NCBI GenBank assembly: GCA_037441845.1
Contig: JBBIRK010000008.1
Location: 6,952 to 70,951 of the forward strand
Length of the DNA: 64,000 nt
Direction: 5' to 3'
From: Candidatus Zixiibacteriota bacterium
Lineage (GTDB): Bacteria; Zixibacteria; MSB-5A5; UBA10806; 4484-95
Shown here: positions 1 through 64,000 of the stretch, in pieces
How positions within the stretch are numbered: position 1 is the stretch's first letter
How the letters are laid out: each line of letters begins with the position of its first letter
Notes under the pieces: generated by a model
Told to the model about the DNA's origin: nothing
The model's database searches: none
The model's input: the letters and a program-made list of their open reading frames with translations, nothing else
Translations under genes and position numbers: made by a program

Positions 1-1486
1 TCTCCATGGTTCGGCGATATTCTTCGAACCCGGGCTTGCCAGCCAAAGCGAACATGGCCTTTTTATAGGCCTCGACTCCGGGCTGGATAAATGGATTTAT
101 GCCAGCCATATATCCCGAAACCGCGGCCGACAGCTCCATCATGAAATAAAGCTGGCCGATATTGTATGCGTTTCTCGCCGGGAAATCTATCGTCATGTTC
201 GGCACGCCTCCTTCCAGGTGAGCGTAAGCCGGACCATCGATAACCAGGTCGTTTACGAAATTGAGACTTCGACGGTTGTCCGACAAGAAGTTCAAACCGT
301 CGAGATTTTCAGGATCGGGCGGTATCGGCATTTCGTTGTCGTGTCGGCGAAGACGCAGGAACGTCTCTATAAATATCCGCGGCCCATCCTGAACCATCTG
401 GCCGTTGGCGTGGAGCTTTTCCGAGTAAAGCGACGGCGACACCCACAGGCCGTTTCCCCGCTGCCCTTCGCTTTCCGGAAACAATTGCTCCATCCAGCGC
501 GCCAAGTGAATCAGGTGCGTGGAGTTGCTGGCAATGACCTCTATCGATTTGCCTTTTATGAACGAGAGATAGCGGACGGCGGCGTGAACCAAAGCCGGGT
601 TTTTCCAAAAATCGTCGGTTGTGGTACGCTGTTTCATCGTCCGAAAGCCGGCCAGAAATTCGGCGATATCCACGCCGGCGACCGCCAACCCGAACAGCCC
701 GACATCCGACAGCACCGAATACCTGCCGCCTATATTATCAGGAATCACGAAGGTTCGGTATCTTTTCTTCTCGGCCAAACTCCGCAAAGCCCCCCGCGTT
801 TTGTCGGTGGTGGCGATTATGTAATCGGCGGCCTTTTGGCCGGCCCACTTTTCGACTAGCTGACGCAGGATTCGAAAAGCTATGGCGGTCTCCGTCGTGG
901 TCCCCGATTTGGAAATGACATTTATACCCACCCGTTTTCCCTGCAATAAATCAAGAGAATCCCGATAAAAATCGGGATCGAGATTCTGCCCCATAAAATA
1001 AATTTCGGGGACATCGCCCCGATCGGCGCGCGAAAGCTGATTAAAATGGGTATGGGTCAGGGCTTTGAAAGTCGCCTCGATACCCAGATACGATCCCCCT
1101 ATACCGAGCGAAACAAAAGCGTCGACATCGTTTCGGAATTGCCGGGCGGCGGCTATGATTTCGGCAACATGCTCGTCGGTTATTTCATCGGGAAGGGTGT
1201 ACCAACCGAGCATAGGGATTCCGTTGTCAAGGCAGTTGCCTTTCTTCGTCTCGATCAGCTTTTTCATTTCGACCGCCCGCAAGCCGATCGCAGACAATTC
1301 ATCCTCGCCGATAAACGATTCGCCGTCGGCGGCGTTCACGATATTGGTGATATCGAGTTCGATCCTATTGTCGTCGATGAAATTTTGATCCGGGCGGAAT
1401 CCCGGTGAATTGGTCGCCCGTTTCCGTTGGTTTTGAATCGTTTTATTCGGGCCGAGTTGGGCGGTATCGAGTCCGTCGCCCTGCAA
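1..1486 (-). CDS. pgi: glucose-6-phosphate isomerase (3' end runs off the window start; 5' end uncertain)
   Basis: Absent from the ORF track because no stop lies inside the window. My reverse-strand translation (codon first bases at positions congruent to 1 mod 3) reads FRNDVDAFVSLGIGGSYLG ... NVISKSGTTTETAIAF ... IPDNIGGRYSVLSDVGLFGLAVAG ... INPFIQPGVEAYKKAMFALAGKPGFEEYRRTME, which are classic PGI motifs. No ATG/GTG/TTG lies near the conserved N-terminus (IELDITNI). Start candidates are TTG 1486 (preceded by GGGAAGGAA) or GTG 1339. Confidence 0.85.
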   Translation of the reverse strand, partial: MQGDGLDTAQLGPNKTIQNQRKRATNSPGFRPDQNFIDDNRIELDITNIVNAADGESFIGEDELSAIGLRAVEMKKLIETKKGNCLDNGIPMLGWYTLPDEITDEHVAEIIAAARQFRNDVDAFVSLGIGGSYLGIEATFKALTHTHFNQLSRADRGDVPEIYFMGQNLDPDFYRDSLDLLQGKRVGINVISKSGTTTETAIAFRILRQLVEKWAGQKAADYIIATTDKTRGALRSLAEKKRYRTFVIPDNIGGRYSVLSDVGLFGLAVAGVDIAEFLAGFRTMKQRTTTDDFWKNPALVHAAVRYLSFIKGKSIEVIASNSTHLIHLARWMEQLFPESEGQRGNGLWVSPSLYSEKLHANGQMVQDGPRIFIETFLRLRRHDNEMPIPPDPENLDGLNFLSDNRRSLNFVNDLVIDGPAYAHLEGGVPNMTIDFPARNAYNIGQLYFMMELSAAVSGYMAGINPFIQPGVEAYKKAMFALAGKPGFEEYRRTME

Positions 1487-1518
1487 TGGATATTCCTTCC
1501 CGTCCAAGGCCGCAGATT

Positions 1519-2442
1519 TCACGCTTTGCCCGCGCTGCCGAGCAAAGTGATTTTGCTTTTTATGATTTCTTTTATCGCCTGGCGCGCCGGGCCGAGGATT
1601 TTCCTTGGGTCTATCTCTTGGGGACTTTCGGCCAGCACCTGTCTGACCTCGGCCACGAATGTCAGGCGCAAATCGGTATCGATATTGATTTTATTTATGC
1701 CGCATTCGACCGCTTTTCGATACGCTTCGTCGGGCAATCCTTTGGCGCCCGGCAGTTTGCCGCCGTATTTGGCGATTTTCTGGGTCAAAGATTCGGGAAC
1801 GCCGCTTGCCCCATGCAACACGAGCGGTATCTTGGTCATCTTTTTTATCAGAGCTATGCGCTCGAAATCGAGTTTCGCCTCGCCTTTGAACTTATAGGCT
1901 CCGTGGCTGGTGCCGACAGCCACCGCCAAAGCGTCGACACCTGTTTTTTGGGCGAATTCAACGGCTTGCGCCGGATCCGTAAGATGAGCATCCTTGGCGT
2001 CAACATTGACTTCATCTTCGATTCCACCCAGGCGGCCGAGTTCCGCCTCGACACTGACATCATGAGCATGAGCGTATTCCACAACGCGGGCCGTCAATTC
2101 GATATTTTTTTCGAAAGGCAGATGTGATCCGTCGATCATCACCGAGGTGAAACCGGCATCGACACAGTTGCGCGCATCCTCGAAAGTCGCCCCGTGATCA
2201 AGATGCAAGACCACGGGCACCGGTGCTTTTGCCGCACCAGCTTTGACGATAGCGATCAGATAATCCATACCGGCGTATTTTATGGCGCTGGTCGATGCCG
2301 CCAGGATTATCGGAGCTTTGACCTCCGTGGCCGCCTCTATGGCAGCCTGGACGAATTCGAGATTATTGACGTTGAACTGGCCGATAGCGTATCTCGATCT
2401 ATCGGCGGCGGGATATAATCTTTTCAGCGATTCGAGCGGCAT
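1519..2442 (-). CDS. fba: class II fructose-bisphosphate aldolase
   Basis: 307-aa ORF. It carries VVLHLDHG, MIDGSHLPFEKNI, SVEAELGRLGG, GTSHGAYKF and LVLHGASGVP, which are hallmark class II (metal-dependent) FBA/tagatose-bisphosphate aldolase motifs. Confidence 0.9.
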   Translation of the reverse strand: MPLESLKRLYPAADRSRYAIGQFNVNNLEFVQAAIEAATEVKAPIILAASTSAIKYAGMDYLIAIVKAGAAKAPVPVVLHLDHGATFEDARNCVDAGFTSVMIDGSHLPFEKNIELTARVVEYAHAHDVSVEAELGRLGGIEDEVNVDAKDAHLTDPAQAVEFAQKTGVDALAVAVGTSHGAYKFKGEAKLDFERIALIKKMTKIPLVLHGASGVPESLTQKIAKYGGKLPGAKGLPDEAYRKAVECGINKINIDTDLRLTFVAEVRQVLAESPQEIDPRKILGPARQAIKEIIKSKITLLGSAGKA

Positions 2443-2462
2443 TTCATTCCTTCTATTAAGGT

Positions 2463-4139
2463 CTAAGCCATCACCGTTGTCCTTTTAGCGCGAGCGCCAT
2501 CCGTTTTAGGTCCCGCTTTTATCACTTCCGGCGACGCTTCCTTTTCGTAAGCCTTGAAATTTTCACGGAAAAGCCGCCCGAGTTCAAGAACTTTTTCGTC
2601 ATAGGCGTTCTTGTCCGCCCAGGTATTGCGCGGATTCATCACCTCAGTCGGAACTCCGGGGCAGGCCGTGGGCACCTCGAATCCGAATATGGGATCGATT
2701 ATCGTTGGTACATTGTCGAGTTGCCCGGTGAGAGCGGCTTTCACCATAGCCCGTGAATAGGCTATTTTGACCCGACTACCGACTCCATACGGTCCGCCGG
2801 TCCAACCGGTATTTATCAACCAGCATTTGACTTTCCGGCTACTCAGTCTTTGCTCCAGCAGTTTGGCGTATTCGAACGGATGCAGAACCATGAATGGGGC
2901 GCCATAGCAGGCCGAAAAAGCCGCCTTAGGCTGAGTGCCATCTCCGCTTTCGGTTCCACCGAGTTTGGCGGTATATCCAGATATGAAATGGTACATCGCT
3001 TGGGCCGTGTTGAGGCGGGCCACCAAAGGCATTACTCCGAAAGCATCGCTGGTAAGAAATACTACGTTCCGGGGATGACCGGCGGTTCCGCCCCGATGGA
3101 CATTTTTTATATGAGTCAGCGGATAAGCCGCCCGTGTATTCTCGGTCAACGAATCATCGTTGAGATCAACCTTTCGGGTATAAGGATCGAAGGCCACGTT
3201 TTCGAGTATGGTGCCGAATTTGCGCGTGGTTTCGTAAATATCCGGCTCGGCCTCGGCAGACAATCTGATGACCTTGGCATAACAGCCGCCTTCGAAATTA
3301 AAGATGCCGTCATCGCTCCAACCGTGCTCGTCATCGCCTATCAGGCTGCGCTCGGGATCAGCGGAAAGCGTGGTCTTGCCGGTTCCGGAAAGTCCGAAAA
3401 ACAGGGCCACGTGGCCGTCTTTGCCCACATTGGCCGAACAGTGCATCGACAAGACGCTGCTTTGCGGGTAAAGATAATTGAGAATCGAAAACACCGATTT
3501 CTTTATTTCACCGGCGTAGCTCGTGCCGCCGATTATCACTACCTTGCGGGCGAGATTGAGGATGATGAACGTCTCGGAATTGGTGCCGTCGAGCGAAGGA
3601 AGCGCATGGAAATGCGGCATGTGAATTACGGTAAACTCTGGGTGATGCATCTGAAGTTCTTCCGGTTTGGCTTGTATAAAGAGGTTGCGGGCGAAAAGCG
3701 AATGCCAGGCGCTCTCGGTAATCACCCTAATCGGCAGACGATATCTCGGATCGGCTCCGGCATAGCAATCCTGAATATATAGATCCCTTCCCTGTATGTA
3801 TGCCAAAAGCCTGTTGAATAGAATCTCGAAATTTCTCTCCGAGATAGGTTGATTTGACTTCCCCCACCAAACCTTGTTTTTGGAGTCCGGCTGTTCGACG
3901 ATGAATTTATCCTGAGCGGCTCTTCCGGTATATTGCCCGGTGCGCACGACCAGCGGACCGAGGTGGGCGATATGTCCTTCGCGGCGCCGGATCACCTCCT
4001 CGTATAAGGCCGGTGTCCCCAGATTCCAAAATGCCTGGCCGTAATTGGTGATGCCGTGATTTTCCAGGCCGTAGCTGCTCACGTTCTTCTTAGCTTCCAT
4101 GTCCGCCTCCGGCTCGTTTTGCAGATGACCATCGATCAT
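2463..4139 (-). CDS. pckA: phosphoenolpyruvate carboxykinase (ATP)
   Basis: 558-aa ORF. FFGLSGTGKTTLSADPERSLIGDDEHGW is the kinase-1a region of ATP-dependent PEPCK, and the length fits. The true start may be the second Met (MEAKKN). Confidence 0.95.
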   Translation of the reverse strand: MIDGHLQNEPEADMEAKKNVSSYGLENHGITNYGQAFWNLGTPALYEEVIRRREGHIAHLGPLVVRTGQYTGRAAQDKFIVEQPDSKNKVWWGKSNQPISERNFEILFNRLLAYIQGRDLYIQDCYAGADPRYRLPIRVITESAWHSLFARNLFIQAKPEELQMHHPEFTVIHMPHFHALPSLDGTNSETFIILNLARKVVIIGGTSYAGEIKKSVFSILNYLYPQSSVLSMHCSANVGKDGHVALFFGLSGTGKTTLSADPERSLIGDDEHGWSDDGIFNFEGGCYAKVIRLSAEAEPDIYETTRKFGTILENVAFDPYTRKVDLNDDSLTENTRAAYPLTHIKNVHRGGTAGHPRNVVFLTSDAFGVMPLVARLNTAQAMYHFISGYTAKLGGTESGDGTQPKAAFSACYGAPFMVLHPFEYAKLLEQRLSSRKVKCWLINTGWTGGPYGVGSRVKIAYSRAMVKAALTGQLDNVPTIIDPIFGFEVPTACPGVPTEVMNPRNTWADKNAYDEKVLELGRLFRENFKAYEKEASPEVIKAGPKTDGARAKRTTVMA

Positions 4140-4232
4140 CGCAAAAGCTGCTTCAAGTCATTCTCCTGTATTATATATAAGTTTATATCGGTATGAAATA
4201 GATTAGGTTCAACGATAAGACGTCGATTCAAG

Positions 4233-4262
4233 GAAAAAAAAGACCGGACAATAGGTCCGGTC
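4233..4262 (-). terminator. rho-independent terminator downstream of the SWIB gene
   Basis: Perfect 8-bp stem GACCGGAC (4242-4249) / GTCCGGTC (4255-4262) with a 5-nt loop. On the minus strand it is followed by a T8 run (plus-strand A-run 4234-4241), 24 nt after the stop codon. Confidence 0.7.
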
Positions 4263-4285
4263 TTGCGCCGAATTCGCAGGAATGA

Positions 4286-4657
4286 TCAGGACAAGTGCTT
4301 ATTGACTATTTTGGTCATTTCGAACATGCTGACCTGGGATTTGCCGCCGAATACTCTTCTCAGTTTGTCATCGGCGTTGATCATGGTTTTTTGCGTCTTA
4401 TCCTGCAACCCGTTCTTCTTGATATATTCCCAGAGCTTCTTGGTGATCTGTGTTCTGGGCATCGGTTTGCCGCCAACAATCTCAGCCAGGTCTGCGCTGG
4501 GCGTCATCGGCTTCATGAAAGCCGGGTTTGGAGCCCTCTTGATTTTCTTCTTGGGCGCCTTCTTGGCCACTTTTTTCTTGGCCGGTTTCTTAGTCACTTT
4601 TTTCTTGGCTGGTTTTTTCTTGGCGGTTTTTTTTGCCGTTTTCTTTTTCGCCGGCAT
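4286..4657 (-). CDS. SWIB/MDM2-domain protein with lysine-rich histone-H1-like N-terminal tail
   Basis: 123-aa ORF. The N-terminal ~45 aa are AKKK/PAKKK repeats. The C-terminal ~75 aa (LAEIVGGKPMPRTQITKKLWEYIKKNGLQD...INADDKLRRVFG...VSMFEMTKIVNKHL) match the SWIB domain pattern. An SD-like GGAGA lies 6 nt before the ATG. Confidence 0.8.
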   Translation of the reverse strand: MPAKKKTAKKTAKKKPAKKKVTKKPAKKKVAKKAPKKKIKRAPNPAFMKPMTPSADLAEIVGGKPMPRTQITKKLWEYIKKNGLQDKTQKTMINADDKLRRVFGGKSQVSMFEMTKIVNKHLS

Positions 4658-4776
4658 AAGCGTCTCCTGTTTTGGGGTTCAAGGTTAAACAAACCTTACA
4701 TTTATCTACGCGTCAAATCAGCCACATGTCTCATCGCCCATAGCTTCACTTCATGGCTTTGCTGTTGGCGGCAAAA

Positions 4777-4806
4777 ATTATAGGAGTAATCCGGCAGAAT
4801 TTTCAA
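4777..4806 (-). promoter_or_regulatory. sigma70-like promoter for the SWIB gene
   Basis: The minus strand reads TTGAAA (4806-4801), N18, TATAAT (4782-4777), about 120 nt upstream of the ATG at 4657. Confidence 0.4.
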
Positions 4807-5041
4807 ACAAAAATTGCAGGTTCCGAAAAAATATTTTTTGCCGTCAGAGACGAATATCAGCCTTCGGAAAGGGGGTGAACGCTTTTTCTATGCTTAAAAC
4901 CCATGCCGAGTGATTCGGCATACCCCCCTTTGAACGGACGGGAACCGGATTTTATCCGCGCGGCAACCCGATCAGGCTGAGGCCGTCCCCGTCTATAAAC
5001 TGCGAAAATGCGCTTATTACCCTTTGGATGGCCAGCGCACT

Positions 5042-6616
5042 TTAAATCCCATAGAGCGGCGCATATTTGCCGCGCAAGTACTCCAACAAATAGCGTGAAT
5101 TCAGGGGTTCGCCGGTCACTTTTATCACCAGTTCGGCAGCCCGATACCTTTGCCCGTGCCGATGGATTTTCTCCCGCAGCCAGCCAAGAAGAGCGGCGAA
5201 TCGCCCGTCGGCGAACTGCTTTTCGAGATCGGGGATTTCCTGCTTGGCTTTGGCGAAAAATTGGGCGGAGTACAGATTGCCGAGCGTATAGGTGGGGAAA
5301 TACCCTATTAGACCGGCGCCCCAATGAACATCCTGAAGGCACCCCTGGCGGTCATCGGGCGGTTCGATACCGAGATATTGTTTGAATTTGTCATTCCACA
5401 CTGCGGGGATATCGGCGGTCTTGAGATCGCCCGAGAAAATAGCGTGTTCGATTTCGAATCGGAGCAAAATATGCAAATTATAGGTGGCCTCGTCGGCCTC
5501 CACCCTGATAAACGACGGGCGCACCTCGTTGATAGCAAAATAAAACTCTTCCAACGACACGTCTCTCAGCGACTCGTAAAACAGCTTTTGAATCCAGGGG
5601 TAAAAATACTGCCAAAACGCCAGCGACCTGCCTACCACATTCTCCCACATCCGGGATTGCGATTCGTGAATCCCCAAAGAGATCGATTCCCCCATAGGAA
5701 GCCCGAAATATTTCTTATCCAGGCCTTGATCATATAGAGCATGGCCGGTTTCGTGCAATATCCCGAAAAACGCCTGGCCGAAATGGTTGGCATTGTAGCG
5801 GGTGGTGATACGAGTGTCGCCCGGGCCGATACCGATACAAAACGGATGGGTGGTCACATCCAGCCTCCCCGAGTCCATATCGAAACCGATGGCAGAGGCG
5901 GCCAACTTACCGATAATTTCCTGTTTATCGATAGGGAAACTGCGCTGCAATATCTCAGTTTTCGGCCGACGATTCGACTCGGCAATAGCCCGGATCAATT
6001 CCACCAGCGGCTTACGCAGATTTTCCAGAACCTTTTTCAGGCTCGCAGCCGTCTCCCCGGGCTCATAATCATCGAGAAGTGCATCATAGGGCTCGGTGTT
6101 ATATCCGATCGCCTCGGCATAACGTCGTTTGAGATTTATTATCTTTTCCAACCACGGAAGGAAAGGAGTCGTGTCCGATTTGCGGCGCGCCTCAACCCAG
6201 GCCTGCTCGGCCAGAGTAGTGGTCTTTTCCAGCTCCTCCACCAACGATTTGGGCACCTTCACCAACTTGTCATACTGCCGTCTTAGTTCGCGCACGTTCA
6301 CCCTGTCGGGCGAATCGTCCGCCTCAGAGGATACGATATCCTCCGCCTTTTTCAACAAATCACCGATTTCCGATGCAGTGAATTTTTCGTGCACCATACC
6401 CGAGAGCAAGGCTTTCTGTTCAGCACGATGGTTTCCGCCGCCCGTGGGCATATATGTCCTCTCGTCCCATTCGAGGACGGCGGCGCAGGAATGCAACAGG
6501 CTTATTTCGGTTATTCGACGATACAATTCATCGAGCGATTTCTTGTCATTATCCGTATCGGCCATGATCACACTCTCCTTTTCGCCCGGTCGGCGCGGTT
6601 TTTCAATTATATACAA
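5042..6616 (-). CDS. M32 carboxypeptidase (carboxypeptidase Taq family)
   Basis: 524-aa ORF. It carries the HETGHALYDQG zinc site (HExxH), IHESQSRMWEN, DVHWGAGLIGYFPTYTLGNLY and FIRVEADEATYNLHI, typical of thermostable carboxypeptidase 1 (M32). The start may be the internal MADTDND. Confidence 0.9.
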   Translation of the reverse strand: MYIIEKPRRPGEKESVIMADTDNDKKSLDELYRRITEISLLHSCAAVLEWDERTYMPTGGGNHRAEQKALLSGMVHEKFTASEIGDLLKKAEDIVSSEADDSPDRVNVRELRRQYDKLVKVPKSLVEELEKTTTLAEQAWVEARRKSDTTPFLPWLEKIINLKRRYAEAIGYNTEPYDALLDDYEPGETAASLKKVLENLRKPLVELIRAIAESNRRPKTEILQRSFPIDKQEIIGKLAASAIGFDMDSGRLDVTTHPFCIGIGPGDTRITTRYNANHFGQAFFGILHETGHALYDQGLDKKYFGLPMGESISLGIHESQSRMWENVVGRSLAFWQYFYPWIQKLFYESLRDVSLEEFYFAINEVRPSFIRVEADEATYNLHILLRFEIEHAIFSGDLKTADIPAVWNDKFKQYLGIEPPDDRQGCLQDVHWGAGLIGYFPTYTLGNLYSAQFFAKAKQEIPDLEKQFADGRFAALLGWLREKIHRHGQRYRAAELVIKVTGEPLNSRYLLEYLRGKYAPLYGI

Positions 6617-6920
6617 ATCTTATTATAATGGCAAACGCAAACGGGCCGGAAAACCAAAGTTGATAAAAATGCAAAAAAATATCCCTTTTCGTATAAAATC
6701 GGAGACGAAACGACTTGTGTATTTGTTATTGTATAAGGAAAGTATGTGCACAGGTCATATTGTTAAATTTCTGCTATACTCGTTGACATCTCGCCAAAAT
6801 CGGATAAATTACAAAATAGAATTTAAGCTCCTCTGTCATTAAGGTCGCGACAGATGAACGTTAAGGCAACCGACTCGATAATTTGAATATCTTCTAAAAT
6901 TTTTTGAGGGAGTTTTTGCG

Positions 6921-9900
6921 ATGAGTGAAGCAAAATCACGGACAAGAGTCGTCTTGACGGCGATGCTGCTGATTCTGGCCTTCTCCGGGGCAATGGCGAT
7001 GAACCGGGAAGCGGTCGATCTGGCCCGACAATCTTTCCGCGCCGAATACCCGCTTGCGGTATTTCATTACGAGGGAGATCAACTGGCACGGATTTACGGG
7101 GCCCCGATCGAATTGGGCGGCTCAAGCCCCCTGGAAAGTGCCGAACTTTTCCGGCAAAGGTATTCGGCGGTCCTCGGATTGACCCCGGACGAACTCGTCC
7201 AGGTGAGCGCTTTCAACGACGATCTGCATACTCAACAGGTCATGTATGACCAGGAAACCGATCAATATAAATTTACCCTGGTCTATTATTCCCAGCACAA
7301 GGGCGGTATCCCGGTTTTCCGGGGCGAGCTGCGCCTGCTTGTCTTGAATCAGCCCGGTTTTCCGATCGTTTCCGCTGTCTGCGCCGTGCGCGATCTCGGC
7401 TCTTTCGCACCGCAGCAGGCAAGCGCATATGACCCATTGACGGTGCAGAGAAACTTCATGCCGCAAATACCACAAATGACCCAATTCTCCGATCCCAGAT
7501 TGGTTATCTGGGCAGGCGTGGAAGACGAGAAGGTGGAGCCGGTCTTAGGCGTCGAGTTCGTGGCCAGTGACGGTAACACTCCGACGATCGAAAGAAAACG
7601 TTATATCATCGATCCGGTTACCCTGTCTGTGCTGTTCGCGGAAAATATCGTAATCGACGTCGATGTGACCGGCCAGGTCAACGGATTGGCCACCGAAGAC
7701 TTCAAGTCGGAACAATGCGGCAATGAGGTTTCCACCGGCCTGCCGCATGCTTATGTCAACATACAGGGCGGCAATTCCGCCTATGCCGATTCCACGGGGG
7801 CTTTCGTCATTCCCAACGGCGGCAGCTCACAGGTGACGGTGATTTCCCAGACCCGCGGCCGCTGGTTCTATACCCAGAATCAAGCCGGCTCGAATTCGCA
7901 ATTGTCGCTGGCGGTCACGCCGCCAGGACCGGTCAATTTTCTGCACAACTCGGCCAATACGGAATACACCCGAGCCGAAGTCAACGGATATTATCACGCC
8001 AATGTGGTGCGGGATTTCACGCTGAAATACAATCCGACGTATCCGACGATTTACAATCAGACCAACTTCCCGGTCTATGTCAACGACAACACCGGTTATT
8101 GCCCGGGCAACGCCTGGTACGACGGCGTTTCGATTACTTTCTGCCGGGCCAGCGGAAGTTACCCCAATACCGCCTTTTCCACGGTGATTCATCACGAATA
8201 CGGCCATCATCTGGTGGCCATGGCCGGTTCCGGTCAGGGCCAATACGGAGAGGGGATGGGGGACGTGATGGGTGTGCTTATCACCGACAATCCCGGTCTG
8301 GCCTACGGTTTCACCGGCAATTGCAACACGCCTTTGCGCAATGCCGATAATACGATTCAATATCCATGCAGCGACGAGATACACTATTGCGGGCAATTGT
8401 TGTCTGGTTGCGTCTGGCACACCCGCAACGCCTTGGCGATCACCAATCCCACGACATACCGGGATATCATCGCCAATCTGGCTATCAACGCCATGCTGCT
8501 GCACACCGGAACGTCGATCACTCCGACTATAACTATCGACTACCTTACGCTCGACGACAACGATGGCAATATCTATAACGGCACCCCTCACTATTCCGAA
8601 ATTTGCACCGGTTTCAATGCCCACAATATGGACTGCCCGGCGCTCAACTTGCTTTCTTTCACTTACCCCAACGGGCGCCCGCCTTTGGTGAACCCCGGGG
8701 GCGGCACGACCATCCGGGTTCAAGTCAGCGGTGTAGGCGGCACGCCTCAGCCTGGGACAGGGAGGCTGTATTATAACGACGGCGGCGGTTGGATCAATGT
8801 GCTGATGAATCAGGTTTCGCCGAACGTATATGACGCCGTTTTTCCCGCTTTCGACTGCGGCGATCAGATTCAGTATTATTTCACGGCCCAAACGACTCAA
8901 GGAGCCACCGTATATGACCCGACTACAGCGCCGGGAACCAATTACACCGCAACCGTGGGAACCGGAATGATAACCCTGTTCGAAGACGATTTCTCGGGCA
9001 GCACGGGCTGGACCGGTTTGGGCGGCTCGGGCGAATGGACAATAGGAGCCGCCACCGGCGGAGCGGGTTCGGACACCCATGGGAATCCCGACCCGGCACA
9101 GGACCACAGCCCGACGACTGACAATCGATTGCTGGGAACAGACTTGACATCGGGAACCGGCGGAGATTACAGCGCCAACCTGTCGACGACCTATTGGGTG
9201 ACTTCACCAATAATAAACTGCGCGACCGCCCAAGGAGTGAATCTGGAATTCTATCAATGGTTGGGCGTAGAACGTAACCTTTACGACCACGCTTACTTGC
9301 AGGTTTACGATGGCGCGACCTGGATAACTATTTTCGAGAATTCATCGACGACAATCGACGAAAGTTCGTGGAGCTATAAAAAATACGACGTTTCGGCCTA
9401 TGCCGACAGCAACGCCAATTTCCGCATAAGATTCGGGATCGGCAGCACCGATGTCGGCTGGCAGTTCTGCGGCTGGAATATCGATGATATCAAGGTCTAT
9501 GGTATAGAATGTGATCTGGTGAACGGCACCATTTCCGGCACGGTGCAGTATCCGCTTGGGGCGCTGGCGGGTGCGATCGTCACCGCTCAAGATACCTCCG
9601 GCGCCGTTTTTGTCGATACCTCGACTGCACCAGGCGGAGCGTATTCGCTTTCGCTTCCCCCCGGCATCTACGATGTCACTTTCAGGCATATCGATTGTCT
9701 GGATACGAGTTTCAACGACATAAATATAAGCGCCGGCGGATTGGTCCCCATAAATGTAGTGATGAGATACAGGCCGGGAGCGGTTAAAGGTTTGGTGGTT
9801 TCCGAATCCGCCAATCCTATAGCCGGGGTTGTCGTTTCCGCTTTGGGGTCGATGAAACAGGACACAACCGGGGCTGACGGCCGCTATCTCCTTGTTGATC

Positions 9901-10319
9901 TCGCCGTTGACGACTATGACATGACGTTCTACCATCCGAGCTACTTCGATACTCTCGTGCCTAATGTCCAAATTACGCCTGGCGATACGACGTTGTTGAA
10001 TATGACCTTAACCTCAAGGTGCGTTTATGTCTTGGGCGATATAAACGGCGACGGCAACGTTATCGGCGGCGATGTTACCTACGGCGTGCGCTTCTTCAAA
10101 GGCTTAGGCTCACAGCCGCCCGACAGCTGTTACCTCGATTCCTCCGGTCAATTTCTCTATGTCGCCGGCGACGTCAACGGTAATTGCGAATTCCGGGGAT
10201 CGGATATCACGAGGTTGGTGGCTTACTTCAAGAGCTTGGCCGATATTGTCTTCTGCCCGGCTTTGCCGCCGCCGCTCATCAGGCCTGCAATCATGGAAGG
10301 CGCGCGGAAGATCGATTGA
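6921..10319 (+). CDS. secreted multidomain gluzincin metalloprotease (M36/M4-like catalytic core + MAM-like beta-sandwich + carboxypeptidase-regulatory-like repeats + dockerin-like C-terminal module)
   Basis: 1132-aa ORF with a signal peptide (VVLTAMLLILAFSGAMA). VIHHEYGHHLV is followed 19 aa later by GEGMGDVMG, the HExxH...E gluzincin pattern resembling the fungalysin GEGWSD. Other elements: FEDDFSGSTGWTGLGGSGEW...WNIDDIKVYG, GTISGTV...YDVTF-type repeats, and the C-terminal GDINGDG...GDVNGNC module. Confidence 0.8.
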   Translation: MSEAKSRTRVVLTAMLLILAFSGAMAMNREAVDLARQSFRAEYPLAVFHYEGDQLARIYGAPIELGGSSPLESAELFRQRYSAVLGLTPDELVQVSAFNDDLHTQQVMYDQETDQYKFTLVYYSQHKGGIPVFRGELRLLVLNQPGFPIVSAVCAVRDLGSFAPQQASAYDPLTVQRNFMPQIPQMTQFSDPRLVIWAGVEDEKVEPVLGVEFVASDGNTPTIERKRYIIDPVTLSVLFAENIVIDVDVTGQVNGLATEDFKSEQCGNEVSTGLPHAYVNIQGGNSAYADSTGAFVIPNGGSSQVTVISQTRGRWFYTQNQAGSNSQLSLAVTPPGPVNFLHNSANTEYTRAEVNGYYHANVVRDFTLKYNPTYPTIYNQTNFPVYVNDNTGYCPGNAWYDGVSITFCRASGSYPNTAFSTVIHHEYGHHLVAMAGSGQGQYGEGMGDVMGVLITDNPGLAYGFTGNCNTPLRNADNTIQYPCSDEIHYCGQLLSGCVWHTRNALAITNPTTYRDIIANLAINAMLLHTGTSITPTITIDYLTLDDNDGNIYNGTPHYSEICTGFNAHNMDCPALNLLSFTYPNGRPPLVNPGGGTTIRVQVSGVGGTPQPGTGRLYYNDGGGWINVLMNQVSPNVYDAVFPAFDCGDQIQYYFTAQTTQGATVYDPTTAPGTNYTATVGTGMITLFEDDFSGSTGWTGLGGSGEWTIGAATGGAGSDTHGNPDPAQDHSPTTDNRLLGTDLTSGTGGDYSANLSTTYWVTSPIINCATAQGVNLEFYQWLGVERNLYDHAYLQVYDGATWITIFENSSTTIDESSWSYKKYDVSAYADSNANFRIRFGIGSTDVGWQFCGWNIDDIKVYGIECDLVNGTISGTVQYPLGALAGAIVTAQDTSGAVFVDTSTAPGGAYSLSLPPGIYDVTFRHIDCLDTSFNDINISAGGLVPINVVMRYRPGAVKGLVVSESANPIAGVVVSALGSMKQDTTGADGRYLLVDLAVDDYDMTFYHPSYFDTLVPNVQITPGDTTLLNMTLTSRCVYVLGDINGDGNVIGGDVTYGVRFFKGLGSQPPDSCYLDSSGQFLYVAGDVNGNCEFRGSDITRLVAYFKSLADIVFCPALPPPLIRPAIMEGARKID
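10020..10316 (+). other. Cys-containing dockerin-like C-terminal module, copy 1
   Basis: CVYVLGDINGDGNVIGGDVTYGVRFFKGLGSQPPDSCYLDSSGQFLYVAGDVNGNCEFRGSDITRLVAYFKSLADIVFCPALPPP...; it contains two DxNGDG/DVNGNC Ca-loop-like repeats. Confidence 0.75.
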
Positions 10320-10345
10320 AAAGTCGCCATCATAAATTTTTTATG

Positions 10346-10377
10346 GGCCGGTCAGGAATTCCGAGACCGGCCTTTTT
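10346..10377 (+). terminator. rho-independent terminator after the protease gene
   Basis: 8-bp stem GGCCGGTC (10346-10353) / GACCGGCC (10365-10372), followed by TTTTT (10373-10377). Confidence 0.75.
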
Positions 10378-10432
10378 ACCTTCGAGACATGGGTGGGCTC
10401 GGCACAATATTTTTTCAGAAAAAAGATAATAA

Positions 10433-10461
10433 TTGACAAAATAATCAAGGGCGGATATATT
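10433..10461 (+). promoter_or_regulatory. near-consensus sigma70 promoter upstream of the 1474-aa gene
   Basis: TTGACA (10433-10438), exactly 17 nt, TATATT (10456-10461). This implies a ~260-nt leader before the ATG at 10729. Confidence 0.5.
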
Positions 10462-10728
10462 TATTCAGATAGTTTAACCCTTGCGCCGCTACCACTTCCC
10501 GGCGGCGAACCGGAACGTTTGACGATGCGGTTGTTATTGTTTAGAAACAATATATTTCCAAAGTAAAGAGCTGTTGGCTTAAAATTCTGAAGGGGAAAGG
10601 AACAATCAAGAAAAAATCTATCGCGTTTCTCGACCAATCAACCAAGTAACTTATTAAAACGGAAATCAGGGAGCAAAGGGGGACTGTTACTGACATACTT
10701 CAATCAATCAATTAATTCGGAGGATTGA

Positions 10729-13700
10729 ATGAGAAAAATATTACTGCTGACGTTGGCCGTGATATTTGTCTCGGGTATCTGTACCGCCCTGGCAAATCAA
10801 GTTGCGCCCAACGCCGTTAGCGTTTCGAATGTCAATCCGATCGACAACCGGAATGACTCGAAATCAGCGCCGCCTACCATTCCGCAGCACCCAACCGACA
10901 ACCTCGCCCTGACGACATTCATCAATGAGGGTTTCGAGGGGACTTTCCCGCCGACCGGCTGGACCCGGATTATTACGAATTCATCCTACACCTGGCAACA
11001 ATCTTCCGGCTACGCCCACTCGGGATCTTACGGCGCCAATGTTCCCTGGAATTACCTACAGGATGAATGGCTGGTTTCGCCGACGTTCAGTTTGGTTGGC
11101 GCCGGCATAGATGCCAGGGTGAAATTCTGGTGGATGGCAAGCTACGACTGGATGGTAAGCCCGTATCAGAACGGTGACTACGAGCTATGGATTTCCACCG
11201 ACGGTGGGGCCACCTGGCCCACCATGCTCTGGGATGAAAACAGCGAGGGCGTTTTCAGCAGCTGGACATGGTATCAGGAGGAAATCAGCCTGGCCGCTTA
11301 TATCGGTCAGAGCAACGTAATGCTCGCGTTCCGCTATGTCGCCGATGATGCCGCCGATATCGGCCTTGACGACGTAGTCGTCACGGACGACCCGGATGTT
11401 CCCTGCGTGGTCACTTGCCCGCCTGGAGCGACACTGGAAGCCGAAGCTTGCGGCGACAGTATCAATGACGGTTGCAACCGGGTTCCCTTCCAATTCCAAT
11501 CGGTAACCTGCCCGGATACCGTTTGCGGCACCGCCTGGGCCAGCACCTCTTTGAGAGACACCGATTGGTATCTGTTGACACTTGCTCAGTCAGAGTCGCT
11601 CTACTATTACGGCACGGCTGAATTCCCGTTGGCGTTGATTCTTATCAATGCCGGCACCGGAAACTGCACGACATATTCGATCATAACCTCGGCGACCGGC
11701 AATCCCTGCGATACGGTATCTATAATCCAGTACCTTGCCGCGGGGACCTACTATCTCTGGGCGGGCCCCTCGGTTTGGGTCAACATGCCTTGCGATGGTT
11801 CTGGCGACTACACAAACGATTATACGCTCTGGTTCTATTGCCGCGGCCACGTTGTCGGACCGCCCAACGACGATTGCGTTAGCGTTACCCCTGTGCCCTT
11901 GGCTCCGGGATCGCCTTTGACCTTTAGCGGCGATAACACCAACTCCACCAATGATTGCAGCTTCCTGAGCTATCCTCAGGTCTGGCATGCGTTCACGACC
12001 ACCGAATGTTTAGACATAACGGTCGACTACTGCTCCACTACCCCGGCTTTCGGCAATGCTTATATAATTTTGGTTGACAGCTGCCCCTGCGCCAGCTCGA
12101 TCACCTATACGAGCTATGATTTCACGACCTGTGGTGACGGCAATATCACGATAACATTCCTTGGTGTGCCACCAGGAACTTATTACTACCCGGTTCTCAC
12201 CGACCCGGCCAACAATGCCGTTGGACCTTACACGATCCACGTTTCAGGTGTCGCTTGTCCTCCGCCACCGCCGAACGACGACTGCGCCAACGCGCAACCG
12301 GTCGGTTTCGTTTTTCAATTGCCCTGGTCGACGACCAGCGCAACCTACGACGGCGGCGGAACCTGCATGACCTCTAAAAACATCTGGTACCTATTCACTT
12401 CGCCGGTAACAGATTCGGTTCATGTGGCTCTCTGCGGTTCGTCTTTCGACACCAAACTCGCAGTTTATGACGGTTCGAGCTGCTCCCCGCTTCCCACCGT
12501 GTTACTTTGCAACGATGATGCCTGCAACACCACCCTGCAATCAGAGGGATATTTCTACGCCACCCAAAACAGCCAGTATCTGATTGAAGTCGGTGGATTT
12601 TCCTCGTATTCCGGAAACGGCGTTCTCACCATAGAAGCGGGCGATCCGATATTCGGCGTAACCCCGACCTCATTGACCGATACGGCGGCTGTCGGAAGCT
12701 CTGTCACCGATACGCTGACGGTTACCAACACCGGCTCGGCGGCTCTCAATTTCACCGTCATAGGCGCTCAGAACCCGTTCCTGCGCCTCGACATCGATCG
12801 GCAATTCGAATCGATGAATATCCCTGAGGGTGCCTCGTTCGCTTCGGAAAACAAAGAAGCCAAGCATCCATTCCTGAATAACCCCACGGTCAAAACCGAG
12901 GAAATAGATGAGGCTTCTCTGGCGATGAAGGAAGCCTTGGCGGAGCAAGCGAAGTTGGAAGCCCAGCTTGCGCTCAAGGGCACCAGCGAGACATTTGCAG
13001 TATCCAAACCTGATCCTGCGGTCATACTCCAGGGCGGTGATGATATCGCGAATGCCACGGTTATCACCTCATTACCGTACACCGATGCGGGAACAACCAC
13101 AGGCTATACGAATGATTATTCCGGCAGCTGCGGCTATGATGCCGGGGCTCCCGACGTCGTTTATTCCTACACACCTGCTGGAAACCAAAGCATCAGTATC
13201 TCGCTTTGCGGCGGCACAACCTGGGATACGAGGTTATATGTTTACGAAAACAACTCCTCGACCGAGATTGCCTGCAACGATGACTATTGCGATCTGCAGT
13301 CCCAGCTCGATGCAGTATCGCTGACCGGCGGCAACACTTACTACATCGTAATCGACGGCTACAACATTTCCAATGGATCCTACACGATCGACGTGACCCA
13401 GTACGTTCCGCCGACCTGCACCCCCGATCTGACGGTCAATCTGCCGGCTGCTCTGCCTTACAACGATATCGACCGCACCAACTGCGGCCTGGGCAACGAT
13501 TTCAGCAACACTTGCTTGGGTTCGTATGACGGCGGCGAGGATATCATTTACGAGCTGAACGTGACTTCAACCATTTGCGTGGACGTCACCTTGACTCCTG
13601 ATTCGACCTGGACCGGTATCGTTCTCGATGACGAATGCCCGCCGAATCCTACGTCTTGTATCGCAGCTTCCGTCAGCTCTGGAGCTGTTCCTCACGGGTT

Positions 13701-15153
13701 TACGGGCATCACTCTGGCACCCGGGTTGTATTACATCATGGTTGATACCTGGCCGACACCTAACTGCGCCACTTTCGATCTGAGCATTATCGCCTGCCCG
13801 CCGACTCCGCCGAACGACGATTGCTCCAACGCCACCGCAATCGCCGGTCCATATCCGGCCAATGTGAGCGGTACGACCTTGGGCGCTACTCTCGATTGCC
13901 CGGGCATCCTCGACTGGAACGGCGTCTGGTATACGTTTAACGCTCCCTACACATCCAACACGGTTTACATCGACTACTGCCCGACGACCACTTCGTTGTC
14001 ATCGGTCAGCGCCGTGTTCTTCACCGATTGCACTTGCGATACCACCACCTGGCAGGTCTACGATGCCGGCTCGTTCGTGACTTGCCCGAACACCACGACC
14101 AACGCCCAGATATTCTGGTATAACGTTCCCGGACCGGCTACCTATTACCTGCCGATAACTACGGGAACGATCGGCGCCGATTTCGATTTCACGATCGACG
14201 TCACCGAATACATTCCCTGCGAGGTCAATTGCCCGCCGGGCGCTACGCCTGAGCCTGAATCTTGCAGCCTTGATCTCAATGGCGGATGCAACGCCACGCC
14301 GCCGGTGTTTTCCGATATCGCTTGCGGCGACACTATCTGCGGCACCGCCTGGGCGAATACCTCGCTGCGGGATACCGATTGGTATATATTGAGGCTGACC
14401 AATCCCACGCTCATCACCTACACCGGAGTGGCGGAATTTCCGTTCCTGATGTTCGTAATCAACCCCAACGACACGACTACCTGCGGCGACGAAACCATCT
14501 TGGCGTCGGCCACCGCCGATCCTTGCTCCACCGCCACGATTTCGGCTTCTCTCGCGGCTGGTGTCTGGTATCTCTGGGCCGGTCCATCAAGCTGGTTCAA
14601 TATGCCTTGCGATGGGTCGGGTGATTACACCAACGATTACGTCATCTCCCTGTCCTGTCAACCCCTGTGGTTGAACGTCGGCGTAAGCAGCGGAAGCGTG
14701 CCCCCGTTCTCGAGCATACCTGTGCCGGTTACGCTTGATGCCACTTATCTCACCGCCGGGACCTACACCGGTAACGTGATATTCAACACCAACGACCCGT
14801 TGACTCCCACCGCCAGCGTGCCGGTGACGTTCGTGGTCACAGCCGGCGGCGCCTGCGACTATGTCCTGGGTGATATCAACGGCGACGGCAACCGTATCGG
14901 CGGCGACGTCACGTTCGGTGTGCGTTACTTCAAGGGAATCGGCTCGGCTCCGCCCGACAGCTGTTACATGGATTCGACCGGCACGTATCTGTATGTGGCC
15001 GGCGATGTCAACGGCAACTGCGAATTCAGAGGATCTGATATCACCAGATTGGTGGCCTTCTTCAAGGGGAATGCAGCTCTGGCATACTGCCACTTCTTCC
15101 CGCCGCCGATCATCAGACCGCTGAGTCCGATCGAGGTTGCCCCGATCCGGTAA
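10729..15153 (+). CDS. giant secreted Cys-rich repeat protein (N-terminal MAM/'choice-of-anchor'-like sandwich, repeated PPNDDC-initiated modules, dockerin-like C-terminal module)
   Basis: 1474-aa ORF. GGAGG lies 7 nt before the ATG and there is a signal peptide (ILLLTLAVIFVSGICTALA). FINEGFEGTFPPTGW opens the N-terminal domain. Module openers are GPPNDDCVSV, PPPPNDDCANAQ and PPTPPNDDCSNAT. There is a large internal duplication and a C-terminal GDINGDG...GDVNGNC module. Confidence 0.8.
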   Translation: MRKILLLTLAVIFVSGICTALANQVAPNAVSVSNVNPIDNRNDSKSAPPTIPQHPTDNLALTTFINEGFEGTFPPTGWTRIITNSSYTWQQSSGYAHSGSYGANVPWNYLQDEWLVSPTFSLVGAGIDARVKFWWMASYDWMVSPYQNGDYELWISTDGGATWPTMLWDENSEGVFSSWTWYQEEISLAAYIGQSNVMLAFRYVADDAADIGLDDVVVTDDPDVPCVVTCPPGATLEAEACGDSINDGCNRVPFQFQSVTCPDTVCGTAWASTSLRDTDWYLLTLAQSESLYYYGTAEFPLALILINAGTGNCTTYSIITSATGNPCDTVSIIQYLAAGTYYLWAGPSVWVNMPCDGSGDYTNDYTLWFYCRGHVVGPPNDDCVSVTPVPLAPGSPLTFSGDNTNSTNDCSFLSYPQVWHAFTTTECLDITVDYCSTTPAFGNAYIILVDSCPCASSITYTSYDFTTCGDGNITITFLGVPPGTYYYPVLTDPANNAVGPYTIHVSGVACPPPPPNDDCANAQPVGFVFQLPWSTTSATYDGGGTCMTSKNIWYLFTSPVTDSVHVALCGSSFDTKLAVYDGSSCSPLPTVLLCNDDACNTTLQSEGYFYATQNSQYLIEVGGFSSYSGNGVLTIEAGDPIFGVTPTSLTDTAAVGSSVTDTLTVTNTGSAALNFTVIGAQNPFLRLDIDRQFESMNIPEGASFASENKEAKHPFLNNPTVKTEEIDEASLAMKEALAEQAKLEAQLALKGTSETFAVSKPDPAVILQGGDDIANATVITSLPYTDAGTTTGYTNDYSGSCGYDAGAPDVVYSYTPAGNQSISISLCGGTTWDTRLYVYENNSSTEIACNDDYCDLQSQLDAVSLTGGNTYYIVIDGYNISNGSYTIDVTQYVPPTCTPDLTVNLPAALPYNDIDRTNCGLGNDFSNTCLGSYDGGEDIIYELNVTSTICVDVTLTPDSTWTGIVLDDECPPNPTSCIAASVSSGAVPHGFTGITLAPGLYYIMVDTWPTPNCATFDLSIIACPPTPPNDDCSNATAIAGPYPANVSGTTLGATLDCPGILDWNGVWYTFNAPYTSNTVYIDYCPTTTSLSSVSAVFFTDCTCDTTTWQVYDAGSFVTCPNTTTNAQIFWYNVPGPATYYLPITTGTIGADFDFTIDVTEYIPCEVNCPPGATPEPESCSLDLNGGCNATPPVFSDIACGDTICGTAWANTSLRDTDWYILRLTNPTLITYTGVAEFPFLMFVINPNDTTTCGDETILASATADPCSTATISASLAAGVWYLWAGPSSWFNMPCDGSGDYTNDYVISLSCQPLWLNVGVSSGSVPPFSSIPVPVTLDATYLTAGTYTGNVIFNTNDPLTPTASVPVTFVVTAGGACDYVLGDINGDGNRIGGDVTFGVRYFKGIGSAPPDSCYMDSTGTYLYVAGDVNGNCEFRGSDITRLVAFFKGNAALAYCHFFPPPIIRPLSPIEVAPIR
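11404..11841 (+). repeat. internal duplication, copy A (within the 10729..15153 CDS)
   Basis: CVVTCPPGATLEAEACGD...CPDTVCGTAWASTSLRDTDWYLLTL...AAGTYYLWAGPSVWVNMPCDGSGDYTNDYTLWFYC aligns end to end with copy B. Confidence 0.8.
14218..14658 (+). repeat. internal duplication, copy B (within the 10729..15153 CDS)
   Basis: CEVNCPPGATPEPESCSL...CGDTICGTAWANTSLRDTDWYILRL...AAGVWYLWAGPSSWFNMPCDGSGDYTNDYVISLSC. DNA similarity to copy A is also visible (e.g. tgcggcaccgcctggg, tgccttgcgatgg). Confidence 0.8.
14854..15150 (+). other. Cys-containing dockerin-like C-terminal module, copy 2
   Basis: CDYVLGDINGDGNRIGGDVTFGVRYFKGIGSAPPDSCYMDSTGTYLYVAGDVNGNCEFRGSDITRLVAFFKGNAALAYCHFFPPP...; it has the same 99-aa length as copy 1. 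Confidence 0.75.
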
Positions 15154-15202
15154 CCGCTATTCAAAGTCCGCCGAGTTAATGTCGGCCGGACGATGACTCG
15201 AA

Positions 15203-15237
15203 GGGTATCCGCTATGCGCGGGTACCCTTTTTTTTTT
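15203..15237 (+). terminator. rho-independent terminator after the 1474-aa gene
   Basis: Imperfect stem GGGTATCCGC / GCGGGTACCC (one mismatch), followed by a T10 run (15228-15237). Confidence 0.7.
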
Positions 15238-15350
15238 GTGCCGATACCGCCAATGTCACCCGGCCAAGCCCATTTTCCAGTCGGTTACCGAACCCCGAAC
15301 AAATTCGCGATTATGGATAATTCGGTGTCTTAATTTGCCGATAACGACAA

Positions 15351-15794
15351 ATGGAATTCTACTCGAAGATGGATTCGGACATGGCCAAGAAACGGAAAAC
15401 AAAAGGCGCTGTTTCAGAAGGTGCGATCGAAAAAAACCGCATCCTGATTTTGGATAACGAGCCGGAAATGGATAATCCTCTAATTAATTATTTATGGAAT
15501 TCCGGATACGATACAATAGCGGTCGCCGGCATACGAAATATAAAAACAACCACGAACAAGTTCAAACCGGACCTGGTGATAGTCAATCTCGATCCTGGTC
15601 GCCCCGACTATTTGAAACACAATCTTGCCATAGCGCGGAATCTGGCGGCGGCCGACATCCCCGCAATTCACCTCGTATGTGGTTGCATAAAGTCAGAATT
15701 GGAAACACTGAATAAGCCGCCATGCCGATGTGTTGAAAAGCCGATCAGCGGCAAGAAACTTTTACGCTTGATCAAGCAGACAATCGGAAAATAA
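15351..15794 (+). CDS. stand-alone receiver-like (REC) domain protein with degenerate phospho-acceptor pocket
   Basis: 147-aa ORF. ILILDNEPEM ... KPDLVIVNLDPGRP ... CVEKPISGKKLLRLIKQ follows the CheY-like layout. Asn sits where the acidic pair and the acceptor Asp are expected (DD->DN; DLVIVN rather than DLxxxD). Confidence 0.6.
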   Translation: MEFYSKMDSDMAKKRKTKGAVSEGAIEKNRILILDNEPEMDNPLINYLWNSGYDTIAVAGIRNIKTTTNKFKPDLVIVNLDPGRPDYLKHNLAIARNLAAADIPAIHLVCGCIKSELETLNKPPCRCVEKPISGKKLLRLIKQTIGK

Positions 15795-15912
15795 CTTCGA
15801 ATCTCGCAGACTATCGTCAGTCACGCATTCAGCGTTCGTCAATGGGTTATAAAAGCGAAAGCGTTTTCGAAGTTCGGCGGGGGCAATCAGCGCCGCAACG
15901 AAAACTCAACCC

Positions 15913-17748
15913 CTACCGCGGCGGAAAATAGGGGCAGAATTCGAGCAGAGCCGAGCCTTTGAAATAGTTCACCAGCCGGGTGATATCCGAGCCGCGGAAC
16001 TCGCAATTGCCGTTGACATCACCGGCGATATAAATGTAGGCGCCGATCGAATCGAAATAACAACTATCGGGAGGCGGCGCACCGATAGCCTTGAAAAAGC
16101 GCACGCCATAGGTGGCATCCGAGCCGATAAGCACGCCGTCGCCATTGATATCGCCGAGAACATAGTCGCAAGGAGGCGCCCCGGCCGTCCCCCGCGGGCT
16201 GTTCGAAAGAGCCGACAGGTTCAAATTATCGTCGGTCGATTTCAGAGCAAAATAGTATGACTGTCCCTGAACTAGGCCGCTGACGATCAGCGTCTCCGCG
16301 GCACCGCCGTTTTTAGGGTAGGGAAGATTACTGATTCTTGTCGCGGCGTTCCATTCGTTTTCCGTATCGATCGGACCGAATGATTCCGCTCTGTAACGGA
16401 TATCATAAAGGGCTGCCTGTCCCGACCCGCCGTCATCGCCGGGCGCCGTCCAGCGCAACGTGATTTGATTTCCGAGCGGGCCGCCTCCGGCAAAGAGGTT
16501 GGTTACCTGTCCCGGCAACATGTGATCGGAAGTATCCTCATCGAGCGGATAATAGCGCGGCAAACCGAGAATCACCCTTTCATCCGGCCCGACGTTCACC
16601 CGACCGCTGGCGCTTACATGAAACAGACGCTGGCCGTTTGTCTTGATTACTATATCGCCGACGGCATAGCCGTTATAGCTGCGATAGTCCCCAGGGGAAC
16701 CGGAGCCTTCCTCCGTTTGCAGTACGATCGCCGCCGGCGCCGTCACGCAAACCGTGGCCAACGCCCGCAACACGTTATCGAGAATGTCGATTCGGGGAAA
16801 ATCCCAGCCGCTGGCCTGCCCGCCGCCTACGTTTATACAGGCGATTCGGGGCGTCAATAAATTCATGTAATCTTTATTGGTAGAGCTTTCGCTACCATGG
16901 TGATTGACATGCAAAACTTCCACCCCTAAAGCCCCCAGCAGATTGGCTCCCGATGGCGACCGCAACGATTGGGCAAGCGGCGTTTCGACATTTGCGTAAT
17001 CGGTGGCCGTATTTCTGCCGGTGCACCACTGATCGTCCTCGCCGCCTCCGAGGTCGGAGGCCCACAGGTACTCGAATTCGCCGTATCTGATAAGTAAAGC
17101 GATGCTCTTGTCGTTTTCCTCGGAAACCGAAACGCTTCCGCCGCCCAAGATATTCCCGTGAACGGCGACACAGGTTGCCGTGGCTCCATCACCGAGCTGT
17201 ATTGTCGTGCCGAGCGTCATCGGGACAGCCGGGCCGGCGGTCGTGGTGGCGGCGGCGTTGAAAAAAGCGGTCACGGTCGAGTTCGATTTGCTGCTGCCGT
17301 TGTAATAAACGCGGTTGAGCACATTGTATCCGCCGTAGATAACCTCGTCGAGTCCACCTATATGATCACCATCGAGATGGCCGGCAACCATATAGTTGAG
17401 GTCGTCGCTCGGTAAAAGGCCGATGCTGTTGAAATACGGCACGATATCGCCGTTGCCGTCGCCGTCGTTTCCGCCGTCCATCATCATGGTGGTGCCGTTC
17501 GGGCCGATAATCAAAGTGGCACCGGCGCACTGGACGTTGATATAGTGAATTTCGAGCAACCCCGAGGGGGTAAAGGCAGCCGCGCCGAGCGAAAACGAAA
17601 GAATCAATATCGCCGACAATAACCTCACGGCATAACACGGCCTTTTATTCCGGGCATATAAACCCAACGAGGTCCTCCTTCGAATCCATGAAGGTAACCC
17701 GTATAATATAAGCGAAGATCCGGAATTGTGAATTAAAAAAGTGATCAT
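15913..17748 (-). CDS. secreted ComEC/Rec2-type metallo-beta-lactamase-fold hydrolase fused to an Fn3-like domain and the dockerin-like C-terminal module
   Basis: 611-aa ORF. MVAGHLDGDHIGG (ComEC-type HxDxDH) and VNHHGSESS are present. The Fn3-like region reads LRWTAPGDDGGSGQAALYDIRYR. The C-terminus is CDYVLGDINGDG...GDVNGNCEFRGSDITRLVNYFKG...FCPYFPPR. The signal peptide starts around aa 41, and GTG at 17628 is an alternative start. Confidence 0.8.
   Translation of the reverse strand: MITFLIHNSGSSLILYGLPSWIRRRTSLGLYARNKRPCYAVRLLSAILILSFSLGAAAFTPSGLLEIHYINVQCAGATLIIGPNGTTMMMDGGNDGDGNGDIVPYFNSIGLLPSDDLNYMVAGHLDGDHIGGLDEVIYGGYNVLNRVYYNGSSKSNSTVTAFFNAAATTTAGPAVPMTLGTTIQLGDGATATCVAVHGNILGGGSVSVSEENDKSIALLIRYGEFEYLWASDLGGGEDDQWCTGRNTATDYANVETPLAQSLRSPSGANLLGALGVEVLHVNHHGSESSTNKDYMNLLTPRIACINVGGGQASGWDFPRIDILDNVLRALATVCVTAPAAIVLQTEEGSGSPGDYRSYNGYAVGDIVIKTNGQRLFHVSASGRVNVGPDERVILGLPRYYPLDEDTSDHMLPGQVTNLFAGGGPLGNQITLRWTAPGDDGGSGQAALYDIRYRAESFGPIDTENEWNAATRISNLPYPKNGGAAETLIVSGLVQGQSYYFALKSTDDNLNLSALSNSPRGTAGAPPCDYVLGDINGDGVLIGSDATYGVRFFKAIGAPPPDSCYFDSIGAYIYIAGDVNGNCEFRGSDITRLVNYFKGSALLEFCPYFPPR
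15916..16170 (-). other. Cys-containing dockerin-like C-terminal module, copy 3
   Basis: CDYVLGDINGDGVLIGSDATYGVRFFKAIGAPPPDSCYFDSIGAYIYIAGDVNGNCEFRGSDITRLVNYFKGSALLEFCPYFPPR. Confidence 0.75.
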
Positions 17749-17781
17749 TGTGGTCAGTGGCGTCCATTGATTTCTGAGTAA

Positions 17782-18624
17782 TCATTCCGCGCTGAACGGG
17801 CCGCAGGTGAATTTGTCGATTATCATTTCCAATTTACCGGCGGTGCTTTTCAAGTTGAAATAATGCCGAAAAGTATTTCCGAAACCCGCGCCCTTGATCC
17901 TCGGTTGGTCGGGATCGAATTCCCACGGATGCAGATAGACGATCACCGGACGCCCCTCGGCGTTGACCTTGCGAAAGTTGCGTCTTATCAAGAATCCCGG
18001 GTAAAATCTCAAGTAACCGCCGCCGCCTGCCGGAATCGTGCGACCCATGAAATCGACAACCGTCATCGGATACTCGCGGATGCTGGTATTTCGCAGAACG
18101 ATATCGAAAGGAGCACGGGGAGCGTCAGCCGCCTTTCCATATCGGAAATGTTTCATGGGGAAAAGCGACGAATCATATATGAACCCGAGATTAGCCAAGA
18201 TTTCGAATTTAGCAAGATCGTCGGCATTCAAAGAAAAACTGGGCGCTCGATAGCCCACCACCTTTTCGCCGGTTATATCCTCGAGCGTTTTTTTGGTGAT
18301 TTCGACATCTTTCTTGAATTCGTCGTCGGTCATGCGGTAGAGAAGGCGGTGATCCCAACCGTGGCAGGCGATCTCGTGACCGGCCTCCGCGACCTTCTTG
18401 ACCAACCCCCGATTCGATTCCGCTACGCATCCCAGAAAAAAGAAAGTGGCTTTTACGTTCTTGCACTCCAGAATTTCAAGGATCACCTCAGTTCCTTTAT
18501 CGACTCGGGTGGGGAAATTACCCCAATCCTCGCGGCGCACCGCTCTTTCGAGACCGCTTACCTGATAATATTCCTCTATATCGAAACTGAGGATGTTAAC
18601 CACGGGCGGATTCCCCCTTCGCAA
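17782..18624 (-). CDS. polysaccharide deacetylase family protein (DUF3473 / PEP-CTERM-locus-type subfamily by recollection)
   Basis: 280-aa ORF. ILSFDIEEYYQV ... ATFFFLGCVAE ... GHEIACHGWDH ... YLHPWEFDPDQP fits the NodB-fold deacetylase subfamily found in exopolysaccharide loci. Confidence 0.85.
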   Translation of the reverse strand: MRRGNPPVVNILSFDIEEYYQVSGLERAVRREDWGNFPTRVDKGTEVILEILECKNVKATFFFLGCVAESNRGLVKKVAEAGHEIACHGWDHRLLYRMTDDEFKKDVEITKKTLEDITGEKVVGYRAPSFSLNADDLAKFEILANLGFIYDSSLFPMKHFRYGKAADAPRAPFDIVLRNTSIREYPMTVVDFMGRTIPAGGGGYLRFYPGFLIRRNFRKVNAEGRPVIVYLHPWEFDPDQPRIKGAGFGNTFRHYFNLKSTAGKLEMIIDKFTCGPFSAE

Positions 18625-18631
18625 GTGAAGA

Positions 18632-19603
18632 TCAGCCGCTAAAAGCGGTCGGTTCGAGACGAAGATATTCGGTGGTCCTTTTTTTCTGATCGAGATCTTT
18701 CCAAACTCGCCTCACCTGCTCTTCTGTCAGATTCAAAACCCTGGCCGCCTCAGTCGCGGGAACGCCGTTATCTTTGGCATACCAAAGCAGATCCATCATC
18801 TTGAATTTAAGCCCGTAGAAAAATTCTTCTTGAGTTTGCTCGTCAGGGTAGGTATCGGTGGTAGGCGTTCTTTTCAGGATTTCGTCGGGAACCCCGAGAT
18901 AGGCGCCGAGCTGAAACACCTGGGTCTTGAATAAGTGGGCTATCGGCTTAGTATCGGCACCGCCGTCGCCGTATTTGACGAAAAATCCTTGCTCGTGCTC
19001 GTTTTTGTTGCCGGTTCCGATTACCGAGTAATTCAGCCGCTCGGCATGATAATACAGCATCAACATTCGGATCCGCTGTTTCATATTGGAGGCCGCCACT
19101 ATTTGCAAATACTCTTTAAGCGGCAATCTTTTGGTGATAGGCTGACCTCCGGGCGGCGTGGCCGTTAGGCGGAACAGGTTCAATCTGTCTGATTCGAGGA
19201 TATTCGTAGGAAGTACGATTTTCGCTTTCCAGCCCGGACCGTATTCGGGAAATACGGCCTTGAACGCGGCGTCCCGCCACTTGTAACAGCCGGCTCCCTC
19301 GAGCGCCCGCGTCACGTCCTCCACGACATATTCATAGCCGAATTTTTCCGCGAGCAGCTTGCCCAGGCGGGTGGAATCGGCCGAGGAATCGCGGTCCGGC
19401 AGCAACACCCCCAGCATTTTTTTCGGCCCGAACGCCCGAGCGCAGAGGGCTGCCACCACCGCCGAATCGATCCCCCCCGAGGTGCCGACCACCGCGCCGG
19501 CCCGTCTGAATTTATTATAAACTTGATCTTGTAAAAAATTCACGAGCTCTTCGGCCGTCTTTTCGCAATCCAATTCGAGCTCATCAAGGGAAAAGGCCAT
19601 CAT
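18632..19603 (-). CDS. NAD+ synthetase-family ATP pyrophosphatase (N-type PP-loop enzyme)
   Basis: 323-aa ORF with the PP-loop GTSGGIDSAVVAAL, plus GTGNKNEHEQGFFVKYGDGGAD and PIAHLFKTQV, as in NadE. It overlaps the ligase stop by 4 nt (ATGA), which suggests translational coupling. Confidence 0.8.
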   Translation of the reverse strand: MMAFSLDELELDCEKTAEELVNFLQDQVYNKFRRAGAVVGTSGGIDSAVVAALCARAFGPKKMLGVLLPDRDSSADSTRLGKLLAEKFGYEYVVEDVTRALEGAGCYKWRDAAFKAVFPEYGPGWKAKIVLPTNILESDRLNLFRLTATPPGGQPITKRLPLKEYLQIVAASNMKQRIRMLMLYYHAERLNYSVIGTGNKNEHEQGFFVKYGDGGADTKPIAHLFKTQVFQLGAYLGVPDEILKRTPTTDTYPDEQTQEEFFYGLKFKMMDLLWYAKDNGVPATEAARVLNLTEEQVRRVWKDLDQKKRTTEYLRLEPTAFSG

Positions 19604-21138
19604 GCCCTCGCTTTCGTCTTGTATTTTTCCACCAATTCATACTTTTTCGTCTTGCCCGATTCGGTTTTCGGCAGCGCGTCAACCTGGTATATTTCACGCG
19701 GGATTTTGAACGGGGCAAGGTTCGCTCTAAGGTGTTTGCGAAGCTCTTTCTGATCGATTTCGCCCTTGGCCACAATATAAGCCACGATCGCCTCCCCCAA
19801 AATCTCATCCGGTACCCCGACCACCGCCGATTCTATAACTCCGGCGAACTCGGCGATTACCTCTTCAATCTCCTTCGGTGATATCCGGTGCGCCCCGCTT
19901 TTTATCATCTCCGAACTGCGGCTTACGATATAAAGATATCCCTCTTCATCGGCTTTCGCCAGGTCTCCCGTATGCAAACCATCGGGTTTCAACACACGGG
20001 CGGTATCCTCGGGATTGTTCCAGTAACCCATCATTATATTGTCGCCTTTGGCGACTATCTCTCCGACTTTCCCGGGCGGGCAGATTCGTCCGTCTTCATC
20101 TTTGATAGTCAGCTCCACCCCGGGTATCGCTTTCCCGATAGAGCCGATTTTTTCGAGCAGTTTTTCGGGTTCAAGATAAGACAACCGCGCCGAGGCTTCG
20201 GTTTGCCCATACATTATGTATATTTTTATATGCGGCAGCGCCTCCATGATTTTCTGGGTCAGCGCCGGCGTCATCGGTCCGCCGGCCTGAGTGATATAGC
20301 GCAAATGCTCGAATCGATAATTGCGGATATTCGATTTATGCATCAGGATAGCGAAAGTCGACGGCACGCCCGAGAAACCGGTGACCCTTTCTTGAGCCAT
20401 TATTTCAAGGATCACGTTGGGATAAGCAAACCGCCCGTCTATAACCAAGCTTCCGCCGACAGCCATATGAGTTAAAAGCAACGAATTGCCGTAGGAATAA
20501 TAAAACGGCAAAATCGCCATCACCCGGTCTTCGGCGTTCAAATCGAGGTAACGGATTATCGAACTCGTATTCGCGTGAAGATTCCTGTGGCTTAACGTAA
20601 CCCCCTTAGGTTTACCGGTGGTGCCCGAAGTGTAGATAATCTGCGCCGGGTCGGTTTCCTGGCGGCTTGTTTGCGGCCTGGCGGGATCACCGCTAAGTTG
20701 GATATCGACAAGACTCAGCGCCCTGATATCTTTCGGAAGATGTTCGGCGCGGTCCTCGGCGACGACAAAACGCAGCGAGGGAATATCATGATAGACTTCT
20801 TTAATCACGGGCACGGCGTTTTTGCCTATAATCAAGCCGGTCACCGAGCAATCGCTCAGGATATTGCGGAAATCGCGTGCCGTTCCCTGCGAATTAAGCC
20901 CTACCACTATTCCGCCGGCCTTAAGGATTGCGAAATAAGCGATAATATAGTTTATTGAAGACTCGATTAAAATCCCCACCCGATCGCCGGGATGCAGATT
21001 CAGTTTCAGCAGCTGGTTGGCAAGCCGATTGGCCGCCGCTTCCAAACCCAGATAATTTATCCGTCCACCCAAATGGATAGCGGCGTCTTTATAGGGAAAT
21101 CTGGCGGCGTTTTCCTCCAAGTAATGATGAATCAGCAT
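19600..21138 (-). CDS. adenylate-forming acyl/aminoacyl ligase (AMP-dependent synthetase/ligase superfamily)
   Basis: 512-aa ORF. It carries the AMP-binding signature IIYTSGTTGKPKGVTLSH, plus YGQTEA, GDLAKADEEGYLYIVSRSSEMIKSG and the C-terminal PKTESGKTKK. Confidence 0.9.
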   Translation of the reverse strand: MLIHHYLEENAARFPYKDAAIHLGGRINYLGLEAAANRLANQLLKLNLHPGDRVGILIESSINYIIAYFAILKAGGIVVGLNSQGTARDFRNILSDCSVTGLIIGKNAVPVIKEVYHDIPSLRFVVAEDRAEHLPKDIRALSLVDIQLSGDPARPQTSRQETDPAQIIYTSGTTGKPKGVTLSHRNLHANTSSIIRYLDLNAEDRVMAILPFYYSYGNSLLLTHMAVGGSLVIDGRFAYPNVILEIMAQERVTGFSGVPSTFAILMHKSNIRNYRFEHLRYITQAGGPMTPALTQKIMEALPHIKIYIMYGQTEASARLSYLEPEKLLEKIGSIGKAIPGVELTIKDEDGRICPPGKVGEIVAKGDNIMMGYWNNPEDTARVLKPDGLHTGDLAKADEEGYLYIVSRSSEMIKSGAHRISPKEIEEVIAEFAGVIESAVVGVPDEILGEAIVAYIVAKGEIDQKELRKHLRANLAPFKIPREIYQVDALPKTESGKTKKYELVEKYKTKARA

Positions 21139-21156
21139 GTCAACCCCGGATACGGT

Positions 21157-21417
21157 TCAGGAATTTTTCTTGCGCCCGATATAACCGGCGATCCGATTGA
21201 CCGAGTCGAGGTTTTCCGGCACCAATTCGTTGTCTTCCACGGTAAAACCGAAATTGCTTTCGATAAAACTCACCAGCTCCAGCACACCTGTGGAGTCGAT
21301 AATTCCTTTATCGAGCAAGGAATCATCGTCGCCAAGTTCCTCGGCCGGACGACCGATCATGAAATTTTCCAGTATGAAATTGCGGATCTGTTGGACTGCC
21401 TCCAAGTTCCCTCCCAT
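21157..21417 (-). CDS. acyl/peptidyl carrier protein
   Basis: 86-aa ORF. LLDKGIIDSTGVLELVSFIE contains the phosphopantetheine-attachment DS motif in the usual helix-II context. TTG at 21405, preceded by GGGAGGG, is an alternative start. Confidence 0.8.
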   Translation of the reverse strand: MGGNLEAVQQIRNFILENFMIGRPAEELGDDDSLLDKGIIDSTGVLELVSFIESNFGFTVEDNELVPENLDSVNRIAGYIGRKKNS

Positions 21418-21433
21418 CGATCAAATTTGCCAA

Positions 21434-22759
21434 TCACAATATCGGCAGATAATTATCTATTTCGTATTTCGTCACCGCGATACGGTAACGGTCCCATTCG
21501 AATTTCTTGTTTTCGATCAAGGTATGGAAAATATGATCGCCGAGAACCTTATGCATCAATTCCGATTTCGCGAATTCACGAATGGCGTTTTCGAGCGAGT
21601 TGGGCAGGGTGTCGATTCCTGCTTTTTCCCGCTCTTTTTCGTTCATTTCGAAAATGTTCTCTTCGACCGGTTCCACCAATTTCATGTTCTTCTTTATGCC
21701 ATCGAGACCGGCCGCGATCATCGCCGCAAACGCAAGATATGGGTTGCAGGCCGGGTCGGGGCTGCGCAGCTCGACCCGAGTGGCGTTCTCGCGACCGACA
21801 CGATACATCGGTATCCTGATTAGGGATGACCGGTTGCGCCTACCCCAGGAGATATATACTGGAGCCTCATATCCGGGCACAAGTCTTTTGTAGGAGTTCA
21901 CCCATTGATTATTGACCAAGCACATCGCCTTGATATGCGCAAGCAAACCGGCGACATAGCTCTTGGCGATCGGCGAGAGATTATACTGGTCGTTTTTATC
22001 GAAGAAAGCGTTCTTGCCGTTTTTGAAAAGCGATTGATGTGTATGCATGCCGGAGCCGTTCTCGCCGAAAATCGGTTTGGGCATGAACGTGGCATAATAA
22101 CCTTCGGCCAGAGCGATCTCCTTGACCACCAACCTGTAAATCATCGCCGAATCGGCCATTTTAAGGGCATCTTGATACTTCAGGTCGATTTCCTGCTGCG
22201 ACGGCGCCACCTCATGATGTGAGCATTCGACTTGGATCCCCATCGCCTCCAGTGCGCTGGCGGTTTTCTTGCGCATTCGGGTGGCCGCATCCACCGTGGA
22301 ATAATCGAAATATCCGCCGTCATCGATAATCAACGGCTCCTTATTATTCTTGAAATAAAAGTATTCGATCTCCGGTCCCATATAGGCGGTATAACCTTCG
22401 GCGGCCGCCTCGGCCAGAACGCGCTTGAGAGCAAAACGTGAATCCCCCACATACGGTTCGCCGTGCGGCGTGAATATATCGCAGAATACCAACGCCACCC
22501 GTTGATTGCTTATTTCCCAAGGGATGATGGTGAACGTATCGAGATCGGGTTTGGCCTCGAGGTCCGATTCCTCTATTCTTACGAACCCCTCGATCGAGGA
22601 ACCGTCGAAACCCTGCCCGTGTTCAAGCACCTCCGCTATTTCGGATCTGGTGATGGTCATCCCCTTGAGATAGCCGAGGATGTCGGTGAACCAAAGGCGA
22701 ACGTAGTTGACCTTGTGATTATCCATCAACTCGAGAACTTCTTCTTTCGTTCTGGCCAT
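21434..22759 (-). CDS. glnA: glutamine synthetase, type I
   Basis: 441-aa ORF. VRLWFTDILGYLKG, FDGSSIEGF, GPEIEYFYF, HHEVAPSQQEIDL, KPIFGENGSGMHTHQS and NSYKRLVPGYEAP are canonical GS-I motifs. Its stop lies only 16 nt before the carrier-protein gene. Confidence 0.92.
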   Translation of the reverse strand: MARTKEEVLELMDNHKVNYVRLWFTDILGYLKGMTITRSEIAEVLEHGQGFDGSSIEGFVRIEESDLEAKPDLDTFTIIPWEISNQRVALVFCDIFTPHGEPYVGDSRFALKRVLAEAAAEGYTAYMGPEIEYFYFKNNKEPLIIDDGGYFDYSTVDAATRMRKKTASALEAMGIQVECSHHEVAPSQQEIDLKYQDALKMADSAMIYRLVVKEIALAEGYYATFMPKPIFGENGSGMHTHQSLFKNGKNAFFDKNDQYNLSPIAKSYVAGLLAHIKAMCLVNNQWVNSYKRLVPGYEAPVYISWGRRNRSSLIRIPMYRVGRENATRVELRSPDPACNPYLAFAAMIAAGLDGIKKNMKLVEPVEENIFEMNEKEREKAGIDTLPNSLENAIREFAKSELMHKVLGDHIFHTLIENKKFEWDRYRIAVTKYEIDNYLPIL

Positions 22760-22898
22760 GATTAATCCTCCATTAATGAATGCTGAATTCCGATAATAAA
22801 ACCATATCGGCTGTAACGGCTTTGTCCTGACCCCTTTTTTCTTTATTCCTAATGGGCCGGGAGTCGGTGTTCAAAGCTGAACAGCCTCTTTTCCGAGC

Positions 22899-23861
22899 TC
22901 ATAAAAATAGTCTATGCCAAGCTATCGTTTTTTCCAGCCCCGTCCTGAGATCCACAGCCGGCCTAAAACCGAGCAGTTTGCCCGCTTTCGATATATCCGG
23001 CGTCCGCCGGCGGACATCCTCGTAGCCCCCGCCGAAACTTTCGTAGGGAACCAAAATCGGCGCCGACTTGGAACCTGTCAGTTCGATTATCAAATCGGCC
23101 AATGCGGCTATTTCTATTTCCTCGACGGAACCGATATTGATAATCTGTCCGACCGCCGAATCATGCTCCATCGCCAGCCTTATACCGGCGATCGTATCGC
23201 TTATGTAGCAAAAACTCCTCGTTTGTTTTCCGTCGCCATGAATCGTCAACGGTTCATTACGCAACGCCTGCTCTATAAAAACAGCTTGAGGCCCGCCCCA
23301 CCAAGAGCGATGGTTATTGGGCCCGTAACTTCCAAAAAAACGCAGAACCACAACAGGGAGTTCCCGTTCCTTGTAATACGCCAGGCACAAGTGTTCGTCG
23401 AATATCTTGGAGGCGGCGTATGCCCAACGCCTGATCGATGACGGCCCAATCGTCAGGTCATCCAGCTCGGTGAACGGCGGGCACGGGTTTTTGCCGTAAA
23501 CATCGGACGTGGACGCCACGATGGTCTTTATTGCGTGGCGGGCGGCACATTCGAGCACGATGCGGGTCCCTTCGTTATTGACGTTCAGCGTCCTCAAAAC
23601 ATCGCCATATCGGGGGATCTTGAACGCCGCCAGATGGACAATGATATCAACTTTGTCGCAGAGCCCTTCAAGCACGCCCGGGCTGCGAATATCCGAATGG
23701 ACGAATCGGAAATTTCTTTGGCTGGGCAAATCGCCCAGGTTTTCCAACAGCCCATGCGACAAGTCATCGATGACGGTCACTTGCCAGCCGTCTCTGACCA
23801 GTGCCGCGGCAAGGTTTGAACCGATAAAGCCGGCCCCGCCGGTGATAATCGCTGCAGGCAT
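22899..23861 (-). CDS. NAD-dependent nucleotide-sugar epimerase/dehydratase (extended SDR)
   Basis: 320-aa ORF with the ITGGAGFIGSNL Rossmann motif and the YAASKIFDE (YxxxK) catalytic motif. Confidence 0.9.
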   Translation of the reverse strand: MPAAIITGGAGFIGSNLAAALVRDGWQVTVIDDLSHGLLENLGDLPSQRNFRFVHSDIRSPGVLEGLCDKVDIIVHLAAFKIPRYGDVLRTLNVNNEGTRIVLECAARHAIKTIVASTSDVYGKNPCPPFTELDDLTIGPSSIRRWAYAASKIFDEHLCLAYYKERELPVVVLRFFGSYGPNNHRSWWGGPQAVFIEQALRNEPLTIHGDGKQTRSFCYISDTIAGIRLAMEHDSAVGQIINIGSVEEIEIAALADLIIELTGSKSAPILVPYESFGGGYEDVRRRTPDISKAGKLLGFRPAVDLRTGLEKTIAWHRLFL

Positions 23862-25022
23862 TTAGCTGTTGAATTTCCTGGTTCGCACTTTGCGGGTCGC
23901 TTGTTCTTCTCGGGGAAGCCATTTGGCGATCACGTCAACTATTCTTTGCGCCGCAAAGCCATCCCAGTATTTGGGCACGCCGCCGGTCTTGTATTTGTTC
24001 GCCAGAATCAGCTCGGCGGTGGCGGTTATCTTTTCGGCGAAAGGACCCACGATCGTGTTCGTGCCCTCGGTCACGGTCGCGGTCCATTCGGTATTCGTGC
24101 GCAAAGTCAAGCAGGGGATCCCGAATACGCTCGATTCGACCTGCATCGTCCCGGAATCGGTCATCGAAAACAGGGCTTCTTTCTCTATAGCCAGAAAATC
24201 GGGATAACGCGAAAGTTCCGCGACGATCAGTCTTTTATCCCGAAGATATCCCGACAGACCGAATTTGTCGATTTCCTCACGGACCCGGCGGTGGCAGACG
24301 AATACCACCGGTATTTTTTCCGATATCCTGTGGGCCGCCGAAATTATCCCCTTGTAATTATCGTAGCTGGTCGTATTCGCTCGGCGATGAATGCTCAGAA
24401 TAGCATACCCTTTGGGGATCAAGCCGAGTTTGTCGGCCAACGTCGATTTGGCGGCAAACGGCAAAAATTTTTTCAGTGAATCGACCATGATGTTGCCGAC
24501 GAAGAAAGTCGATTTCTCGTCTTTTCCCTCGGCCAATGTATTGCTGTGGGCGCCGCAATCGGTGACGAAAAAAAGGCTGCTGATTCCGTCGATAAGCTTG
24601 CGATTTATGTCGGTGTTGGAGGCGCAACCTGGACAGCGGAGGCCGGCTTCAATATGAGCCACCGGAATTCCTTTCCTGGCCGCCGATATCGCCGTTCCCA
24701 GCGCCGCATCGGAGCCTCCGATGACGATCACCAAATCCGGCGAAATTTCGTCGAAATAGCGGCTCGATTCGAGCATCACCGATCCGGTCGTTTCCGCCGG
24801 CGCACCGTTTTTAACGTTCAAAAACTGATGAGGTTTCGGCAGATTCAATTCTTCGTGTAAATAATACGTCTCGCTTTTGCCGAAAGGTTTTCCGGTGTAG
24901 AGCAGGATAGGCTCGAAAAAGTCGTAGTATCTGGAAAACTGATCGAACAGCGGCGACAACTTGATCATGTTTTTCGCCGAATTCGCCACGATTACGATTT
25001 TATTCAATCTGCCTTGATACAA
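23862..25022 (-). CDS. wecB: UDP-N-acetylglucosamine 2-epimerase (non-hydrolysing type)
   Basis: 386-aa ORF. LLYTGKPFG...LNLPKPHQFLNV, VIGGSDAALGTAISAARKGIPVAHIEAGLR and MTDSGTMQVESSVFGIPCLTLRTNTEW follow the WecB/MnaA pattern. It abuts the SDR gene with no gap. Confidence 0.85.
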   Translation of the reverse strand: MYQGRLNKIVIVANSAKNMIKLSPLFDQFSRYYDFFEPILLYTGKPFGKSETYYLHEELNLPKPHQFLNVKNGAPAETTGSVMLESSRYFDEISPDLVIVIGGSDAALGTAISAARKGIPVAHIEAGLRCPGCASNTDINRKLIDGISSLFFVTDCGAHSNTLAEGKDEKSTFFVGNIMVDSLKKFLPFAAKSTLADKLGLIPKGYAILSIHRRANTTSYDNYKGIISAAHRISEKIPVVFVCHRRVREEIDKFGLSGYLRDKRLIVAELSRYPDFLAIEKEALFSMTDSGTMQVESSVFGIPCLTLRTNTEWTATVTEGTNTIVGPFAEKITATAELILANKYKTGGVPKYWDGFAAQRIVDVIAKWLPREEQATRKVRTRKFNS

Positions 25023-25139
25023 TATCCTATCCCTCTAATGTTATGTCGGCTTAATAGCGCGATATTATAATATTCCATCGACCCCGCGCAAGTTCAATTA
25101 TAGGCCGTTTTATGCGCAAGAAAATGTTTTTCCGGATAG

Positions 25140-25994
25140 TCAATCGGCGGTCTTGGCCTGAGACAACAGCTTGGGGATTGTCGCAAAGTCGAATTCGGCA
25201 AGCAGTCGTTTCAACTTGAACTCGGCCACGGTCAGATTACCGTAATGCTTGACCGCCCGTATCGGGTCAATCAGCCTTCGCGGCAGATGCGGATCGAATT
25301 CCCAAAGCGGAAAACTCATTACCGCCGGGTCGCCCGGTCGCCCGGTCCGGCGAATACATCTTCGCAAATACCAGAGCGGGAAAAGCCTGATTCTGCCCTC
25401 GCTGCCGAATATCACGGGAACTCCGGCGAAGCGGCTTTGTGACGGCGGCAGGACCGCGATCGAACGGCCGCTTTCGAAAGTACATAACGTGATGCCGCTC
25501 GGAAAAGGGGCGGCCGGAACGAAATCGATCAGGCAATACTGAAACTCGGCATCGGCAAGTTTCCTCAGTATATTTCGCCAGGCGCGATTTCTACCCTTGA
25601 TCAGTATGCCTTCTACCTTGCGTCCGATAGCCGTCTCGAGCTCGTATTTCAATTCATCGATTTCCGCCGAACAGGAAAGAGCGCTCAGGTCATGGCAAAG
25701 TCCGATTTCATGCCCACGGGAATTCACCAGAGTCGCGACCTCAGGGAAAATTTTCAGCTGTCCCGAAGTAATGTAAAAATTGGCTTCGGCGCGGTATTCG
25801 TCAAGATGGTCGAGCAAATGAAGTATATTCGGGATAACTCGGGAACGCTGTCCCCCGCCTTCGATCGCCAGGCGATGGTCGTTTATTTCCACCGCAAGCA
25901 CGTGCGCCGGCGATCTCAGTTCGAATTTGAGCGATTTCGCCTCTAAAATGAGCGAATCCAAATCCAGTCCGGTCATCATTTCTTTTATCGCCAA
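25140..25994 (-). CDS. divergent polysaccharide-deacetylase-like protein (paralogue of 17782..18624, catalytic motif degenerate)
   Basis: 284-aa ORF. ANFYITSGQLKIFPEVATLVNSRGHEIGLCHD and FPLWEFDPHLPRR parallel ATFFFLG...AGHEIACHGWDH and LHPWEFDPDQPRI of the other deacetylase. The FDIEE motif is replaced by VEIND. Confidence 0.55.
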   Translation of the reverse strand: MAIKEMMTGLDLDSLILEAKSLKFELRSPAHVLAVEINDHRLAIEGGGQRSRVIPNILHLLDHLDEYRAEANFYITSGQLKIFPEVATLVNSRGHEIGLCHDLSALSCSAEIDELKYELETAIGRKVEGILIKGRNRAWRNILRKLADAEFQYCLIDFVPAAPFPSGITLCTFESGRSIAVLPPSQSRFAGVPVIFGSEGRIRLFPLWYLRRCIRRTGRPGDPAVMSFPLWEFDPHLPRRLIDPIRAVKHYGNLTVAEFKLKRLLAEFDFATIPKLLSQAKTAD

Positions 25995-26161
25995 ATCATT
26001 CGATAGAGTGAACGCTTCAAACGCCGATCGGGTTGCAATCTGCGTTTCCGCTTCAAGCGGATTTTTTCGTCATGTTTCCCAAACGCCCGCGATAATTTCG
26101 GTTCATCAATATATATAATTAATGATTTACAAAGTATCCAGCAGCCGTTATTTTCATCGCC

Positions 26162-27058
26162 ATGGGCGCCGAAAGAATATTGCTGATAGCGAACCCCAGA
26201 AGCGGGGGAGGGCGGTCGGTCGAGCTGTTGCCGCAAATAGAAACCATCATCAGGGAACTCGGTTTGGACCCTGAGATTCGCATAACCGCCGGCCCCGGCG
26301 AGGCGACCACCATGGCTCGCTTAGCCGCTGCCGCCGCCTATCGGAAGATAGTGGCGGTGGGTGGCGACGGCACGGTCAACGAGGTGGCTTCCGGAATAAT
26401 CGGCAGCGATTCGATCTTGGGGGTGATTCCGGCCGGCGTTGGAAACGGATTCCACCGTTCTTTGGGGGCGTCGGAAAACTTGGAAGAACAATGTCGAGTT
26501 TTGGCCGGCAATCGGGTGCGCAGACTGGATGCCGGCGCGCTGAACGGCAAAATGTTTTTCAACGGCCTGGGTCTGGGGTTCGATGCCTTGATCGCCCGAC
26601 ACAATGGTTCCCTGTCAGCCAAAAAGAGACGATCGAGCAAGGCACTGCTCTCCGCCATGAAAAACCTTAGGCCGTTTCAAGTCGATATCCGTTTCGATAA
26701 CTATCGACAAAGCGGGTCATTTTCGTCGTTGACCGTGAATATCGGGCATATCTCCGGCAACGGAATGTCGCTTGCGCCCTCGGCCAAACCCGACGACGGG
26801 AAGTTCGATATATGTGCGATCTCGAATGCCGGCTACTTCCATTTTTTGCGCTTGTTCTGGCATGCCAGGAGAAAAAGCAATGGCTTATTCAGGATGATCA
26901 AGCTGTTTCGCTGCCGAAAAATCGAAATCACCAGCGACCAGCCCTTGCCGATTCATATCGATGGGGAGCCGTTTGAAGACCGCAAGAATTTATCAATCAC
27001 CATTATCCCCGCAGCCTTGCCGGTGGCCGTGGACAAAGATGACAAGCACAACGGTTAA
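26162..27058 (+). CDS. diacylglycerol/lipid kinase family protein (YegS/DagK-like)
   Basis: 298-aa ORF. ILLIANPRSGGG, VAVGGDGTVNEV and GVIPAGVGNGF are the DAGK catalytic-domain motifs. Confidence 0.85.
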   Translation: MGAERILLIANPRSGGGRSVELLPQIETIIRELGLDPEIRITAGPGEATTMARLAAAAAYRKIVAVGGDGTVNEVASGIIGSDSILGVIPAGVGNGFHRSLGASENLEEQCRVLAGNRVRRLDAGALNGKMFFNGLGLGFDALIARHNGSLSAKKRRSSKALLSAMKNLRPFQVDIRFDNYRQSGSFSSLTVNIGHISGNGMSLAPSAKPDDGKFDICAISNAGYFHFLRLFWHARRKSNGLFRMIKLFRCRKIEITSDQPLPIHIDGEPFEDRKNLSITIIPAALPVAVDKDDKHNG

Positions 27059-27680
27059 ATCGATTTTGATTGTTTTCATCTTATTGCCGGCGGCGATCCC
27101 CTGTTTTTCCGCTCAGCGCCGGCCGATTCCGGACGCCGATCGGGTCGATTCGATATATTCCCTTTATGCCGAAATGGATCAAGCCGCAACCGGCGACACC
27201 GCGAGCAACGACAGTCGGTCGGCGCCGATTCCACGGCAAAACAAAAGGCCTGCCGAATCTTCACCCGCGACCACCAAAAAGCCCTGGCCGACCGGAGCCC
27301 TCATTCGATCGACGTTGCTCCCGGGTTGGGGTCAGCTATACAATCGTAAATACATAAAGGCGGCTTTCTATGGCGGACTGGAAATATATCTTTTGGTCGG
27401 CGTCAGAGAAAACTGGAAAAAGATGAACCGTCACCAAGAAAATTTCCTCAATACGGTCGATCCGACATATAAGAGTTCCGAATTCAATTTATATCAGGAA
27501 AGCCGCGACAAACGAAACGTATTTCTCTGGCTGGGGGCTCTGACCGTATTCGTATCGATGTTCGATGCCTATGTGGATGCCCATTTCGCCGATTTCGACA
27601 AGACCGACAAGGCGTTCGAGGTTCAGATTTTTCCCCGTGACGACTTGACCGTTTTCGCCCTGGCCTGCAAATTCAGATGA
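27039..27680 (+). CDS. secreted/membrane protein with DUF5683-like LLPGWGQLYN motif
   Basis: The track ORF 26961..27680 overlaps dagK by 98 nt. The internal ATG at 27039 gives MTSTTVKSILIVFILLPAAIPCFSA, a signal peptide. RSTLLPGWGQLYNRKYIKAAFYGGLEIYLL resembles the DUF5683 core (from recollection). Confidence 0.6.
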   Translation: MTSTTVKSILIVFILLPAAIPCFSAQRRPIPDADRVDSIYSLYAEMDQAATGDTASNDSRSAPIPRQNKRPAESSPATTKKPWPTGALIRSTLLPGWGQLYNRKYIKAAFYGGLEIYLLVGVRENWKKMNRHQENFLNTVDPTYKSSEFNLYQESRDKRNVFLWLGALTVFVSMFDAYVDAHFADFDKTDKAFEVQIFPRDDLTVFALACKFR

Positions 27681-28249
27681 TTCTCGGGATTTCAGGATCG
27701 GCGACTCCGGGCGGCTCGACCGATATCCTCGCCCGGGAAGTGATGCGAGGGTGTCGAGAAAAAGGGCGGAGGACTCGACTGGTCAGGCTGAATGAGCTCA
27801 AGATGATCCCCTGCCAGGCCTGCGGCAAATCGCCCGAACCGGAGCCGTGTTTTTTCCACGACGATGCGTTCGATTTGCTCCAGACCGTAATTAAGGCGGA
27901 CGCCGTGGTTCTGGCCTCTCCTGTATATTTCGATTCGGTCTCGGCGCAGATGAAAATTTTTATTGATCGCAGCAACTGCCTTAGGCCGGCCGATTTCTCG
28001 AAACCCGATTCCCAAGAATTCCTTGAGCCGATTACCCGCGGCAAGCCGGGAGGGATCATACTCGTCGCCGGCGCCCACGGACATTTCGAATCGTCGCTTA
28101 AAGTGATGCGGGCTTTCTTTATTTGGGCCGGAATGGAGATCAAATTCGAATTGAAATTCAGAACCAAATCTTTACGGCGAGGCGAAGCGGCTGCGGACAT
28201 GGGAATTCTTGCCGAGGCCTATAAATGCGGATTGCTGTTAGGAGAGTAG
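27677..28249 (+). CDS. flavodoxin-fold NAD(P)H-dependent FMN reductase / iron-sulfur flavoprotein-like
   Basis: 190-aa ORF. MILGISGSATPGGSTD, the Cys cluster PCQACGKSPEPEPCFF and ADAVVLASPVYFDSVSAQMK fit this family. The ATGA overlap with the upstream stop suggests coupling. Confidence 0.8.
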   Translation: MILGISGSATPGGSTDILAREVMRGCREKGRRTRLVRLNELKMIPCQACGKSPEPEPCFFHDDAFDLLQTVIKADAVVLASPVYFDSVSAQMKIFIDRSNCLRPADFSKPDSQEFLEPITRGKPGGIILVAGAHGHFESSLKVMRAFFIWAGMEIKFELKFRTKSLRRGEAAADMGILAEAYKCGLLLGE

Positions 28250-28275
28250 GTCGATGGCGAACAGCAAGAAGCATT

Positions 28276-29289
28276 TCAGCGATCGTTGACGCCGGCCCCC
28301 GTTATTTTCTTGATATGTTCCATTGCGGAGTCGAATTTCTTTGACAGTCGATCGGCGACCGCTTGGGAAACTTCATAGTCGAAAATCCGCCTGAAATACA
28401 CCAGCGCGCTATTGTTATCCTGCAATCGATAGTAAGCCATGCCGATATAGTAATCGCAGGTTATAAGGTTATAATTGTTTTGATTCCCTCGGCGCAACAA
28501 CCCTTCTCGGATAGCCGTGAAATCAACTATGGCCCGACGATAATCGCCCGCCCGGAATTCGGCGAACGCTTTCAACCAGAGATGCTGTCTGCCGGTGGCT
28601 CCATTTTCTTTCGCCTCCTCGGCCATTTTCAGGGCCGATCCGTAATCTTTTTTATGGAAATAAATCCACCCCAAAGCCAAGGCGGCGGTTGCCCGCCCAT
28701 AACGGGACCGGTGGGCCGCTTGATGCAATTCTTCTATCCCTTGTTTTCTTTGATCCGGTATAAGGGGCAGACTGCGAAGGAAACCGATTTTCGCCGAGCG
28801 CCAGTAATGCAGATTTCCCAGCCCGATTAAAGGATCGAAAAACAGCGAGTCGAGTTTGCGAGCGGCGGCCAAATACTTGCCCGCCCTCAGCCCTTTACTG
28901 ATCGATTTCAACCAGCCGCCGTGTTGTGCCTCCCAGATCGCATAATACCCGAGTGCAGTCCCCTTGAAAAAATTGGCATAGGCGTCGTTCGGCTCCCTTT
29001 CGAGGAAAGCATCCAGCCCGGCAAGCGAAGAGTCACTAAGTTGACGGAATAAATGTCGCGAATCGGTTTTTTCATCATCGGCCATCTCCATATATACGAC
29101 TCCAGCTTTCAACACCAGCGCCGGCCAGTAATCGGGCTGCATCATCAGCATTGTATCGAGAATCCGGATCGAGGCGGCGAAACTATCCTGATATAGGTAA
29201 TTCAACGATTCCCGAATCAGGCTATCCTGTTTATAAGTCGGCTCGAGACTTAAGGGATCGGCGAAAACGAAGGATGACAGCGACAGCAA
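28276..29289 (-). CDS. secreted TPR-like repeat protein (paralogue A)
   Basis: 337-aa ORF with a helical-repeat composition. It shares the core F(D)xxxGLGxxxYWRSxK...LPxxPDxRxxGIE with the adjacent gene. Confidence 0.7.
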   Translation of the reverse strand: MLSLSSFVFADPLSLEPTYKQDSLIRESLNYLYQDSFAASIRILDTMLMMQPDYWPALVLKAGVVYMEMADDEKTDSRHLFRQLSDSSLAGLDAFLEREPNDAYANFFKGTALGYYAIWEAQHGGWLKSISKGLRAGKYLAAARKLDSLFFDPLIGLGNLHYWRSAKIGFLRSLPLIPDQRKQGIEELHQAAHRSRYGRATAALALGWIYFHKKDYGSALKMAEEAKENGATGRQHLWLKAFAEFRAGDYRRAIVDFTAIREGLLRRGNQNNYNLITCDYYIGMAYYRLQDNNSALVYFRRIFDYEVSQAVADRLSKKFDSAMEHIKKITGAGVNDR

Positions 29290-29305
29290 GAAAACAAGAA
29301 CGGCT

Positions 29306-30364
29306 TTATTTCTTATGCGATGCCTCCAGGGCCTTTTTATAATATTCGCGCGAATTCTTGACCGCCTCCTCGACGTCCTTCCTATCTTTCAACTTCACAG
29401 CCAACTCATCTGCTTCTTTCAAATAGGCCAAAGCTTCTTCATATCGACCCCACCGGTAATAAAAGACACCGATATTATAATAGACATCAAGTTTTCCGGC
29501 TTCATCGTAGTAGGGCGATTTTTCATATACCTCGAGAATCTTCTCGAATGATTCTACGGCTTCGGGAAAGCTGTCGAGGTTGGCCTGCGCCCGACCCACG
29601 TAGTAGAGCGCGAAAGGATCGTCGGGATTTATAACTTTCAGGTAATTATGCCATAAATACATGATATTCTTATAGTCCCTCTCGTTATCGTAAACCCTCA
29701 ACAACGCATACTTGGCCTCGTTTTTGACGAATTTCCCTTTCTCGATCGCTAAGAAGACTTTTTCTATACCAGATCGCCTCTTATCGGGGAAAAAGGGGAG
29801 CCAAGACAGAATGTTCGTCTTGACCGATCGCCAGTAGTCGTACATGCCAAGACCGTAGTAGATATCAAAATTGGTGGAATCCATTTTAAGAGCCCGACTC
29901 AACACACCTCGTCCTTTCAAACCGTCCTTGAATGCGCCGACCCAATCGCCGTAATATGATTTGTAAATTCCTCGGAAACCGAGCGAACCGCCGTAAAAAA
30001 ACAGATCCTCGGCCGTGGCTTTGCCGCTTTTATCGAGCTTTTCTCCGATTTCGACTGCTCGATTTATGAAGGTTTCGAATCGATCGGTGTAATTCAGATT
30101 TCGGTAGTCGCCCGCCAGATTCGAGTAGACGCCTGCTTTGAAAAAATAGCCGACCGGTTTTTCCGGATCGAGGGCGATCACCGAATCGAAAAGCACCAAG
30201 GCTTCTTCGAACTTTTCTTTATGAACCAGGCTGATTCCTTTCAGCAATATCGAATCATTGACCGAAGGGGATGCGGGGGCGGCCGAAAGCAGAGTGGCGA
30301 TAAACGCAAGAAGCATGCCATAATTACGTATCATAAAATCAGCTATATTTAGACGCCGTTTCAC
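29306..30364 (-). CDS. secreted TPR-like repeat protein (paralogue B)
   Basis: 352-aa ORF with a signal peptide (MLLAFIATLLSAAPASP). NFDIYYGLGMYDYWRSVKTNILSWLPFFPDKRRSGIEKV is followed by TPR-like repeats (YYNIGVFYYRWGRYEEALAYLKEA). Confidence 0.7.
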   Translation of the reverse strand: MKRRLNIADFMIRNYGMLLAFIATLLSAAPASPSVNDSILLKGISLVHKEKFEEALVLFDSVIALDPEKPVGYFFKAGVYSNLAGDYRNLNYTDRFETFINRAVEIGEKLDKSGKATAEDLFFYGGSLGFRGIYKSYYGDWVGAFKDGLKGRGVLSRALKMDSTNFDIYYGLGMYDYWRSVKTNILSWLPFFPDKRRSGIEKVFLAIEKGKFVKNEAKYALLRVYDNERDYKNIMYLWHNYLKVINPDDPFALYYVGRAQANLDSFPEAVESFEKILEVYEKSPYYDEAGKLDVYYNIGVFYYRWGRYEEALAYLKEADELAVKLKDRKDVEEAVKNSREYYKKALEASHKK

Positions 30365-30482
30365 CGAAAATCAAGAATTTTCAGACCAACAAATCAAAAT
30401 TAAATATCCGCCGACATTTGACGAAATAAATTTTAGGTATTCGACGCGGACTTCTTAGCGGACTATTGAGCGCGGAGGAGAT

Positions 30483-31811
30483 ATGCCAAGTATCATCATA
30501 GTTGATGACGATAAGGCTTTGCGGAAAAATCTCGCCTTTTATCTCAGAAGTCAGGGCTATGATGTTGATACGGCCGAAAGCGGCGAAGAAGCGGTCGTCA
30601 AGATAGAAGAAAAGTTGTTCGATGTTATAGTCACCGATTGCCGAATGGCCAAGATGTCGGGGATGGAATTGATTAAAATCGCCAAGAAATCGCGGCCGTC
30701 GGCTGAAATCATCGTGATAACCGGCTATGGCACTATCCCTATGGCAGTCGAGGCGATACAAAGCGGAGCGGCGGAATTTCTCTGCAAGCCGTTCGAATTT
30801 CCCAAACTGCTGAACGCCATCGAGCTGGTTCTGAAAAAGAGAGAAAAGCTGGTAGTCGAAAGCAACGACAAATACGACCGCATCATTACCAAGTCCCAAA
30901 AAATGAGCGACGTGCTCGATTTGGTGGCCAAAGGAGCCGCAACCTCGGTGCCGGTGCATATCGAGGGAGAGGTCGGAACCGGCAAGGAATTGATTGCGCG
31001 GTCGATCCACGCCCGCTCCGATCGCCATGGCGCCAATTTCGTGACCGTGGTATGCGCCACCAACAACGAACAGGAACTTGTCGCCGAGCTGTTCGGATCG
31101 GTCAACGATGCGGGGGAGTACGTCCCGGGAGCAATAGCCATGGCCGACGGCGGGACCCTCTTTTTGAAGGACGTCGACTCGCTCAGCCAGAGCCTGCAGG
31201 TTCGTCTGCTGAAGTTTCTGCAGGACGGCTTCATGACTTTCGGCGACAAGTATCAAAAGGTGAAGTCCGACGTCAGGTTGATATGTTCCAGCACAAAAAG
31301 TCTTAAAAGGCTGGTGGCGTCGGGGCACTTCCGCGAAGACTTGTTTTATTCGATCAACATAATGCCTATTTACGTGCCGCCCTTGCGCAATCGCATTTCC
31401 GATATTTTCCCTCTGGTGAATCATTTCCTGGAAAAGTATTCGGCAAAATTCAATAAGGATATCAAGGCTCTGTCACCCGACGTCCTTTCGTGGATGCAGA
31501 CCTATCAATGGCCGGGCAACGTGGCCGAGCTGGAAAATATCATCTCGCGTGCGGCTTCGTTGGCGACATCCGAGTACATCGACGAATCGTTGATATTTAC
31601 GCTTCCGAAAGACCGTCCGATCTCCGAGGAAGCCCCCGGATTCTTGAACCTTACGCTTAAGGACAACCAGAAATCGCTCATTCTTAAGGCGCTCAAACAA
31701 AACAACGGGAATTACTCGAGAACCGCCCAGCAGCTCGGGATCTCCCGAACTACTCTCTGGCGGCGCATGAAACGATTCAATATCGAGGAAATTCACCAGG
31801 CTGAAGCTTGA
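30483..31811 (+). CDS. NtrC-family response regulator (REC + AAA+ + Fis-type HTH) with degenerate GAFTGA and Walker B
   Basis: 442-aa ORF. The REC domain reads IIIVDDD...VIVTDCRMAKMSG. Walker A is GEVGTGKELIARSIH, the arginine-finger region is FREDLFYSINIMPIYVPPLRNR, and the HTH is NYSRTAQQLGISRTTLWRRMKR. AELFGSVNDAGEYVPGA replaces E(S)ELFGHEKGAFTGA, and LFLKDV replaces LFLDEI. Confidence 0.9.
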   Translation: MPSIIIVDDDKALRKNLAFYLRSQGYDVDTAESGEEAVVKIEEKLFDVIVTDCRMAKMSGMELIKIAKKSRPSAEIIVITGYGTIPMAVEAIQSGAAEFLCKPFEFPKLLNAIELVLKKREKLVVESNDKYDRIITKSQKMSDVLDLVAKGAATSVPVHIEGEVGTGKELIARSIHARSDRHGANFVTVVCATNNEQELVAELFGSVNDAGEYVPGAIAMADGGTLFLKDVDSLSQSLQVRLLKFLQDGFMTFGDKYQKVKSDVRLICSSTKSLKRLVASGHFREDLFYSINIMPIYVPPLRNRISDIFPLVNHFLEKYSAKFNKDIKALSPDVLSWMQTYQWPGNVAELENIISRAASLATSEYIDESLIFTLPKDRPISEEAPGFLNLTLKDNQKSLILKALKQNNGNYSRTAQQLGISRTTLWRRMKRFNIEEIHQAEA

Positions 31812-32019
31812 GCGGCTGACCGATCCAATTCGACGATAATCCTGACGCCCGCATTGAAAAGGGCCGTGATCCAATCTGGTCAATCCTGTCCTTTATTAGA
31901 TTTTTTCTTGAAATCTTTTTAGGCTGCGATTATAATGGGGAAGTTTTCGACTTCTTTGAGACGTCTGCGGTTGATTTTAGGAGGGAGTTCGCGAAATTCG
32001 CAGCTGGATTGCGCTGTTT

Positions 32020-32721
32020 GTGGTATTAACGCTTGGGATCGGCCAGGCAATCGCAGAAAATAACCGGACAACGTCGTTACGGACAATTCCCTCGGGCGCG
32101 GAAACGCCCGGACGCATAAACATCGGATATGCCCTCGGCGATTCAGGGGAATTGCCCAGCCCCGCCTTAACAGGCGAAGTAATTCTTGCCTGGACGGCAT
32201 CGGGCGACGACAGCCTTACAGGAACCGCCTACGGTTACGATGTAAGATTTCGCAGCGACAGCCTCGGACCGATTCTGACGCTCGCCAATTTCATTATGTC
32301 GCGCCAGGTGCTCGGCGAACCGCCGCCGTCTCCGCCGGGAACCCGCGATTCCATGATCGTCACCGGACTGGTTCCGGGCGCCGGGTATTATTTCTGCATG
32401 GTGGTTTTCGATGAAAATTATAACGTCTCCCGCCTATCGAGCTCACCACACGTCGTCGCCGGAGCCTCGGATTTTTTGCCTGGCGACGCGAACGGCGACG
32501 GTTTTATTCGGGGCAGCGACGTCTTATACTTGTTAGCCTATTTTCGGGACATTAATCCTCCGCCGCAGCCGTATTATGCGGGCGATGCCAACGGCGATTG
32601 CATCGTTGGGCCGGCTGATTTAACCTATTTGACCAACTACCTTAAAGGTTTCGGGGCGGCGCCGGTGAGCGGCGAATGCCCACCTCTTCTGCTGGGAAAG
32701 ATTGGCGAATCTTCCCCTTGA
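32020..32721 (+). CDS. secreted Fn3-like protein ending in a divergent dockerin-like module
   Basis: 233-aa ORF from a GTG start. LAWTASGDDSLTGTAYGYDVRFR is Fn3-like, as in 15913..17748. The C-terminus reads GDANGDGFIRGSDVLYLLAYF...GDANGDCIVGPADLTYLTNYLKG...ECPP. The in-frame stretch upstream back to the stop at 31978 (RSWIALFVVLTLGIGQAIA) would complete a signal peptide. Confidence 0.7.
   Translation: MVLTLGIGQAIAENNRTTSLRTIPSGAETPGRINIGYALGDSGELPSPALTGEVILAWTASGDDSLTGTAYGYDVRFRSDSLGPILTLANFIMSRQVLGEPPPSPPGTRDSMIVTGLVPGAGYYFCMVVFDENYNVSRLSSSPHVVAGASDFLPGDANGDGFIRGSDVLYLLAYFRDINPPPQPYYAGDANGDCIVGPADLTYLTNYLKGFGAAPVSGECPPLLLGKIGESSP
32473..32718 (+). other. dockerin-like C-terminal module, divergent copy 4
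   Basis: FLPGDANGDGFIRGSDVLYLLAYFRDINPPPQPYYAGDANGDCIVGPADLTYLTNYLKGFGAAPVSGECPPLLL. It keeps the two Ca-loop repeats, a Cys in loop 2, and a terminal Cys-Pro-Pro. Confidence 0.6.
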
Positions 32722-32833
32722 CCGATAACGAACGCTTGTCCTTCCGCCGAGACGAACGCGGGAACTTTTCTCTTGCCCACCTTAATATAATCTGTCTATA
32801 CTGAATCGGATTTTAGACAAAAGAAGGTAACAA

Positions 32834-33067
32834 ATGGGATTCGATGTTCGTGTCGTCAACGCCAAGGGGAGAGGCATTCAAGGCGTTCGTGTGGTTCTCG
32901 AATTCACGAGCAGACTGCGAGGCATGACCGCTGCGGAATATACGGACTCCGACGGCTATGCGGAGTTCGATAGATACGACGAAGGCGAAGTCAAGGTATA
33001 TATAGATAAGTCGAGCTACGGCACATATCGTTACGAAGACGGTGGAAGTATAACAATTACTAAATAG
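32834..33067 (+). CDS. small hypothetical beta-rich protein (77 aa)
   Basis: AGAAGG lies 8 nt before the ATG. The composition is beta-sandwich-like (VRVVNAKGRGIQGVRVVLEF...DGYAEFD...VKVYIDKSSYGTY) and recalls carboxypeptidase-regulatory-like folds. No family was recognised. Confidence 0.45.
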   Translation: MGFDVRVVNAKGRGIQGVRVVLEFTSRLRGMTAAEYTDSDGYAEFDRYDEGEVKVYIDKSSYGTYRYEDGGSITITK

Positions 33068-33228
33068 AATCGGCCTCCTTCTAACAGCGGCATGCAGCCG
33101 ACCGCACTGCGCGAGGCGGCTGACGCCGAGCGTTAAGCTGATCGGCTGATCTATTCGGCGCTGATTCCGGTTGTTTTGATTATCATGAAAATTTCCGGAC
33201 CGCCGGGACAGGAAGGCATCTTCGACAA

Positions 33229-36200
33229 ATGAGTATCCTGACGCGCATTTTCGGTTCAAAACACGATCGAGACATTAAGAGGTTGCAGCCGCGAATCGCC
33301 GAGATCAATCAAATATACGATTCGCTAAAAGATAAAAGCGACGACTGGTTCGCCGATCGAACCCGTGAACTCAAACAAGCCCTTAAGCAACCTGTCGATG
33401 AATATCTGGAGCGAATAGCTCAAGAGGAAGACTTAACCCCGGAAAGAAAAAAGGAACTATACGGCGAGATCCTCGGTCCGCAACTCGATGCTCTACTTCC
33501 CGAGGCTTTCGCCATGGTCAAAGAAGTTTGCCGGCGGTTGGTCGGCAGAAGTTGGGACGTTTGCGGTATCACCACCCGCTGGGACATGGTGCCTTACGAT
33601 TGCCAATTGATCGGCGGCATAGTGTTGCACGAGGGCAAGATCGCCGAGATGGCCACCGGTGAGGGAAAAACTTTGGTGGCCACCATGCCGCTATATCTAA
33701 ACGCCTTGACCGGATTGGGAGTGCATCTGGTGACGGTCAACGACTATCTGGCGCGGCGCGACTCCGAATGGATGGGGCAGATTTATAAATTCCTCGGTCT
33801 CACCGTCGGCTGTATCCAAACCCAGATGCCGCCTCAGGAAAGACGCGAACAGTACAATTGCGACATCGTTTACGGTACAAACAACGAATTCGGTTTCGAT
33901 TATCTCAGGGACAACATGGCGATTCGGGCCGAGGATATGGTCCAGCGGGGATTCTTCTATGCCATCGTCGACGAAGTCGATTCGGTGTTGATCGACGAGG
34001 CGCGCACACCGCTGATTATTTCCGGTCCGGTCGAATCCAGCATGAATTTCCGCTTCAATGAAATGAAACCGCTGGTGGCGAATCTGGTGCGAAAACAAAA
34101 TCAGCTGTGCGCGGCTCTGATCAGCGAAGGCGAAAAGCTTTTGGAGGAGGGCAAAGAATACGAAGCCGGCGTCAAATTCTTGATCGCAGAACGCGGGGCG
34201 CCCAAAAATAAGCGGCTGCTTAAACTTTACAAAGAACGCGGCGTAAAGCAACTGGTGCAGCGCGTATTGACGGATTATATGCGCGACAAAAAACTGCACG
34301 AACTGGACAATCAACTGTATTTCTCTATCGATGAACGTGAGCACACGATCACTCTCGAAGATATGGGACGGGCGCTGCTTTCGCCTGACGATCAGAAACT
34401 GTTCGAAATACCGGATATCGCCGACGGCTTGGTCGCCATAGACAACGATAGCCGCCTCAGCGACGAGGAAAAAATCGCCGCCAAGGAAGAGTTATACCGC
34501 CGGCACGCCGAAAGATCCGAGAAAAACCACGCCATCAACCAGCTCCTGCGCGCTTTCCAGCTTTACGAAAAAGACAACGAATACGTGGTTCAGGATGGCA
34601 AGGTATTGATCGTCGATGAGTTCACCGGCCGACTGATGCCCGGACGTCGCTATTCCGATGGGTTGCACCAGGCGATCGAGGCCAAAGAAGGGGTGACGAT
34701 CGAAGGCGAAACCCAAACCTTGGCCACTATCACGCTGCAAAATTATTTCCGCATGTACGACAAACTGGCAGGAATGACCGGCACCGCCGAAACCGAAGCC
34801 TCGGAGTTCTGGGAAATCTACAAACTCGACGTAGTGGTCATTCCCACCAACCGTCCCGTCAGGCGCATCGACTACGAAGATCAGATTTACCGCACCCGCA
34901 ACGAAAAATACAAAGCCATCATCGACGAAATCGTCCGCCTGCACGATCAGAATATCCCGGTCCTCGTCGGCACGGTGTCGGTGGAGGTATCCGAGATTCT
35001 TTCGCGGATGCTGAAGCGCCAAGGGATCGGCCATTCGGTTCTGAACGCGAAATACCATCAACAGGAAGCCGAAATCGTGGCCAAGGCTGGAATCCCGGGC
35101 GCGGTGACGATCGCAACCAATATGGCCGGCCGCGGAACCGATATCAAGCTCGGCGAGAAGGTGGTCAAGTCACCTTTCTGCATGCTGGTCCGGCCGGTTT
35201 CGGATAAAGATCAATGTCCATTCTACGCCGAATTGAATTGCGAGAAAAACGTACCCTGCGGTCTGCATATAATCGGGACCGAACGACATGAATCGCGCCG
35301 CATCGATCGGCAATTGCGGGGCCGCGCCGGTCGCCAGGGCGATCCCGGCAGTTCGCGGTTTTATTTGTCGCTCGAGGACGATCTAATGCGCTTGTTCGGC
35401 TCCGACAGAATCGCCGTAGTCATGGACCGCCTGGGAGCCAAAGAGGGCGAAGTTATCGAGCACGGAATGGTGACCCGAGCGATCGAGCGCGCCCAAAAAC
35501 GGGTCGAGGCGCAGAATTTCGCGATTCGCAAGCACCTGCTCGAATACGATAACGTGATGAACAGCCAAAGAGAGGTTATCTATAACCGTCGATTGGGATG
35601 TCTGAAAGACAAGAATCTTAGAGAAGAGACCATTGAACAAATCCACGAATTGATCGAAAACAGCGTGCGGGAGTTCTGCCCCGACAACGAATATCCCGAA
35701 AACTGGAATATGAACGGCCTGCGCCAGAAAATGCGTAACCTCTTTCTAATGGATTTCAATTGGTTCAAAGAAGAGATAGCCAAGCTCACCCAGCAGGAAT
35801 TGGCAAACCGCTTGATAGAGGGGGCTATGAAAATCTACGAGGAGAAAGAGCGGATCCTGGGCGAGGATGTGATGCGCCGTCTCGAAAGATTTTCTTTTCT
35901 CATGGCGATCGACCACGAATGGAAAGAGCACCTTTATGAGATGGATCACCTGCGGACCGGAATCGGCTTACGAGCCTATGGGCAGCGCGATCCCTTGATA
36001 GAGTTCAAGAAAGAAGGATATAAAATGTTCATGGAGATGCTCGCCCGAATCGACGAGCAGGCGATCTCCAACATTTTCAAATTGAGGCCGGCGGCAGAAC
36101 CGACCAGAATTCCCCGCGGTCAGATGGCGGCCGTGAAACAGTCAACGGTGGGAATGGGTGTGGCCGGCGCCCGAGAGCGAGCCGAAGGCTTTTCCGGAGA

Positions 36201-36357
36201 TCCGGGAATCGGAATCGCCGGCCGCCGAGGCGGCGATCCAAACGAAACCTCCGAAAAACCGCGCCCGATAAGAGTCGAAAAGAAGGTCGGCCGCAACGAG
36301 CCCTGTCCCTGCGGCTCTGGCAAAAAATTCAAACATTGCCATGGCAAAAACGAGTGA
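33229..36357 (+). CDS. secA: preprotein translocase ATPase SecA
   Basis: 1042-aa ORF. MATGEGKTLVATMP (Walker A), VDEVDSVLIDEARTPLIISG, TNMAGRGTDIKLG, GLHIIGTERHESRRIDRQLRGRAGRQGDPG and the C-terminal zinc finger CPCGSGKKFKHCHG are all present. Confidence 0.97.
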   Translation: MSILTRIFGSKHDRDIKRLQPRIAEINQIYDSLKDKSDDWFADRTRELKQALKQPVDEYLERIAQEEDLTPERKKELYGEILGPQLDALLPEAFAMVKEVCRRLVGRSWDVCGITTRWDMVPYDCQLIGGIVLHEGKIAEMATGEGKTLVATMPLYLNALTGLGVHLVTVNDYLARRDSEWMGQIYKFLGLTVGCIQTQMPPQERREQYNCDIVYGTNNEFGFDYLRDNMAIRAEDMVQRGFFYAIVDEVDSVLIDEARTPLIISGPVESSMNFRFNEMKPLVANLVRKQNQLCAALISEGEKLLEEGKEYEAGVKFLIAERGAPKNKRLLKLYKERGVKQLVQRVLTDYMRDKKLHELDNQLYFSIDEREHTITLEDMGRALLSPDDQKLFEIPDIADGLVAIDNDSRLSDEEKIAAKEELYRRHAERSEKNHAINQLLRAFQLYEKDNEYVVQDGKVLIVDEFTGRLMPGRRYSDGLHQAIEAKEGVTIEGETQTLATITLQNYFRMYDKLAGMTGTAETEASEFWEIYKLDVVVIPTNRPVRRIDYEDQIYRTRNEKYKAIIDEIVRLHDQNIPVLVGTVSVEVSEILSRMLKRQGIGHSVLNAKYHQQEAEIVAKAGIPGAVTIATNMAGRGTDIKLGEKVVKSPFCMLVRPVSDKDQCPFYAELNCEKNVPCGLHIIGTERHESRRIDRQLRGRAGRQGDPGSSRFYLSLEDDLMRLFGSDRIAVVMDRLGAKEGEVIEHGMVTRAIERAQKRVEAQNFAIRKHLLEYDNVMNSQREVIYNRRLGCLKDKNLREETIEQIHELIENSVREFCPDNEYPENWNMNGLRQKMRNLFLMDFNWFKEEIAKLTQQELANRLIEGAMKIYEEKERILGEDVMRRLERFSFLMAIDHEWKEHLYEMDHLRTGIGLRAYGQRDPLIEFKKEGYKMFMEMLARIDEQAISNIFKLRPAAEPTRIPRGQMAAVKQSTVGMGVAGARERAEGFSGDPGIGIAGRRGGDPNETSEKPRPIRVEKKVGRNEPCPCGSGKKFKHCHGKNE

Positions 36358-36423
36358 CGGCGGGCTGAGCCGGACTCAATGCAAAATTCGAGAACCCATA
36401 TTCCCAAGACAAGTGAGGAGAAA

Positions 36424-37950
36424 ATGTCGCATCGTGGAGTTGAATCGAAACTAAAAAGAATAAATTTCGCGGCGGCGATCATCATGGTATCGCTGCTTTC
36501 GATCGGCTGTTCGGAAAGACCGCAGCCGGTGACCATACTTCACACCAACGATATGCACGGCCACTTTCTGCCTTGGCCGGCTCTGCGCGATAAACCGCCC
36601 ATCGGCGGATTCGCCGCTCTCGATCACTATGTCGGACGCGAGCGCAAAATCGATCCCCGCGCTTTGCTTCTCGACTGTGGCGATCTTATGACCGGAAATC
36701 TGATCTGCAACATCGAATTCAAAGGTGCCGAAGGCGGGGCATTGATTGAAATGATAAACATTATCGGCTACGATGGAATGGTGTTCGGCAATCACGAGCT
36801 GGATAAGCCGATTTCGAATCTGCGAAAATTCATGGAAATCGCCGAGTTCCCTTTCATTTGCGCCAATTTCACCGATTCTGCGGGAAACGACTTCACCCGG
36901 GAGAAATATCATATCTACAACTTGGGCGGCGTTAAGGTTGGTGTAATCGGCGTTACGTATCATCGCATGGCCGGCATGGCCGACCCCGAAAATCTCGAGG
37001 GATTCAACTCGACCGATCCGGCTGAAGCGATCAATCGAATCATCCCCGAACTCGATCCTCAAACCGATCTGATCGTGGTCCTCTCGCATCTCGGAATCGA
37101 GGCCGACCGGGAGCTGGCGCAGAAAATAAAGGGTGTCGATATCATCCTCGGGGGACACAGCCACACTCGGCTCGATCAGCCGGAAAAAGTCAACGGTATT
37201 CTTATCTGCCAGACCGGTTCTCATGCAAGATACCTGGGGAAACTAACCCTTCAAGTGGCCGGTGACAGCATTTACAGCTGGCATGATACGCTTATCGCCA
37301 TGGTAATCGATAATATAAAACCGGACACGACCTTGCAGGCCTTGATCGACAGCATGGCGGGAATCATAGAGGGGAAATTCGGCGCGGTGATCGGAACTTT
37401 GGCCAGCGACTGGGAGACCGCCTATCAGTCGGAATCGAATATCGGCAATTGGGTGACCGACATGTTGAGAGCCAAAACCGGAGTCGATATAGCGATAGTC
37501 AACTCGGGGGGGATTCGCAAACGCATTCCCGCCGGCCCGATAACCTTGCGCGATGTATATGAAATGCTTCCGTTCGACAACTATGTCAGTTTTTTCGATT
37601 GCTCGGGAAATGATCTGCAAAAGATTTTCGCATCCAATGCCGACGCCGAAGCGGGGGAACGAAGCTATGGCAGTTTGCAAATCTCGGGCGCAACCTATGC
37701 CTATCGAATGGAAAACGGGACTCCTATTCTCAGCGACTTGAAAGTCGGCGGAAAACGGCTGGACCCCAATAAAACCTACCGTATCGCCACGATCGATTAC
37801 GTTATCGCCAACGCCGACAAATACTTCAAAATGACGCCTACCAACGTAAAGGAGACTAATCGGCTGCTTTCCGACCTGATAGTCGAATGTATCAAGGAGG
37901 CGGGGGTGATCGATTCGAGGGTTGAAGGAAGGATCAAACGAAAAAACTGA
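36424..37950 (+). CDS. bifunctional metallophosphatase / 5'-nucleotidase (UshA-like), probable lipoprotein
   Basis: ILHTNDMHGH, DCGDLMTGN, GNHELD and GGHSHT are metallophosphoesterase motifs, followed by a C-terminal 5'-nucleotidase domain. I prefer the ATG at 36424 (GAGGAG SD 4 nt upstream) over the track start at 36379. SLLSIGCS is a lipobox-like site. Confidence 0.85.
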   Translation: MSHRGVESKLKRINFAAAIIMVSLLSIGCSERPQPVTILHTNDMHGHFLPWPALRDKPPIGGFAALDHYVGRERKIDPRALLLDCGDLMTGNLICNIEFKGAEGGALIEMINIIGYDGMVFGNHELDKPISNLRKFMEIAEFPFICANFTDSAGNDFTREKYHIYNLGGVKVGVIGVTYHRMAGMADPENLEGFNSTDPAEAINRIIPELDPQTDLIVVLSHLGIEADRELAQKIKGVDIILGGHSHTRLDQPEKVNGILICQTGSHARYLGKLTLQVAGDSIYSWHDTLIAMVIDNIKPDTTLQALIDSMAGIIEGKFGAVIGTLASDWETAYQSESNIGNWVTDMLRAKTGVDIAIVNSGGIRKRIPAGPITLRDVYEMLPFDNYVSFFDCSGNDLQKIFASNADAEAGERSYGSLQISGATYAYRMENGTPILSDLKVGGKRLDPNKTYRIATIDYVIANADKYFKMTPTNVKETNRLLSDLIVECIKEAGVIDSRVEGRIKRKN

Positions 37951-37996
37951 TTGCGGGATTTTAGCTTCCGCAACGACGGATGGGTGAAAAAACAAC

Positions 37997-38018
37997 GGGT
38001 GCAGGCGATTCTGCACCC
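37997..38018. terminator. bidirectional terminator hairpin between convergent genes
   Basis: 8-bp stem GGGTGCAG (37997-38004) / CTGCACCC (38011-38018). An A-rich stretch (AAAAAACAAC) lies on the left, which is T-rich for the minus-strand gene, and GTTATAATT lies on the right. Confidence 0.5.
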
Positions 38019-38049
38019 GTTATAATTCGGCCGCGGACTCCAATCGAAT

Positions 38050-38772
38050 TCAGATGATTTTCCGCACCAAAATGCATTCCATATAAGCCGGGCTTCCTTT
38101 CGGCTGCTGTTTCTGATATACTTCCTTGCGGGTATATCCCCAGCGCAGATAATACTCTTCGAACCCGAGCTCGGCGATTATTCTCATGAGCACCCAGCGA
38201 TGTTTGGCCTCGGCGATGGCGAACTTTTCGGTTTCGCGAATGATAGCGCCCCCGATCCCTTGATGGCGGTAGGCCGGCAGGGTGCTGATATTGGTTATCT
38301 CGTAATACGGCTCGTTGTTGGTGTTATGCTTGTATTCCGATCCGGAATCCAATTGAACTGCGCCTATCACCTTGCCCAACTGCATCGCCATGAAAAAGCG
38401 GCTGCCCCGCTCCATCGCCATGCCGATATCATCGGCCGAAAGATTGGGCACGATGAAAGGCGAACGCCCGCGCAACGGCGTGTTATTGGTTAGGGCTTCC
38501 TTGATTATGTAGGCTATATTGGGCGCATCTTCGGTGGTTGCGGGGACGATGGTGGTTCGCGGCTGAAGGTATCGCCGCAAGTTGGCTCCGCGTAGGTCGC
38601 GGGGGAATTTGTCCCCGGGAAGCGTCTCCAGCTCGTTCAGGAAAGGCAACCCCTCGAGGTGAACCGTCCAATCCTCGTTTTTCATTATCGCATCGGCGAT
38701 ATTCTGCAGCCGTTCCGGCTGTTTCTCCCAGCGCTGTTTCAGCAAATTTATCTTCTCGTCGGATAATAGCAC
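38050..38772 (-). CDS. GNAT-family N-acetyltransferase with an N-terminal extension
   Basis: 240-aa ORF. The C-terminal half (ISTLPAYRHQGIGGAIIRETEKFA...) contains the acetyl-CoA-binding (Q/R)xxGxG/A motif. The N-terminal ~90 aa were not recognised. Confidence 0.75.
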   Translation of the reverse strand: MLLSDEKINLLKQRWEKQPERLQNIADAIMKNEDWTVHLEGLPFLNELETLPGDKFPRDLRGANLRRYLQPRTTIVPATTEDAPNIAYIIKEALTNNTPLRGRSPFIVPNLSADDIGMAMERGSRFFMAMQLGKVIGAVQLDSGSEYKHNTNNEPYYEITNISTLPAYRHQGIGGAIIRETEKFAIAEAKHRWVLMRIIAELGFEEYYLRWGYTRKEVYQKQQPKGSPAYMECILVRKII

Positions 38773-39108
38773 CTAATCCTCCCGGAAAATTAACCTTTAC
38801 TCGATAAGTCCTTTCGCCGGATTCCCCGACAGCCCATCATCGCTCCCTATATGTCCGGACAGCGGACAATAATATACCGCTGATCGTTGCCTGTCGGCAA
38901 CATGTTTTTGCCGAGAGCTGCCGGATATCCGAAAATTCAAGGCTTAGGTCGCGGAATAAACCGAAAGTAAATCGCGCTCCAGCGGACCTTCACGATTTAT
39001 ATTAACCGCAATCTTTCGATTAAGCGTAGATTGATGAAACGGCGGCGGACACCCGAGCCCCTATAAGCGGCTTGACATGAGCACGACGGTTGGGTAACTT
39101 CTGCGGCG

Positions 39109-40032
39109 ATGGCCGGTAAAATATATAATATCGAGAAGTTGACCTATCCCGAAATCAACGCCCTCGACCGCCGACGCACCGTGATATTTTTCGCCGTATC
39201 CCCTCTTGAGGAGCACGGGCCGCATCTGCCTATCGGTGTCGATGCCATGAACGCCTGGATTTTCGCTTGCCGCTGCGCCGAAATAGTGATCGAAAGAGAC
39301 CCCGAATATGACGTGCTGCTCTATCCCTTGCTGCCGCTCGGAACTCAGGTCTATCGCCAACCGGGGTCGTTTTACGTCAAGCCCTGGACGTTATATGAAA
39401 TAATTTACCAACTCGGCAAGAATCTGGCCCGCTACGGATTCACGAACATTTTCGTGATTTCGGCGCACGGCACGCCCAAACAGATCGTAGCGATCGAAAG
39501 AGCCTGCGCCAAAGTCTCGCGCAAATACAAAAAATCGATGTATTGCCTGTCGGGCGCCTTGACTTTCAAATTCCTTCGCGGAGAAATGCATCAGGCGATC
39601 GCCCAACGGCTGAATCGAAAATTCACCCCCGAAGAATTGCAGGAATTGCGCTACGATTACCATGCCGGCTGGTGGGAAACCTCCATGATGCTCAGATTTC
39701 ACCCGGAATTGGTCAAGGATAGTTATCGTTCGTTGAAACCGTATTTGAAAGATATCATCTCAGGCAAGATAATTTCCGAAAACAAAGAATGGCAGGGATA
39801 CACGGGGTCACCGGCTCGAGCGTATCCGGAGTTCGCCGATGCTTCGCTGGCCGAATTCGGGGAGATAGCCGCCGACCTGTTCGATCGTCATCGCCGGGGT
39901 GAAAATCTAACCCCGCTCGTCCGCTCGCCCTTTTACTGGATTCCTATCTTTCAGCCATATTTCAGGCGCAACGCCATTGCGGCGCTCATTCTCGCGATAA
40001 TAATCATCGCGTCGTTGATCTATTTGATTTGA
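39109..40032 (+). CDS. creatininase-family amidohydrolase with C-terminal transmembrane helix
   Basis: 307-aa ORF. VSPLEEHGPHLPIGVDA, ISAHGTPKQ and DYHAGWWETSMML match the creatininase/FAPy-deformylase family. The C-terminal AIAALILAIIIIASLIYLI is hydrophobic. Confidence 0.85.
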   Translation: MAGKIYNIEKLTYPEINALDRRRTVIFFAVSPLEEHGPHLPIGVDAMNAWIFACRCAEIVIERDPEYDVLLYPLLPLGTQVYRQPGSFYVKPWTLYEIIYQLGKNLARYGFTNIFVISAHGTPKQIVAIERACAKVSRKYKKSMYCLSGALTFKFLRGEMHQAIAQRLNRKFTPEELQELRYDYHAGWWETSMMLRFHPELVKDSYRSLKPYLKDIISGKIISENKEWQGYTGSPARAYPEFADASLAEFGEIAADLFDRHRRGENLTPLVRSPFYWIPIFQPYFRRNAIAALILAIIIIASLIYLI

Positions 40033-40200
40033 GCGCCAATCGGGCATATCCAATCAACCCTGCCATAATAAAAACAGCCCGGAAAGCCGACTCCTTGTCG
40101 CGGTATTCGATGACCATCAGTTGACTGAGGTTTGCGCACGATGCAAAAACGCCGGAGCACACGCCCGGCGTATCCGATTTCGACTTAACGCGATTTCGTT

Positions 40201-41241
40201 TCAGCGCTCTTTTTTTATCTCGACCCGGATTTCCCGGCGCCCGGTTGAATCCGTGTTCACGACGATCCTGGCGTCGGTTATGCCGCGTTCGGCGAGCCGC
40301 TGTCTGATTTCTGCCTCCACTTCCCGGTCGGTTTTTCCCTCCGTTACGATCCCGATTTCATCGGGACCGGCATCTTCGGTCTCGATCGCAATCGTCGAAT
40401 CGGACGGGAGAATCACTTTGATCTGCCGCTTTTCCGCGGTCGAGTCAGTTGAATCGGCGATGTCGATATCGATATTGCGCAAACCCGCCTGATCGGTCGA
40501 AACATTTACGCCGGCGTTGGCGAACCCCTGCTGGCGCAATTTCGCTTCGATTTCGGCTTCTATCTCGCTGTCGCTTTTGCCGGCAGCCTCGACCCGGATT
40601 TCCAGCAGCCTGTTTTTCGCCTGCGCGAAAAGAGTTCCTGAAACCCGGTTCATTATCGGCCTGATCGCAGCCTGGCCGATATCGCCTACCGATAAAGAAT
40701 AGGCGGTGATCAACTCTAGCGCCGCCTTCCTCGATGGCAGCGGGCCGATCACGATTCGAGATTTGACGTTGCCGGTTTCAGTCGTTATGTTGGTGCTCGA
40801 GTAACCCAGCCTTTCCAGCAATTCGGTCAATTTGGCAGGGCCGTCTTGACTATCGGCGTCCAATCCCTCCAAAATCACCGAATGACCGATAAGCTGCGAA
40901 TAGGGAAACGGCACAAGAGTGGCGATAAGCAGAACGACCGCAAAGGCCGCGGCCGCAAAACTCAAGCGCTTATGATTCATCGCCCGGATTTTTGCTTTTT
41001 CCATAAAACCATGCTCCTTTGGTTTGACAGCGGCCAAACGCGGCTTGAGCGATTCCCGTAATTCCGCAAACGGGACCACCGAAGGCTGCCTGGATCGTCT
41101 TTCATGCGCGAAAGATTCAGTGAGTATCGCATCGGCAAGGGCGATTTGGGCGCAATCCGGGCAAATGTCGAGATGCCGCTTGAGCTCTTCACTTTGAGGC
41201 TCGGATTCGTTCAGCAATTTCCTCGCTCGATAACAGTGCAT
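40201..41241 (-). CDS. anti-sigma factor (zf-HC2), single-pass membrane protein with triplicated extracytoplasmic module
   Basis: LKRHLDICPDCAQI is the H-x3-C-x2-C zinc motif, and the TM helix is FAAAAFAVVLLIATLVPF. I prefer the ATG at 41241 (AGGAGG 6 nt upstream) over the GTG at 41271 used by the track. Confidence 0.75.
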   Translation of the reverse strand: MHCYRARKLLNESEPQSEELKRHLDICPDCAQIALADAILTESFAHERRSRQPSVVPFAELRESLKPRLAAVKPKEHGFMEKAKIRAMNHKRLSFAAAAFAVVLLIATLVPFPYSQLIGHSVILEGLDADSQDGPAKLTELLERLGYSSTNITTETGNVKSRIVIGPLPSRKAALELITAYSLSVGDIGQAAIRPIMNRVSGTLFAQAKNRLLEIRVEAAGKSDSEIEAEIEAKLRQQGFANAGVNVSTDQAGLRNIDIDIADSTDSTAEKRQIKVILPSDSTIAIETEDAGPDEIGIVTEGKTDREVEAEIRQRLAERGITDARIVVNTDSTGRREIRVEIKKER

Positions 41242-41770
41242 GGGCCGCCTCCTGGTTTTCTTTTTTTCCACTTGTTTCTAACGATTTCAATATCGCCTCA
41301 CGCATTTTGCGGCGCGCTCGCATAAGGCGTGATTTGATCGAGCTTTGGGATTTTCCGGATAATCGGGCCAGTTCATCGATCCTCCACCCCTCGATTTCGA
41401 AAAGCGTGATCAGCCATCGATCGTCCGGAGTCAACACCTTCATTCCTCTTTGAAGCCAGATTCTGGCGCTGACATCGGCGCCGAAATACTCATTTGGCCG
41501 ATTGAAGTTTAGCACGCCATTTTCCTCGCGTTTCAGACGCGTCTTTTTTTGCCGGCACCGGCTTTTCTGAAGGTTCAAAATTATTCGATACAGCCAGGGG
41601 CGGAAAGAATCGTGGCTGCGAAGATTGGGGAAATTTTTCCAAGCGAGAAGCAATGCTTCATGGTATAGATCATCACCAGTGGCTTTGTCTTCGGAAATTC
41701 GGCGGCAGAATCTTGCTGCGGCTTCATGTTCCGTTTCGACACATTTCCAAAACAGTTCCGTATTATCCAC
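41189..41770 (-). CDS. ECF-type RNA polymerase sigma factor (sigma-70 family, group 4)
   Basis: 193-aa ORF. Region 2 reads DLYHEALLLAWKNFPNLRSHDSFRPWLYRIILN and region 4 reads IDELARLSGKSQSSIKSRLMRARRKM. It sits immediately upstream of the anti-sigma gene. Confidence 0.85.
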   Translation of the reverse strand: MDNTELFWKCVETEHEAAARFCRRISEDKATGDDLYHEALLLAWKNFPNLRSHDSFRPWLYRIILNLQKSRCRQKKTRLKREENGVLNFNRPNEYFGADVSARIWLQRGMKVLTPDDRWLITLFEIEGWRIDELARLSGKSQSSIKSRLMRARRKMREAILKSLETSGKKENQEAAHALLSSEEIAERIRASK

Positions 41771-41888
41771 ATACTTTAAGACGTTTTAGCCGGGATGTCG
41801 GTTGCAAGGCGTAAACATGCCGGGCGCGATTCTTGGCGGAATTTCGGCAAGCTTAAGAGAACAAATGCCCTCTACAAATGATAAGCGG

Positions 41889-42251
41889 CTAATTCGGCTG
41901 CGGAGCGCCGCGGAACATGAAATAGGCGGCGGCCACCAGACAGATTCCGGCATACAGATAATCCAGCTTGAACTCCTCTTTCATGTAATAAACCGAAAAC
42001 GCCCCGAAAACGCACATGGTGATTATCTCCTGAATTACTTTCAATTGGCCGAGCGAATAATAGCGGCTTCCTATACGGTTGGCCGGCACCTGAAGACAAT
42101 ACTCGAAAAAGGCGATGCTCCAACTAAATAAAATCACCACCATAAGCGGTTTCCCTTTAAGGTCTTTCAGGTGCCCATACCAGGCGTAAGTCATGAAAAT
42201 GTTGGAGCCGAGCAGCAATAGCACTGTTGAATAATTGCTGAGAAGAGACAT
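41889..42251 (-). CDS. small DMT-superfamily membrane protein (DUF486-like)
   Basis: 120-aa ORF with four predicted TM helices. GSNIFMTYAWYGHLK is the N-terminal signature I associate with DUF486/DMT half-transporters. Confidence 0.7.
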   Translation of the reverse strand: MSLLSNYSTVLLLLGSNIFMTYAWYGHLKDLKGKPLMVVILFSWSIAFFEYCLQVPANRIGSRYYSLGQLKVIQEIITMCVFGAFSVYYMKEEFKLDYLYAGICLVAAAYFMFRGAPQPN

Positions 42252-42477
42252 GCGTTGTAAACCCCTTCCATCATCTTTGTTGCCAATTGATTACGATAAC
42301 GACACGATTATTATCGGTCGATTCAGAACGTTCATCGGCAATGGCGGGCGATTCTGTTTCCCGCCGGTTCAATAAATCTTCGACATGCCGGATTAAGACT
42401 TCATTTCCGGCAAAATCTGACGAAAATTAAGAAAAGGATGTTCATTAGGGAAGCAACAGTAATTTAAGGAATAAGGT

Positions 42478-43341
42478 ATGCTCGTATTTGTCGGCGTGGC
42501 AGTAGTATTCGGGGCTGTGATCGGCGGATTCGTCTGGGAGGGCGGACAGCTTCTAGTGTTGTTTCAACCAGCCGAATTTCTGATAATCGGCGGAGCAGCC
42601 CTGGGTTCCATCTTGATTGCGCTGCCTCCGAAAATCGTCAAGTTGATGATTGCCCAAATAATGAGGACATTCAAGTCGCCGCCGGGTAAACAATCCTATA
42701 TAAATATCCTGGTCATGCTCTATGAAATTTTCCAGGCCGCCAGAAAAGACGGATTGGTGGCTATGGAATCGCATATCGAACGGCCCCAAGAGAGCAAGAT
42801 TCTGAAAAAATATCCCGAATTTCTCGCCAACCACCACCTGCTCGACTTTTTCGTCGACACCATGCGCCTCATCTTATCAGGCGGCGTGCCGGCGCACGAT
42901 CTGGAAGCTTTGATCGATTCCGATCTCGATACTCACCACAAAGAAAACTCCAAGCCTCCGACCGCCCTATCCAAAGTCGGCGACTCATTGCCCGGGCTGG
43001 GAATCGTTGCGGCCGTGCTGGGAGTGGTGATAACCATGGGAGCTATCGGTGGTCCGCCGGAAACGATCGGACATAAGGTCGGTGCAGCGCTCGTCGGCAC
43101 TTTTCTCGGGGTTCTGCTGTCTTATGGTTTCGTCCAGCCGCTGGCCTCGAATCTCGAACATATGAACGATGAACTTGCCCAGCATTATGTAGTGGTGAAA
43201 CAGGCGCTTCTCGGTTTTCACAAAGGAATGGCTCCTTCGATCGCCGTTGAATTCGCCCGTCGCGCCATAACTTCCGATGTCCGGCCCGGTTTTATAGAGC
43301 TCGAAAACGCCTGTAAGGCAACCCGCGAAAAGGCGACTTAA
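42478..43341 (+). CDS. motA: MotA-type proton-channel stator protein
   Basis: 287-aa ORF that is co-linear with E. coli MotA. Matching segments are GGQLLVLFQPAEFLIIGGAALGS, MESHIERPQESKIL, LDFFVDTMRLILSG, GDSLPGLGIVAAVLGVV, VGTFLGVLLSYGF and PSIAVEFARR. Confidence 0.9.
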   Translation: MLVFVGVAVVFGAVIGGFVWEGGQLLVLFQPAEFLIIGGAALGSILIALPPKIVKLMIAQIMRTFKSPPGKQSYINILVMLYEIFQAARKDGLVAMESHIERPQESKILKKYPEFLANHHLLDFFVDTMRLILSGGVPAHDLEALIDSDLDTHHKENSKPPTALSKVGDSLPGLGIVAAVLGVVITMGAIGGPPETIGHKVGAALVGTFLGVLLSYGFVQPLASNLEHMNDELAQHYVVVKQALLGFHKGMAPSIAVEFARRAITSDVRPGFIELENACKATREKAT

Positions 43342-43344
43342 AAT

Positions 43345-44217
43345 ATGCCCGAAACCGAAGAACAACAACCCATAATCATAATTAAGAAAAACAGCGGTCA
43401 TGGCGGACATCACGGCGGCGCCTGGAAAGTCGCTTATGCCGATTTCGTAACCGCCATGATGGCGTTTTTTCTGGTTATGTGGCTGGTCACCCAGAGTCAG
43501 GAAATTAAAGATAATGTGGCCGGATATTTCAATGACCCTGCGGGCTGGAGCAAAAAGGCCGGTTCTTCGATCCTAAAAGGTGGCGAGTCGATTCTCGACC
43601 TCAAAAACGTCCCAAAACCGGCCCCCGCAACCCCGGACGCCGCCCGCGAGGTGCTCAAGAGAGCCAGCGATAGAATAAGGGAGGCGCTCAGCAGGATCCC
43701 CGATTTCGCCTCGATAAAAGATTTAATCGAAATCGAGCTCACACCGGAAGGCCTTCGCATCCAATTGATCGAGGCGGCAACCTCCAGCGAAGATTCATCA
43801 CATTTTTTCAATCTCGGCAGCGCCCAGCTTTCGTCCAAGGGGGTACAGATAATATCGCTTATCGCGAAAGAACTAAGCCAACTCGATAATAAAATAGTTA
43901 TCGAGGGACACACCGACAGCCGTCAATACGTCTATCAGAACAAATACTCTAATTGGGAATTATCGGCTGACCGGGCCAACAGTGCACGCCGCCTGATGGA
44001 ATCGCAGGGGATCAAGCCCGAACAGATGTTCGAAATCAGGGGATACGCCGATCGGCTGCCGCGGTTCGAAAACAACCCGAAAGACGCCCGCAACCGTCGC
44101 ATAGCCATACTCGTGCTCAACAACAACGCAAGGGGCAATGTCGATAGTATCGATTTGCTGAAGGCCGGCGGGGAAAATCCCAAAATTAACGACAATCGGG
44201 TCGAGAGAATCCATTAG
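43345..44217 (+). CDS. motB: MotB-type stator protein with OmpA-like peptidoglycan-binding domain
   Basis: 290-aa ORF. GAWKVAYADFVTAMMAFFLVMWL carries the conserved plug/TM region with Asp. The C-terminal IEGHTDS...NWELSADRANSARRLM is OmpA/MotB-like. It starts 3 nt after the motA stop. Confidence 0.88.
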   Translation: MPETEEQQPIIIIKKNSGHGGHHGGAWKVAYADFVTAMMAFFLVMWLVTQSQEIKDNVAGYFNDPAGWSKKAGSSILKGGESILDLKNVPKPAPATPDAAREVLKRASDRIREALSRIPDFASIKDLIEIELTPEGLRIQLIEAATSSEDSSHFFNLGSAQLSSKGVQIISLIAKELSQLDNKIVIEGHTDSRQYVYQNKYSNWELSADRANSARRLMESQGIKPEQMFEIRGYADRLPRFENNPKDARNRRIAILVLNNNARGNVDSIDLLKAGGENPKINDNRVERIH

Positions 44218-44385
44218 GCGCAACGAGCCGGGCTACGAAGCCGCATAATAAATCGAAAAACAATTCTCAATGTCCTCACGATCGACAAAAAGGCCAAAAC
44301 AGTTGACCTTGACCTGGCAACCAGCTAAACTCCCGATGTGACGACGATGACAAAATAGGAATGGTGATCCGGGCAGGGGGAAAAC

Positions 44386-45231
44386 GTGAAATATTCGGCA
44401 CTCGACAAGATAAACTCTTTTTTGAACATCTACTATCGAATGTTCGGAAACATATTGCGTTTCTCCGCTTGGTCTCCGTTTTTGATCCCCGCCATATTTC
44501 AGACCATAGGGTTGCTTCTGTTGATAGACTACGGCCGGCCTGTTTCGGGGACCTTTATCTATCCTCTATTGAAAACGTTGCTGCCTGCGGCAGCCCTGCA
44601 TTATCCGAATTATTACCTCGCCTTGCCGCTGGTATTTGCCGCGTATGACGATTGGCTGCTGGGGCCATCGTTCTGGTTGATAGCTATCGGCGCGGTAACG
44701 ATCTCTGTCGGGGCGATATACTATAAACGAAAAATCGGTCTTAGTGAGGCTGTCAAGACGGCCGCAGGCCGCTATGGCCTATTGCTTGGATTCTGGATAA
44801 TTCAAATGATTCTAATGACTATCTTCGTTCATCTGCCCACCCGCTGGATTATGGTAACCCTTACCGGTTATTTTCTGCGCACTTTGGCGGCCAGAATCGT
44901 ATTGCAGGGAGTCGGTTTCGTCATCTCGGCTTTTATGCTCTACACTATCGCCTCAATCCTTCTCGACGATAACGGACTGTTCAAATCTCTAAAAATCAGC
45001 GCCAAATTATGGCGGAGCAATATCCTTTTTACCTTTTTTCTGGTTGCGCTGCCCGGCTCCGTCAAATTGATCCTGGATATTCTAACCTCCTCGTTCGCGC
45101 CCAACATTATCGACCGCGGAAATCCTGAATTGATAATCTGGCTGTTGTTCATGAAAATCGTTTTGGGCGTATTCCTCGGCTTGTTTCAATACGGCGCGGC
45201 GGTCTATGCCTATAAAGAAATCGGCCGCTGA
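44386..45231 (+). CDS. hypothetical polytopic membrane protein
   Basis: 281-aa ORF with a GTG start preceded by GGGGGA and at least 6 hydrophobic helices. No family was recognised. Confidence 0.6.
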   Translation: MKYSALDKINSFLNIYYRMFGNILRFSAWSPFLIPAIFQTIGLLLLIDYGRPVSGTFIYPLLKTLLPAAALHYPNYYLALPLVFAAYDDWLLGPSFWLIAIGAVTISVGAIYYKRKIGLSEAVKTAAGRYGLLLGFWIIQMILMTIFVHLPTRWIMVTLTGYFLRTLAARIVLQGVGFVISAFMLYTIASILLDDNGLFKSLKISAKLWRSNILFTFFLVALPGSVKLILDILTSSFAPNIIDRGNPELIIWLLFMKIVLGVFLGLFQYGAAVYAYKEIGR

Positions 45232-45277
45232 CCGGCTCGGCATACTTCGGACCGGGCACCGCTGCTGGGCATAAGAC

Positions 45278-45955
45278 TCAAGATCGATCGGACTGGCCGT
45301 CCACGGGGCCATGCCGGGCGATAATCCCCTCGACCATGTAAATCACGTCCTCGGCGATATTAGTGCTGTGATCGGCGATCCGCTCGATATAACGCGATAT
45401 CGACAGAACCTGTATCAGAAATTCGAGCTTGCCTACGTCTCGGCGGATTTCGTTTTCGATTTTCTCGAAAAGCCGGCTGTGTCTACTGTCGACGATATCA
45501 TCGCAGCGACACACCTCGCGCGCCAGCCCCGAATCGAGATTGATAAGCGCATCCAGGCTCTTCCGCAACATCAGCTGGGCTTGACCGGCCATAAAAGGGA
45601 TATCGTCCGGAACCTGCATCCTGGGGCGTTCGCACAAAAACAGCGAACGCTCGGCTATATTGACGGCAAAATCCCCGATCCGCTCGAGATCGTTGTTGAT
45701 TTTCAGCACCGCGATTATGAAACGCAGATCGATCGCCACCGGCTGATGCAAGGCCAAAATTTTCAGGCCGTCTTCTTCGAGATCTATCTCCATCCTATCG
45801 ATTTCTTTATCGAGCTCGATGGCCTTCTTGGCCATCAACGGGTCGCGCTCCTCAAGCGAACGAACCGCCCGTTGCACGTTTTCCTCGACGACCGTGCCGA
45901 GGTGAAGAATTTTCTTTTTCAGATTGTCGATTTCCCGTCGCAGATGCTGCGGCAT
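45278..45955 (-). CDS. phoU: phosphate signalling complex protein PhoU
   Basis: 225-aa ORF with the duplicated PhoU repeat (NDLERIGDFAVNIAE and RYIERIADHSTNIAE). It sits at the end of the pst operon. Confidence 0.92.
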   Translation of the reverse strand: MPQHLRREIDNLKKKILHLGTVVEENVQRAVRSLEERDPLMAKKAIELDKEIDRMEIDLEEDGLKILALHQPVAIDLRFIIAVLKINNDLERIGDFAVNIAERSLFLCERPRMQVPDDIPFMAGQAQLMLRKSLDALINLDSGLAREVCRCDDIVDSRHSRLFEKIENEIRRDVGKLEFLIQVLSISRYIERIADHSTNIAEDVIYMVEGIIARHGPVDGQSDRS

Positions 45956-45971
45956 GCGTCGTCCTTTCCCG

Positions 45972-46826
45972 TCAACCGAATCGCCCGGTGATATAATCCT
46001 CGGTTTGCCTGAGCGCGGGTTTGGTGAACAGCATCCGGGTTGAATTCGCCTCGATCAAACGGCCCTCGTAGAAAAAGGCGGTATAATCGGAAATTCGGGC
46101 GGCTTGCTGCATGTTGTGGGTGACGATCACGATCGTGTAATTTTTTTTCAATTCGCCGATTAAGTCTTCTATTTTAGCCGTCGATATCGGATCGAGCGCC
46201 GATGCCGGCTCGTCCATCAACAACACCTCCGGCTGCACCGCCAGAGCCCTGGCGATACACAGCCTTTGCTGCTGCCCTCCTGAAAGGGTAAGCGCGCTCA
46301 TGTTCAATTTGCCTTTCACCTCGTCCCACAAATACGCTTTTTTAAGCGCCTTCTCGACGGCTTCCCTGATTATATTCTTGTCGGTGATTCCATTGACTTT
46401 CAACCCGAAAGCCACATTATCATAGATGGATTTAGGGAAGGGATTGGATTTCTGAAACACCATGCCGACTCTGGTGCGCAGTGTCGAGACGTCTTTTATT
46501 TCGCGATAAACATCTATATTGTCGAGCTTGATTTCGCCTTTAATCCGCGTGCCGGGGAACGTTTCATTCATCCTGTTAAGCGTTCTCAGGAAAGTCGATT
46601 TGCCGCATCCCGACGGCCCGATCAGAGCCATGACTCGATTTACGGGTATATCGAGCGATATGCCGAACAACGCCTGATTCTCACCATAATAGAAATCGAG
46701 ATTCCGGACCGTGATTTTGAATTTTTCGGGGGCCTTTTCTTTGCCGGTATCGACAAACGAGGTTTCGGTGAAAAAAGACCGGGTCGGCACATGGCTGTTT
46801 TGGCGCGTGGCTTGATTTTCAGACAT
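45972..46826 (-). CDS. pstB: phosphate ABC transporter ATP-binding protein
   Basis: 284-aa ORF. It carries Walker [10 protein letters not shown], the signature [15 protein letters not shown] and Walker [12 protein letters not shown], with PstB-typical flanks ([23 protein letters not shown]). Confidence 0.95.
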
Positions 46827-47766
46827 TCGTCCGCCTGCTCCTTATTCTGGCCCGGATAAAAATGGCGGTGAAATTCAACATGAAAGTCAGCATCAATAAA
46901 ACCAGCACCGTCCCGAACAATATCGGCTTCGTTTTCTCGATATCCGGAGATTGTGTGGCCATGACATAGATATGATAACCGAGTTCCATGAATTGATGGT
47001 TCAACTTCGTGGGCAGGTATGGAAGATAATACGCGGCGCCGGTGAACATGATCGGGGCCACCTCGCCGGCCCCGCGACTGATCGCCAAAATACCTCCGGT
47101 AAGAATTCCGGGCATCGCCTGTGGCAGTATTACCCTGGTGATTGTCTGCAGCCGCGACGCACCCAGCGCATAACTTGCATCCTTCATTTCTTTGGGTATC
47201 GACCTTAACGCTTCCTCGGTGGAAACTATCACAACCGGCAAAGTGAGCAGCGAAAGGGTCAGGGCCGCCCAGATAATCGCCGGCTGGCCCCAGACCGGGC
47301 GGCCGCCGTCGGTGACCAAGCGATCGAGTCCGGTCCCGATAAACCCGACGAAAAAGCCGAGTCCGAAAAGTCCGAAAACGATCGAGGGCACGCCGGCAAG
47401 GTTGTTTATGGCGATTCTAATAAGACGGGCAACGCGCGAATCGGCGCGGGTGAATTCGCTTAAATAAACCGCGGTCAAGACCCCCACGGGCACCACGAAA
47501 ATAATCATCAAAATCACCAGAAACACCGTGCCGAATATAGCCGGAAATATGCCGCCTTCTTCCATCCCGTTCTCGGGCGGGTTGCTCAAAAACTCCCAGC
47601 TCAAAACACCGATACCGCCGATTCCGATACTGACCATCAGAATCAAAAGCATCGAAATGATTATCCCCACCGCAAGCAACATCAAAGCGCGCGGTATTTT
47701 ACCCGTCCCCCTCTTGACATATCCTAAATCAACACGATCGGTTGAGCTTATGAGCCCTTGATTCAT
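46819..47766 (-). CDS. pstA: phosphate ABC transporter permease PstA
   Basis: 315-aa polytopic ORF with the EAA-type loop ([36 protein letters not shown]). It overlaps pstB by 8 nt and pstC by 4 nt. Confidence 0.9.
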
Positions 47767-48722
47767 TTCGTGTTTCCTTGGATTTTCATCTTAAGCCGCG
47801 CCAAAATCAAATCGCCCCCCAGGTTTACCACGAAAGTGAATATGAAAAGTAGCGTGCCGATTAAAAAGAGAACATTGTAATGAGCGCTTCCGAATACCAC
47901 TTCAGCCAACTCGGCCGCTATCGTGGCGGAAAAGGTTCGTATAGATACTAACGGATCTATCGAGATTATTGCGGCGTTTCCGGAGGCCATCAGCACGATC
48001 ATGGTTTCGCCGATCGCCCGGCCGAATCCGAGCACGACGCCGGCGGCAATCCCGGGCAGTGCGGCCGGGAAAACGGTCATGGTGGAAACCTGCCATGAAT
48101 TGGCGCCCAAGGCCATGGCGGCATCGCGCAACGATTGCGGCACCGCGGTCATGGCGTCCTCGGCGATCGTGAAAATGATCGGAATCACGGCCAGACCCAG
48201 GGCGATCCCCGCGTTAACCGCATTAAGCCGAAACGTCCAACCGAAAACATTCTGCAAAAAAGTCGCCAGCAATATCAAAGCGAAAAAGCCGAGCACGACC
48301 GAGGGGATTCCCGCCAGGATTTCGATGGCGGGTTTGATCATTTCGCGGGTTCTTTTCGAGGTGAATTCCGAGCTGTATATGGCGGCGCCTATGGCAAGCG
48401 GAGCCGCGAACAACATGGCGATCACCGCGGCCTTGATCGTCCCGAGAAAAAGCGGCAAAAGCGAATACTTGGGGACTTCCGAATTCGGCTGCCAGGACCA
48501 TTTCGGTTTCTGCCCCTCATAATACTGCTGCTTGAAAAGCATTTTCGAAAAGGCCGCCTCTTTCTGAACCTCGGCGTCGGTGAATATCGGCAAGGCCTCT
48601 TTGAAAATAAAAATGAATATCAGCAAAATGCCGATCAGGGCGAGGAATGCGTTAAGCGAAATGAACCCTTCGCCGAATGCCTCCCAAAACTTTGACTTTG
48701 GTTTGAATTTAAGTTCGGGCAT
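47763..48722 (-). CDS. pstC: phosphate ABC transporter permease PstC
   Basis: 319-aa polytopic ORF. EDAMTAVPQSLRDAAMALGANSWQVSTMTVFPAALPG is the permease EAA loop. Gene order is pstS-pstC-pstA-pstB-phoU. Confidence 0.9.
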   Translation of the reverse strand: MPELKFKPKSKFWEAFGEGFISLNAFLALIGILLIFIFIFKEALPIFTDAEVQKEAAFSKMLFKQQYYEGQKPKWSWQPNSEVPKYSLLPLFLGTIKAAVIAMLFAAPLAIGAAIYSSEFTSKRTREMIKPAIEILAGIPSVVLGFFALILLATFLQNVFGWTFRLNAVNAGIALGLAVIPIIFTIAEDAMTAVPQSLRDAAMALGANSWQVSTMTVFPAALPGIAAGVVLGFGRAIGETMIVLMASGNAAIISIDPLVSIRTFSATIAAELAEVVFGSAHYNVLFLIGTLLFIFTFVVNLGGDLILARLKMKIQGNTK

Positions 48723-48876
48723 TTCGAAATAGTGATTATGGCATTAAAAAGATCAAGAGCTGCCGTTTGACGCTGTCGAAAGTCGTCATTTTATCCTATT
48801 ACACTGGAACATATCGCCAAGAGCCGAGGGGGAGAAAAGCCGGGGGAATGCCCCGCCTTTCGTTTCACGGCCAATC

Positions 48877-49722
48877 CTATTCGACCATATTTTTAAGAGC
48901 CACTGCTTTCGGCAAGGGGATATAATCGACTTTTTCAGCGATCGCCTGCCCCTCAGGCGACAGCGCCCAGTTCACCAACGCCTTCAAATCGCCGGTCGGC
49001 TTGCCGTTGAAAAACCAATACAGCTCACGGGAAATCGGATAAGTGCCGTTGGTGATCGTCTCGATCGAGGGCACGACCGCAGGCGATTGCGGATCTTTCT
49101 TGATCGCCACATGCTTGACGCCCTTTTCCCAGGCGATCCCTCCATAGCCGATTCCATACTTATCCTTGCTTACGGCGTTGACGACAGCGGCGGTTCCGGG
49201 AAGCGTCTGCGTCTGTTCGGCGTAATCTTCATCCTGAAGAACGTGCTCTTTGAAATAGGCATAGGTGCCGGAATTGTTTTCCCTGCCGTAGAGCATGATC
49301 TTCTTGTCGGGACCGCCGAGCTCTTTCCAATTGGTGATAGTTCCGTTGAAAATCCCTTTCAACTGTTGCAGCGTGAGCTCCGCGATCGGGTTCTCGTTGT
49401 GAACGAACACCGCGATCCCGTCGAGAGCGACCGCAACCCTATAAGTATTCACCTTTTTCTGGGCGGCCAGATCGTATTCCGCCTTTTTCATATCCCGCGA
49501 TGCCTGGCAGATGTCGGTGGTGCCGTTTATCAGCGCCGCGATACCCGTGCCCGAACCGCCTCCGGACACCTGAATCGATACTCCCCGGTTGTTTTTCATG
49601 TACTCCTCGGCCCAGCGCTGGCCCAGCCTCACCAGGGTATCCGACCCTTTGATGGTGATATTGCCGGCGACGGCGGTTGTGCAAAAAGCGAGAACCAATA
49701 GAGAAACGATCACTCTCTTCAA
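48877..49722 (-). CDS. pstS: phosphate ABC transporter substrate-binding protein
   Basis: 281-aa ORF with a signal peptide. NITIKGSDTLV, VSGGGSGTGIAALINGTTDI and SRDMK are PstS/PBP-like motifs. Confidence 0.9.
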   Translation of the reverse strand: MKRVIVSLLVLAFCTTAVAGNITIKGSDTLVRLGQRWAEEYMKNNRGVSIQVSGGGSGTGIAALINGTTDICQASRDMKKAEYDLAAQKKVNTYRVAVALDGIAVFVHNENPIAELTLQQLKGIFNGTITNWKELGGPDKKIMLYGRENNSGTYAYFKEHVLQDEDYAEQTQTLPGTAAVVNAVSKDKYGIGYGGIAWEKGVKHVAIKKDPQSPAVVPSIETITNGTYPISRELYWFFNGKPTGDLKALVNWALSPEGQAIAEKVDYIPLPKAVALKNMVE

Positions 49723-49744
49723 TGCTTCCTCCTGGTTTTAGGTT

Positions 49745-50869
49745 TTAGAATTTAAACTCCGTATTAAGGTATATATATTTATCGGGATCAATTGCATCGT
49801 TTTGGGAGCTGGTTTGACGGTAATTCAAAGCCGCCTTTACCCCCTTAACCGGTGTGCATTCAAGGCCTGCGTAAAGGTAGTTGTAGCCGTCTTCGTCGAC
49901 CTCGGTGTTAGGATCATAAATGTCATAACGAGCGAAAACCCCCAACGTCTTGAACAGCGCCGCCTCCGGCAAAACCTTGTTCAGGTAGATATCGATCCAG
50001 GCGGATATGGCGTTGCTCTTGATATCTTCATTGCCCGCCCCGGCTCCATAAGTCCGGAAATTGGCATCGAAACAGATATCGAACATATCGCGGTAGCCGA
50101 CCCTTCCGCCCGCTGACAAGATGTTATGCTTGTAGTCGGCCGCATCCTCATCGGAGGCGATTGCTCGGTTCTGAGTGCCCATATAATACTGCAGAATCAG
50201 CGCCAACATCGACCAATCTTTGTTGTCCGAAATCGGTGTGAATTTGGCGAATAGGTTGATGTCCTTGTTCTTGTTTTTTTCGGTGACATCGCTGTATTTG
50301 GTGCCGTTCAGAATTGACAATCCTGCCGCGCCGAGTTTGCCCTTTTCCCCGAGATTCAACATCGCCGATGCGCCCAGGTCGGCCGTGGACAGCCAGCCCA
50401 AGAAATCAACCACATTGCGCTCTACATAGCGCCGCATCCACAATTCATCGGCGAAATAGAGGTACATCGTCGGCTGCAAACCGATCCTTAAAGTCAGCAA
50501 GTCTTCGATCGGCTTTACTTTCCAACTGCCATAGGCGTATTTCAACATGAACGGATATCCCTTGGAGACCTCCTGCGAAGGGATAACCACCGAATCGCCG
50601 TCACTATCTATCACCACTGTCGACGGGGTCTTGAAAAGGTCCGGCTTGATATCGGCGGTAATCTGAACGCTGGTGTAATCCGAGAATTTCGAAATAGCGG
50701 TGATATATGTCCTGCCGATCCCGAAACGGTTGTAGCTGTCGGCTCCTTCCGATAAATCCATCATCCACTCGGCATAGACGGTTCCCTTTAACGACGTCTC
50801 GGCCGCCGAAGCCCCGGCAAAAAACACCGCAATCGCCAATAAAACAGCTGCTTTAATCCGTAAATTCAT
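49745..50869 (-). CDS. outer-membrane beta-barrel porin linked to the Pst operon (putative phosphate-selective porin)
   Basis: 374-aa ORF with a signal peptide (AVLLAIAVFFAGASAAE), alternating beta-strand composition and a terminal aromatic residue (TEFKF). It lies 22 nt upstream of pstS. Phosphate selectivity is inferred from context only. Confidence 0.65.
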   Translation of the reverse strand: MNLRIKAAVLLAIAVFFAGASAAETSLKGTVYAEWMMDLSEGADSYNRFGIGRTYITAISKFSDYTSVQITADIKPDLFKTPSTVVIDSDGDSVVIPSQEVSKGYPFMLKYAYGSWKVKPIEDLLTLRIGLQPTMYLYFADELWMRRYVERNVVDFLGWLSTADLGASAMLNLGEKGKLGAAGLSILNGTKYSDVTEKNKNKDINLFAKFTPISDNKDWSMLALILQYYMGTQNRAIASDEDAADYKHNILSAGGRVGYRDMFDICFDANFRTYGAGAGNEDIKSNAISAWIDIYLNKVLPEAALFKTLGVFARYDIYDPNTEVDEDGYNYLYAGLECTPVKGVKAALNYRQTSSQNDAIDPDKYIYLNTEFKF

Positions 50870-51067
50870 TTGTTTTCCTCTCTTAAATTTTCTTGATTTT
50901 CGTGTCGTTCGTTATCATCTCCGTCGCTTAGTATCATCGATACTCTCATCACCACCTTTCCAATAATACCTTTGAATGTTTGGATTCTGTTAGGCAAGCG
51001 TTAGAATATCTTTTCCAATTATTAGTATCATTTAATGTTTCGCGGGCGCCTGGATAACCCCCGTCTC

Positions 51068-52432
51068 TCAACCTCGGCCGTCGATCAGGTGCGGCAGCGG
51101 AAGTTCGATCGTAAAATTGCTTCCTTCGCCTGGCCTGCTTTCCACCTCGATTCTACCGTCATGCGCCAAAACAATATGTTTTACTATCGCCAGACCCAGT
51201 CCGGTTCCACCGCCCTTGCGGCTTCTCGACTTGTCGACACGGTAAAATCGTTCGAAAAGACGGGGGATATGGCTTTTTTCGATTCCGCAGCCATTGTCGA
51301 TTACGCTGATTCTGAGCGTTTTTGCTTCGGTCGTGCAATTCACCCTCACCGATTTGCCGGGATCGCTGTATTTTATGGCGTTATCGATAAGATTGACCAG
51401 CGCTTGTTCGAGCAGGGCCGAATTTATCTTTGCCATCGGGTCGCCGACGCTCTGGAATTCGATCGTGATATTTTTTTCCTTGGCTTTCAGATCACAAGTA
51501 TTGACGGCCGCCTGGATGACGGGGGTGATTCTGTCCACGGCAAGCGAGATCTCGCCTCTTTCGGCCTCCCTTTCTATTCGTGAAAGGCTGAGAAGGTCTT
51601 CGATAATGGCGTTCAGCCTGTCGGCCTGCCTCGATATTATTTCCAGAAAACGGCGGGCATCCTCGGGACTATCGATCGCACCGTCGATGAGGGTTTCGAT
51701 AAATCCTTTTATCGAGGTTATCGGCGTCTTGAGTTCGTGGGAAACATTGGCCACGAAATCCTTGCGCACATTCTCGAGCCTGCGCAGGTGCGTGACATCG
51801 TTCAATACGATCAAATTTCCCAGCCTATCGCCGCCGCTTTCACGCAAGGGCGCGATGTACATATCGAAGAAGCGATCGCCGTCCGGGCCGTGCAAGACGA
51901 TTTCCTCCTCCATCGCACGGTCTTCTGCTATCGATCGCGAAATCAAATTCTGCATAGGCGAATTACGGACTATTTCCTGGACATGGCGGCCCCGGGCATC
52001 TGAATCGATCAAGCCGAACATCTGAGCCGCCGCCCGATTGATATTGATGATCCGTTCGTCCATATCGATGGCTATTATCCCCTCGATCAGACTGCTCATC
52101 ACCGCGTTCTGCTCGATTTCCCTTTTCTCCAGTTGACTGATTTTAGTTTCGATCTCTTCCATCAACCGATTGAGCCTAGCGGCCGTCGGTTCGATTTCGA
52201 GAAGCCCGCCGGAACTTGCGCGCGCCGCGAAATCACCGGTCAAGGCATGCTCGATCGCGGAGTCCAAACCCGCGACCCCTCTTTTCAATTTCGATTTCAG
52301 GAGTTGTGCGGTCAGGAAGGCGGTAAGCAAAAGAAAAAGATTCAGAACCACAATCAGCGGCGGCGTCACAGTCTTGCTGGTAAAAAGAGTGATTACGACT
52401 ATTAAAATAGCGAGTTCGAGAACGACAACCAA
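51068..52432 (-). CDS. phoR: PhoR-like sensor histidine kinase
   Basis: 454-aa ORF with N-terminal TM helices, a PAS-like segment, the H-box VSHELKTPITSIKG, the N-box LIDNAIKYS and G-boxes DNGCGI/GGTGLGLAIV. It follows phoB and adjoins the pst genes. Confidence 0.85.
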   Translation of the reverse strand: MVVVLELAILIVVITLFTSKTVTPPLIVVLNLFLLLTAFLTAQLLKSKLKRGVAGLDSAIEHALTGDFAARASSGGLLEIEPTAARLNRLMEEIETKISQLEKREIEQNAVMSSLIEGIIAIDMDERIININRAAAQMFGLIDSDARGRHVQEIVRNSPMQNLISRSIAEDRAMEEEIVLHGPDGDRFFDMYIAPLRESGGDRLGNLIVLNDVTHLRRLENVRKDFVANVSHELKTPITSIKGFIETLIDGAIDSPEDARRFLEIISRQADRLNAIIEDLLSLSRIEREAERGEISLAVDRITPVIQAAVNTCDLKAKEKNITIEFQSVGDPMAKINSALLEQALVNLIDNAIKYSDPGKSVRVNCTTEAKTLRISVIDNGCGIEKSHIPRLFERFYRVDKSRSRKGGGTGLGLAIVKHIVLAHDGRIEVESRPGEGSNFTIELPLPHLIDGRG

Positions 52433-52472
52433 GACCGCGAATAGAAACCAAAATACCGATCTGCTGTTCAGC

Positions 52473-53168
52473 TTAAAGCTCCTTGAAACGGTAGCCGACG
52501 CCCCTCACGGTTTCGATATACTTGGCATAGGAGCCCAGTTTTTTCCTCAGCCCCACTACTTGGACATCTATCGATCGGTCGGTAACCGGGTAATCTTCGC
52601 CTTTGATCGCATTTACGATCTGATAGCGCGTAAACACCCAACCCGGACGGCCGGCCAAAAAATGCAACAGGCGGAATTCGCTCAATGTCAACTCTAACCG
52701 TTTGCCTTTGATCGAAACCTCGTGGCGCCCCGGGTGGATGATCAAATCATCGATCTTTATTGGGGTATCGGGATCGAAATTGGTCTTGGCCTTGCGCCGG
52801 AGTATCGCCCTCACTCTGGCGATGAGTATTCGTGGGCTGAACGGCTTGGTTATATAATCATCGGCACCCAGCTCCAGTCCGGCGACGATATCGGCTTCCT
52901 CGCCCCGGGCGGTGAGCATTATAAGCGGCACATGCGCCGTTTTGGAATCGCCGCGCAACTGCCGGCAAACCTCGAAACCGTCGATTCCCGGCAGCATCAA
53001 ATCGAGGATAATCAAATCCGGCGGATTGGCTTTGGCCCTACGCAATCCATCCTCGCCGCTGATAGCGCCGGTAAAATCGAACCCCTCTTTGAGAAGATTG
53101 TATCTTATCAATTCGAGAATATCCTCGTCATCTTCAATGGCCAAAATGGTCTGTTTGGGCAAAATCAC
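52473..53168 (-). CDS. phoB: PhoB-like OmpR-family response regulator
   Basis: 231-aa ORF. The REC domain reads ILAIEDDEDI...DLIILDLMLPGIDG, and the winged helix reads LTLSEFRLLHFLAGRPGWVFTRYQIV...DRSIDVQVVGLRKKL...IETVRGVGYRF. TTG at 53162 (GGAGG 5 nt upstream) may be the true start. Confidence 0.88.
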   Translation of the reverse strand: MILPKQTILAIEDDEDILELIRYNLLKEGFDFTGAISGEDGLRRAKANPPDLIILDLMLPGIDGFEVCRQLRGDSKTAHVPLIMLTARGEEADIVAGLELGADDYITKPFSPRILIARVRAILRRKAKTNFDPDTPIKIDDLIIHPGRHEVSIKGKRLELTLSEFRLLHFLAGRPGWVFTRYQIVNAIKGEDYPVTDRSIDVQVVGLRKKLGSYAKYIETVRGVGYRFKEL

Positions 53169-53422
53169 CTCCGCGAATTATGAAATTTCCATGCCCAATT
53201 GTCCGACTTTAGCGTTAGGGTACGATTAGGAATTCGCAAGATTCTCATTTCCATTTTTTGGGGCCGGCCGGTAATTTCCCGCTATTGTTATTATTAAATA
53301 AAGTCGGCATCAAGAGAAAGTTTCGGCCGAATGTCACTTCGGTCGATCGCCGCAATTGACATCGCCGTCACCCGCGGTTATTTATCACTATATGTTGCGT
53401 CATCTCAGAGGTGAACCGATAA

Positions 53423-54073
53423 ATGCCGAGAACTAAATCGAGCAAAATCGCCGAGTTGGAGAAACTTCCGCATTATCTGAAAGAATGCGAAAAATACGCT
53501 GGCAAATGGGCCGCCGCTTATTTCGGCAACGACCACCCGCTGGTGATCGAGCTGGGCTGCGGAAAAGGTGAATATGCCAATTGGCTGGCCCGGCTTTTCC
53601 CGCACAAAAATTTCATCGGCATCGATATAAAGGGGGCGCGTCTGTGGCGGGCGGCCGGTGATTCGGCGACCCTGGGATTGACCAATGTCGTGTTCATCCG
53701 AGCCCGGGCCGAGCAAATCGATCGCCTGTTCGGTCCGGCGGAAATCGACGAAATCTGGCTTCCGTTCCCCGATCCTTTCCCTAAAAGGAGGCATGTTTCC
53801 AAGCGGATGACCACACCCGATTTCTTGCGCCGCTATCGCCGAATTTTGCGACCGGGCGGAAAGTTGCATCTGAAAACCGATGATGCAGGGATGTTCGATT
53901 TCACCCGTGAGATGTTGTTGCGGGAAGGTTGGAAAATAAACGTATTCGTTCCTGATCTGCACGGGTCGGGCGTCGTCGATGAGGTGATCGGATTTCGGAC
54001 CGACTACGAACGGCGGCATCTGGCCGAGGGGAAAACCATCGGCTATCTATCGGCATTGCCGCCGGAAAAGTGA
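53423..54073 (+). CDS. trmB: tRNA (guanine-N7)-methyltransferase
   Basis: 216-aa ORF. It has the SAM motif IELGCGKGEY, plus NFIGIDIKG, IWLPFPDPFPKRRHVSKRM and LKTDD, typical of TrmB. Confidence 0.9.
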   Translation: MPRTKSSKIAELEKLPHYLKECEKYAGKWAAAYFGNDHPLVIELGCGKGEYANWLARLFPHKNFIGIDIKGARLWRAAGDSATLGLTNVVFIRARAEQIDRLFGPAEIDEIWLPFPDPFPKRRHVSKRMTTPDFLRRYRRILRPGGKLHLKTDDAGMFDFTREMLLREGWKINVFVPDLHGSGVVDEVIGFRTDYERRHLAEGKTIGYLSALPPEK

Positions 54074-54119
54074 TCGAACGGCAGGATTTTCATTTTCGCG
54101 GCGGCCGCTGAAAAGGTAT

Positions 54120-54148
54120 TTGACCTATCCGCTTCGGTTAGTTATAGT
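54120..54148 (+). promoter_or_regulatory. sigma70-like promoter for the pentapeptide-repeat gene
   Basis: TTGACC (54120-54125), 17 nt, TATAGT (54143-54148). Confidence 0.45.
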
Positions 54149-54168
54149 CTCGTCGAAAGACAACTTAT

Positions 54169-55812
54169 TTGAACATTATTATGGGGGTAAAACCAATGGA
54201 TAATATATGCTACTGCGGACGAGACGTTAATCTTCCCCACGATTTCGAGCATTGCCTTTTTCACGCCCCGAAAGAAAAGAAGGGGATGGATGTGGAAAAG
54301 TTCAATGAGAAGATATATGAGCAAATAAGGGACGGCGATTTTAATTTTAGAGGCTACGTCTTTCCGGGGAATATCGATTTTACAGGACACGACTCCATCA
54401 GCGTGCTGTCTAATGCCGATTTTCATGAAGCGGAATTTCATGACGCAGTGAATTTTTCTAACGCGAATTTTGATAATTACGCGAATTTTGAACAGACCCA
54501 CTTCCATGGTGTTGTTTATTTTTGTAAAGCAAAATTTCATGACGCTGTGAATTTTAACGATGCGAAGTTTGATTATAACGCCGAATTTGCCGATGCCCGC
54601 TTTGAGGGCCGAGCCAGGTTTCAAAAGACGGTATTCGATAACGCGGAATTTACGGGAGCGCAATTTGCGAAAGATGTCGATTTCGCGGGAGCGTCATTCA
54701 AATACGTTAGTTTCAGTTATGTCAGATTTTCAAATTACACGTCATTCAAAAGCACTAATTTTTCGCAAGAGACCTATTTCTTAAATACAACGTTTTCGAC
54801 CTACGCCGAATTTCTTGAAGCGAGTTTCTCGGGCTCAACTATTTTCGGGGGTTGCCGATTCGAAGGGCGCGTCGTTTTTGAAAAGATAACCGTAACGGAA
54901 GACTCATTGCTGAGATTCAGCAGAATTAATATCGGTGCCGATTCCTCTTTCGAGTTGTCCTCTCCTGAAAACAAAAAAAATAGCGGTTCAATCATCCTTT
55001 TCGATCAAGCCATATTCCGCGAATACAGCACGATTTTCAAAAACACGATTTCCGCCCCCGACGGCCTGACCATCCTATTCCGGCATTGCCAGCTGAAAGA
55101 TGTTTATTTCATCGGTTGCGACCTTTCCGCTTCTTCGTTCTACACGAGCAATTTCGATCAAGCCAGATTCCATTCCAACAAATGGGGTTCTTCCGCCGGG
55201 AACGAAAGAAAACTTATAGAGGAAACTTGGTTCGAACAGCGCGAAAAGCTTAATGAAGAAGAAAGAAGAATATTCGATGAAAAATATCGGATTGCGAGCC
55301 TAATCTCAAGAAGAGAGATCGCCGCCATCTACCGCCGCCTGAAAGCGGCCCACGACTACACCAAGGATTTCCCCGAAGCCGGCCATTTTTATTATAACGA
55401 ATGCGAGACTATCCGTAGATATTTTCTTCACGAAGACAAAGGATTCATATCCAGATGCCGGGCCGGACTATATGCCGTTTACAATTTAATCGCCGGCTAT
55501 GGGGAAAGACCGCTGCGGGCGGCTTGTTGGCTGGGTGGTTCCTTGATACTTTTCGCTGCACTCAATTACCTCATCGGTATCGAAAAGCTGGATCGCGCCG
55601 GCAACAGCCTCGGAATCGTCAGAAACGCTTCGGACGTAATCACGTTCACGGTCATGCGCGTAATCCCGATGAGCCTTTTCCCGTTCCAGAGAAACGCCTA
55701 CGAGCCGAACGGACTTTTCGCATTGATGATAGCCTTGCTGAACTCGCTGATACCTCTGGTTTTGATCACTTTCATCCTACTCGGCCTCAAACGTCGATTC
55801 AGGCGCTATTGA
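54169..55812 (+). CDS. pentapeptide-repeat protein with N-terminal Cys/His motif and C-terminal transmembrane domain
   Basis: 547-aa ORF. Long runs of A(D/N)(F/L)xx pentapeptides are present (ADFHEAEFHDAVNFSNANFDNYANFEQTHFHG...AKFDYNAEFADARFEGRARFQKTVFDNAEFTGAQF). The N-terminus reads CYCGRDVNLPHDFEHCLFH. Three C-terminal hydrophobic helices are visible (CWLGGSLILFAALNYLIGI, VITFTVMRVIPMSLFPF, LFALMIALLNSLIPLVLITFILLGL). The probable true start is the ATG at 54196 (GGGGGT 7 nt upstream). Confidence 0.8.
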   Translation: MNIIMGVKPMDNICYCGRDVNLPHDFEHCLFHAPKEKKGMDVEKFNEKIYEQIRDGDFNFRGYVFPGNIDFTGHDSISVLSNADFHEAEFHDAVNFSNANFDNYANFEQTHFHGVVYFCKAKFHDAVNFNDAKFDYNAEFADARFEGRARFQKTVFDNAEFTGAQFAKDVDFAGASFKYVSFSYVRFSNYTSFKSTNFSQETYFLNTTFSTYAEFLEASFSGSTIFGGCRFEGRVVFEKITVTEDSLLRFSRINIGADSSFELSSPENKKNSGSIILFDQAIFREYSTIFKNTISAPDGLTILFRHCQLKDVYFIGCDLSASSFYTSNFDQARFHSNKWGSSAGNERKLIEETWFEQREKLNEEERRIFDEKYRIASLISRREIAAIYRRLKAAHDYTKDFPEAGHFYYNECETIRRYFLHEDKGFISRCRAGLYAVYNLIAGYGERPLRAACWLGGSLILFAALNYLIGIEKLDRAGNSLGIVRNASDVITFTVMRVIPMSLFPFQRNAYEPNGLFALMIALLNSLIPLVLITFILLGLKRRFRRY

Positions 55813-55903
55813 AATCCCTCCCGTAAGGTTGACTTGTCTTAAGAGAATGCCCCTTTTTCTCGGTATAGAAATGTTGATCCGAGAACCGCTATCGGCCGGG
55901 CCG

Positions 55904-58202
<2,299 letters not shown>

Positions 58203-58217
58203 CGTTTCCGTTATTAT

Positions 58218-58246
58218 ATTATACTATTTAGACCGTCTCAAATCAA
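58218..58246 (-). promoter_or_regulatory. sigma70 promoter for DUF721-gyrB
   Basis: The minus strand reads TTGATT (58246-58241), 17 nt, TATAAT (58223-58218), about 15 nt upstream of the ATG at 58202. Confidence 0.5.
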
Positions 58247-58328
58247 GTTTCCAAATAAAAAATGTGCTTGGGCAACTTCCTGTCTGACAATTGGTTATGG
58301 TTTGTCAATCGCCGGTCACAAAGACACC

Positions 58329-59534
58329 TCAGACCATATTGCGATGGGAAAACAGATTATGGGCGTGAAGCCCGAAACGGGAACCGATAAACTCCGCCTG
58401 CTCGGCCGTGGCGGTGATCACCAGCAACTCCTCAGATTCAAAATCCGCTAAGTTCAAATCGCCCAAAAAACGCCATTCATGTTCGGGTTTCCAGTTACCG
58501 CCCGCCGATCCCTGGTTTTGGAAATATGGCTGGTCGCTCGTCGATAATCGTCGGTATAGGGTATGCGGACCGTAAATCACCGGTCGGATACCTGTTCTTG
58601 AGGCGGCTTTTCTTTTTATGGCGATGGCGAACGGTTCGAAATTCAGTCGATTGTATCGATTACGCCAGGTCATGAGCGGAAGCATTTCTTGCGGAGGCAA
58701 ATTGGAAAACGCCACCGCCTTCCGCCTTTCGTTTTGATTTCGCTCCGAGCCGTAAATGATCTTGCTTTCGAGAATATTGCAAAGAGTGTGGAACGCCGTG
58801 GCCGGATAAGATTCCGATTCGGTTATCCGCCGGTAATAATCGAATCTTTTCTGGTTCGGCCAGGCCGAATGAAAAGTGTGGGTCCAGTGCGCCACATGAT
58901 CCCAATTGGAAATCGGCCGAATATCGTTTTCGATAATATGGGCTGATTCACCTGAAGTCTTTCCGAGGGGGCGATATGGAATACGATAGCCGTCGATTAT
59001 TTCTTTGCCGGCGACCGAATCAAGCAACCGATCCAGATTGCCCCCGGACCTTACCGACACGGGAATAATCAAATCCGCCAATCGGAACAACGATTCGTCG
59101 CGTATCGGCCAGTTCGATTTTGGTGACCGTGATCTCCTTTTCTGGAAAAACGCAAAGCCAACCTCCTCCGGCCGCAATTTGAAGTCATCGATAAGAAGCG
59201 AGATTATCTTGTCCTGATTTTCCGTGGCCGCGACCGGGCATACGATTATTTGCCTGAATCGGTATGCGCTGCAAATATAGATCTGCAATTCCCATGTCGT
59301 AATACCGACACTCGTCAAGATGGTGTAACCGCTCGACCCCGCGAATTTTATCGCCTCGATTGTCTGTTTCACCCAATCGTCCCGGCCGCAGGGGGTTTTC
59401 GATTGGCGTGAATTGAGAATAAGAGCCGTTCTATCTCGGAACAAAGAATGTGGTGCTTTCACGATTATTTCTATCGGTCCACCATAGGAGCTGGTCGCAA
59501 TCCGGGGAATTTCGGCATGGCTTGAATTATCCAT
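58329..59534 (-). CDS. fusion protein: N-terminal DprA/Smf-like (SLOG superfamily) Rossmann domain + C-terminal AbiGi-like domain
   Basis: 401-aa ORF. The N-terminal half (ALILNSRQSKTPCGRDDWV...GYTILTSVGITTWE...QIIVCPV...RDESLFRLADLIIPVSVRSGGNLDRLL) is co-linear with the DprA Rossmann core (IVGSRxAS..G / IVSGLAxGID / IAVL / RNxII..L..vvVEA..SGsL). The C-terminal half (VAHWTHTF...FHTLCNILESKIIYGSE...AVAFSNLPPQEM...FAIAIKRKAASRTGIRPVIY...EHEWRFLGDL...LLVI) follows the pattern I recall for Pfam AbiGi (PF10899). Neither assignment was verified by search. Confidence 0.55.
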   Translation of the reverse strand: MDNSSHAEIPRIATSSYGGPIEIIVKAPHSLFRDRTALILNSRQSKTPCGRDDWVKQTIEAIKFAGSSGYTILTSVGITTWELQIYICSAYRFRQIIVCPVAATENQDKIISLLIDDFKLRPEEVGFAFFQKRRSRSPKSNWPIRDESLFRLADLIIPVSVRSGGNLDRLLDSVAGKEIIDGYRIPYRPLGKTSGESAHIIENDIRPISNWDHVAHWTHTFHSAWPNQKRFDYYRRITESESYPATAFHTLCNILESKIIYGSERNQNERRKAVAFSNLPPQEMLPLMTWRNRYNRLNFEPFAIAIKRKAASRTGIRPVIYGPHTLYRRLSTSDQPYFQNQGSAGGNWKPEHEWRFLGDLNLADFESEELLVITATAEQAEFIGSRFGLHAHNLFSHRNMV

Positions 59535-59717
59535 AGACTACATAATAATCCATTATGGCCGACATTTTTGCAAGAGATATGAAACCTCGGGCGGCGGTTT
59601 TGCCGTTGACTTGATGGTGGCGGCGGTTATATTTCATTTAGCCGGCGCAACGGCATGAAATAAGCTTGATAAGACGGAATCGATTTCGACGACATTTCTG
59701 CGGCAAGCCGGCAAACA

Positions 59718-60446
59718 ATGCGGCTTCTGAAACGTAATATTAGTGCGACGATGAATAGATTGATTATAATCGGTGCCATCATCTTGCTCGCGGCGGCGCC
59801 CTTTGCCCAGATCGGCCAGAAAACCGACGATCCGTCCGCCGTTACCATCGCCCGTCTTCGCTACACCGGAGGGGCCGATTGGTATTGGGGAAGATCCGCC
59901 CTGCCCAATCTTCATCGTTTCCTCGATCAAAATACTCCCATCAAAGCGATTGACCGCGAGGTAAATATCGAATTAACCAGCCCGGAGTTATATAAATATC
60001 CGATACTGTTCATGACTGGCCACGGGAACGTGAAGTTCAGCGATCAAGAGGTGGCCGCGCTGAGAGAATACCTTGCCGCCGGCGGATTCTTGTTCGCAAA
60101 CGACAGCTACGGCCTGGCGCCTGCATTCCGGCGCGAGATGAAAAAAGTCTTTCCCGGGCAGGAGCTCACCGAATTGCCGTTCAGCCATCCGATCTTTCAT
60201 GTATTATATGAATTTCCGAACGGGTTGCCTAAAATCCACGAACATGACAACAAACCGCCGCAGGGGTTCGGGCTTTTCTGGTCGGCCAATCCCGCTGAAA
60301 AGAAGCGGCTTGTGGTCTTTTTCGCTTACGAAAGCGACATCGGCGACGGCTTGGAAGACAGCGAGGTTTACAACGACCCCCCGGAAAAACATCAAGCGGC
60401 CCTGAAAATGGCGGCGAATATCGTGGCTTACGCCATGATGCAATAG
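59718..60446 (+). CDS. DUF4159-like secreted protein
   Basis: 242-aa ORF with a signal peptide (LIIIGAIILLAAAPFAQ). IARLRYTGGADWYWGRSALPNLHRFL and PILFMTGHGNVKFSDQEVAALREYLAAGGFLFAND fit DUF4159 (class-I glutamine-amidotransferase-like fold), from recollection. Confidence 0.6.
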   Translation: MRLLKRNISATMNRLIIIGAIILLAAAPFAQIGQKTDDPSAVTIARLRYTGGADWYWGRSALPNLHRFLDQNTPIKAIDREVNIELTSPELYKYPILFMTGHGNVKFSDQEVAALREYLAAGGFLFANDSYGLAPAFRREMKKVFPGQELTELPFSHPIFHVLYEFPNGLPKIHEHDNKPPQGFGLFWSANPAEKKRLVVFFAYESDIGDGLEDSEVYNDPPEKHQAALKMAANIVAYAMMQ

Positions 60447-60453
60447 GTGATAT

Positions 60454-63400
60454 ATGGGAAGTAAAGAATACTCTACGATAGTCGAAAAGCTGCGGCACAC
60501 CGGCAAAAGCATCAGCCGCCGGCTGGCTATCGAGGGGTCGTTCAGGCTGGCCTCTTTGCTGGCTGCGGTTTCGGTCGTACTCTGGTTTATCACTTTGATT
60601 TTCTGGCCCGGTCCTGCTTTTCGCATGACGGCGGCGGTCGTAGTTTCGGCCGCGGCGGCCGTTTACGCCTATCTGGCGATTATCAGGCCGCTTCTTCGTA
60701 AACCGCCTTTGGCCTCCGTCGCCCTCAGACTTGAGCGCCGCTACGGAAAACTGCAATCGCGCTTGATCGGGGCTTTGCAGCTTTATGACAAAATGGCCGA
60801 CAATCGTGAGAATTATTCCTTGGAATTGATCGAAAAAACAATCGAGGAAGCGGGCGAAGAAATAAAAAATATCGATTTCTCGGTGGCGGTAGCCAAAAAC
60901 AAAAGGCCGCTACGCCTCATGCTCGTCGCATTCTGCCTGCTCGGTTTAGTTTCTCTCGTATCCTTGAACACTCTTGGACAGACGCTGCTTCTCTATACCA
61001 ACCCGCTGGCCGATATCCCGCGTCCGACGAATATACGGTTGTCGATCGACCCCATAAACGCCGAGGTTGTAAAGAACGAGGACATATTGGTTCAAATCAG
61101 AGCCGAAGGCGGCAGAATCGGCCGCCCTAAGTTCAACTATCGCCATGGTGACGATTCCTGGTTCGAGGTGCCGCCCGAGGAAATTGCGGCCGACAGCTCG
61201 AATATCGGCGGCGCATTCGCCTTCACTTTCAAGAAGCTCCGCCGCGACGTGGAATTTTACGCATCCGCCGGTTCCGCTCGATCGCCTATCGGAAAAATCA
61301 AAGTCATCGATCCGCCTCGAATCATTGATGTTTCGGTCACCCTGAACTACCCGAAATATACGGGAATGGCCGATAAAACACTGCCGCCCAACGAGGGCTC
61401 GGTCACCGCGATTAAGGGAACCCGGGTCAAATTCGAAGGCAGAGTGAATAAACCGATAAGCGATGCGCAGATCGTGTTCATGGATTCCACCGGGAAGCTA
61501 ATGGCGACTCGAAAGCTTTCGATAAGCCCAAAAGGGATCAGCGGCGACTTCCGGGTCGATTTCAGCGGCGCGTACAGAGTGGAAATCAGCGACTCCGCGG
61601 GTTTGACGAACCCCAAACCGATAAATTACGAGATTACCGCCTTGGCCGACTATCCCCCTGCGATAAACATCACTTTCCCGGCAAGCGATATCGATCTCGA
61701 CGAACGGATGTTCGTTCCACTTACCGCCGAGATTCATGACGATTACGGATTTTCCCGACTCGATCTGGTTTACTGGATATCCTCCGAGGGAAAAGAAAGC
61801 GAACATCGGAGAATCACCTTGACCCGTGACTTCAACGGTCAATTGGAGGGGATCGTCGAATACGACTGGTCGGTCGAGGAACTGAACTTGATGCCCGGCG
61901 ATCTGGCCCATTATTATCTCGAGATTTTCGACAACGACGCCGTTTCCGGAACCAAATCGGCGCAAAGCAAGACCTACAGCGCCCGGCTGCCCAGCCTCGA
62001 TGAAATCGTGGCCGATATCACCGGCGGCCGTGAGGATATTATCGAACAGATGCAGGAAGCCTCGGCCTATCAAAAACAGCTGAAGGAACAGTTGGAAAAT
62101 ATCGCCAGGGAAATGCAATCGGCCAACCAGGTCAACTGGGAGAAGAAAAGCGAAATCCAGGCGGCGGTGAACCGGCAGAAAGATATCGCCGAGAAGGTCG
62201 AAAAGGCCGCCCGCCAATTGGCCGAGAACATCGAAAAGCTCGATCGTCAGCAAATGGCCGCCGAGGAGATGCTCGACAAAATGCGCGAAATCCAGGAACT
62301 GATGGAAAAGGTCGCTACACCCGAATTAAAGGAAGCCATGCGTCGTCTCGAAGAGGCTATGCGGCAGATGGACCCCGAACGCCTTAAAGAGGCCTTGAAG
62401 AATTTCCAATTAAACCTCGAGCAGCTGAACAAGAACCTGGACCGCACATTGGCCCTGCTGAAACAGCTCGAGTTGGAGCAGAAACTTGACACCATGGCGA
62501 AAATGGCTGAAAAACTCGCGGAAGAGCAGGGAAAAATCAACCAGCGGCTCGAACAATGCTCTTCGCAAAATGAAATGGGGCAATTGCGAAAGCCACAGGA
62601 AAGCCAACAGCAAGGCCTGGAAAGCATCAAAGAGCAAATGCAGAAAACCGCCGATTTGAACGAAGAGGTGCAAACGATCGCCCCCGAGGATATCGAGCAG
62701 GCGATGAAGGAGTTGAATTCCGAGGAATTGAAGAATCTGCTCGAATCGATGATGCAGAATCTGCAATCCGGAAACAAGAGCAATTGCTCCAGCTCGGGCA
62801 AGAAAATTCAACAGAAATTCCGCGATCTGGCCGGCATGTTCAAATCGATGCTGCAAAAAACCCAGAGCCGCCAGCAACAAATGATCGTCGAGGCGATCCG
62901 CAAAGCGATAGAGGATATCTTATATATATCGAAATCTCAGGAAGCGTTGGCCGAATCGACCCGGGCTTGCTCGCAGCGGGGAGGCAATTTCTCCGGCCTG
63001 ACCGGCGAACAAGCCGAGTTGATCGACGCCACGGAGCGGGCCGCCGACAAAGTATCCGAACTGACGAAAATGACCCTGTTCGTTAATTTTTCCACGATGC
63101 AAAAATTGGGTGAGGCTCTTCGGGCGATGGAGAAATCCACGAAAGATCTCGGTAGCAGGCAGCCCGCTATTGCCGTAAACGGCCAAATCCAGGCGATGTC
63201 GGCGCTCAATCAAACGGCCCGCATGCTCATGAAATCGCAAGGACAGGCCAGCGCCTGCCAGTCGGGAACCGGAATGAACGAAATGATGCAACAATTATCG
63301 CAACTGGGCCAAATGCAGATGCAACTGAATCAACAAACCCAATCGCTCATGCCGATTCCGATGGGGCAGGCGATGAGTTTGATTCAGCAACGTCAACTCG

Positions 63401-63849
63401 AGGAGTTGGCCGGCCAGCAGGAGGCGATCCGAAAAAGCCTTCAGGAATTGACCGATCAGTACGGAGACCCGGATAACGTGCTCGGCCGTCTCGGCGAACT
63501 CGGCGAGGAAATGCGCCGAATAGTCGAACAGATGCGCCGGGAAGGTCTGAACGAAAATGTGGTGCGAAGACAAGAGCGGATATTGAGCCGTCTGCTGGAT
63601 GCCCAGAAGTCGGTCAATCGGCGTGACTACACGCAAAAACGTCAGGCACGCACCGGCGAGGATATAATCAGAAGATCGCCGGCCGCCCTGAACGACGAGC
63701 CGGTATCGAACCGCTTGACCGAAGATATTATCCGAGCGCTCAACGAAAAATATCCGCGGCGATACGAGAATCAAATAAAGGGATATTTCCGAATGCTATC
63801 CGGAGAGCTTCCGACAGGGACTGCAACCGGTCAGGAATCAGGCGAATGA
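60454..63849 (+). CDS. 1131-aa membrane-anchored protein with beta-rich ectodomain and a very long Q/E/K/L-rich coiled coil (DUF4175-like)
   Basis: There are two or three N-terminal TM helices (FRLASLLAAVSVVLWFITLIFW, MTAAVVVSAAAAVYAYLAII, LRLMLVAFCLLGLVSLVSL). A ~350-aa beta-rich region follows, then ~500 aa of heptad-like low-complexity sequence. The C-terminal VRRQERILSRLLDAQKSVNRRDY...KGYFRML resembles the DUF4175 tail as I recall it. Confidence 0.55.
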   Translation: MGSKEYSTIVEKLRHTGKSISRRLAIEGSFRLASLLAAVSVVLWFITLIFWPGPAFRMTAAVVVSAAAAVYAYLAIIRPLLRKPPLASVALRLERRYGKLQSRLIGALQLYDKMADNRENYSLELIEKTIEEAGEEIKNIDFSVAVAKNKRPLRLMLVAFCLLGLVSLVSLNTLGQTLLLYTNPLADIPRPTNIRLSIDPINAEVVKNEDILVQIRAEGGRIGRPKFNYRHGDDSWFEVPPEEIAADSSNIGGAFAFTFKKLRRDVEFYASAGSARSPIGKIKVIDPPRIIDVSVTLNYPKYTGMADKTLPPNEGSVTAIKGTRVKFEGRVNKPISDAQIVFMDSTGKLMATRKLSISPKGISGDFRVDFSGAYRVEISDSAGLTNPKPINYEITALADYPPAINITFPASDIDLDERMFVPLTAEIHDDYGFSRLDLVYWISSEGKESEHRRITLTRDFNGQLEGIVEYDWSVEELNLMPGDLAHYYLEIFDNDAVSGTKSAQSKTYSARLPSLDEIVADITGGREDIIEQMQEASAYQKQLKEQLENIAREMQSANQVNWEKKSEIQAAVNRQKDIAEKVEKAARQLAENIEKLDRQQMAAEEMLDKMREIQELMEKVATPELKEAMRRLEEAMRQMDPERLKEALKNFQLNLEQLNKNLDRTLALLKQLELEQKLDTMAKMAEKLAEEQGKINQRLEQCSSQNEMGQLRKPQESQQQGLESIKEQMQKTADLNEEVQTIAPEDIEQAMKELNSEELKNLLESMMQNLQSGNKSNCSSSGKKIQQKFRDLAGMFKSMLQKTQSRQQQMIVEAIRKAIEDILYISKSQEALAESTRACSQRGGNFSGLTGEQAELIDATERAADKVSELTKMTLFVNFSTMQKLGEALRAMEKSTKDLGSRQPAIAVNGQIQAMSALNQTARMLMKSQGQASACQSGTGMNEMMQQLSQLGQMQMQLNQQTQSLMPIPMGQAMSLIQQRQLEELAGQQEAIRKSLQELTDQYGDPDNVLGRLGELGEEMRRIVEQMRREGLNENVVRRQERILSRLLDAQKSVNRRDYTQKRQARTGEDIIRRSPAALNDEPVSNRLTEDIIRALNEKYPRRYENQIKGYFRMLSGELPTGTATGQESGE

Positions 63850-64000
63850 GACGAATCGCGAGAACAACCCGCTTGGGAATCGAAAAGGCATGGCCGTTTA
63901 GTCGATCGCCGATGGGGACGATTTCGCCTTTTCAGAAACCGGTCATCATCGCGCTTATTTTTATGATGTTCGGAGTTATTTGCGATCGGACCCTCGCTCA
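63846..64000 (+). CDS. partial CDS (5' end only), translationally coupled to the upstream gene
   Basis: The ATG at 63846 overlaps the upstream TGA (ATGA). The frame stays open to the window end (MRRIARTTRLGIEKAWPFSRSPMGTISPFQKPVIIALIFMMFGVICDRTL) and includes a hydrophobic helix. It is absent from the track because no stop lies in the window. Confidence 0.4.
   Translation, partial: MRRIARTTRLGIEKAWPFSRSPMGTISPFQKPVIIALIFMMFGVICDRTLA

Follow-up and report, generated by a model that had tools for sequence, protein, structure and literature searches.

Three large exported proteins encoded in the window, by which we mean the whole 64,000-nucleotide stretch of DNA analysed, end in a common module that, judged by its sequence and its predicted structure, is a divergent type-I-like dockerin which the standard models miss. 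The module represents an unannotated, cysteine-braced dockerin variant with a huge expansion in Zixibacteria, and it probably serves as an attachment (anchoring or docking) tag, for which we can name a candidate receptor only: X, an orphan domain of ~165 amino acids that is weakly cohesin-like and was found outside the window.

Module copies and their carriers

The first carrier (6921..10319, + strand) is a 1132-amino-acid exported protein with a signal-peptide-like N-terminus, an HExxH motif and two CarboxypepD_reg domains (Pfam match, E = 1e-22). Module 1 (99 amino acids; 10020..10316, + strand) forms its end, with Ca loop 1 at 10038-10073, the hairpin insert starting from the cysteine at 10128, Ca loop 2 at 10170-10205 and a variable tail after PPP. 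The second carrier (10729..15153, + strand) is a 1474-amino-acid Cys-rich repeat protein with a signal peptide, for which all Pfam matches (GBD_T9SS_assoc, BACON_2) are weak; it ends in module 2 (99 amino acids; 14854..15150, + strand), composed of Ca loop 1 (14872-14907), Cys2 and the hairpin (14962-14991), Ca loop 2 (15004-15039) and Cys4 (15088-15090). The third carrier lies on the - strand (15913..17748) and combines an MBL-fold (ComEC-like) hydrolase with an Fn3-like domain. Its matches to MBL, ComEC and fn3 are weak, and the cluster of its relatives bears the name ComEC / beta-lactamase superfamily in public sources; translation of carrier 3 probably begins downstream of the listed ATG, immediately ahead of a hydrophobic segment. 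Module 3 (85 amino acids; 15916..16170, - strand), with Ca loop 1 at 16152-16117 and Ca loop 2 at 16020-15985, closes this protein. The domains preceding the three modules are CarboxypepD_reg, BACON-like and Fn3-like. Carrier 3 adjoins an exopolysaccharide-type gene cluster, and the gene of an XrtA-system polysaccharide deacetylase is a close neighbour of the module-carrier region.

The original prediction, made from the letters alone, held that these three proteins share one C-terminal module, that a fourth, divergent copy ends the ORF at 32020..32721 and that the secreted cargo proteins are unrelated. Each of these points stands. Over an 85-amino-acid core, modules 1-3 are pairwise 72-76% identical in protein and 71-76% in DNA, and a profile built from relatives matches them at E = 1e-48, 1e-51 and 1e-46, respectively. 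The proposed consensus holds with its PPP tail, except that module 3 ends in PPR. Outside the module, carriers 1-3 have no significant mutual similarity (BLASTP, E > 3). Each pair of modules differs by 24-27 synonymous-only codons, which, together with the DNA identity, indicates that they are old copies under purifying selection; the same divergence and synonymous differences show that the three copies arose neither by recent duplication nor through misassembly.

The fourth copy (32470..32718, + strand) lies at the end of carrier 4 (ORF4; 32020..32721, + strand), a 233-amino-acid Fn3-like protein whose signal peptide is apparently truncated at the listed start. It scores 34 bits against the module-family profile, has neither the ~11-amino-acid insert nor the first Cys pair and keeps the second pair (NGDC ... 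GEC). Carriers 3 and 4 also share the Fn3-like domain that immediately precedes the module (42% identity over 100 amino acids).

A dockerin with a hairpin and four cysteines

Both EF-hand loops were found in all copies in the window. In 170 family modules the ligand positions 1, 3, 5 and 12 are conserved at 97-100% in both loops, which agrees with the initial reading of these loops as the calcium sites of a type I dockerin. The AF2 model of module 2, computed from an 82-sequence alignment, has a pLDDT of 90.6 and a pTM of 0.76 and predicts a helix, a hairpin and a helix, with a helix after each Ca loop. When this model was compared with the PDB using Foldseek, the top 28 matches were all dockerins (probability 0.69-1.0; target-normalised TM 0.35-0.81), and dockerins were also the only matches of the module profile to solved structures by sequence (best E = 0.007). 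Nevertheless, Pfam Dockerin_1 (PF00404) scores modules 1, 2 and 3 at 19.8, 13.7 and 19.3 bits, all below its gathering threshold of 22.9 bits, and matches only four of 67 family carriers at E <= 1e-4. The fourth copy passes this threshold at 34.1 bits and on its sequence is an ordinary, bona fide Pfam dockerin of the canonical type I. A comparable concept, a lineage-specific dockerin-type C-terminal anchoring domain, has been curated as a family in the GC-type dockerin anchored proteins (NF041540); modules 1-3 are unmatched by this model, and ORF4 is its only match, at 13.4 bits against a cutoff of 29 bits.

Like the type I dockerins (PF00404; Acetivibrio thermocellus PDB entries 4fl4, 4dh2 and 2ccl), the module consists of two tandem loop-helix repeats with 12-residue EF-hand-like Ca loops (D1, N3, D/N5, D12), has the same fold as far as prediction goes, and usually sits at the C-terminus of unrelated secreted proteins. 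In both, a similar helix closes the two repeats, a feature that would permit a dual binding mode. There are distinguishable differences between them. The first is a beta-hairpin of about 10-11 residues between the repeats, in place of the short linker or helix 2. The second is the presence of four cysteines, conserved in 85-95% of the 170 family modules, and a Cys-x3-Pro-rich end. The insert, the cysteines and the tail are thus present as the non-canonical features that had been singled out from the sequence. The remaining differences are the sub-threshold Pfam score, a diderm host (Zixibacteria), cargo that is not cellulolytic and the lack of a known cohesin partner.

Loss of the cysteines is pairwise: eight modules lack both C1 and C2, in four others C3 and C4 are jointly missing or shifted, and the ORF4 copy keeps C3-C4 alone. 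These co-loss counts suggest two disulfides, C1-C2 and C3-C4, of which the former would tie the N-terminal strand to the hairpin and the latter would tie Ca loop 2 to the segment past the last helix. The tail beyond the last Cys varies from 6 to 83 amino acids and is modelled at low confidence.

The motif (R/A)(Y/F)FKG closes both repeats, and the helix-surface residues are very strongly conserved. Such conservation is more readily expected of a specific protein interface than of a generic stabiliser, and this bears on the possibility of an orphan non-cellulosomal dockerin without a protein receptor, which would bind an envelope glycan, an exopolysaccharide or a mineral surface, or merely stabilise exported proteins. 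Dockerin-like modules lacking a recognisable cohesin are reportedly widespread in bacteria and archaea, as Peer and co-workers are said to have found in 2009. A canonical (Pfam-recognisable) cohesin was absent from all contexts that we examined, and the gene cluster beside carrier 3 is of the exopolysaccharide type, as a glycan-binding role would have it. We nonetheless consider a receptorless dockerin unlikely, since the repeated fusion of the module to one orphan domain, X, and the distribution that the two have in common suggest a dedicated partner.

Distribution, cargo and placement

At E <= 1e-10 the module family comprises 1089 clusters. All loci detected among reference genomes belong to Zixibacteria-type MAGs, as had been expected of a lineage-specific tag, and single Zixibacteria MAGs hold at least 12-27 loci. 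A signal-peptide-like N-terminus was found in 80 of 103 full-length carriers. The cargo is varied, with 43 Pfam families represented among 67 carriers (CarboxypepD_reg, LVIVD, beta-helix, FG-GAP, BACON and subtilase are examples). Most carriers by far have the module at their C-terminus; in some relatives it stands at the N-terminus just past the signal peptide, is internal, or occurs in 2-4 copies per protein.

The tag had been proposed to serve either sorting or anchoring, and it is the latter that these data favour. A C-terminal sorting signal, recognised by dedicated machinery and then cleaved or covalently processed like the T9SS CTD or PEP-CTERM, would account for the predominant C-terminal placement and for a single lineage having dozens of carriers in each genome; the cargo overlaps that typical of T9SS (CarboxypepD_reg, LVIVD, FG-GAP, BACON), and the gene of an XrtA-system polysaccharide deacetylase is adjacent. 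However, high-scoring modules also occur N-terminally or internally with cargo downstream, or 2-4 times in one protein, a placement more in keeping with a binding module than with a sorting signal confined to the C-terminus, and the predicted fold is that of a dockerin. No NCBIfam sorting-domain model matched modules 1-3 at E <= 10. The T9SS CTD models (TIGR04183/TIGR04131, PF18962) left them unmatched in both NCBIfam and Pfam, while as a positive control an X-CTD protein of the relatives scored 39.3 bits. The tails, read directly (HFFPPPIIRPLSPIEVAPIR and similar), lack a PEP-CTERM/exosortase or LPXTG/sortase signal; they hold no PEP or LPXTG motif, no cleavage motif and no hydrophobic or membrane helix, and their variable length and low-confidence modelling likewise speak against a processed signal. 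The T9SS type A CTD (TIGR04183 / PF18962) resembles the module in occurring lineage-wide at the C-terminus of much the same kinds of FCB cargo, also in the same Zixibacteria genomes, but it is a beta-sandwich of other sequence, and the relatives carry ordinary domains of this type on other proteins. We therefore judge a sorting signal to be quite improbable.

Six-frame scans of the whole window detected neither a cohesin-like X domain nor a T9SS sorting-domain motif, and among the part of its ORFs scanned with family libraries there was no sortase, exosortase or T9SS component, consistent with what had been noted at the outset. No receptor encoded in the window was recognised in these scans.

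X as candidate receptor

Of 121 carriers, 37 have X fused to the module, and in 27 instances X directly abuts the following module with no linker; it is also seen downstream of dockerins, and small Doc-X-Doc proteins exist. In the closest (genus-level) relative of the window, small proteins of ~290 amino acids carry X by itself, flanked by a signal peptide and a T9SS type A sorting domain (TIGR04183, 39 bits against a cutoff of 23), an architecture that also occurs on four metagenome contigs. A motif scan found the X-CTD protein in one reference MAG only and not in the two MAGs richest in carriers, although the scan needs exact peptide words and the MAGs are incomplete. The fusion of X to the module in some clades and its occurrence as a separate protein in the clade of the window make a Rosetta-stone pattern, a hint of interaction. 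With a signal peptide before it and a T9SS type A domain after it, X would be displayed on the cell surface.

The resemblance of X to cohesins is faint. Aligned with seven cohesins by hhalign, X gave scores of 23.5-32.7 over 122-133 collinear columns (P = 1e-4 to 4e-3) at a probability of only 9-56%, above the controls (column shuffles, <= 19.2; unrelated domains, 11-14). Pfam Cohesin (PF00963) gave partial, sub-threshold matches in four of 11 X sequences, in addition to one of 20.9 bits for P0060, and none in 35 others, and PDB sequence searches with X returned nothing relevant. We regard X as the best current candidate receptor of the module.

The linkerless contact in 27 proteins has the geometry of the known X-Doc dyads, in which an X module abuts the dockerin (reviewed in PMC12484212). 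It is conceivable, if on the whole doubtful, that the module, as a true dockerin, has for its receptor a conventional cohesin, or some other protein, whose gene lies elsewhere in the genome, X being only an accessory module as in the type II/III dyads (CipA XDocII; R. flavefaciens XDoc, which binds ScaE). That the three carriers in the window manage without X, as seen in a window scan with the X profile, and that Pfam Cohesin matches 0/35 X sequences would both be expected of an accessory. The latter role is hard to reconcile with the dockerin-free proteins in which X is the sole domain between the signal peptide and the T9SS sorting domain, and unlike the known X modules, which it exceeds in size at ~165 amino acids, the Zixibacteria X also lies downstream of dockerins. 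Its end-to-end alignment with cohesins, scoring above all controls in hhalign, points away from an accessory as well.

Proposed docking of exported cargo

We favour, as a fairly probable explanation, that the module is a divergent Cys-braced dockerin which docks exported cargo non-covalently on a receptor, with X as the best candidate. A dockerin is a small domain of two calcium-binding loop-helix repeats, and in the Zixibacteria lineage the linker between the repeats would have turned into a beta-hairpin. Borne by Sec-exported proteins of many kinds, mostly at the C-terminus, the module would fold in the oxidising, calcium-containing extracytoplasmic space. Rather than being a cleaved secretion signal, the folded module would serve as a plug that docks its cargo to the receptor protein, as a cellulosomal dockerin does on cohesin, and X, shown on the cell surface by means of its T9SS sorting domain, would be the receptor candidate. 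By this route, cargo without a T9SS domain would have to pass the outer membrane, which is a point against the docking explanation.

A similar arrangement has been proposed in silico for Ca. Stygibacter (Cloacimonadota), with dockerin-bearing enzymes and a cohesin scaffoldin that carries a T9SS C-terminal domain (PMC8542988). Both hosts are diderms of the FCB superphylum, both systems place C-terminal dockerins on signal-peptide-bearing proteins, including peptidases, and in both the putative receptor would be anchored by a T9SS C-terminal domain; both proposals are wholly in silico. The Ca. Stygibacter receptor is a 3755-amino-acid scaffoldin with Pfam-recognisable tandem cohesins, whereas the Zixibacteria candidate is a single X in proteins of ~290 amino acids, and the Zixibacteria dockerin differs in being the Cys-braced variant overlooked by standard models.

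The shared module and its carriers

Three large reading frames in the window end in the same Cys-bearing, dockerin-like module, as the original prediction had claimed: carrier 1 (6921-10319, +; 1132 aa), carrier 2 (10729-15153, +; 1474 aa) and carrier 3, or ORF3 (15913-17748, −; 611 aa), whose module copies lie at 10020-10316 (+), 14854-15150 (+) and 15916-16170 (−), respectively. The 85-aa cores of these copies are 72-76% identical as protein and 71-76% as DNA, 24-27 codons per pair differ only synonymously, and a profile from relatives matches all three with E = 1e-46 to 1e-51. The identity levels and the synonymous-only codons indicate that the copies are old and held by selection; neither recent duplication nor faulty assembly explains them. 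When compared beyond the module, carriers 1-3 show no significant mutual similarity, in keeping with the claim that the cargo proteins are unrelated; an exact look-up of carriers 1 and 2 returned no existing record.

The fourth, divergent copy, which closes ORF 32020-32721 (+; carrier 4, or ORF4), is real, yet different in kind: it has about 11 residues fewer between its repeats, holds the second cysteine pair only and passes the Pfam Dockerin_1 threshold (34.1 bits; threshold 22.9). Immediately before the module, ORF3 and ORF4 have a common Fn3-like domain (42% identity over 100 aa). The listed starts of these two frames look wrong, as that of ORF3 lies about 40 aa upstream of a signal-peptide-like segment and that of ORF4 falls inside the apparent end of the signal peptide (VVLTLGIGQAIA).

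The module as a divergent dockerin

Judged by its predicted structure, the module is a divergent dockerin and, structurally, a type I dockerin. Each half holds an EF-hand-type 12-residue loop (DINGDGNRIGGD and DVNGNCEFRGSD) and then a helix that closes with (R/A)(Y/F)FKG, and across 170 family modules Ca-ligand residues occupy loop positions 1, 3, 5 and 12 in 97-100% of cases. The AF2 model from an 82-sequence alignment (pLDDT 90.6, pTM 0.76) comprises a helix (19-30), a beta-hairpin (40-42/47-49) and a second helix (63-73), with confidence high up to and through PPP and dropping in the tail; a shallow 13-sequence alignment gave an uninformative model (pLDDT 45). In Foldseek comparison with the PDB, the top 28 matches are all dockerins (probability 0.69-1.0, target-normalised TM 0.35-0.81), and the module profile matches dockerins only, weakly (E = 0.007), among solved structures. 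The proposed duplicated Ca loops are thus borne out by the conservation of the loop ligands and by the predicted fold.

Against Pfam Dockerin_1, the first three copies fall below threshold (19.8, 13.7 and 19.3 bits), unlike the fourth, and only four of 67 family carriers match it at E<=1e-4; no NCBIfam model, sorting domains included, matches the three window modules. The NCBI 'GC-type dockerin domain-anchored protein' family embodies the same concept in other lineages, and the window modules have no match to it. Compared with a type I dockerin, the module has the same predicted fold, but it misses the Pfam sequence threshold and gains a hairpin and two putative disulfides. We would class it as a new dockerin subfamily specific to this lineage.

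Hairpin, cysteines and tail

Three features had been singled out as foreign to the canonical dockerin, namely an insert, four cysteines and a Cys-x-x-x-Pro end, and all are upheld by the spacing counts, cysteine conservation and the model. The insert is modelled as the beta-hairpin, and the loops are spaced by 32 residues in 114 of the 170 modules versus 21 in ORF4. The four cysteines (C1-C4 in order) are each kept in 85-95% of family modules, and the last of them falls, together with the Pro-rich stretch, within the confidently modelled region. C1 and C2 are jointly absent from eight modules, and C3 and C4 are jointly absent or shifted in four. Because the cysteines are lost pairwise and ORF4 keeps C3-C4 only, they would probably form two disulfides, C1-C2 and C3-C4; the same pattern disfavours a four-Cys zinc site. 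Beyond the last cysteine, the tail runs for 6-83 aa and is poorly conserved, with no hydrophobic helix and no known motif in those inspected.

Further module subtypes occur in proteins of relatives (P0060, P0106, P0113, P0115, P0117, P0118 and P0138). One with a short linker has shifted cysteines and is usually N-terminal or internal, followed by an orphan domain, X; a six-Cys subtype (CxC ... CPxCPP) is found at C-termini; and one protein can hold several subtypes.

Distribution and placement of the module

Zixibacteria are uncultured bacteria, widespread in sediments and anaerobic digesters, with many large exported proteins. The module marks a big set of these exported proteins, with dozens per genome and over 1000 sequence clusters in all. 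When 1.84 billion representative proteins were searched exhaustively with the profile, the number of clusters was 1704 at E<=1e-3, 1089 at E<=1e-10 and 139 at E<=1e-30. A narrow motif scan, covering each species by a single genome, located 73 module loci, all of them in MAGs whose labels are Zixibacteria, 'uncultured Ignavibacteria' (binchicken bins) or 'uncultured bacterium', which supports a lineage-specific tag; three MAGs hold 27, 24 and 12 loci, each count being a minimum. CAZHVC01, the closest MAG, shares synteny with window positions 12631-18120 at ~81% nucleotide identity. Public sources name carriers 'hypothetical protein' or by cargo description only, since the module escapes the standard dockerin model; recognition of the braced dockerin provides a handle to list the surface or secreted proteome of the lineage. 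A word-indexed homologue search with the module yielded 16 short fragments only, and our literature search found no paper joining Zixibacteria and dockerin.

The cargo is diverse, with 43 Pfam families among 67 carriers (CarboxypepD_reg in 21, LVIVD in 7, beta-helix in 7, FG-GAP in 6, BACON in 5, a subtilase and others). A simple heuristic called a signal-peptide-like N-terminus in 80 of the 103 carriers that start with Met, and most others look fragmentary. The module is usually, not always, C-terminal: 16 of 158 proteins are multi-copy (2-4 modules), often with one right behind the signal peptide, and high-scoring single modules are found elsewhere, N-terminal to the cargo domain (P0116) or internal (P0098). 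Ordinary T9SS type A C-terminal sorting domains (CTDs) are carried by other proteins of the related MAGs, at times adjoining carriers. Owing to the non-C-terminal and multi-copy modules, the variable, motif-less tail and the canonical T9SS CTDs elsewhere, we favour a binding or attachment module over a C-terminal sorting signal that is cleaved off. Of the sorting-or-anchoring tag originally predicted, the dockerin-like character, lineage specificity and unrelated exported cargo stand, but the sorting signal is not supported.

X as a candidate partner

X was spotted in the multi-copy proteins as a conserved, unannotated domain of ~165 aa, typically starting with a PDSIIIGNLD-like motif and lacking a family match among Pfam, NCBIfam and PDB sequences. 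The window encodes none; examples in relatives include the proteins P0148 (134-296) and P0060 (280-442, 532-694) and the loci L074 (3122-4009), L058, L061, L072 and others. Among 121 carriers of >=250 aa, 37 contain X, with linkerless contact to the following module 27 times, and the small proteins P0148, P0150, P0153 and P0156 have a signal peptide–module–X–module layout. X could have an accessory role, as the X modules of X-Doc dyads do. The closest relative of the window has two tandem genes (L074 1966-2724 and 3122-4009) for ~290-aa proteins with no parts other than a signal peptide, X and a T9SS type A CTD (TIGR04183, 39.3 bits, cutoff 23; Pfam Por_Secre_tail and FlgD_ig also match). This architecture is present in four metagenome contigs (34-90% identity), and two motif scans of reference genomes found it in one MAG only. 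Since X and the module are fused in some clades and separate in the window's clade, as would be expected if they interact, they may be partners, with X in the window's clade residing on a probably surface-anchored protein.

X may also be cohesin-like, on weak but consistent evidence. Pfam Cohesin gave partial, sub-threshold matches in 4 of 11 X sequences, as well as 20.9 bits for P0060, and none in 35 further ones. Aligned profile to profile with seven solved cohesins, X scored 23.5-32.7 (P = 1e-4 to 4e-3) across 122-133 collinear columns, and the controls were lower (column shuffles at most 19.2, reversed profile 14.3, unrelated domains 11-14); hhalign against three cohesins gave 42% probability over only 17 columns, and three PDB profile searches with X returned nothing relevant. 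The word-indexed search found nothing for X, and the only cohesins that it returned were close clostridial ones. No cohesin was seen in four sampled carrier contexts.

The closest system-level precedent for the module and X is an in-silico proposal for Ca. Stygibacter (Cloacimonadota), with dockerin-bearing enzymes and a cohesin scaffoldin anchored by a T9SS CTD (PMC8542988). T9SS-anchored X is a concrete receptor hypothesis, extending the idea of cohesin–dockerin-type assembly to non-cellulose purposes in diderm FCB bacteria. It is conceivable, though we consider it doubtful, that Zixibacteria build a self-contained, non-cellulolytic surface assembly in which disulfide-stapled dockerins plug dozens of exported proteins into X, a receptor domain missed by standard cohesin models, T9SS-displayed in some clades and fused to dockerins in others as adaptor or self-polymerising proteins. 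If true, this would be a new receptor–plug pair and a new way to build a diderm cell surface. For the module itself, the receptor, outer-membrane route and disulfide pairing are what we infer. The braced dockerin may also offer protein engineering a robust, disulfide-stabilised docking pair.

Gene neighbourhoods

L074 4535-5713 (+), which immediately follows the tandem X-CTD genes and neighbours a carrier, encodes a 392-aa outer-membrane beta-barrel-like protein that matches a PopA-family porin model weakly (57 bits, below the cutoff of 150). In L084, a 162-kb metagenome contig, a T2SS/type IV pilus-like cluster (12061-20207; N_methyl pseudopilin, T2SSE ATPase, PilM and PilO) begins ~2 kb downstream of a carrier gene; this placement may be coincidental, or it may bear on the passage of carriers across the outer membrane.

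In the window, an exopolysaccharide-type gene cluster directly adjoins carrier 3 (17782-18624, 25140-25994, 19600-21138 and 22899-25022, all −). It includes an XrtA-system polysaccharide deacetylase (TIGR03006, 316 bits, cutoff 276) with a second, weaker paralogue, a sub-cutoff acyl-CoA ligase resembling the exosortase-A-associated type, a sugar 4,6-dehydratase/epimerase-family enzyme with all NCBIfam matches below cutoff and a UDP-GlcNAc 2-epimerase-like protein that falls short of the WecB model cutoff (188 bits, cutoff 210). The deacetylase prompted us to consider a PEP-CTERM/exosortase signal, which we rejected because the module tail lacks a PEP motif, a helix and any model match; no exosortase gene was seen among the window ORFs scanned. 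Between carriers 2 and 3, the stretch corresponding to ORF 15351-15794 (+; 147 aa) shows no DNA-level conservation in the syntenic relative L001; the ORF has no family match and, by eye, resembles a receiver (CheY-like) domain.

Follow-up and report, generated by a model that had tools for sequence, protein, structure and literature searches.

A gene of Candidatus Zixiibacteriota bacterium encodes a protein that joins two domains: a DprA-like domain of the SLOG superfamily, judging from its modeled fold, and a domain homologous to AbiGi/DUF2971-type proteins, for which an ADP-ribosyltransferase (ART) fold is predicted. Our preferred explanation, held tentatively and at somewhat less than an even chance, is that the product is an NAD+-dependent nucleic-acid ADP-ribosyltransferase whose DprA-like module binds, or gates on, single-stranded nucleic acid or a nucleotide. 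What the analysis shows is the reading frame and its family, the fold and homology of each domain, the conserved residues, the fused and split forms, and the genomic settings; that NAD+ is used, that the target is a nucleic acid, and what the SLOG domain and the whole protein do in the cell are inferred. The gene was found in a 64,000-nucleotide stretch of contig JBBIRK010000008.1, referred to here as the window, and an earlier, sequence-only reading of that stretch had proposed it as a stand-alone, single-gene defense system.

An unannotated family of two-domain proteins

The gene and the parts of its product are as follows.

58329..59534, minus strand: whole gene, ATG start, 401 codons plus stop, encoding the unannotated two-domain protein
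59433..59534, minus strand: N-terminal extension (amino acids 1-34), with two predicted β-strands (7-14 and 20-27) and pLDDT of 56-89
58977..59432, minus strand: SLOG/DprA-like Rossmann domain (amino acids 35-186), assigned from Foldseek, a split-gene profile match, and hhalign
58905..58976, minus strand: interdomain linker (amino acids 187-210), weakly conserved, with pLDDT falling to 61 at amino acids 190-200
58332..58904, minus strand: AbiGi/DUF2971-like domain with a predicted ADP-ribosyltransferase fold (amino acids 211-401), assigned from profiles and Foldseek

The open reading frame is confirmed, and it belongs to a real family that is so far without annotation. A search of a set of 5.8 billion proteins identified 49 full-length homologs, and a search with the family profile returned 2,139 representative clusters, 1,344 of them at E ≤ 1e-30, which sets the family size at 1,344 clusters or more at 50% identity. 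Nearly all of the best 150 of the 2,139 clusters are 355-405 aa long, and family members occur in Zixibacteria, Fibrobacterota, Planctomycetota, Desulfobacterota, and other phyla. Comparison of the window gene with its ortholog at locus L001 gave a dN/dS of 0.17, indicating purifying selection; together with the existence of homologs, this rules out a shadow or spurious open reading frame. There is no Pfam model for the two-domain family, the window protein alone produced no match in Pfam, NCBIfam, PADLOC, or PHROGs, and sequence searches of the PDB, made with the protein itself and with the profiles of the family and of each domain, produced matches at chance level only.

Conservation was assessed in 185 full-length members with a median identity of 32% to the window protein. 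Six residues are conserved in all of them (D146, H216, E300, Y321, E353, and R355) and four in 99% (R145, W54, W348, and E351), and the catalytic-type residues are also invariant in 65 further genomic homologs from other phyla. A DNA pattern combining the FEPFA/FEPYG block with G..PV.Y recovered true family members in 119 of its 120 matches.

The AlphaFold model of the whole chain has a pLDDT of 91.2 and a pTM of 0.89, the latter indicating a fixed domain arrangement, and both domains are modeled as a single compact unit. The N-terminal extension is gappy and variable in the family alignment; it is not a SAM domain, two β-strands being predicted instead. Some Planctomycetota homologs carry a long insertion in the linker, as seen in the alignment and by hhalign of the proteins from loci L139 and L175. 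At three loci (L046, L146, and L230) the N- and C-domains are encoded by separate genes that are adjacent or overlapping, which suggests that the two parts work together. The literature searched contained no description of AbiGi combined with SLOG or DprA in this sense, so that the fusion of a DprA-like with an AbiGi/ART-like domain appears undescribed, as the sequence-only reading had supposed and as the evidence so far supports.

The DprA-like domain

When the model of the N-domain was compared with the PDB using Foldseek, the best match was ShosA (8zva; E = 1.7e-5), followed by DprA (3maj, 4ljk, 5mll, and 3uqz; E = 2.5e-5 to 4.5e-4) and then by YpsA, the Moco carrier protein, and LOG, all listed matches having a probability of 0.94-1.0. 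By the Rossmann-like fold of the model, the N-domain is placed in the DprA-like branch of the SLOG superfamily. The family N-profile also matched the split N-domain protein of locus L046 (hhalign probability 97.6%, E = 5e-12). That protein matches Pfam DNA_processg_A (PF02481) with E = 2.5e-5 and 24.0 bits, under the 29.6-bit gathering cut-off, and the PADLOC models for PsyrA (7e-7) and ShosA (8e-5). None of 47 family members matched PF02481 at E ≤ 1, the N-domain used by itself as a profile query brought up only two fragments, and with them neither a different architecture nor a connection to DprA, and hhalign of the N-domain against three PDB DprA sequences gave a probability of 27%, which is weak but in register. 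The earlier assignment of the N-terminal half to DprA/SLOG is thus upheld by the Foldseek matches and by the profile link through the split protein, and the blocks ILNSRQSK, TSVGITTWEL, WPIRD, and PVSVRSGGNL are present in this half. Three of its motifs may bear on ligand binding:

59397..59414, minus strand: NSRQSK loop after strand 1, with S42 (98%), R43 (89%), and Q44 (96%) conserved
59097..59102, minus strand: R145-D146, 99% and 100% conserved
59037..59063, minus strand: PVSVRSGGN, with P158, S160, R162, and G165 conserved

The arginines with which Helicobacter pylori DprA binds single-stranded DNA (ssDNA) are R52, R143, and R170 (PMC12961424). From motif order and position, the NSRQSK loop would correspond to the DprA G-S/T-R motif that contains R52; the hhalign alignment to DprA begins downstream of the loop, and the placement of R43 is therefore by motif position only. 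R145 aligns, in the hhalign register, with the first arginine of DprA RNR (R143 in H. pylori). By motif order, then, R43 (89%) takes the first and R145 (99%) the second of the DprA arginine positions, and the third is without conservation. The PVSVRSGGN block is the probable counterpart, again by motif order, of DprA (R/K)SGS and of the SLOG phosphate-binding loop PGGxG, and R162 (86%) matches the basic residue preceding SGS in DprA. The invariant D146 stands where DprA RNR has asparagine, so the pocket could suit a small ligand as well as a DNA groove.

DprA/Smf and the DprA-like antitoxins ShosA and PsyrA all share with the N-domain the motif order G-S-R, S-G-x-x-G, R-N/D, and R-S-G-G/S. DprA differs in having RNR where the fused family has RD, and shows no significant sequence match; in the model, moreover, the C-terminal winged-helix domain of DprA is absent and the ART-like domain comes after the Rossmann domain. 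ShosA and PsyrA are distinguished by their toxin partners: no ShosT or PsyrT gene adjoins the fusion gene, which has a fused ART domain instead. The Shosta (ShosTA) system likewise went unrecognized, as the PADLOC ShosA model matched neither the window protein nor any of the 47 members and no gene for the PRTase toxin ShosT adjoins.

SLOG domains comprise enzymes acting on nucleotides and also processors or sensors of ADP-ribose derivatives (PMC9503650, PMC7824862), a precedent for a protein that both writes and processes soluble derivatives of ADP-ribose. The ART domain would then make a small-molecule signal or toxin from NAD+, and the SLOG domain would either be catalytic, as a LOG-like N-glycosidase, or degrade the product, giving a self-limiting toggle. 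The presence of LOG and Moco-carrier structures among the fold matches agrees with such a protein, as do the conserved acidic residues in the N-domain pocket (D146, 100%; E82, 86%), which are unusual for a pure DNA-backbone binder. However, LOG enzymes have their catalytic glutamates in the signature PGGxGTxEE, which is missing here, PVSxRxGGN alone being present; the nearest folds are the noncatalytic DprA and ShosA, and the closest relatives among ARTs (DarT) act on macromolecules, unlike NADases of the RES/Frg type. We give this explanation only a small chance.

The AbiGi/DUF2971-like domain

Pfam AbiGi (PF10899) produced weak matches in 17 of the 47 members (best E = 9e-4) and PADLOC AbiGi matched 10 of the 47, the window protein itself falling below every Pfam and PADLOC AbiGi threshold. 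Stronger evidence came from two stand-alone relatives, P0263 (25.2 bits) and P0293 (32.6 bits), which exceed the 22.4-bit gathering cut-off of Pfam AbiGi. The family C-profile aligned to P0293 over 164 columns (hhalign probability 99.4%, E = 8e-22), and hmmsearch with the same profile recovered P0293 at E = 1e-14 and P0263 at E = 1e-40. These profile relationships indicate that the C-domain is homologous to AbiGi/DUF2971-type proteins. The sequence-only reading had reached AbiGi from a series of blocks, every one of which is present (H216-W-T218, NILESKIIYGS, AVAFSNLPP, GIRPVIYG, and EHEWR...LLVI), and the family matches and the link to P0293 bear that call out. The order of blocks shared with AbiGi (PF10899) and DUF2971 (PF11185) is HxT, IL....I.GS, V.FS, PYGI......G.RPVIY, and E.EWR. 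The blocks with catalytic-type or other invariant residues are located as follows.

58881..58889, minus strand: H216-W-T218 on the first strand of the C-domain (213-217), with H216 100% and T218 97% conserved
58626..58640, minus strand: FEPFA (family consensus FEPYG), containing the invariant E300
58572..58574, minus strand: Y321 in GIRPVIYG, 100% conserved, candidate ART motif II tyrosine
58470..58484, minus strand: E351-H-E353-W-R355 (E351 99%, E353 100%, and R355 100% conserved), with a strand at 353-357

AbiGi and DUF2971 are counted as members of the ART superfamily close to DarT; their motif II tyrosine is described as strictly conserved, and DUF2971 as having an ExE motif III (PMC12522546). 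A 2026 review describes lactococcal AbiGi itself as having no significant PDB match (PMC13064643), so the ART assignment of the AbiGi group is not universally accepted. In the fused family, H216 is a candidate for the NAD+-binding histidine of ART motif I, and E351xE353 is a candidate for the ExE of motif III, with the catalytic glutamate at the start of the strand. The top 14 PDB matches of the C-domain model in Foldseek were all ARTs: DarT (7omy, 7omv, and 7omx), DarT1 (8baq), KptA/Tpt1, and exotoxins including exotoxin A. The best of these, DarT, is a weak match (E = 0.012, probability 0.92, TM 0.43), and none reached E ≤ 1e-3; against viral models Foldseek returned proteins without a name together with two RNA 2'-phosphotransferases, again with nothing at E ≤ 1e-3.

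DarT (DUF4433/PF14487), the ssDNA ADP-ribosyltransferase of DarTG, is therefore the best match of the C-domain among solved structures. The two have in common a His-x-Thr on the first strand and tyrosine and glutamate residues of catalytic type, and both are stand-alone cytoplasmic bacterial ARTs, by prediction in the present case; DarT acts on single-stranded nucleic acid, the reaction that defines DarTG being NAD+-dependent ADP-ribosylation of thymidine or guanosine in ssDNA. They differ in that no family member matches PF14487 by sequence and the structural match is weak, as given above, and in that DarT is without a DprA-like domain. In the protein described here, strands 1 and 2 of the C-domain are also separated by large helical insertions. 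No gene for a DarG macrodomain antitoxin was found among the profiled neighbors at any locus.

The KptA/Tpt1 structures, at ranks 4-13 in the PDB search and with RNA 2'-phosphotransferases at ranks 9 and 19 among viral models, raise the alternative of an RNA-directed enzyme. Its ART domain would act on RNA ends or bases, either in the manner of KptA/Tpt1 or as an RNA ADP-ribosyltransferase, in tRNA or rRNA maturation or repair, and its SLOG domain would bind RNA or a nucleotide cofactor. Two genomic observations point the same way: in one mutL-DUF3108-miaA operon the end of miaA overlaps with the gene for a homolog, and at 23 loci a stand-alone relative of the C-domain lies between ybeY and lnt, with overlapping start and stop codons, in a phoH-ybeY-[C]-lnt operon. 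However, the ybeY context belongs to the stand-alone branch only, which is distant from the fused family (E ~1e-16 to 1e-23), and the N-domain most resembles the ssDNA binder DprA. Tpt1 has the catalytic set Arg-His-Arg-Arg, unlike the His-Tyr-Glu with ExE found here, and these residues speak against a Tpt1-type phosphotransferase, which was retained as a rival only. We regard an RNA-directed enzyme as decidedly unlikely.

Genomic setting and proposed role

In the window, the fusion gene is flanked by the following features.

59718-60446, plus strand: DUF4159 gene (PF13709, E = 5e-63), divergent from the fusion gene
58213..58246, minus strand: promoter-like TTGATT-17-TATAAT with an overlapping TTGAGA-17-TATAAT, between the fusion gene and dciA
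57882-58202, minus strand: dciA (DUF721 = DciA; PF05258, E = 1.9e-20), downstream of the fusion gene and followed by gyrB

This is the arrangement that had been described from the DNA alone, including the promoter-like sequence, which is a pattern match only, from a consensus scan that returned 9 sites in the region against 2.6 expected. The promoter-like sites suggest that dciA-gyrB can be transcribed independently.

The neighbors identified in ~60 genomic contexts are all housekeeping genes: dciA-gyrB, DUF4159, hutH/hutU, lpxC-fabZ, nadA, pilD, and miaA. Of the flanking proteins, ~45 were compared with Pfam or PADLOC models and the remainder only clustered. PADLOC produced no match for 7 flanking genes, Pfam gave housekeeping functions for most of ~40 other flanking proteins and no match for the rest, and no defense gene was identified beside any homolog in the ~60 contexts. 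In 9 related assemblies the gene has stayed beside dciA-gyrB and/or DUF4159, even though rearrangements have broken the gene order on either side of it, and it is also present in all four of the assemblies found independently through DciA. Other clades keep the gene beside hutH/hutU, lpxC-fabZ, a P5C dehydrogenase gene, nadA, or pilD. The nadA gene, for NAD+ synthesis, adjoins homologs in 9 Pirellulaceae loci, which fits NAD+ use. Overall, the neighborhoods differ between clades and so offer no consistent functional clue, and a universal replication neighborhood is ruled out by the same variation.

Identities of the fused protein and of GyrB track each other across loci (68/95, 65/95, 49/87, 48/88, and 41/83%). 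The dN/dS of 0.17 is comparable to that of trmB (0.19). The G+C content of the gene is ~0.50, the same as that of its flanks, and this and the conserved synteny rule out a recent horizontal insertion. No plasmid or phage relatives were detected by tblastn, nor any in IMG/VR viral contigs. With its housekeeping neighbors and vertical inheritance, the gene looks like one for a chromosomal nucleic-acid-modifying enzyme and not like a mobile phage-defense cassette.

Some of these contexts recall DNA uptake and recombination: pilD directly follows the homolog in five loci, comEC lies near the homolog of locus L046, and the place of the window gene beside dciA-gyrB is one that we take to be often occupied by recF. 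With the DprA-like fold of the N-domain, they favor a DprA substitute for natural transformation or recombination, in which the N-domain would load RecA on incoming ssDNA and the C-domain would be a structural or regulatory appendage. We allow this a very slight chance, since both the SAM domain and the C-terminal winged-helix domain of DprA are absent, the Pfam DprA model is unmatched, association with competence or replication genes is found in some clades only, and the invariant catalytic-type residues of the C-domain argue for an active enzyme. A canonical DprA was not found in the 2.36 Mb of fetched loci, which are small windows and uninformative either way.

More can be said for single-gene abortive infection or defense, in which the SLOG domain would sense phage nucleotide or ssDNA and free the ART domain as a toxin acting by DNA ADP-ribosylation or NAD+ depletion, comparable to ThsA, DarT, or ShosA. 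The closest characterized relatives of both domains are defense or toxin-antitoxin proteins (ShosA, PsyrA, AbiGi, and DarT), and a SLOG domain with an NAD+-using effector is the design of ThsA (PMC7272460, PMC11204291). ThsA of Thoeris (SIR2-SLOG) resembles the fused protein in combining an NAD+-using catalytic domain, presumed to be so here, with SLOG in one polypeptide; it differs in that its catalytic domain is SIR2 and not ART-like, and in the fused protein the SLOG domain comes first and is of the DprA-like type. No gene for a TIR (ThsB) signal generator adjoins in any context, and the gene is outside defense islands. The family is scattered across many phyla, it has no fixed partner gene, as a self-contained system would show, and the gene evolves faster than its neighbors (68% identity against 95% for GyrB; dN/dS 0.17 against 0.04).

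However, the window protein has no PADLOC match, and no defense protein, including AbiGii, matched among the profiled neighbors. The ~60 contexts are chromosomal and conserved within clades, the gene is kept in 9 of 9 related assemblies and in the further four of four, relatives on plasmids, in phages, and in IMG/VR are absent, its composition is native, and its evolutionary rate equals that of ordinary genes such as trmB. Compared with the lactococcal AbiGi system, the AbiGii partner is missing and no other partner gene recurs across all clades, and the fusion gene is chromosomal among housekeeping genes, not on a plasmid, and its product begins with a SLOG domain; the fused family is not known to cause abortive infection. 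We consequently think a defense role unlikely, and the stand-alone defense system of the sequence-only reading is not supported by the PADLOC result, the neighbors, the lack of mobile relatives, or the housekeeping synteny. That reading had named, as an outcome that would speak against defense, homologs universally syntenic with replication genes and never found in defense islands: none was found in a defense island, and the synteny is with varied housekeeping genes, not universally with replication genes. Homology to defense proteins does not by itself establish a defense gene.

Several observations count against the preferred explanation, a nucleic-acid ADP-ribosyltransferase with its own DprA-like module: the weak match of the C-domain to DarT, the missing PDB match of lactococcal AbiGi, the lack of sequence matches between the fused family and DprA, the unconserved third arginine, the aspartate D146, and the neighborhoods that differ between clades. 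In addition, a macrodomain, NADAR, or ARH protein that could remove ADP-ribose was identified beside the gene in none of the contexts, and an unregulated DarT-like enzyme would then be toxic. As we envisage it, the gene product would be a cytoplasmic two-domain enzyme whose C-domain has the ART fold of the AbiGi/DUF2971/DarT group with a full His-Tyr-Glu set (H216, Y321, and E351xE353); since the set is complete, NAD+ would most likely be used and ADP-ribose passed to a target. The N-domain would be a DprA-like SLOG domain with equivalents of two of the three ssDNA-contacting arginines (R43 and R145) and a glycine-rich phosphate loop. It may bind ssDNA, possibly RNA, or a gating nucleotide, and in this way present or license the substrate to the ART domain, which would attach ADP-ribose to a base or to a terminal phosphate, in the way that DarT modifies ssDNA. 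The role of such a vertically inherited chromosomal gene would be endogenous nucleic-acid control or processing in replication, repair, uptake, or RNA maturation.

Extended to the family as a whole, this suggests a large group of vertically inherited chromosomal enzymes in Zixibacteria, Fibrobacterota, Planctomycetota, and Desulfobacterota that carry out endogenous ADP-ribosylation of ssDNA (or RNA) with their own DprA-type module and no dedicated antitoxin, DarT-like chemistry having been domesticated to serve in replication or repair, in the uptake of DNA, or in the maturation of RNA; we consider this possible but doubtful. To our knowledge, most of what is known about bacterial ADP-ribosylation of nucleic acids comes from DarTG, a toxin-antitoxin system, and from a few toxins. 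If the proposal is true, the family would add a second, widespread architecture, with a DprA-like binding domain built into the transferase and the gene maintained like any other on the chromosomes of several poorly studied phyla. An enzyme that proved active would provide a way to learn how such transferases are directed to their targets and restrained without a macrodomain partner, a first functional lead for the AbiGi/DUF2971 group, and a function for a gene family of >1,000 sequence clusters that is without annotation.

The fusion gene in the window and its family

The sequence-only reading drew attention to an open reading frame at 58329..59534; the frame, on the minus strand with an ATG start and 401 codons, lies as claimed, and every sequence block named in its translation is there. 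The predicted flanks were also found: a divergent DUF4159 gene on one side (PF13709, E=5e-63) and, on the other, a DUF721/DciA gene (PF05258, E=1.9e-20) with gyrB beyond it. The promoter-like TTGATT-17-TATAAT before dciA is overlapped by TTGAGA-17-TATAAT, and both sites sit in the 126-nt gap between the fusion gene and dciA. The G+C content of the fusion gene is ~0.50, the same as its flanks. Besides the fusion gene, dciA, and gyrB, the window contains pst genes, phoR/phoB, trmB, a pentapeptide-repeat gene, DUF4159, and DUF4175, with the following features:

45972-53168, minus strand: phosphate-uptake/regulation block (ABC ATPase, two permeases, PBP-like binding protein, unannotated 374-aa protein, PAS histidine kinase, OmpR-type response regulator)
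54169-55812, plus strand: pentapeptide-repeat protein (PF13576), 547 aa, hydrophobic C-terminus, converging on gyrB
59718-63849, plus strand: DUF4159 gene, then the gene of a DUF4175 protein (1,131 aa), which has a long Gln/Glu-rich stretch resembling a coiled coil

The pairing of the pentapeptide-repeat gene with gyrB recurs in L001 and L010, two loci with fusion homologues, where the repeat protein is just 45-51% identical compared with 95% for GyrB; gyrase is a known interaction partner of pentapeptide-repeat proteins such as Qnr and MfpA. A GTDB scan gave at least 578 matches to the DUF4159-DUF4175 pair, which is conserved in Zixibacteria, Marinimicrobia, Bacteroidota, and further phyla. 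Two plus-strand frames, 56738-57475 (245 aa) and 57813-58451 (212 aa), were rejected as genes, being shadow ORFs antisense to gyrB and dciA, contained in genuine genes or running across them.

A word-indexed search identified 49 homologues, nearly all full length and none with a Pfam domain. A family profile (A1) built from 47 of them was used in an exhaustive search of 1.84 billion cluster representatives, which gave 2,139 matches at E<=1e-3, of which 1,344 had E<=1e-30; the best 150 of the 2,139 were almost all 355-405 aa and aligned end to end. In both searches, the few named members were from Zixibacteria or Chitinispirillaceae. The fusion is present in Zixibacteria, Fibrobacterota/Chitinispirillaceae, Desulfobacterota, Myxococcota, Nitrospirota, Acidobacteriota, Poribacteria, and candidate division CSSED10-310. 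In Planctomycetota, among them the cultured Rubripirellula and Stieleria and strain SH139, whose genome is complete, the N-domain of the fusion is divergent and the linker longer. True family members accounted for 119 of the 120 matches listed for a degenerate DNA pattern (FEPYG-11-G..PV.Y), so the family is larger than the members enumerated. The sole long N-terminal extension among members listed is that of P0167, a 659-aa protein whose residues 294-658 match the family; its extra 290 residues, rich in Arg, Pro, and Gly, have no Pfam match, and the gene call, made on a G+C-rich contig, is probably over-extended. Eight loci on contigs labeled "uncultured Ignavibacteria bacterium" (L010, L011, L017, L018, L021, L022, L025, and L048) encode GyrB 87-95% identical to that of the window and have the window's Zixibacteria-type gene order; the labels of these metagenome-assembled genomes (MAGs) look unreliable, and the window itself most likely belongs to a Zixibacteria genome.

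Fold and sequence relationships of the two domains

Scans of the single window sequence against Pfam, NCBIfam, PADLOC, and the PDB gave no match. An AlphaFold model from the family alignment had a pLDDT of 91.2 and a whole-chain pTM of 0.89, the latter indicating a fixed domain arrangement. With Foldseek, the top PDB match of the N-terminal half was ShosA (8zva, E=1.7e-5); DprA structures from three species (3maj; 4ljk/4ljr/5mll; 3uqz) matched at E=2.5e-5 to 4.5e-4, followed by YpsA, Moco carrier protein, and LOG, all of the SLOG group, and the probabilities of these matches were 0.94-1.0. At locus L046, where the two domains are encoded by separate genes, the N-domain gene matched our N-domain profile (A4; hhalign probability 97.6%, E=5e-12), Pfam DNA_processg_A (E=2.5e-5, 24.0 bits, under the 29.6-bit cut-off), and the PADLOC models PsyrA (7e-7) and ShosA (8e-5). 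Judged by these matches, this gene, the only family member found with such a link, is a sequence bridge from the family N-domain to DprA, PsyrA, and ShosA. Profile A4 itself aligned weakly with three PDB DprA sequences (hhalign probability 27%), but in the register that was expected, with TS.G..TWE placed on SG.A.GID and K..WP.RD on K..FP.RNR.

The arginines R52, R143, and R170 of Helicobacter pylori DprA bind ssDNA and are conserved in ShosA (PMC12961424). In the fusion family, R43 (89% conserved) is the candidate counterpart of R52 by motif position and R145 (99%) that of R143 by motif position and hhalign register; the third arginine, R170, has no conserved counterpart, and R162 (86%) corresponds to the basic residue preceding the DprA "SGS" loop. 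The DprA/SLOG-like assignment of this half holds on the Foldseek matches and the L046 bridge. Because the fold and motif order agree whereas sequence matches are weak or sub-threshold, the N-domain is DprA-like, yet outside the DprA family as Pfam defines it. The SAM domain and the C-terminal DprA domain are both missing from the modeled fusion protein, and it is extremely improbable that the protein, for all its DprA-like fold, acts as a DprA substitute.

For the C-terminal half, 17 of the 47 profile members weakly matched Pfam AbiGi (best E=9e-4), 2 matched DUF2971, and 10 matched the PADLOC AbiGi model (best E=1.9e-5). Searching with the C-domain alone (profile A3) returned 163 proteins, including stand-alone ones of 190-290 aa. 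Two of the stand-alone proteins, P0263 (25.2 bits; A3 match E=1e-40) and P0293 (32.6 bits; A3 match E=1e-14), exceed the Pfam AbiGi gathering score of 22.4 bits, and A3 aligned with P0293 over 164 columns (hhalign probability 99.4%, E=8e-22). On these AbiGi matches and the link to P0293, the C-domain is an AbiGi/DUF2971-type domain, and the proposed AbiGi-like assignment holds. AbiGi is among the known ADP-ribosyltransferase (ART)-like families in a 2025 survey (PMC12522546), and a 2026 review describes lactococcal AbiGi as having neither a significant PDB match nor a known mechanism (PMC13064643). A separate C-domain model (pLDDT 94) best matched Thermus DarT (7omy; E=0.012, probability 0.92, TM 0.43), with E. 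coli DarT1, KptA/Tpt1, and exotoxin A as the other top folds and no PDB match reaching E<=1e-3; a viral structure library added two RNA 2'-phosphotransferases. Across 185 full-length members, conservation is 100% for H216 (first strand), Y321, and E353 and 99% for E351; another 65 genomic homologues, from other phyla, likewise conserve these four residues as well as E300 and R355. From sequence and model, we predict that the C-domain is most probably an active ART.

The two domains go together, and at the following loci they are encoded by separate genes:

L046:6159-7777: split N- and C-domain genes overlapping by four bases
L146:1242-2727: split N- and C-domain genes, overlapping or abutting
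L230:3161-4818: split N- and C-domain genes, overlapping or abutting

L161 and L184 look like frameshifted copies.

Genomic context and the question of defense

In the clade nearest the window, the fusion gene adjoins dciA-gyrB in L001, L010, L011, L012, and L015 and DUF4159 instead in L013, L014, and L048. A scan started from DciA found the fusion gene in all four of four assemblies, where it adjoins dciA or, at another place in the assembly, DUF4159. An ancestral arrangement of DUF4159 divergent from the fusion gene-dciA-gyrB has therefore been broken on one side or the other in different lineages, with the gene retained. Identity of the fusion protein falls alongside that of GyrB across loci (68/95, 65/95, 49/87, 48/88, and 41/83%). 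Against the L001 orthologue, dN/dS is ~0.17, an approximate value with synonymous sites near saturation, compared with similarly approximate values of 0.19 for trmB, 0.04 for gyrB, and 0.26 for the neighboring pentapeptide-repeat gene. Purifying selection on the fusion gene is comparable to that on trmB, looser than on gyrB, and tighter than on the pentapeptide-repeat gene. The gene is chromosomal and vertically inherited.

In other Zixibacteria clades, it follows hutH near lpxC-fabZ, hutU, or a P5C-dehydrogenase-type gene, or lies between acyl-CoA dehydrogenase and membrane-protein genes. Elsewhere, the gene overlaps an HD-domain gene, follows a chemoreceptor gene, or, within a mutL-DUF3108-miaA operon, overlaps the end of miaA. 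Three further settings recur:

L144:2015-4843 (also L148, L149, L153, L175, L234, L239, L245, L246): homologue adjoining nadA
L046:6159-8613 (also L161, L171, L198, L230): homologue, split or long form, with pilD closely downstream on the same strand
L128:3128-3682, plus strand (also 22 other loci, e.g., L131, L162, L165, L215, L222): stand-alone C-domain relative, ~185 aa

The nine nadA-adjacent loci are from Pirellulaceae (Rubripirellula, strain SH139, and others), usually with both genes on the same strand; nadA encodes quinolinate synthase of NAD+ synthesis, and the adjacency fits an NAD+-using enzyme but may be simple lineage synteny. In L046, the N-domain gene has comEC ~1.7 kb upstream, on the opposite strand, and this neighbor and pilD, a prepilin peptidase gene, make a link to DNA uptake possible. 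The stand-alone relative lies between ybeY and lnt with overlapping start and stop codons, in phoH-ybeY-[stand-alone gene]-lnt operons, sometimes then prfB, of Binataceae and "delta proteobacterium" MAGs; it retains E300, Y321, and ExEWR. Its location in a core ribosome-maturation operon hints at an RNA-related housekeeping role for this branch; for the fusion protein, an RNA-directed enzyme is quite unlikely.

The proposal of a single-gene defense system was not borne out. About 45 flanking proteins were profiled, and none of the seven flanking genes run against PADLOC matched (0/7); the only PADLOC matches in that test were the family's own split N-gene and a stand-alone C-domain relative. 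The remaining profiled flanking proteins had housekeeping or metabolic Pfam functions or no match. Searches by tblastn of 72,556 plasmids and of 50,697 phage records turned up no relative, nor did an IMG/VR pattern scan, and PHROGs had no match to the fused family. In the contexts examined, the gene is neither on a mobile element nor in a defense island; the context does not look like defense, and defense is the less likely interpretation. A self-contained abortive-infection protein, despite the AbiGi relationship, is thus unlikely.

Predicted activity and relation to known systems

The compact protein joins a DprA-like SLOG domain to an AbiGi/DarT-like domain in which His, Tyr, and Glu-x-Glu are invariant. 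The chemistry and biological role that we infer, tentatively and at somewhat less than even likelihood, are those of a nucleic-acid ADP-ribosyltransferase. The C-domain would bind NAD+ and transfer ADP-ribose, and the target would be nucleic acid because this is what the nearest structural relatives (DarT and Tpt1) act on, because ssDNA is bound by the nearest relatives of the fused N-domain, and because several genomic contexts involve DNA or RNA transactions. With relatives of this kind, an enzyme that writes or processes soluble ADP-ribose derivatives is highly unlikely. In the nucleic-acid ADP-ribosyltransferase, the SLOG domain may hold a single-stranded substrate, or nucleotide binding to it may gate the enzyme. 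No adjacent ADP-ribose-removing gene was found, which suggests that control is built into the fusion protein itself.

The protein is predicted to work most like DarT, but no DarG partner is encoded beside it. It is related by sequence to AbiGi/DUF2971, yet scores under the Pfam thresholds and lacks an AbiGii partner; by fold to DprA and ShosA, yet is under the Pfam threshold and lacks a ShosT partner; and it resembles ThsA only in its fusion plan, without a ThsB partner. By their defining tests, it belongs to none of DarT, AbiGi/DUF2971, DprA, ShosA, and ThsA as family or system. Among the papers covered by full-text searches, none describes AbiGi or DUF2971 joined with SLOG or DprA in one protein; this does not prove that the combination is undescribed. 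The observation of the sequence-only reading was confirmed, and its domain diagnosis was right. The component kinds are already known; what is new is the domain architecture that combines them, and it defines a large family without annotation. With this fusion, which is new and widespread, ideas on how AbiGi-like proteins work and on endogenous nucleic-acid ADP-ribosylation can be put to the test.
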